Of a DNA stretch of 22,428 nt, positions 1-22,428 are shown piece after piece; the first letter of the stretch is position 1; each line of letters opens with the position of its first letter. The translations under genes and the position numbers were made by a program. The notes under the pieces were generated by a model. It was not told the DNA's origin. It saw only the letters and a list, made by a program, of their open reading frames with translations, and ran no database searches. Source of the stretch: an uncultured Erysipelotrichaceae bacterium. GTDB taxonomy: Bacteria > Bacillota_I > Bacilli_A > Erysipelotrichales > Erysipelotrichaceae. The DNA lies in assembly GCA_964436975.1 (NCBI GenBank), contig CAYTET010000008.1:1-22428 (forward strand), written 5' to 3'.

Positions 1-414
1 GGCACGGTTGTCCAGACGGCGGCGGAAACCGACCGGATGATGGCCAATACCGATCCGCGCTATGTCTTCCTGTGCTATGACACCGGCCACTTCACATTTG
101 CCGGCGAAGACCCGCTGACCATGCTGAAAAAGTATGTTGACAGAGTCGGCCATGTTCATCTGAAGGATATGCGTCTGGACGTTGTGGCCCAGGCCCGGCA
201 GAATAACTGGAGCTTTTTAACAGCGGTCCGCAACGGTGCCTTTACCGTTCCGGGCGACGGCGGTGTTGATTTTGACCCTGTCTTCGCACTGCTGGATCAG
301 GCCGGCTACCAGGGCTGGCTGCTGGTTGAAGCCGAGCAGGATCCGGCCAAGGCCGATCCGCTGGAATATGCCATCAAAGCCCGCAAGTATATTGCGGAGC
401 ATACCGGTTTATAA
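1..414 (+). CDS. iolE: Myo-inosose-2 dehydratase / sugar phosphate isomerase-epimerase (TIM barrel), C-terminal part only; 5' end lies outside the window
   Basis: Frame 1 is open from base 1 (GTVVQTAAETDRMMANTDPRYVFLCYDTGHFTFAGEDP...GHVHLKDMR...GYQGWLLVEAEQDP), typical of the IolE C-terminus; directly upstream of iolB and iolD. Confidence 0.88.
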   Translation, partial: GTVVQTAAETDRMMANTDPRYVFLCYDTGHFTFAGEDPLTMLKKYVDRVGHVHLKDMRLDVVAQARQNNWSFLTAVRNGAFTVPGDGGVDFDPVFALLDQAGYQGWLLVEAEQDPAKADPLEYAIKARKYIAEHTGL

Positions 415-428
415 AAGGAAGCTTAAAG

Positions 429-1220
429 ATGTATTTCACCAAACAATTACATAACGGTTACAATTCCTATATCGATGCAGCTGTTGATGATATGGGAACC
501 CAGATGGATGTCGGCCTGCTGCTGCTGGATGCAGATCAGACCTATCAGATCCATGACGAGCATAAAGAGACCGCCGTTCTGCTGTTTGCCGGTGACGTAG
601 ATATCAATTATGGTGATTTAGCGGTGCGGGCCGTCAGACAGGACTGCTTCCATCAGGAAGCCTACTGCCTGCTGGCCAGCGCTGGCACTTCCATTTCGCT
701 GAAAGCGCATACACACTGTGAAATCTACCTGCAGCAGACAGTCAATGAAAACCACTACGCCCCGGTCATGTATACCCCGGACAAAGTCCAGGTCCAGCAT
801 GCCGGAGCCAACGGCGAGCTGATGGGCTGCATGAGACGGGAAATCAAGACCTTCTTCGATTTTGACAATGCGCCTTTCTCCAATATGGTGTTAGGCGAAG
901 TGCTCAACTATCCCGGCAAGTGGTCATCCTATCCGCCGCATCATCATCCCCAGCCGGAAGTCTATTTCTACCGCTTCGATCATCCGCAGGGCTTCGGGGC
1001 CGGATTTGCCAACGGGCAGATCTACCAGACCGGCCAGAATGGACTTTCCGTCATCAACAACGGCTTCCATTCCCAGGTGGCCGCTCCGGGCTATGCGATG
1101 TGCTATGCCTGGGGAATCCGCCATCTTGACGGCAATCCCTGGCAGAAGACCCGGATTGATGATCCGGAACATGAATGGCTCTGGCAGGCTGATGCCAACG
1201 AGCATATTTATAAAGGCTGA
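429..1220 (+). CDS. iolB: 5-deoxy-glucuronate isomerase (IolB family)
   Basis: 263 aa; cupin-like sequence with [18 protein letters not shown] and [14 protein letters not shown]; located between iolE and iolD. Confidence 0.92.
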
Positions 1221-1240
1221 GCGCCGAAAGGAGAATAAGG

Positions 1241-3169
1241 ATGAAAACTGTCAGACTTACCATGGCCCAGGCCCTGGTCCGTTTTCTGGAAAACCAGTAC
1301 ATTGCCTATGACGGCCAGCAGCACCCCTTTGTTGAGGGTGTCATCATGCTGCCGGGTCACGGCAATGTGGTCGGCTTAGGCCAGGCTTTGAATCAGGAAG
1401 CTCACCGCATGAAGGTGTGGATGGGCAAAAACGAGCAGGGCATGGCTCATACCGCCGTGGCCTTTGCCAAGCAGTGCAAACGTAAAAAGATTATCGCTGT
1501 GACCTCTTCGGTCGGCCCGGGGGCGGCCAATATGGTAACCGCGGCGGCCACCGCCACGGCCAACAACATTCCGGTGCTGATTCTGCCGGGTGATGTCTAT
1601 GCCTGCCGGCAGCCGGATCCGGTGCTGCAGCAGATTGAGCAGACCAATGATCTGTCGCTTTCGACTAATGATGCTTTCAAGGCCGTCTGCCGCTACTGGG
1701 ACCGCATTGTCAGACCCGAGCAGCTGATGAGTGCCATGATTTCCGCCATGCGGACACTGACTGATCCGGCCAATACCGGCGCTGTCTGCATCGCCATTCC
1801 CCAGGATGTCGAAGGGGAAGCCTATGACTATCCGGTCTCTTTCTTTGAAAAGAGAGTGCATCATCTGGCCCGGCGGCTGCCGGAGCCGGAAATCATCGAG
1901 CAGGCGGCTGAAGTTATCCGCAATGCCAAAAAGCCGCTGCTGATCTGCGGCGGCGGGGTCCGCTACAGCGAGGCCCATGCCGAATTCAAGGCTTTTGCCG
2001 AAGCGGCCAATATTCCCTTTGGCGAAACCCAGGCCGGCAAGGGCGCCGTGCTGTACGATCATCCGCTGAATCTGGGCGGCATCGGAGTCACCGGCTGTTC
2101 AGCCGCCAATGACATTGCCAAACAGGCTGATGTCATCATCGGCGTCGGCACCCGGTATACGGATTTCACGACTTCTTCCAAGTGGCTGTTTAAAGACAGC
2201 GCTAAATTTGTTAATATTAATGTATCAGATTTCCAGGCTTTGAAGATGAATGCGGCGGTGGCCGTGGTGGCGGATGCCAAGCGCGCCCTGCCGGAGCTGC
2301 AGAAGGCTCTGCAGGGCTACAAGGCCCCTTATACCACTGAAATCAAAAAAGCCCGGGATAAATGGTTTGCCGAATTAAAGCGGCTTGATAATATCAGTTT
2401 TGGTCCCAAATACGTGCCGGAAGTCAATGATGCCAATGCGGCTTCGGCGTTCCGGTTTGCCAAGGATATGGATGCTACGCTGACCCAGACCACTGTCGTC
2501 GGTCTGATCAACCAGGCCATTGATGCCGAAGATGTCATTATCGGCTCATCCGGCTCGCTGCCGGGCGATTTGCAGAGAATGTGGTGTGCCCGCAGTCTGG
2601 ATTCCTACAATATGGAGTACGGCTATTCCTGCATGGGTTATGAAATCAGCGGCGCCTTGGGCGTCAAATATGCCATCGGCAAGGACCATGATGTCTATGC
2701 CATGGTCGGTGACGGCAGCTTCACCATGCTGCATTCCGAGCTGCTGACAGCGGTGCAGGAGCATGAGAAGATCAATGTCTGTGTCTTCAACAACGCCAGC
2801 TTCGGCTGCATCAATAACCTGCAGGTCGGCCATGGCAATGATTCCTTATGCACGGAAGTCCGCTTCCGCGGTAAGGACGGCAAGCATTCCGGCAAGTTCA
2901 TTCCGGTTGACTTTGCCAAAATAGGCGAGGGCTACGGCTGCAAGTCTTACACCATCCATACCCTGGATGAGATGAAGCAGGCGCTGGCCGATGCCAAAAA
3001 GATTAAAGACCAGCCGGTTGTCTTTGACATCCGGGTTCTGCCCAAGAGCATGACTGAAGGCTACGGGTCCTGGTGGCGGGTCGGCGATACGGAAGTATCC
3101 AAGAACCCGAAGAATGTGGAAGCTTATCAGGATCATCTGAAGCACGTTAAAGACGCGCGCAAATTCTAA
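1241..3169 (+). CDS. iolD: 3D-(3,5/4)-trihydroxycyclohexane-1,2-dione acylhydrolase (ThDP-dependent)
   Basis: 642 aa; [17 protein letters not shown]-terminus, ThDP-binding motif [29 protein letters not shown]; RBS gaaaggagaat upstream. Confidence 0.96.
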
Positions 3170-3189
3170 AAAAAGGGAGATACACAAAT

Positions 3190-4221
3190 ATGGAACATGT
3201 ATTACAGGTCGGTATCGTCGGCTGCGGCGCTATCGGCAAGGATCACTGCCGCCGCATCATTGAAAAAGTGCCCGGAGCCACCGTTGTCGCTGTCAGCGAT
3301 TACAATGCGGCTGCGGCCGATGAAACGGCTGCCAAGTACGGCATTAAATCCTTTGGCAATGACTGCAAGGGCATGATCGCCGATCCGTCAGTTGAAGCGG
3401 TTGTCATCACTTCAATTGATCCGACCCATCATGAGTATGTCATGGAAGTGCTGAAGCATAAGAAGTGGTGCTTCTGTGAAAAACCGCTGTCCCAGAATGC
3501 CAAGGACTGTGAGGAGATCATTGCGGAAGAGCAGAAGATCGGCCACCGCCTTGTCCAGGTCGGCTTTATGAGAAGATATGACCGCGGCTATGCTGAAATG
3601 AAGCGGATTATTGATTCCGGTGCCATCGGCAAGCCGTTAGTCATCAAGGCCTGCCACCGCAATGTTGCCCAGGGTCCCGGATTCAAGACCGAAAACGGCA
3701 TCACCAACGTCGCTATCCATGAACTGGATATCTGCCGCTGGCTGCTGAATGATGAGTATCAGGATGCCCAGGTGGTCAGAGTCCGCCAGTCATCCAATTC
3801 AACCAAGGGCTATGACAACCCGCAGGTTGTCCTGCTGAGAACCAAGAACAACTGCTTCATCGATGTTGAAGTCCAGGTTGCCGACGGCTACGGCTATGAT
3901 ATCCAGTGCGAAGTCGTCTGCGAAAACGGCACTGTCAAGCTGCCTGATCCGATGGCGGTTGTCAGAAGAGCCAGACCCGACCTCACCAAGGAACCGTTTA
4001 TTGAACAGCCGATCATGACCGACTGGAAAGAGCGCTTCATTGAAGCTTATGACATTGAGCTGTGTGACTGGGTTGATGCCATTGCCAAGGGCAAGCTGAC
4101 CGGACCTTCCGTCTGGGACGGCTATGTGGCCTGCGTGGCCGGTGATGCCTGCAATGCATCCCGCGGCACTTCGACTTTCTTACCGGTGAATACTATCGAA
4201 AAACCGGAAATGTATAAGTAG
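3190..4221 (+). CDS. iolG: Gfo/Idh/MocA family oxidoreductase, probable inositol 2-dehydrogenase
   Basis: 343 aa; Rossmann motif VGIVGCGAIGKDHCRRI, EKPLSQNAKDC, HELDICRWL; in the iol cluster. Confidence 0.88.
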   Translation: MEHVLQVGIVGCGAIGKDHCRRIIEKVPGATVVAVSDYNAAAADETAAKYGIKSFGNDCKGMIADPSVEAVVITSIDPTHHEYVMEVLKHKKWCFCEKPLSQNAKDCEEIIAEEQKIGHRLVQVGFMRRYDRGYAEMKRIIDSGAIGKPLVIKACHRNVAQGPGFKTENGITNVAIHELDICRWLLNDEYQDAQVVRVRQSSNSTKGYDNPQVVLLRTKNNCFIDVEVQVADGYGYDIQCEVVCENGTVKLPDPMAVVRRARPDLTKEPFIEQPIMTDWKERFIEAYDIELCDWVDAIAKGKLTGPSVWDGYVACVAGDACNASRGTSTFLPVNTIEKPEMYK

Positions 4222-4228
4222 GAATTAA

Positions 4229-4271
4229 CCGGGAGGCTGCCCTGATCAAGGTGTCAGCAGCAGCCTCCTGG
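4229..4271 (+). terminator. Probable Rho-independent terminator or attenuator after the iol genes
   Basis: CCGGGAGGCTGC / GCAGCCTCCTGG pair as a 12-bp stem with one G-U, 19-nt loop, followed by a short CTTTTG tail. Confidence 0.6.
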
Positions 4272-4287
4272 CTTTTGAAAATCTCTG

Positions 4288-4297
4288 CAAACGTTTG
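4288..4297. promoter_or_regulatory. Candidate LacI/CcpA-like operator CAAACGTTTG
   Basis: Perfect 10-bp palindrome with a central CG, between the iol hairpin and the permease start codon; the 13-mer CTGCAAACGTTTG recurs at 10190-10202. Confidence 0.5.
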
Positions 4298-4330
4298 AAT
4301 GAATTTTCATGGAAAAGGAAAGGAGCAGAA

Positions 4331-6157
4331 ATGAGCAAAAAAAAGCAGATTAAACATCCGCTAACAAAGAAGCGTCTTAAGAATTTGATCAAGAGTGTGC
4401 TTACCAATCCGTTCAATCTGATTGTCTTCATTACCCTGATTGCTTTGTTCTGTCTGATTGTCATCCCTCTGCTGCAGATGGTTTCAAATACTTTCATCGT
4501 TGCCAAATCCGAGGTGCGCCGCATCGGCCTGCCGGCTGGCAGTTTCACTCTTTATTATTGGCGTTACATGCTGTTCAGCAGCATGTCGTCATCAGTGATG
4601 TGGACACCTTTAAAGCATTCACTGGTCATCGGCATCTTTACCGTTCTGGTATCGGTGCCGCTGGGATCCATTCTGGGCTGGATTGTGGTAAGAACTGATA
4701 TGCTGGGCAAGAAGCTTATCGGCATGCTGGTCGTCATTCCTTACATGATCCCGTCATGGTGCAAGGCCATGGCCTGGCTGTCGGTCTTCCGCAACCAGAC
4801 TTCCGGATCACTGGGCTTTCTGGCCGGACTGGGGCTTAACGTACCTGACTGGCTGGCCTACGGGCCGGTGGCGATAGTTCTGTGTATGTCGCTGCACTAT
4901 TATGCTTTCTCTTATATCAACGTTTCCTCGGCCTTAAGGTCCATCAACTCTGAACTGGAGGAAATGGGCGAGATATGCGGCGCTTCCAAGCCGCAGATCC
5001 TTAAGTCGATTACCATCCCGCTGGTTCTGCCCAGCGTGCTGTCGTCCATTGTCATGACCCTGTCCAAGTCAATCGGGGCCTACGGCGTGGCGGCCAATCT
5101 GGGCAACCGCATCGGCTATTTCACCCTGGCGACCAAGATGAAGACCTTCATCAACGGCACCACCTACAATGCCGTCGGCTATGCCATGAGCATTGTGCTG
5201 ATCGTGCTGGCAGCCCTGATCATCTTCGGCAACCAGAAGATCGTCGGTGTCCGCAAGTCCTATGCCACTATCGGCGGCAAGGGCGGCCGGACCAACCCGA
5301 TGAAGTTGGGCAGTGCCAAATACTGGCTGATGGGCTTTCTGGTTATCTTTCTGTTCTTCTCGATGGTTGCCCCGATGTTCATTCTGGTCATGGAAACATT
5401 CCAGATCACTACCGGCAACGGCTATGGCGCCGACAACCTGACGCTGTATTACTGGATAGGCACGGTTGACAATGCGCCCAAATACATAAACTATCCGGGT
5501 ATATTCCGCAACCCTAATTTCTTCAAGGCCTTATGGAATACTATCCGGCTGACCTTTACCGTTTCGATTCTTACCGCCATCTGCGGCCAGTTCTTAGGCT
5601 ATATCTCAACCCGCGGACGCGGCAAGTGGTACGGCACGCTGACGGAGCAGCTGGTCTTCATTCCCTATCTGATGAGCGGCGTGGCTTTCTCCGCCATGTA
5701 TTTCTCGATGTTCTCGGTTCCGCATCTGGGCGGCCTGATTCCGTCGCTTTACGGCACCTTCGCCCTGATTGTGCTGACATCAACGGTCAAGCATTTCCCG
5801 TTTGCCAGCCGCACCGGCACAGCCAACATGATGCAGATTTCCACCGAACTGGAGGAATCCGCCACCATCAACGGAGCCAATTTCTGGCAGCGCATGGGCA
5901 AGATTGTCCTGCCGCTGGCCAAAAACGGCTTTATCTCCGGGTTTATGCTGACGTTTATCAGCGTGGCTAAGGAACTGGACCTGATCATCATCATGATGAC
6001 CCAGGAGACCCAGACCCTGTCCTATGTGGCTTTCACTTATTCACAGGATGGCTACCCCCAGATGTCAGATGCGATTTCAGTATGTGTCCTGCTGTTTATC
6101 CTGGTCTGCTATATCATCGCCAACAAACTGGGTGCTGATATCGGCAAGAGCTGGTAA
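4331..6157 (+). CDS. ABC transporter permease with two fused permease domains (Fe3+/phosphosugar/AEP-type binding-protein-dependent importer)
   Basis: 608 aa from the likely start ATGAGC at 4331 (RBS aaaggaaaggagc). Two related multi-pass halves, each with an EAA-type loop (EMGEICGASKPQILKSITIPLVLP and ELEESATINGANFWQRMGKIVLPLAK). Confidence 0.92.
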   Translation: MSKKKQIKHPLTKKRLKNLIKSVLTNPFNLIVFITLIALFCLIVIPLLQMVSNTFIVAKSEVRRIGLPAGSFTLYYWRYMLFSSMSSSVMWTPLKHSLVIGIFTVLVSVPLGSILGWIVVRTDMLGKKLIGMLVVIPYMIPSWCKAMAWLSVFRNQTSGSLGFLAGLGLNVPDWLAYGPVAIVLCMSLHYYAFSYINVSSALRSINSELEEMGEICGASKPQILKSITIPLVLPSVLSSIVMTLSKSIGAYGVAANLGNRIGYFTLATKMKTFINGTTYNAVGYAMSIVLIVLAALIIFGNQKIVGVRKSYATIGGKGGRTNPMKLGSAKYWLMGFLVIFLFFSMVAPMFILVMETFQITTGNGYGADNLTLYYWIGTVDNAPKYINYPGIFRNPNFFKALWNTIRLTFTVSILTAICGQFLGYISTRGRGKWYGTLTEQLVFIPYLMSGVAFSAMYFSMFSVPHLGGLIPSLYGTFALIVLTSTVKHFPFASRTGTANMMQISTELEESATINGANFWQRMGKIVLPLAKNGFISGFMLTFISVAKELDLIIIMMTQETQTLSYVAFTYSQDGYPQMSDAISVCVLLFILVCYIIANKLGADIGKSW

Positions 6158-6182
6158 TGGCTAGGAAGAGAAAGGAAACAAT

Positions 6183-7301
6183 ATGAGCAGAATCGAACTA
6201 AAGCACATTGATAAATTCTACGGTGAAAACCATGTTCTGCGCGATCTCAATCTGACTATCGAAGACGGCGACTTCATGACGCTGCTGGGTCCGTCAGGCT
6301 GTGGAAAGACCACGACATTAAGAGTTATTTCCGGTTTGGAAGAGCCGCAGAATGGTACAATGACTATAGACGGTGTTGAGATGATCAATGCCGCCGATGC
6401 ATACTTTGCCGAGCCCAGCAAAAGAGGGCTGAATCTGGTTTTCCAGTCTTATGCCCTGTGGCCGCACATGACGGTCAAGGAGAATATCGCCTTTGGTCTG
6501 AAGATTCAGAAACTGCCTAAGGCTGAAGTTGAAGCCCGCGTCAAGGATGCGCTGCGGATGATGCGGATCGAGGAATACATCGACCGCTATCCCAACGAAC
6601 TTTCCGGCGGCCAGCAGCAGCGTGTCGCTATTGCCCGCGCTGTGGCCTCCAATCCCAAGCTGCTGCTGCTGGATGAGCCTTTGAGCAATCTGGACGCCCG
6701 GCTGCGCATTGACATGCGCTCGGAGCTGCAGCGGCTGCATCATGAATTGAAGACGACAATTATCTATGTCACCCATGACCAGGTCGAAGCTCTGACCATG
6801 TCAACCAAGATTGCCCTGTTCAAAGAGGGTGAACTGAGTCAGGTGGCCACGCCCATGGAGCTGTACCGCAACCCGATTGACCTGCAGGCCGCCGATTTCA
6901 TCGGCAACCCGCGGATCAACTTCTTAAAAGGCGATGCGGAAATGAAGGGCGGCAAGCTGCATGTTCACTGCGAACTGCAGGATTACGTCTTTGACAAGGA
7001 AGACATGACCGATGAGCCGATTCCAGAAGGAAACTTTGCGGTAGTGGTAGCCATCCGGCCGGAGCAGGTTCACATTGAACAGCAGGCCAGTGCGGACACC
7101 ATGCCGGTTGAGGTTTATGCTTCCCAGCCGGCCGGTTCGGAAACCCTGGTTTCCTTAAGAGCCGGTTCATCGGATTTCTTATCCAAGGAGATTGGTCTGG
7201 CGGAATATAAGATCGGCCAGCAGGTCAATGTCAGAGTCAATCCCAAGCGCGTCAATATCTATGATGCCGCTTCAACCCGTTTGATCAAACGCGCTCAGTA
7301 A
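6183..7301 (+). CDS. ABC transporter ATP-binding protein (FbpC/PotA/UgpC-like, TOBE domain at the C-terminus)
   Basis: 372 aa; Walker [10 protein letters not shown], signature LSGGQQQR, Walker [15 protein letters not shown]-loop VTHDQVEAL. Confidence 0.95.
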
Positions 7302-7360
7302 GCCGGGCCCAGCCAGCCGGTATTACTGGAATAAACGCTTGATATAGCTTAGGGAAGTAT

Positions 7361-7380
7361 TTTCAGCGCTAAAGCTGAAA
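7361..7380 (+). promoter_or_regulatory. Small hairpin directly 5' of the RBS of the substrate-binding-protein gene
   Basis: TTTCAGC-gctaaa-GCTGAAA, immediately followed by gaaaggagaa. Confidence 0.5.
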
Positions 7381-7400
7381 GAAAGGAGAAATGTCAGTTT

Positions 7401-8639
7401 ATGAAGAAGTTTAGTGTTCTGTTAGTTGTTGCCATGATGCTGCTGACGGCTCTGTCCGGCTGCACATTTGGCACCGGCACCGGCGGCAAGACCGTTGATG
7501 CCCAGTTGGGTCCTATCTACGATGATTACAGTGATATGACCGATGAGCAGCTTTATGAATTAGCCCAGAAAGAGGGCGGCCAGATCAATATCTATGCCAC
7601 CTCTTCCAAGATGTTGAAAGAGGAAGAACCTTTTGAAACATTGTATCCGGGTCTGGATGTTGTCGTTACCGACTTAGACCAGGACGAAGTTCTGCAGAAG
7701 GCCGTTACCGAGCATAAGACCGGAAATATCACCGGTGATGTTCTGCAGGCCAAAGATGTCAACGGCGACGTTTTCTACAACTATTATGAGGAAGGCATTG
7801 TTGAGACATTCTATCCTAAAGATCTGTGCGCCTATATTGACGAAGATCTGCTGAAGTATGGTTATCCGCTGTATGCCGGCGAAGCTTTCTGGTTCTATAA
7901 CACCGAAGCTTTCCCTGACGGCTCCCCGCTGACCAACTGGTGGCAGCTGCTTGAGACCAATGCCGACGGCACCCAGAAGTTTATCATCTACACCAAGGAA
8001 ATCGGCCAGGAAACGTCTTATCTGTCCCTGTTTGCCAGTTTCATTGTCAATTCCGATCAGATGGCCGCAGCCTACAAGGAAGAATACGGCAAGGATCTGG
8101 AATACACCTATGATGCTTCGGCCTTTGATTTTGAAGCTCCGAAGAACAATGCCGGTGTCGAATTCTTATGGCGCTTCAGCCAGCTGAAGATGACATTCAT
8201 CGGCGATGGTGATGAATTGGTCTTAGCCGTCAATAACGGCAAGAGCACCGAGCATCCTACTGTTGCGTTATGCTCAGCCGGCAAGCTGGAAAACCGTGAT
8301 AAATCCGGTTATGCCATTGCCTGGTGCACCAATCTGAAGCCTTATACAGGTCTGAAGTATTGCGAATATCTGTATGTTGTCAAAGGCTGTGACAACCCGG
8401 CCGGCGCCCGTCTGTTCATCCGCTATATCACGGGTTCAGGCGATGACGGCAGCGGTTTGAAGCCGTTTACCAAGGTTGGCAACTGGCCGGTCCGCAGTGA
8501 TGTCAAGGATAAGAAGAATGAGATCACCCTTGATGAGGCCGGTGCTATTGATGCCGATCTGAAGAGCATCTATGATCAGTTCATTGATACTCAGGATATG
8601 TGGAATTACTGGCTGGATAAGAATCCCAATATGAAATAA
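7401..8639 (+). CDS. Extracellular solute-binding lipoprotein of the ABC transporter (family 1 / Fe3+-type)
   Basis: 412 aa; lipoprotein signal MKKFSVLLVVAMMLLTALSGC; follows the permease and ATPase genes; EGGQINIYATSSKMLKEEEPFETLYPG resembles FbpA/AfuA/PhnS-type proteins. Confidence 0.88.
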   Translation: MKKFSVLLVVAMMLLTALSGCTFGTGTGGKTVDAQLGPIYDDYSDMTDEQLYELAQKEGGQINIYATSSKMLKEEEPFETLYPGLDVVVTDLDQDEVLQKAVTEHKTGNITGDVLQAKDVNGDVFYNYYEEGIVETFYPKDLCAYIDEDLLKYGYPLYAGEAFWFYNTEAFPDGSPLTNWWQLLETNADGTQKFIIYTKEIGQETSYLSLFASFIVNSDQMAAAYKEEYGKDLEYTYDASAFDFEAPKNNAGVEFLWRFSQLKMTFIGDGDELVLAVNNGKSTEHPTVALCSAGKLENRDKSGYAIAWCTNLKPYTGLKYCEYLYVVKGCDNPAGARLFIRYITGSGDDGSGLKPFTKVGNWPVRSDVKDKKNEITLDEAGAIDADLKSIYDQFIDTQDMWNYWLDKNPNMK

Positions 8640-8656
8640 GCTTGGTTTATAATTTC

Positions 8657-8690
8657 CGGCTTGCGGGACAGTTTGCTGTCCCGCAAGCCG
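8657..8690 (+). other. Strong intercistronic hairpin without a T-tract (mRNA 3' stabiliser or processing stem)
   Basis: CGGCTTGCGGGACAG-tttg-CTGTCCCGCAAGCCG: perfect 15-bp stem with 4-nt loop, followed by ccatgtcagg (no U run). Confidence 0.75.
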
Positions 8691-8715
8691 CCATGTCAGG
8701 AGATAGCAGAGCTAA

Positions 8716-9306
8716 ATGGTAAAAAGAGTCGATAAAGGCAACCAGTCTTCCGCAAGAGAGAAGACGGAAACCTTCAAAGAGAAATGGACACGGCGGGGCA
8801 AAAAGTTTTTGGGCATCTTTGCGTTTACGGAAAACGGCAAGCCTAAAAGCAGCCTTTTGATTTACACCTTCTGTCTGAGCTTTGTCTTTGTGGTGCTGCT
8901 GATAGTGGCCTTCTGGTTTCTTTCGGAAGCCCAGAACGCCTATCTTACGGCGCTGCCGGTTTTCTGGACCAATCTGGCCGTATCTTTGGGCATGAGTGCT
9001 TTCTGCATGCTGACCGGCTATATAATGCACCACTTTATGAAGGACAAGCGGCTGCTGTTTGTGACTTATGTCTGGCTGGCGGTCTATGATGTTGTTACTA
9101 TCATTGCCCAGGCTATCATGCTGGCCAGTGAACCGGGCGGCTTTGGCATCTTCATGACCTTCTTTGTCTGGGTTGCCATCATTCCGGTAATATGCGGACT
9201 GTTTTTCTTCTACTGGCTGTTCAAGCGTGACTACAAGCCGCCGGTAGAACCCGGACCGACTGATCCGGTGGCAGAGACAATGAATAAATATGTCAATCAC
9301 AGGTAA
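8716..9306 (+). CDS. Small membrane protein of unknown function (about 4 predicted TM segments)
   Basis: 196 aa; basic N-terminus, then hydrophobic stretches LLIYTFCLSFVFVVLLIVAFWFL, VFWTNLAVSLGMSAFCMLTGYIM, LLFVTYVWLAVYDVVTIIAQAIML, GIFMTFFVWVAIIPVICGLFFFYWLF; upstream AGGAG. Confidence 0.7.
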   Translation: MVKRVDKGNQSSAREKTETFKEKWTRRGKKFLGIFAFTENGKPKSSLLIYTFCLSFVFVVLLIVAFWFLSEAQNAYLTALPVFWTNLAVSLGMSAFCMLTGYIMHHFMKDKRLLFVTYVWLAVYDVVTIIAQAIMLASEPGGFGIFMTFFVWVAIIPVICGLFFFYWLFKRDYKPPVEPGPTDPVAETMNKYVNHR

Positions 9307-9309
9307 GAT

Positions 9310-10275
9310 ATGTTAAAAGTGCATTTTATCAATGTCGCCGAAGGCGATGCAACTTTATTTGAATTCAGTCAGCCTGACGGCATCTACCGTCTGCTGATTG
9401 ATGACGGCCATGCCCAGCTGGAACCGACTTCCGGCTCGGCCCGCAATACCGCCCTGCAGTATCTGCAGAACAGGCAGATCAGCCATCTTGACGCGCTGGT
9501 CATCACCCATCTGCATCTGGATCACTTCGGGGCCACGGCTGCTTTAGCCGAAAACATCCGGATTGATGATGTCTATGCTTCTTATTTCCCCCCCCGGGCC
9601 GATTCCTACATTGAAAATGCGGATCAGCCGGATAAGGAAAGACGCAAGCTGCAGGACTGTCTTGATCTGTGGGCCCGCAACACGGCCGCTTTGCGCCAAG
9701 CCGGCAGCCGGCTGCACACGGTTGACCAGGACACCAATATTGCCACCGCCAACGGTCTGGATATCAGGCTTATCTGCCCGTCGGCGCTAGCCCTGCAGAT
9801 GCAGCGCAAGCTGTTTGATGACATGTATGCCGGCAAGCCGCTTCAAGATAAGAATATCTTCTGGGCATCTAAATCCCGCAATCCGGCTTCGCTGCGTACT
9901 GAAATTGTCTATGCCGGCCGCCGCATTGAAATGGCTGCCGACTGCTACGGGCGGATCTGGGAGAATGAGGAGCTGTTGCCCTGTGACATTCTGAAGATTC
10001 CGCATCATGCCGATGCCAAGTCACTGACCGCTAAGCTGGTGGACAAACTGCATCCGCGCTATGCGGTCGCCACCTGCGGCAAGGATTACATTGAGCGCAA
10101 AGACCGGCCTTCCGCCAAGATGATTGCTTATCTGACGGCGGTGGATACCCGGGTCTATTTTACGGATTCATTCGCTTTTAACGGCCAGCCTGCAAACGTT
10201 TGGCCGGCAGTGATTTTTACGATTGACGACGATGGCACAATAAAAGCCCCCCAGAGTGAAGGGAAGAAAGGATAA
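9310..10275 (+). CDS. MBL-fold hydrolase, soluble ComEC/Rec2-like beta-lactamase domain
   Basis: 321 aa; VITHLHLDHFGA (HxHxDH) and LLPCDILKIPHHAD plus PRYAVATCG, typical of ComEC-type MBL domains. Confidence 0.85.
   Translation: MLKVHFINVAEGDATLFEFSQPDGIYRLLIDDGHAQLEPTSGSARNTALQYLQNRQISHLDALVITHLHLDHFGATAALAENIRIDDVYASYFPPRADSYIENADQPDKERRKLQDCLDLWARNTAALRQAGSRLHTVDQDTNIATANGLDIRLICPSALALQMQRKLFDDMYAGKPLQDKNIFWASKSRNPASLRTEIVYAGRRIEMAADCYGRIWENEELLPCDILKIPHHADAKSLTAKLVDKLHPRYAVATCGKDYIERKDRPSAKMIAYLTAVDTRVYFTDSFAFNGQPANVWPAVIFTIDDDGTIKAPQSEGKKG
10193..10202. promoter_or_regulatory. Candidate operator CAAACGTTTG, second identical copy, inside the 3' end of the MBL gene
   Basis: The 13-mer CTGCAAACGTTTG is identical to that at 4285-4297; about 75 bp upstream of the HAD gene at 10278. 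Confidence 0.35.
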
Positions 10276-10277
10276 CC

Positions 10278-11030
10278 ATGATTACTACGGTGATGTTTGA
10301 TATGGGCGGAACGCTCGAGGATATCTGTGTTGATGAAGCCTCTAAGCAGGCCGCTAACAGGCAGCTTTATAATATTCTGCTGGACTGCGGCATGGCGGCT
10401 GATACCGACCCGGCGGTTCTGCGCCAGCAGACTGAAAAAGGCTGGATCGACTATGGCTGTTACCGCGACAGCGTTGATGTCGAACTGAAGCCGGAGCATA
10501 TCTGGTGCGATTATGTACTGAAGGGCTTTGACGTCGATATGGCCAAAGTCAAGGCTAACAGCGAAAGAATCGCCAAGATGTGGGAATTAACTTATTATCA
10601 CCGTTCGCTCAGACCGCGCGTGGCGGAAATGCTGGAAGGTCTGCAGTCATTAGGCCTGCAGCTGGGCGTCATCAGCAATACGGCCGCCATGTACCAGGTC
10701 TTCTCTTCGCTGCAGGAGTACGGCATCCGCGATTATTTCAAGGATGTGACCCTGTCATCGGTGACCGGACTGCGCAAGCCCTGCCCCGACATCTTTGAAG
10801 TGTCCCTGCACCAGCTGCAGGCTTCAGCGGATGAGTGCTTCTATGTGGGCGATACCATTTCCCGGGATATTGTCGGTTCCAAGCGGGCCGGCTTTGCCGG
10901 AGCCATCCAGATCTATTCCCATCTGACGGCCATGAAGGATATCGCGGATAAATACGAGTTCAAGCCTGACTATGTCGTCGAAGACATCTATGATGTCTAC
11001 CCGCTGCTGAAAAAAGTCTTAGGCAAATAA
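10278..11030 (+). CDS. HAD superfamily hydrolase-like protein (paralog 1)
   Basis: 250 aa; motif I MFDMGGTLED, motif II VISNT, motif III LRKPCPDIF, motif IV YVGDTISRDIVG. Confidence 0.9.
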   Translation: MITTVMFDMGGTLEDICVDEASKQAANRQLYNILLDCGMAADTDPAVLRQQTEKGWIDYGCYRDSVDVELKPEHIWCDYVLKGFDVDMAKVKANSERIAKMWELTYYHRSLRPRVAEMLEGLQSLGLQLGVISNTAAMYQVFSSLQEYGIRDYFKDVTLSSVTGLRKPCPDIFEVSLHQLQASADECFYVGDTISRDIVGSKRAGFAGAIQIYSHLTAMKDIADKYEFKPDYVVEDIYDVYPLLKKVLGK

Positions 11031-11050
11031 AAACCCGTGGTTACGGGTTT
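11031..11050 (-). terminator. Terminator for the LacI-family gene, possibly bidirectional between convergent genes
   Basis: AAACCCGT-ggtt-ACGGGTTT; read leftward on the minus strand the stem is followed by a TTTTTATTT run. It overlaps the regulator's stop codon (11041-11043). Confidence 0.7.
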
Positions 11051-12081
11051 GAAGGCTGATCCGGCTTAGGATAGCCGGCTAACGGAGCGCAGGTCGACCG
11101 CTTCATCAGCGAGGGCATCAGGATCCGGTGGGTATAGCCGTCCAGATTATTCTGGATCTTGTCGACCAGGATATTGACGCATACGGATGCCAGCATTTTG
11201 ACCGGCTGTTCGATAGTGGACAGGTTGATCCGCGGCAGGGAGCTGTCCCGGATATTGTCAAAGCCTAAAAGGGAAAGATCTTCCGGGATCCGCAGCCCGA
11301 CTTCCTCAGCGGCCTGCATGACGCCAAAGGCGTTGGTATCGGTTGAGGCAAAGACGGCCGTGTAATTGCGGGGCTGGCTGAACATCTGCTTGGCCAGCAG
11401 ATAGCCGTATTTAGTGGATGAAGAAGTGAAAGTGTTGTTGCAGTACTGCGGATTCAGGCCTAAATCCTTGCAGGCCGCCGCATAGCCTTCCGCTCTGAGC
11501 TGATGGGTTATGCTGGCCTTGCGCTGGCCGAAGTACAGAATACGGCGGTGGCCCAGGCTGTACAGATATTCCACACCCATGTAGGCCCCGCGGAAATTAT
11601 CCACGGAAACATAGTTTTCCGGAGCATCGCGCATGTTCTCCCCGACAAAGACAGTGGGGACCTGGGCAATCCGCTCGCACAGATTGTCATAGCTTTCCGG
11701 TCCGACCGGCACCAGGATGATGCCGTCGACCTGCCGGCCGACCATCAGTTCAAAAAGGCTGTTCTCCTGCTGGGGGTCATAAGCCGAATTGCACAGAATG
11801 ATATTGTAACCCATGTTGCGGGCCTGCCGGTCGATATGATAGGCCAGTTCGGACATATAGGGGTTGTTGACCCCGGGCAGAATAAGACCCAGCAGCTTGG
11901 TGCTTTTGATGACCATGGCCCGGGCCACGGTATTGACCGTGTAGTTCATGTCCTTGCAGGCGGCAATAATGCGCTGGTAGGCATCCGGACTGACATTGGC
12001 ACTGCCGGACAAGGCCCGTGAGACCGTTGAATAGGATACGCCGGCCTGTTTGGCCACGTCCTTGATGGTAATTCGTTTCAT
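11041..12081 (-). CDS. LacI/GalR-family transcriptional regulator
   Basis: 346 aa from MKRITIKDVAKQAGVSYSTVSRALSGSANVS (classic LacI HTH), followed by a periplasmic-binding-like effector domain; CAGGAG RBS upstream on the minus strand. The longer 373-aa ORF start is less likely. Confidence 0.95.
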   Translation of the reverse strand: MKRITIKDVAKQAGVSYSTVSRALSGSANVSPDAYQRIIAACKDMNYTVNTVARAMVIKSTKLLGLILPGVNNPYMSELAYHIDRQARNMGYNIILCNSAYDPQQENSLFELMVGRQVDGIILVPVGPESYDNLCERIAQVPTVFVGENMRDAPENYVSVDNFRGAYMGVEYLYSLGHRRILYFGQRKASITHQLRAEGYAAACKDLGLNPQYCNNTFTSSSTKYGYLLAKQMFSQPRNYTAVFASTDTNAFGVMQAAEEVGLRIPEDLSLLGFDNIRDSSLPRINLSTIEQPVKMLASVCVNILVDKIQNNLDGYTHRILMPSLMKRSTCAPLAGYPKPDQPSNP

Positions 12082-12283
12082 GATAGCTCCTGTTATGCAA
12101 CAAAATGCACACGATAAACAGATTTTATGACATTTATTTGCATAATACAAGAGCCCCTGCAAATTGTTTCATTGCTCAAAACGGCCCAAAAAGGCCGTAA
12201 ATACCGTATTTTACGCTATAAAACAAGCTTGAAAAAGAACAGTCATGCCATAAATCAGGCATCTATTATGACTGAATTTGATA

Positions 12284-12293
12284 AAAACGTTTT
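12284..12293. promoter_or_regulatory. Candidate LacI/CcpA-like operator AAAACGTTTT
   Basis: Perfect 10-bp palindrome with a central CG in the divergent intergenic region, 30 bp upstream of the first tandem HAD gene; same AAACGTTT core as 4288 and 10193. Confidence 0.5.
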
Positions 12294-12322
12294 CGTTAAA
12301 CCACTTCAGGAGGGGGAAAGTT

Positions 12323-13078
12323 ATGATTAAAGCCGTCTTGTTTGACCTGGGAGGAACCCTGCACACGGCCAGCAGTCCGGCCGGCCGGCCGGAATGGTTT
12401 GCCCGCCGGCTGATTGACCGGCTGGCTGATTATGGCATCATTATTGATGTTTCCACCGCCCAGATGGCCGAAATACTGCATAATAACAGTGAGGAATACA
12501 AGCATGCCAGCGAAATTGATCTCAAGGAACTGCCGGCCGCCCGTATCTGGAGCGAATATTACCTGCGCCAGTTCAACATCAGTGAAAAGACCCTGGCTCC
12601 GATTGCCGAAGAACTGAGTTTTATTTATGATTACGAAAGACCGCTGGTCATGCGCCGGCCCCATCTGAATGAAACGATGAGCGGGTTAGCGGCAATGGGC
12701 ATAAGAATGGGCATGATTTCCAATATCATCTCCCGGTCGGTCGTTTCCCACTTTCTGATGGAATATGACATCGAAAAGTATATGGAGTGCATCGTCATGT
12801 CTTCGGTGACCGGTATCCGCAAGCCTTCGGCTGAAATATTCCGGGTTGCGGAAAAGGACATGGACCTGGCTCCCGAGGAGATGGCCTATGTCGGCGATAC
12901 GATTTCGCGGGATGTGCGCGGCGTGCGCAATGCCGGCTGGAAGATGATGATCCAGATCAACAACCCGGCGATTGCCTTTCGGGATGCCGGTCTGGACAAG
13001 GATGCGTATAAGCCTGACTATATGATCAGCGATCTCAGTGAAGTCGTTGAAATCATCCGTCAGGCCAATCAGCAGTAA
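12323..13078 (+). CDS. HAD superfamily hydrolase-like protein (paralog 2)
   Basis: 251 aa from ATG at 12323 (RBS caggaggggga directly upstream). Motifs LFDLGGTLHT, MISNI, IRKPSAEIF, YVGDTISRDVRG. Confidence 0.9.
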   Translation: MIKAVLFDLGGTLHTASSPAGRPEWFARRLIDRLADYGIIIDVSTAQMAEILHNNSEEYKHASEIDLKELPAARIWSEYYLRQFNISEKTLAPIAEELSFIYDYERPLVMRRPHLNETMSGLAAMGIRMGMISNIISRSVVSHFLMEYDIEKYMECIVMSSVTGIRKPSAEIFRVAEKDMDLAPEEMAYVGDTISRDVRGVRNAGWKMMIQINNPAIAFRDAGLDKDAYKPDYMISDLSEVVEIIRQANQQ

Positions 13079-13114
13079 AAAACATGGCAGCCAGATAAAT
13101 AGGGAGGTAAAACC

Positions 13115-13849
13115 ATGAAAAACAATATTGATACCATTTTCTTCGATGTCGGCAATACCCTGCGTTATGTTGTTCCCGATGCCGCCTTTTCGGCCCAGGC
13201 CGATCAGCAGCTGATGGAGCTGGTCAAGACAACCGCCAGCCACGAAGAGTTTTTTGCCGAACTGAATGCCAACTGGAAGAAATACCGCAAATGGGCCAAG
13301 GACAATCTGCTGGATGTCTCCGAGATGGAACTGTGGATGCAGTTTCTGCTGCCGGAATATGATCCGGCCATCATTGCCCCCAATGCCCCCCGGCTGACCC
13401 GGCTGTGGCGCGACCATGACGGCCGCCGGGTGCCGCATGATGATGTGGATTCTACATTGAGAGAACTGACCAACCGCGGCTACAAACTGGGCATCATTGC
13501 CAACACCATTACCGAAACCGAGATTCCGGACTGGATGTGCCATGACCAGGTTGCCGACTGTTTCAAGACGGTCATTCTGTCCTCCAAGGTCAGACTGCGC
13601 AAGCCTGATCCGGCCATCTATCTGCTGGGCGCCCGCTGCATCGATTCCAAACCGGAAGACTGCGCCTATGTGGGCGACAATGCCGTCCGGGATGTGGACG
13701 GGGCGGTTGATTCCGGCTATGGCGCCATGATCCTGTTTGAGTTTGAAGGTGTGGCCGTTGACCGGGACGGGGTATCACCCAATCACCAGCCGGATTACAA
13801 GATCGGCCATATCGGCGATCTGCTCGATCTGTTCGGGCCCAGAGGTTAA
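13115..13849 (+). CDS. HAD superfamily hydrolase-like protein (paralog 3)
   Basis: 244 aa; motifs FFDVGNTLRY, IIANT, LRKPDPAIY, YVGDNAVRDVDG; RBS gggaggtaaaacc. Confidence 0.9.
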   Translation: MKNNIDTIFFDVGNTLRYVVPDAAFSAQADQQLMELVKTTASHEEFFAELNANWKKYRKWAKDNLLDVSEMELWMQFLLPEYDPAIIAPNAPRLTRLWRDHDGRRVPHDDVDSTLRELTNRGYKLGIIANTITETEIPDWMCHDQVADCFKTVILSSKVRLRKPDPAIYLLGARCIDSKPEDCAYVGDNAVRDVDGAVDSGYGAMILFEFEGVAVDRDGVSPNHQPDYKIGHIGDLLDLFGPRG

Positions 13850-13852
13850 ATA

Positions 13853-14575
13853 ATGAAAGACATCAAGGGTGTTTTCTTTGATTTAGGCGGGACGCTGCGG
13901 ATTGCCCAGGAAGTTCCCGAACATATTCAGAAAGCCAAAAGGGCCATGGCTGATCTGGCCGGCGTTACTGATGAAAATGCCTTTTTGGAGATGATTGATA
14001 AACGCTATGAGCCCTACCGCAAATGGGCCATGACGGAATATAAGGAATGCGGGGATTTTGATCTGTGGCATATCTGGCTGCTGCCGGACATGCCGGAAGA
14101 AGAACTGCGGCCGGTCTGCCACCAGCTGACTTACCAGTACCGCCAGGTCAAAGGCCTGCGCCATCTGGTCACCCATGGTCTTGAAGTCATCAAAACGCTG
14201 CACCAGCGCGGCTACAAGCTGGGCATCATTTCCAATCTGATCGGTGAAAACGAAGTCGCCGACTGGCTCAGGGATGATGATCTGGCCCAATATTTTGATT
14301 CGGTAGTCCTTTCATCCATCTGCCATATCCGCAAGCCGGATCCGGCTATCTATGATATCGGCTGTGCCGAATTAGGTCTGAAGCCGGGCCAGTGCGCTTC
14401 GGTGGCCGACAATCTGAGCCGGGATTTTACCGGGGCTAAGGCGGCCGGCATCGGCGTCAATATTCTGTTCATCAGTCCGGAAAAGCTGGCCGGCAAAACG
14501 ATAACTGAAGAAAACCGCCCGGACATTATCATCAATGATTTCCTTGAATTGCTGGACCTGCCTTTTCTGCAGTAA
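13853..14575 (+). CDS. HAD superfamily hydrolase-like protein (paralog 4)
   Basis: 240 aa; motifs FFDLGGTLRI, IISNL, IRKPDPAIY, SVADNLSRDFTG; starts 3 bp after paralog 3. Confidence 0.9.
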   Translation: MKDIKGVFFDLGGTLRIAQEVPEHIQKAKRAMADLAGVTDENAFLEMIDKRYEPYRKWAMTEYKECGDFDLWHIWLLPDMPEEELRPVCHQLTYQYRQVKGLRHLVTHGLEVIKTLHQRGYKLGIISNLIGENEVADWLRDDDLAQYFDSVVLSSICHIRKPDPAIYDIGCAELGLKPGQCASVADNLSRDFTGAKAAGIGVNILFISPEKLAGKTITEENRPDIIINDFLELLDLPFLQ

Positions 14576-14589
14576 GGAGAAGAGATAAA

Positions 14590-15318
14590 ATGGCTGATAT
14601 AAACACGCTGTTCTTCGATTTAGGCGATACCTTCCGCGTCATCCGTCATGATGATGAATACTCCCGGGCGGCCCGGGCGCTGATCTGTGAAAAACTGGGG
14701 GTTACCGAAGATCCGGATAAGTTCTATCATGAAGTCATCGAGCCGCGCTATGACAAATACCGGCAGTGGGCTTTGACTTATTACTGTGAAGCCCCGGAAA
14801 AAGTGCTCTGGACCCGCTGGCTGGCGTATGATTATCCTAAGGATGTCGTCGAGGCGGCGGCTTCCGAGCTGACTTTTGCCTACCGGCGCACCAAAGGGGA
14901 GCGCGTGGTTACCGAAGGCGGCATTGAAACGGTTAAGGAGCTGTTTGCCCGCGGCTATAAGCTGGGCATCATCTCCGATCTGGTCGGTGTCCATGAGGTT
15001 GACCAGTGGCTTGACCACGACCAGCTGCGTCCTTATTTCAAGACGGTGCAGCAGTCCTCGCTCTGTCTGATCCGCAAGCCCCATCCGGCGATTTACTATT
15101 ATGCCATGAATGAGATCGGCTCATCCGGGGAGCAGTGCTGCTTTGTCGGCGATAACCTTAACCGCGATATCATCGGGGCCAAGGCGGCCGGCATCGGCAT
15201 GACCATCGGGGTGCGCTATCCGGGCAAAAAAGAGCAGGAAATCACCCCGGAAAATAAGCCTGATCAGTTTATAACGCATTTTTCGCAGCTGCTGGATATT
15301 TTCCCAGCGCGCGGTTAG
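14590..15318 (+). CDS. HAD superfamily hydrolase-like protein (paralog 5)
   Basis: 242 aa; motifs FFDLGDTFRV, IISDL, IRKPHPAIY, FVGDNLNRDIIG; RBS aaggagaag. Confidence 0.9.
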   Translation: MADINTLFFDLGDTFRVIRHDDEYSRAARALICEKLGVTEDPDKFYHEVIEPRYDKYRQWALTYYCEAPEKVLWTRWLAYDYPKDVVEAAASELTFAYRRTKGERVVTEGGIETVKELFARGYKLGIISDLVGVHEVDQWLDHDQLRPYFKTVQQSSLCLIRKPHPAIYYYAMNEIGSSGEQCCFVGDNLNRDIIGAKAAGIGMTIGVRYPGKKEQEITPENKPDQFITHFSQLLDIFPARG

Positions 15319-15332
15319 GAGGCAGATAGGAT

Positions 15333-16898
15333 ATGGAAAAAGAAATGAATCATGGCGGTGCGGCCCTGGCCAAAGCCGTCCGTAAAGCTTATGAGCAGAA
15401 TCAGACGGATTACTCACTGGCCCCGCTGTGTCTGGTTGATGAAAACGACCAGCCGGTGGGCAAAATAAAAGACGGCGATGCGGTTATCTTCTGCTGCCGG
15501 CGGGGCGAAAGGGAAGTTGAACTGACCGAAGCCTTCACCCAGCCTGATTTTGACAAGTTTGACCGGCCGTATCTGAGTCAGCTGCAGTTCGGCATTCTGA
15601 CGATGTATCATGAAAAATTCAAGAATCTGCCGATTGCCTTTGCCCCGGAGAAGGTGGTCATGCCGCTGGCCCAGGTCATAGCCCAGGCCGGCCTGACCCA
15701 GTTTCACTGCTCGGAATCCGAAAAGTTTGCCCATGTAACCTTCTTCTTCAACGGCGGCTATAACCAGCCCTTTGAAAAAGAGACGGATACCTGTGTGCCT
15801 TCACCCAAGGGCGTGCCGTTTGACACCGTGCCGGAATTAAGCCTGCCGGCCGTCGCCGCCAAGGTGGAAGAAGCCGTTGATACCGGCTATGATTTCATTC
15901 TGACTAACTTTGCCAACGGCGATGTTATCGGCCATACTTCCAACAGCGATGCCAAACTGCTGGCCGCCGCGGCCATCAGCAAGTATGTTGATAAAGTCGC
16001 CCATTATGCGCAGGATCACGGCTATTTGGTTGCCATCACGGCTGACCACGGCAACATTGAAACCCTGCGGACAGAAGCCGGCAAGCCGCATGTGGCCCAT
16101 ACCTGCAATCTGGTGCCCTTTATCGTGCTGGATCCGCAGCACCGGGAGATCAAGCTGCGGGACGGCTCCCTGAAGGATGTTGCCCCGACAGTGCTGTCGG
16201 TGCTGGGTCTGGATGCCCCGGCGGAAATGAGCGGACAGTCCCTGATTGAAACGGCTGATATCCATAACAAGAAAATGATACTGATTATTCTGGATGGCTG
16301 GGGTCTGGGCAGCCAGGATGACAATGACGCCATCTATCTGGCGGATACACCGGGCTGGGACAAACTGATGGCGGATTATCCGCATTCCAGCTTAGCCGCC
16401 AGCGGCCTGTATGTCGGCCTGCAGGACGGCAAGCCGGGCAACTCCGAAGCCGGCCACTGCAATATGGGCGCCGGCCGGGTCGTCGAGCAGGATGATGTCC
16501 GCATGGACAATGCCATCAAAGACGGCTCTTTCAAGACCAATCCGGTTTTCCTGAAGCTGATCGACCATGCCAAACAGTGCGGCAGCCTGCATCTGATTGC
16601 GCTGCTGACCGAAAAGTCCAGCCACGGCTGCATCGCTTATCCGCTGATGCTGGCGGAAATGGCTAAAGAAGTTCCCCATGTCTATTTCCACATCATCTTT
16701 GACGGCCGCAGCACCGAACCGGGCAGTGCCCCGGCGCTGCTGGAAAAGCTGGATGGCCAACTGGCCCAGATTGGAACCGGCCTGGTGGTTGACGGCATCG
16801 GCCGCGGCATTATTCTGGACCGCGACGGCAACTATGCCCGCATTGAAACGGGCTACCGGGAACTGACCGAAGGTAAGGGGATCCCTTATCATTTATAG
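15333..16898 (+). CDS. Circularly permuted cofactor-independent phosphoglycerate mutase-like protein (alkaline phosphatase superfamily)
   Basis: 521 aa. Residues ~11-305 match the C-terminal part of canonical GpmI (GKIKDGDAVIF, SESEKFAHVTFFFNGG, NFANGDVIGHT, ITADHGN, VAHTCNLVPFI, LKDVAPTVLSVLG, EMSGQSLI). Residues 315-521 match the canonical N-terminal part (MILIILDGWGL, GKPGNSEAGHCNMGAGRVV, IKDGSF, HIIFDGRS, GRGIILDRD). Confidence 0.88.
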   Translation: MEKEMNHGGAALAKAVRKAYEQNQTDYSLAPLCLVDENDQPVGKIKDGDAVIFCCRRGEREVELTEAFTQPDFDKFDRPYLSQLQFGILTMYHEKFKNLPIAFAPEKVVMPLAQVIAQAGLTQFHCSESEKFAHVTFFFNGGYNQPFEKETDTCVPSPKGVPFDTVPELSLPAVAAKVEEAVDTGYDFILTNFANGDVIGHTSNSDAKLLAAAAISKYVDKVAHYAQDHGYLVAITADHGNIETLRTEAGKPHVAHTCNLVPFIVLDPQHREIKLRDGSLKDVAPTVLSVLGLDAPAEMSGQSLIETADIHNKKMILIILDGWGLGSQDDNDAIYLADTPGWDKLMADYPHSSLAASGLYVGLQDGKPGNSEAGHCNMGAGRVVEQDDVRMDNAIKDGSFKTNPVFLKLIDHAKQCGSLHLIALLTEKSSHGCIAYPLMLAEMAKEVPHVYFHIIFDGRSTEPGSAPALLEKLDGQLAQIGTGLVVDGIGRGIILDRDGNYARIETGYRELTEGKGIPYHL

Positions 16899-16922
16899 AA
16901 GTGAGCAAAGGAGAATATAATC

Positions 16923-17645
16923 ATGAATAGTGCAGTAGATTTATCCAGTCTGACCCTGACGCCCTGGGAGATTATCATCCGGCTGGCGGGGGCCATGGTA
17001 ATAGGGGCCATCATCGGCACCGAGCGGGAATACACCCACCGGCCGGCCGGCATGCGGACCCATATGCTGGTGGCGCTGGGATCATGCGCCGTAATGGTGA
17101 CCAGCCAGCTGATGTTTGTGCAGTATCACGCTTTCGGGGCTTCCCCGGATCCGGCCCGGCTGCCGGCGCAGGTTATCGCCGGGGTTGGCTTTTTAGGCGC
17201 CGGCACGATTTTAAGGGACGGCACCTCCATCAAGGGTCTGACCACGGCGGCCAGTGTCTGGGCGGTGGCCTGTCTGGGCATTGCCATCGGCGCCGGCTAT
17301 TATATTCTGGCGGTGGCCGGTACGGCCTGCATGCTGATAACGCTGACTTTCTTTGAGTGGCTGCAGAAAAAGCTGATCCACAGCCGCTATGAGACCTATC
17401 TGTTTCTGGTGCAGTCAACCAATGTCGTGGTGACCTTAGCCCAGATCAACAAGCTGGCCATCGAAGTCGAAGCTTCCGTCAGCAGCATCCAGGTCAATGA
17501 AATAAACGATAACGGCAACTACAGCATCAACTTCCGGACTAATTTTTCCGGCCGGCATGCCTCCACGCGGATGCAGCAGTTCTTAATGGATCTGACCAGT
17601 GATGAATGCACGGTCTCCATTAAATCGGAGCAGATCAGACTGTAG
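16923..17645 (+). CDS. MgtC/SapB family membrane protein
   Basis: 240 aa; AGAMVIGAIIGTEREYTHRPAGMRTHMLVALGSCAVM, GVGFLGAGTILRDGTSIKGLTTAASVWAVACLGIAIG, plus a C-terminal ACT-like region. Confidence 0.92.
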   Translation: MNSAVDLSSLTLTPWEIIIRLAGAMVIGAIIGTEREYTHRPAGMRTHMLVALGSCAVMVTSQLMFVQYHAFGASPDPARLPAQVIAGVGFLGAGTILRDGTSIKGLTTAASVWAVACLGIAIGAGYYILAVAGTACMLITLTFFEWLQKKLIHSRYETYLFLVQSTNVVVTLAQINKLAIEVEASVSSIQVNEINDNGNYSINFRTNFSGRHASTRMQQFLMDLTSDECTVSIKSEQIRL

Positions 17646-17664
17646 CCTGTTTATCCGATAATTC

Positions 17665-17713
17665 AGGCAAAGATAACGGCTCTGGGCCAGCCGGCTGTCT
17701 TTGCCTTGTTTTA
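17665..17713 (+). terminator. Rho-independent terminator ending the HAD/iPGM/MgtC unit
   Basis: AGGCAAAGA (17665-17673) pairs with TCTTTGCCT (17698-17706), inner stem CGGCT/AGCCG, then TGTTTTAT. Confidence 0.75.
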
Positions 17714-17737
17714 TAACAAGAAAAGGAGATTTCCATT

Positions 17738-18622
17738 ATGAAGCAGCAATATGATTTAATGCTTGTCGGACCGGCTTCCCGGGACGAAAATATCGACTAT
17801 ACCGGGGCTGTCGACAAGTCCATCGGCGGGGCCGTGACGTTCTGCTCGGCTTCAGCCCAGGCGGCCAGCGGCAGTGTTTTTGCGGCAGTTGTCGCCGCCC
17901 CCAATGAGCCGGATGTCATGGATTCCATTATTCTGGATGATGATGACAAGATGCTGATTCCGTCTTCGGTAACCACCTCGATCCGCAACCAGTACTTCAC
18001 GGCGGACCGGGAAAGACGCGAGTCCAAGTGCATTGCCCAGTCTGATCCGGTCACCCCGGATAAGATTCCGGCCGGCCATTTCAAGATGTATCATTTAGCC
18101 GGACTTTTATACGGCGATTTCCCCAACGAGCTTATTGTTGATCTGGCATCCAAGGGCCAGCTGGCCGGGGATGCCCAGGGCTTTTTAAGACACAATGAAA
18201 ACGGGGCGATGGTTTTCCATGACTGGGCCGACAAAAAGGAAATGCTGAAGCACTTTGCCTTTCTGAAAACAGACGCTTTGGAAGCCCTGACTCTGACCGG
18301 CTTTGAAGACCGGGCCAAGGCAGCTGAACAGCTGTACCAGTGGGGGGCTAAAGAAGTTATGGTTTCCCATAACAGCGAGATAATGGTCTATGATGGCAAC
18401 AAGGTCTATACCTGCCCGATCAAAGCCCGCAACCTGTCCGGCCGGACCGGCCGGGGTGACACGACGACCGGGGCTTATCTGGCCCGCCGGCTGGACGGTG
18501 ATGACGTTGAAACAGCGCTGCTGTATGCGACCGCCTGTGTTTCTTTGAAGATGGAAAAAGTCGGCGTGTTCAGCCACAGCCGGCAGGATGTCTACGATTA
18601 TATTGCCCAGTTTTACCGCTGA
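17738..18622 (+). CDS. PfkB-family carbohydrate/nucleoside kinase
   Basis: 294 aa; GGAVTFCSASAQAA and C-terminal PfkB-like motif LSGRTGRGDTTTGAYLARRL; RBS aaaaggag. Confidence 0.82.
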   Translation: MKQQYDLMLVGPASRDENIDYTGAVDKSIGGAVTFCSASAQAASGSVFAAVVAAPNEPDVMDSIILDDDDKMLIPSSVTTSIRNQYFTADRERRESKCIAQSDPVTPDKIPAGHFKMYHLAGLLYGDFPNELIVDLASKGQLAGDAQGFLRHNENGAMVFHDWADKKEMLKHFAFLKTDALEALTLTGFEDRAKAAEQLYQWGAKEVMVSHNSEIMVYDGNKVYTCPIKARNLSGRTGRGDTTTGAYLARRLDGDDVETALLYATACVSLKMEKVGVFSHSRQDVYDYIAQFYR

Positions 18623-18632
18623 GACTAAAAAG

Positions 18633-18656
18633 GCCGTTGCTGAAACGGCTTTTTTT
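18633..18656 (+). terminator. Rho-independent terminator
   Basis: GCCGTT-gctga-AACGGC followed by TTTTTTT, 10 bp after the pfkB-type stop codon. Confidence 0.85.
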
Positions 18657-18774
18657 ATGATTGGTCGGCCGGATCGGTTATAGCCCCAAATCCGTTAACC
18701 GGCGCTGCGCTGTCGTCTTTAACCATTTTGTTAAGATCCGCAGTTGTAAACCTGTGATGCAGGCGTGGGCCGTA

Positions 18775-18783
18775 TGCTATAAT
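18775..18783 (+). promoter_or_regulatory. Extended -10 promoter element TGCTATAAT
   Basis: TGnTATAAT directly upstream of gagagacaaacaggaggaataaataATG; no strong -35 seen. Confidence 0.5.
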
Positions 18784-18808
18784 GAGAGACAAACAGGAGG
18801 AATAAATA

Positions 18809-20196
18809 ATGAAGGCGTGGGAATTGGAACGTCAGAATATGGACCACAGTGTACCGGTTCATATGGCCGACAACAACGAAGAAATATGGGAAGAGCAGAG
18901 CAATGGGCCGGAGCAGGCTCAGGATGCCACCATTAAGAATTACTGGGCCAGCAAGGTCCCGGGCTCACGGGCTTCCGAATCGATTATCATCGCCGCTGTC
19001 CAGGCCATGGAAAACCGCGGCTATTCTGTTAAAAACAGCGAAGACATGTGGCTGGCCGGACTGAGTGCGGTGGCCGGCGAAGACGTTGTCAGCATGCACA
19101 AAAACTACTATAAGATCATGCAGGCCTGCCTGCAGGCGGAAAAGGATGAAAGTTCGCCGTACTGGCAGCAGCATTTCTATGATACTTTTGAAGAATACGA
19201 AAAGGCCGTCAAATTTCCCCAGGCCCGCCCGGTTGACATGGGCAATATGCTGGTTGACAAGATCGAAGCCGGCTGGCTGGGCCAGATTATCGGCGGAGCC
19301 TACGGCACCTGTCTGGAAGGGTATACCACCGACAACATCATGAAAGCCTATCCGCATCTGGATATCTACCAGCGCAAGCCGAATACCTATAACGATGACA
19401 TTACTTATGAACTGGCCCTGCTGCTGGCTTATGAGGAGAACGGCAAAGCAACGACATCACGCGACATTGCCGACGAATGGGTCAGCCGGATTGCCTTTGG
19501 CTGGTCAGCCGAGGATATGGCGCTGCGCAATCTGCGCTGCGGTATGATGCCGCCGGAGTCCGGCCGTTTCAACAACCCTTATTATGAGTGGATCGGGGCC
19601 CAGATGCGCGGGGCGGTTTTGGGCCAGCTTTATCCGGGTGATCCGTACAATGCGGCCAAAGCGGCCTGGCAGGACGGCATTATCTCCCATGCCCGCAACG
19701 GTGTCTTGGGCGAAGTGTTCAATGCCATCATGGTGGCCATGGCTTTCTACCAGAATGATCTAGACAGCTGGTCAAGGATGCAGTGGCCCTGATGCCGGCC
19801 GACAGCGAATACGGCCAGGTCGTCCGGTTTGCTTTGGAGCAGTGTGAAAACAGCGCCGACTGGCTGACCGCCTGGCGGCCCTGCGAAAAGAAGTACGAGC
19901 GCTATAACTGGGTGCATGCCTATCCCAATGCCTGCGCCGAAGTGGTGGCCTTATGGTTCTGCCAGGATGATTTCACCAAACTGCTGGTTATTTCCGGCGG
20001 CTGCGGCCAGGACGTTGACTGCAATGCGGCTCAGATTGCTACCGTATGGGCAACCCGCAAGGGCAAACAGGCTATCCCGGCCTACTGGACCGAGCCTATC
20101 GGCGACCATCTGGATACCTATGTCCGCGGCTTAAAGCAGCTGAGCATCCGCCAGCTGGCCGTCCGGACGGCGGCTGTGGCAAACCACCTGAAATAA
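18809..20196 (+). pseudogene. ADP-ribosylglycohydrolase family protein, frameshifted into two ORFs (18809-19792 and 19783-20196)
   Basis: First ORF has AGWLGQIIGGAYGTCLEG, YNDDITYELALLLAYEENG, RGAVLGQLYPGDP. The continuation (LVKDAVALMPADSEYGQVVRFAL...HAYPNACAEVVALW...ISGGCGQDVDCNAAQIATVWA) is in a different frame; together they make one ARH-like domain. Confidence 0.75.
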
Positions 20197-20238
20197 AAGG
20201 GTGAAAGCGAATACAAAAAATAGACCCATTTACTTGAA

Positions 20239-20267
20239 TTGACAGGGTCGGTATTGTATTATTATTT
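20239..20267 (+). promoter_or_regulatory. Candidate promoter for the BMP lipoprotein gene
   Basis: TTGACA at 20239-20244, then an AT-rich TATTATTATTT -10 region at a 15-17 bp spacing. Confidence 0.5.
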
Positions 20268-20294
20268 AAGCAAACTACTCAAGAGGGAGGAAAC

Positions 20295-21452
20295 ATGAAA
20301 AAACTTTTGAAGATTGCTCTTTGCGCACTGCTGGTGTTCGGCATGGCCGCTTGCGGCACCACCGGCGGTGACACAAAAGATGATCGTATCCGTCTGGTAT
20401 ACATCATCAACGGAACCTTAGGTGATAAGTCATTCTTTGATTCCGGAAAAGAAGGTCTGGATCTTATTGATGCCAAGTATGGCGATAAGGTCTATACCGA
20501 GTATCGTGAGCTGACCTATGACGATTCGACATGGGAACAGAAGGCTCAGGATATTGTGGCTGAAGGCTGGGATATCGTTATCGCCGGCACTTATGACATG
20601 CTGGGCTATTTTGAAGGCAGCAATGGCAATGAGGGCTTAGCTACCAAGTATCCCGATACCAAGTTCTGGTTCTTTGATGAATCTTGGGATTTCACGGCTT
20701 ATCCTAATACCAACGTTTATGGCATGCTGTTCAGCCAGAACGAAGGTTCCTTCGCTGTCGGTGTCATCGCTGCGATGACCACCAAGACCAACAAGGTTGC
20801 CTTTGAAGGCGGTATGGATAACACGGTTCTGGATGACTTCTTCGTTGGCTTCTATGAGGGCGTCAAGTATGAAGCTGCTCAGTTAGGCAAAGAAATCACG
20901 GTCACTCTGGACTGGATGAATTCATTCTCTGATTCCACAGTCGGCAAGGACAAAGCCGGTGCTCTGTACAACCAGGGCTACGATGTTGTCTTCGCCTGCG
21001 GCGGCTCAGCCGGTTTAGGCGTTTTCGATGCTGCTGTTGAATACAATACGGCTAATCCGAATAACCCGGTTTATGTCATCGGTGTTGATGGCGACCAGGG
21101 TGCTTATTTCGGTTCATTATCTGATGATCTCAGCAAGTCCAAAGCCAGCTGCACTGTTACTTCCATGCAGAAGAACGTTAACCAGGGCTTCCTGTATGCC
21201 ATGGGCAAACATCTGGATAACACCCTGCCTTACGGCCAGGTTGAACATCTGGGCTTGAACGGCGGCTTCGTTTCCGCTTCCGTCAATGATTACACCAAAG
21301 CTATTCTGAGCAATGACCAGATCACATCCGTTAACGCTATTGTTGATCAGATCGTTGCTGGTACCCTGACTGTTGATTCCATGTTTGGCGATAAGGCCTT
21401 AACACAGGATCAGTTCAAACAGTTTGGCGCAGGCACTTGGGTTCAGAAGTAG
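20295..21452 (+). CDS. BMP/PnrA-family ABC transporter substrate-binding lipoprotein (nucleoside-type)
   Basis: 385 aa; lipobox MKKLLKIALCALLVFGMAACG, LVYIINGTLGDKSFFDSGKEGL, GMLFSQNEGSFAVGVIAAMTTKTNKVAFEGGMD, VDGDQG. Confidence 0.9.
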   Translation: MKKLLKIALCALLVFGMAACGTTGGDTKDDRIRLVYIINGTLGDKSFFDSGKEGLDLIDAKYGDKVYTEYRELTYDDSTWEQKAQDIVAEGWDIVIAGTYDMLGYFEGSNGNEGLATKYPDTKFWFFDESWDFTAYPNTNVYGMLFSQNEGSFAVGVIAAMTTKTNKVAFEGGMDNTVLDDFFVGFYEGVKYEAAQLGKEITVTLDWMNSFSDSTVGKDKAGALYNQGYDVVFACGGSAGLGVFDAAVEYNTANPNNPVYVIGVDGDQGAYFGSLSDDLSKSKASCTVTSMQKNVNQGFLYAMGKHLDNTLPYGQVEHLGLNGGFVSASVNDYTKAILSNDQITSVNAIVDQIVAGTLTVDSMFGDKALTQDQFKQFGAGTWVQK

Positions 21453-21493
21453 AAATAATCAATATATCGGCATTATTCAATAGCTGATAAACG

Positions 21494-21535
21494 ATACCCG
21501 GCAACCTCTGACTTTACTCAGAGGTTGCTTGGTAT
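21494..21535 (+). other. Intercistronic hairpin between the BMP lipoprotein gene and its ATPase gene, weak T-tract
   Basis: ATACC-cg-GCAACCTCTG-actttact-CAGAGGTTGC-tt-GGTAT: perfect 10-bp inner stem plus 5-bp outer stem. Confidence 0.75.
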
Positions 21536-21575
21536 TTACTCACACGGCACACGCCTGGAAAGGGAGACAGGGCCA

Positions 21576-22428
21576 ATGGAAGATTATCTGGTGATGAAAG
21601 ACATCACTAAAGTTTACGATAACGGTATTATGGCCAATGATAAGCTGTGTTTCTCCGCCCGCAAGGGTGAGATACATGCCATCTGCGGTGAAAACGGTGC
21701 CGGCAAAAGTACGCTGATGTCAATGCTGTTCGGCATCGAGCAGCCCAATGAAGGAGATATTATCATCAAGGGTGAAAAGGTTAAACTGAGTTCACCGATG
21801 GACGCCATCAGCAAGGGCATAGGCATGGTTCACCAGCATTTTATGCTGGTGCCGTCTCTGACTGTTGCTGAAAACGTAATTTTAGGAATCGAGCCGACCA
21901 AAGGCTTGAAATTTGACAAGGAAAAAGCTATCCAGATGACAGCTGACGTTGCCAAAAAATATAATTTTGATATTAATCCGCGTTCCCGCGTTGAGGAGCT
22001 GCCTGTCGGCATTAAGCAGAAGGTAGAAATCATCAAGGCGCTGGTGCGCGGCTGCGATATATTGATTCTTGACGAACCGACGGCTGTTTTAACGCCGCAG
22101 GAGACCAAGGAGCTGTTTGAACAGCTGAAGAGCCTGCGCAAGGCCGGCCATACCATCATCTTTATTTCCCATAAGCTCAATGAAGTCAAGGAGCTGTGCG
22201 ACCGGGTCACCGTCATCAGACGGGGCAAGACCATCGGTGTTTATGATGTGGATAAAGTATCGGAAACGGATATTTCCCGTTATATGGTCGGTGTTGACGT
22301 CAGCTTGGAAATCGAAAAGAAAAAGGCCGAGCCCAAGGAAAATGTACTGGTGGTTGACAAACTGACCAGCTACAACGAAGCCGGCCGCAAGGCCCTGGAT
22401 GAAGTTTCATTCTCGGTGCGCAGCGGCG
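21576..22428 (+). CDS. BMP-family (nucleoside-type) ABC transporter ATP-binding protein, N-terminal part; runs off the window
   Basis: MEDYLVMKDITKVYDNGIMANDKLCFSARKGEIHAICGENGAGKSTLMSMLFGIEQP... with Walker A GENGAGKST and Walker B ILDEPTAVLTPQE; open to the last base. Confidence 0.93.
   Translation, partial: MEDYLVMKDITKVYDNGIMANDKLCFSARKGEIHAICGENGAGKSTLMSMLFGIEQPNEGDIIIKGEKVKLSSPMDAISKGIGMVHQHFMLVPSLTVAENVILGIEPTKGLKFDKEKAIQMTADVAKKYNFDINPRSRVEELPVGIKQKVEIIKALVRGCDILILDEPTAVLTPQETKELFEQLKSLRKAGHTIIFISHKLNEVKELCDRVTVIRRGKTIGVYDVDKVSETDISRYMVGVDVSLEIEKKKAEPKENVLVVDKLTSYNEAGRKALDEVSFSVRSG

Follow-up and report, generated by a model that had tools for sequence, protein, structure and literature searches.

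A circularly permuted protein of the cofactor-independent phosphoglycerate mutase family, encoded in a conserved gene cluster, with a probable role outside glycolysis

Cofactor-independent phosphoglycerate mutase (iPGM) has the canonical order A1-B1-B2-A2, in which A is an alkaline-phosphatase-like metal domain and B a phosphotransferase domain. In a 22,428-nt stretch of DNA from an uncultured Erysipelotrichaceae bacterium (assembly GCA_964436975.1, contig CAYTET010000008.1; hereafter the window), a preliminary description had noted a single ORF in which this order is reversed and had called its product a phosphoglycerate mutase. The locus raises the questions of whether such a chain represents a genuine iPGM fold and which reaction the protein, here called cp-iPGM, might catalyze. 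The ORF (15333..16898, + strand) begins with ATG and encodes 521 aa plus a stop codon.

A phmmer search against the PDB returned two matches of the 521-aa protein to 1EJJ, the iPGM of Geobacillus stearothermophilus (Gs), in swapped order: aa 312-519 correspond to iPGM residues 3-213 (i-Evalue 4e-40) and aa 16-305 to residues 220-509 (i-Evalue 9e-53). Both halves of the enzyme are covered, and with a whole-sequence E of 1.3e-95 the swapped-order match is far beyond chance. The model TIGR01307 was likewise matched as two stretches in swapped order, scoring 465.4 bits (cutoff 330.65); the stricter NF003897 scored 378.5 bits and missed its cutoff of 862. Pfam detected Metalloenzyme and iPGM_N, both split in two. 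The linear architecture A1-B-A2, in which the transferase domain is inserted into the phosphatase domain, is thus absent and is replaced by the order B2-A2-linker-A1-B1. These matches bear out the reversal as well as the proposed start within the canonical insertion domain, and they place the breakpoint in the phosphotransferase domain. The segments are assigned as follows.

15318..15322 (+), Shine-Dalgarno-like GGAGG read from the sequence, 10 nt 5' of the cp-iPGM ATG
15333..15647 (+), segment B2, aa 1-105, second half of the phosphotransferase domain (Gs ~213-310)
15648..16247 (+), segment A2, aa 106-305, C-terminal part of the phosphatase domain (Gs 311-509)
16248..16274 (+), linker ETADIHNKK, aa 306-314, between the former C- and N-termini
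16275..16487 (+), segment A1, aa 315-385, N-terminal part of the phosphatase domain (Gs 6-76)
16488..16895 (+), segment B1, aa 386-521, first half of the phosphotransferase domain (Gs 77-212)

The canonical C-terminus near aa 305, the linker of about 9 aa and the restart at Met315 (base 16275) lie where the preliminary description had placed them, and its view that 521 aa amount to one enzyme agrees with a length equal to that of one iPGM and with the finding that no segment is duplicated. The GGAGG overlaps the final base of the stop codon of the preceding gene, HAD4, which implies that the genes are packed tightly in one operon.

The catalytic and substrate-contact residues are distributed over the four segments. 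B2 holds R56 (Gs F260), R57 (R261) and R60 (R264) in the motif CRRGERE, which is typical of the clade named type I below, and A2 holds K131 (K336) together with the metal ligands D197 (D403), H201 (H407), D238 (D444), H239 (H445) and H256 (H462) and terminates in EMSGQSLI. A1 contributes D321 (D12) in MILIILDGWG and the nucleophile S371 (S62) in GNSEAGH; B1 contributes H431 (H123) in KSSHGC, R459-S460 (R153-D154), R491 (R185) and R497 (R191). All residues that the preliminary description had named (D321, S371, D197, H201, D238, H239, H256, R57, R60, K131, R491 and R497) map as claimed, and the binuclear metal site (D12, D403, H407, D444, H445, H462) with its Ser62 nucleophile is complete. These seven residues are kept in 19/19 permuted representatives, as are H123, R191, R261, R264 and K336, and the catalytic and clamp residues, including the K131 and metal-ligand columns of A2, are invariant in an alignment of 78 type I sequences. 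The phosphoglycerate contacts are reportedly H123, R153, D154, R185, R191, R261, R264 and K336 (work attributed to Jedrzejas et al. 2000). This set is incomplete in cp-iPGM, with 7/8 kept and D154 replaced by Ser460.

The new termini fall in a surface loop at Gs residues ~209-217, and both inter-domain hinges of iPGM are kept. The preliminary description had expected domain connectivity to be restructured. This is correct insofar as the continuous domain flips, the phosphatase domain now forming one stretch that in effect interrupts the transferase domain; the change is smaller than implied, however, because both hinges persist. An AlphaFold2 model of the protein reached a pLDDT of 92.8 and a pTM of 0.81, with pLDDT 96-98 across the linker, and a stop-free linker of 8-12 aa is present in 19/19 permuted representatives. 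Only iPGM structures matched the model: the top 22 Foldseek matches in the PDB were all iPGM, the sequential alignment spanning 296 columns of the B2-A2 part only (TM 0.49, rmsd 3.9). Judged by the agreement of sequence alignment, family-wide conservation and the confident AlphaFold2 model, the product of ORF 15333..16898 is a genuine circular permutant of iPGM in one chain, predicted to adopt the iPGM fold.

Could the swapped order instead reflect a misassembly, a fusion of two gene fragments or a decaying pseudogene? Some related proteins of 719-727 aa (P0328-P0332) do look mosaic or chimeric and lie on contigs at 2-3x coverage. Against this, the identical 521-aa protein occurs on 19 contigs from different samples in independent ENA and Logan assemblies. 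Among the matches listed, about 240 homologue clusters with 50-81% identity align collinearly with 96-100% of the query (120 clusters at 67-81% and a further 120 at 50-61%), and representatives of 50%-identity clusters remain collinear down to 36% identity. Hundreds of diverged homologues thus share the order, with the linker intact and the catalytic residues unchanged, the family is present in two phyla, Bacillota and Chloroflexota, and the structure model is confident. We therefore regard this explanation as extremely improbable; the 19 identical contigs and the collinear clusters rule out an assembly artefact or gene fusion, and neither the alignment nor the structure prediction shows the two halves failing to form one iPGM fold. 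In public records the homologues are named 'phosphoglycerate mutase (2,3-diphosphoglycerate-independent)' or 'alkaline phosphatase family protein'. Our search of the open-access literature for a permuted iPGM or for this operon found none, in line with the preliminary description; the family is large and apparently undescribed.

By its sequence, the window protein belongs to a robust clade, here named type I, that was monophyletic in 60/60 neighbor-joining bootstraps. A second permuted lineage, type II (P0188, P0192, P0239), has the same permuted order with its new termini in the same loop (Gs 209-217). In contrast to type I, it keeps the canonical pocket with the motifs GVHS, GRD, GRYYAMDRD and NFRxDRA. 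The P0239 gene directly follows pgi, whose end overlaps its start, in a housekeeping context; the P0188 locus is without HAD or kinase neighbours. At least two lineages carry the permutation, and their breakpoints coincide. A single origin of all permuted iPGMs was unsupported in the neighbor-joining analysis, which grouped type I and type II in 1/60 bootstraps, although the shared breakpoint and possible long-branch effects would be compatible with one. The 719-727 aa proteins, with the order A1-B1-B2-A2-A1'-B1', were considered as a duplication intermediate, a form with a partial duplicate such as a permutation through tandem duplication followed by truncation would pass through. Their C-terminal extra halves are identical and their N-terminal parts ~45% divergent, and two of the loci (L033 and L034) are 99-100% identical from mid-gene onward only, on the low-coverage contigs mentioned above. 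We downgraded this candidate, as these mosaics with identical 3' parts may be chimeric.

Relative to canonical iPGM, the type I pocket carries the changes D154 to S (S460), F260 to R (R56), Y186 to G, GVHS to SSHG and M189 to L. The resulting motifs SSHG, GRS, GRG..LDR and CRRGERE are invariant in the 78-sequence alignment. Position 154 is D in 118/119 canonical sequences; among the 19 permuted representatives it is S in 11, G in 3, D in 4 and a gap in 1, and all 14 with S or G are type I. Judging from these substitutions, the type I pocket is more basic and probably roomier. Neither the exchange of D154 for Ser460 nor the systematic differences in pocket motifs had been mentioned in the preliminary description.

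The genes around cp-iPGM in the window are listed here.

429..4221 (+), myo-inositol catabolism genes
429-1220 (+), IolB-like, model match below cutoff
1241-3169 (+), IolD, a true equivalog (TIGR04377, 896 bits against a cutoff of 715)
3190-4221 (+), IolG-like, model match below cutoff
4295..11030 (+), associated uptake module
4295-6157 (+), fused ABC permease, ModB/PhnU2/CysT-like
6183-7301 (+), ABC ATPase
7401-8639 (+), putative binding protein
8716-9306 (+), 196-aa protein without a named family
9310-10275 (+), MBL-fold protein
10278-11030 (+), fifth HAD protein, HAD0
11041..12162 (-), divergent LacI-family regulator, position conserved in related loci
12278..15318 (+), four tandem HAD-superfamily paralogues
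12278-13078 (+), HAD1
13115-13849 (+), HAD2
13853-14575 (+), HAD3
14590-15318 (+), HAD4
16923..17645 (+), MgtC-family membrane protein, 24 nt 3' of cp-iPGM, kept in many related loci
17738..18622 (+), kinase of the ribokinase family, TM0415 type (PPi-dependent myo-inositol kinase), carrying RTGRGD

The permease is most like oxyanion and phosphonate permeases. A PDB search with the putative binding protein gave no match, and NCBIfam gave none for this protein or for the 196-aa protein. A scan of 10900-20400 for promoters and terminators yielded no informative operon boundaries.

Gene context was compared for about 30 loci of type I, drawn from Bacillota and Chloroflexota, with ±10 kb per locus. 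The conserved cluster consists of the LacI regulator, the four tandem HAD paralogues, cp-iPGM, MgtC and the TM0415-type PPi-dependent kinase. HAD1-4 followed by cp-iPGM were found in all Bacillota loci that reach upstream, each HAD having an orthologue in the same order at other loci. The uptake module is co-conserved with cp-iPGM in loci of both phyla, an H+-pyrophosphatase is encoded in 14/30 loci, and a deep type I member adjoins a PhnS2-like binding protein gene. Chloroflexota loci carry LacI, HAD, HAD and cp-iPGM, then a true ApgM (562 bits, cutoff 468) and two PRK-like kinases; the same ABC transporter and glycolate-oxidase-like genes are also present. In the window the cluster adjoins iolD. 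Counting against an inositol-linked role, adjacent iol genes were seen only where the flank sufficed, in the window, with different inositol-type genes in Chloroflexota. None of gap, pgk, tpi, eno or pgi was found beside cp-iPGM in the ~30 type I loci; glycolytic or housekeeping neighbours are usual for iPGM genes, though they do not define the family.

The kinase at 17738..18622 matched 1VK4/5YSP in the PDB with E 2e-37. Ribokinase-family enzymes that use PPi are marked by the motif RxGRGD and by five donor-signature residues, K171, F221, R229, R232 and M266 (PMC5931981). In the window kinase K171, R229, R232 and M266 are identical and F221 is conservatively replaced by I; the acceptor-site residues I76, N78, S89 and L116 are identical to those of TM0415. 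Every Bacillota locus that includes the kinase gene retains RxGRGD. By its motifs the protein is thus a TM0415-type kinase, and it is predicted to be PPi-dependent. The true acceptor of such kinases is itself uncertain, the Km for inositol being 12 mM (PMC5931981).

All five HADs (HAD0-4) have D-x-G rather than D-x-D in motif I (FDLGGTL, FDVGNTL, FDLGDTF, FDMGGTL), a feature conserved in their orthologues; motifs II-IV are present, and the best model, TIGR02253, was matched below its cutoff. In the D-x-D of HAD phosphatases and phosphomutases the first Asp is the nucleophile and Asp+2 the general acid/base. Lacking the latter, the HADs may not be phosphatases, which weakens a model in which they act as ordinary phosphatases in a stepwise dephosphorylation.

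What does cp-iPGM do in this setting? The name phosphoglycerate mutase holds for the fold family and the catalytic residues, but not necessarily for the activity: the remodelled pocket and non-glycolytic context suggest that 2PG/3PG may not be the physiological substrate. With moderate confidence, we favour the view that cp-iPGM is a pathway-specific phosphomutase with the iPGM mechanism, acting on a non-glycolytic organophosphate in a conserved operon; its probable place is not glycolysis but the pyrophosphate-linked operon, related to inositol or organophosphates, and it is probably not the housekeeping 2PG/3PG mutase. As the metal ligands, the Ser nucleophile and both hinges are kept, we infer that the iPGM mechanism applies: phosphate would move from the substrate to Ser371, the substrate would re-orient in the closed cleft, and the phosphate would be returned to a neighbouring hydroxyl. 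In this way cp-iPGM could reposition the phosphate on an imported or PPi-phosphorylated organophosphate. By analogy with the neighbouring genes, an inositol phosphate is the lead candidate substrate, with a phosphorylated sugar acid as the alternative. More tentatively, type I may represent a phosphomutase class that moves phosphate around an inositol phosphate or sugar-acid phosphate in an undescribed PPi-coupled pathway. Such a pathway would comprise the PhnU2-like ABC importer, the D-x-G HAD array, the PPi-dependent kinase, H+-pyrophosphatase and MgtC, and would be shared by Clostridia of gut and rumen and by Chloroflexota.

The evidence that speaks against a non-glycolytic role is that 7/8 phosphoglycerate contacts, including the carboxylate-holding Arg residues, are kept and that TIGR01307 is passed, which leaves 2PG/3PG or another carboxylate-bearing phosphoester plausible. 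Together with the conservation of all catalytic residues, this would fit a functional 2PG/3PG mutase whose chain is merely permuted, either glycolytic or dedicated to phosphoglycerate derived from the operon. Type II P0239, with its canonical pocket and its housekeeping position directly 3' of pgi, suggests that the permuted topology is compatible with a core glycolytic role, and the glycolate-oxidase-like and ApgM genes in Chloroflexota clusters hint at C3-acid chemistry. We nevertheless consider such a mutase rather unlikely for type I, given the loss of the otherwise nearly universal D154 in 14/19 permuted representatives, the extra Arg at F260 and Gly at Y186 that are invariant within the close family, the low NF003897 score (378 against 862), and a strict linkage to four HADs under a LacI regulator with no glycolytic neighbour in ~30 loci. 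In Chloroflexota, moreover, a second PGM beside the bona fide ApgM would be redundant. The alkaline-phosphatase superfamily fold and its phosphoserine intermediate would also suit a phosphohydrolase or an intermolecular phosphotransferase that removes phosphate alongside the HAD paralogues, and with D154 lost and the pocket widened, water or a second substrate could gain access, in an operon rich in phosphoryl-transfer proteins (HADs, PPi-dependent kinase, H+-PPase). The Arg/His/Lys clamp of iPGM, however, holds the dephosphorylated intermediate for re-phosphorylation; strong purifying selection acts on the clamp and the transferase domain (invariant across 78 sequences), and both hinges for cleft closure are kept, which makes a hydrolase or transferase improbable.

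The protein is a clean natural circular permutation in a two-domain, "domain-inserted" enzyme, in which inserted and host domains swap roles and both hinges are kept. Its breakpoint, shared by at least two lineages, should be useful for studies of iPGM protein evolution and engineering; iPGM is itself a drug target in parasites and bacteria. Automatic naming has labelled hundreds to thousands of database entries 'phosphoglycerate mutase'; should type I not be a PGM, reconstructions of metabolism for many Clostridia of gut and rumen and for Chloroflexota falsely credit a glycolytic step or miss a pathway. In plant-diet guts and in soils, where phytate and inositol phosphates abound, the conserved operon points to an unstudied organophosphate or inositol route. 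The operon may further hint at what PPi-dependent kinases of the ribokinase family do physiologically, a question still open (PMC5931981); if the inositol-phosphate reading is true, orphan PPi-dependent inositol kinases would gain a physiological context.

Among known systems, canonical GpmI/iPGM (TIGR01307; 1EJJ and 1O98 from G. stearothermophilus) is closest, with ~37-40% identity over both halves. The two share both domains, the seven metal-ligand and nucleophile residues, the two hinges, and H123, R153, R185, R191, R261, R264 and K336, so that the same phosphoserine mutase mechanism is expected. In contrast, cp-iPGM has the order B2-A2-A1-B1, a contiguous phosphatase domain with the transferase domain split at the termini, and its own pocket signature, and in the loci compared it never occurs in a gap-pgk-tpi-eno context. 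The archaeal-type iPGM ApgM (TIGR00306) and the phosphopentomutase DeoB share the metal core of the alkaline-phosphatase superfamily, but they differ in their cap or transferase domains and are not permuted; their models matched cp-iPGM weakly and in the A2 segment only, and in Chloroflexota the true ApgM is a separate gene beside cp-iPGM. The myo-inositol cluster TM0411-TM0416 of Thermotoga maritima resembles the window in that inositol-catabolic genes lie adjacent to the kinase. To our knowledge, that cluster has no iPGM-like gene, HAD array, MgtC or H+-PPase. TM0415 shares with the window kinase RxGRGD, 4/5 donor-signature residues (the fifth being a conservative change) and the four acceptor-site residues. 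A precedent for permutation among phosphomutases is PGM3/AGM1 within the alpha-D-phosphohexomutase superfamily, a permuted lineage in which the phosphoserine loop has moved in sequence but not in three dimensions (PMC5570346); its fold is unrelated to that of cp-iPGM, and only ~60 residues within one domain are affected.

The iPGM-family protein cp-iPGM is almost certainly circularly permuted. Its gene (15333..16898, + strand) opens with an ATG and encodes 521 aa; inspection of the sequence revealed a GGAGG 10 nt 5' of the start codon, which itself lies 14 nt past the stop codon of the upstream HAD gene. The two iPGM families in Pfam, PF01676 and PF06415, each matched the protein as two pieces, and TIGR01307 aligned with it at 465 bits, again in two stretches. 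Using phmmer against PDB sequences, we found that aa 312-519 correspond to residues 3-213 of the Geobacillus stearothermophilus iPGM structure 1EJJ and aa 16-305 to residues 220-509 (whole-sequence E-value 1.3e-95). These swapped alignments bear out the preliminary description, which had proposed a reversed order within one reading frame and a single enzyme rather than a duplication; both halves are swapped and no segment is duplicated. The un-permuted sequence was then aligned with 1EJJ and 119 canonical iPGMs. The resulting residue map agreed with the metal ligands and nucleophile assigned earlier (D321=D12, S371=S62, D197=D403, H201=H407, D238=D444, H239=H445 and H256=H462, the second of each pair in 1EJJ numbering), as well as with the substrate contacts (R57=R261, R60=R264, K131=K336, R491=R185 and R497=R191).

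The chance that the swapped order is an assembly artefact, the possibility raised together with the original observation, is very small. Independent ENA and Logan assemblies contain 19 contigs that encode the identical protein with constant neighbours, three of them matching the window at 99.9% identity. Diverged homologues share the order: the best 120 database clusters (67-81% identity) are collinear over 97-100% of cp-iPGM, and a profile built from divergent members retrieved at least 120 further clusters with identities of 50-61% and coverages of 96-100% (81% for one truncated protein), some of them from contigs of 1-2.75 Mb. Among 1.84 billion cluster representatives, single-stretch collinear relatives extend down to 36% identity, and canonical iPGMs always match as two stretches. 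Moreover, the junction reads ...EMTGxSL(I), 8-12 linker residues, (K/R)xxLIILDGWG in all 19 permuted representatives, without a stop codon. Among species-representative genomes, the gene occurs in MAGs from rumen, goat gut and mouse gut under the labels Oscillospiraceae, Lachnospiraceae, Clostridia, Christensenella, Faecousia and Ca. Limivicinus, and at 57-58% identity in Chloroflexia and Anaerolineaceae. The permuted clade is genuine and widespread.

With A for the phosphatase domain and B for the transferase domain, canonical iPGMs are ordered A1(1-76)-B1(77-~212)-B2(~213-310)-A2(311-511), and cp-iPGM is arranged as follows.

Domain segments of cp-iPGM
aa 1-105: B2
aa 106-305: A2
aa 306-314: linker, ETADIHNKK
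aa 315-385: A1
aa 386-521: B1

Both new termini lie within the loop formed by 1EJJ residues 209-217. As the preliminary description anticipated, domain connectivity is changed, in that domain A is now contiguous, domain B is split and the insertion relation is inverted; both A/B crossovers are kept, however, so that the mechanics of the hinges are not rewired. An AlphaFold2 model computed from an alignment of 78 type I sequences (defined below) reached a mean pLDDT of 92.8 and a pTM of 0.81, with pLDDT values of 96-98 over the linker and the following strand. All 22 significant Foldseek matches in the PDB were iPGMs (best 1O99, 1O98 and 1EJJ, E ~5e-19). The alignment covered only 296 columns (TM 0.49, rmsd 3.9) because Foldseek aligns sequentially, as expected for a permutation.

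The catalytic apparatus is intact: the equivalents of D12, S62, D403, H407, D444, H445 and H462 are invariant among the 19 permuted representatives, as are those of H123, R191, R261, R264 and K336. Pocket motifs nevertheless divide these proteins into two kinds, of which type I comprises 16 of the 19, including cp-iPGM.

Pocket motifs, canonical versus type I (1EJJ numbering)
121-124: GVHS, type I SSHG
152-154: GRD, type I GR(S/G)
184-191: GRYYxMDR, type I GRGxxLDR
259-265: NFRPDRA, type I CRRGERE

The residue changes are D154 to S (D154 is present in 118 of 119 canonical sequences), Y186 to G, M189 to L, F260 to R and T334 to S, giving a net charge change of about +2 and a pocket that is probably roomier than the canonical one. 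This distinct pocket is conserved, with R56, R57, G58, R60, S429, S430, H431, G432, R459, S460, T461, G490, R491 and R497 invariant in 78 type I sequences of 51-73% identity. Type I was monophyletic in 60 of 60 NJ bootstraps. Type II (P0188, P0192 and P0239) keeps all canonical pocket motifs and nests among canonical enzymes, forming a clade with type I in only 1 of 60 bootstraps, although its breakpoint lies in the same loop.

Type II loci
L037:8001-9626: P0239, directly 3' of pgi, its start overlapping the pgi end, with housekeeping genes around
L035:4041-5585: P0188, after an MBL/anti-Pycsar-like 860-aa protein and an unknown 325-aa protein

The position of P0239 beside pgi suggests that an ordinary glycolytic role is open to iPGMs of permuted topology.

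As to the origin of the permutation, five iPGMs of 719-727 aa (P0328-P0332; L033:1316-3487 and L034:1336-3519, after tpiA) have the order A1-B1-B2-A2-A1'-B1', that is, a full enzyme in canonical order followed by an additional half bearing type I motifs, which is exactly the layout predicted for a duplication intermediate. We set this candidate aside: the five proteins share one identical additional half but differ by ~45% in their N-terminal parts, DNA identity between L033 and L034 jumps from ~60% to 99-100% from mid-gene, and contig coverage is 2-3x. These proteins may be recombinants or chimeric assemblies.

The neighbourhood of the gene in the window comprises the following.

Genes near cp-iPGM
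7401-8639: 412-aa protein, conserved in the cluster
8716-9306: 196-aa protein, conserved in the cluster
10278-11030 and 12278-15318: five HAD genes, motif I F-D-x-G-x-T (FDMGGTL, FDLGGTL, FDVGNTL, FDLGGTL, FDLGDTF)
11041-12162, - strand: LacI regulator, longest ORF from a TTG, 373 aa
17738..18622: PfkB-family kinase, matching the PPi-dependent myo-inositol kinase TM0415 (E 2e-37)

All Bacillota loci with enough flank show a divergent LacI gene, HAD1 to HAD4, cp-iPGM and PfkB in this order, with MgtC and/or a H+-pyrophosphatase between the last two in some; each HAD matches its own orthologue at the same position. D-x-G replaces D-x-D in all five HADs and in their Bacillota and Chloroflexota orthologues. 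They lack the Asp+2 general acid/base usual in HAD phosphatases and mutases and therefore need not be ordinary phosphatases. Near the cluster lies an ABC importer (fused permease, ATPase and binding protein), followed by the 196-aa protein, sometimes an MBL-fold protein, and the fifth HAD; the permease is closest to ModB, PhnU2, CysT and PhnV, of the oxyanion/phosphonate type. Pfam, NCBIfam and PDB yielded no family for either the 412-aa or the 196-aa protein. The former is probably the binding protein, since its L007 orthologue matches SBP_bac_1; the latter, with a sub-threshold Bax1-I match only, is possibly a membrane protein. The true LacI start probably lies downstream of the TTG, the gene-caller start on the identical contigs giving 346 aa. 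Of 30 loci, 14 have a membrane H+-pyrophosphatase gene within the cluster or next to it, though none lies beside the kinase in this window. The window also holds a true iolD (896 bits, cutoff 715), accompanied by IolB-like and IolG-like genes immediately 5' of the transporter genes. At position 19761, within the ADP-ribosylglycohydrolase gene (18809..19792), one A is missing relative to the 99.9%-identical contigs L001-L003; the frameshift (327 aa versus 462 aa) reflects a sequencing error or else marks a pseudogene specific to this strain.

The Chloroflexota cluster (L031:8505-21587, L032:8467-15251) runs LacI, HAD, HAD, cp-iPGM, a genuine ApgM (NF003160, 562 bits, cutoff 468), two PRK/uridine-kinase-like proteins (~400 aa, of which ~180 aa form an additional N-terminal region), RpiR and the orthologous ABC transporter, and also holds a fused double HAD. 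Its divergent side encodes IolM-like, GFO/IDH/MocA and AP_endonuc_2 proteins, a FAD/FeS oxidase and, in L032, UxaE. The deep-branching type I protein P0185 (44% identity; L041:2290-5082) is flanked by an AP_endonuc_2 protein, weakly CbiR-phosphodiesterase/endonuclease IV-like, and a PhnS2-like ABC binding protein; its contig is short and shows no HAD array. The type I operon is conserved, non-glycolytic and tied to PPi and an anion-type importer and, where the flank is visible, to inositol catabolism.

We lean slightly towards cp-iPGM being a specialised, non-glycolytic mutase. It would follow the iPGM phosphoserine mechanism and move phosphate between neighbouring hydroxyls of a pathway intermediate, presumably larger or more anionic than 3PG. 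The leading candidate is an inositol phosphate; a phosphorylated sugar acid derived from inositol catabolism is an alternative and would account for the retention of the carboxylate-binding arginines. That cp-iPGM is a true 2PG/3PG mutase appears doubtful: the invariant active-site residues and the type II gene beside pgi are consistent with it, and the altered type I pocket and the lack of glycolytic neighbours at any type I locus examined argue for the specialised mutase. A phosphatase or transferase would be a third possibility, which we regard as improbable.

Public-record names for these proteins include "alkaline phosphatase family protein". NCBIfam contains no model dedicated to permuted iPGMs, full-text searches of open-access papers found no description of one, and those of the open-access phytate and inositol literature returned nothing on this operon. 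The gene system around cp-iPGM could realistically represent a new pathway. Permutation within an unrelated phosphomutase family has a precedent in PGM3 (PMC5570346). As judged from its sequence, the window PfkB protein is a close relative of TM0415 of Thermotoga maritima: its RxGRGD motif reads RTGRGD, as in every Bacillota locus with the kinase gene, K171, R229, R232 and M266 are identical while F221 is replaced by Ile, and the acceptor-site residues I76, N78, S89 and L116 named for TM0415 (PMC5931981) are identical as well.
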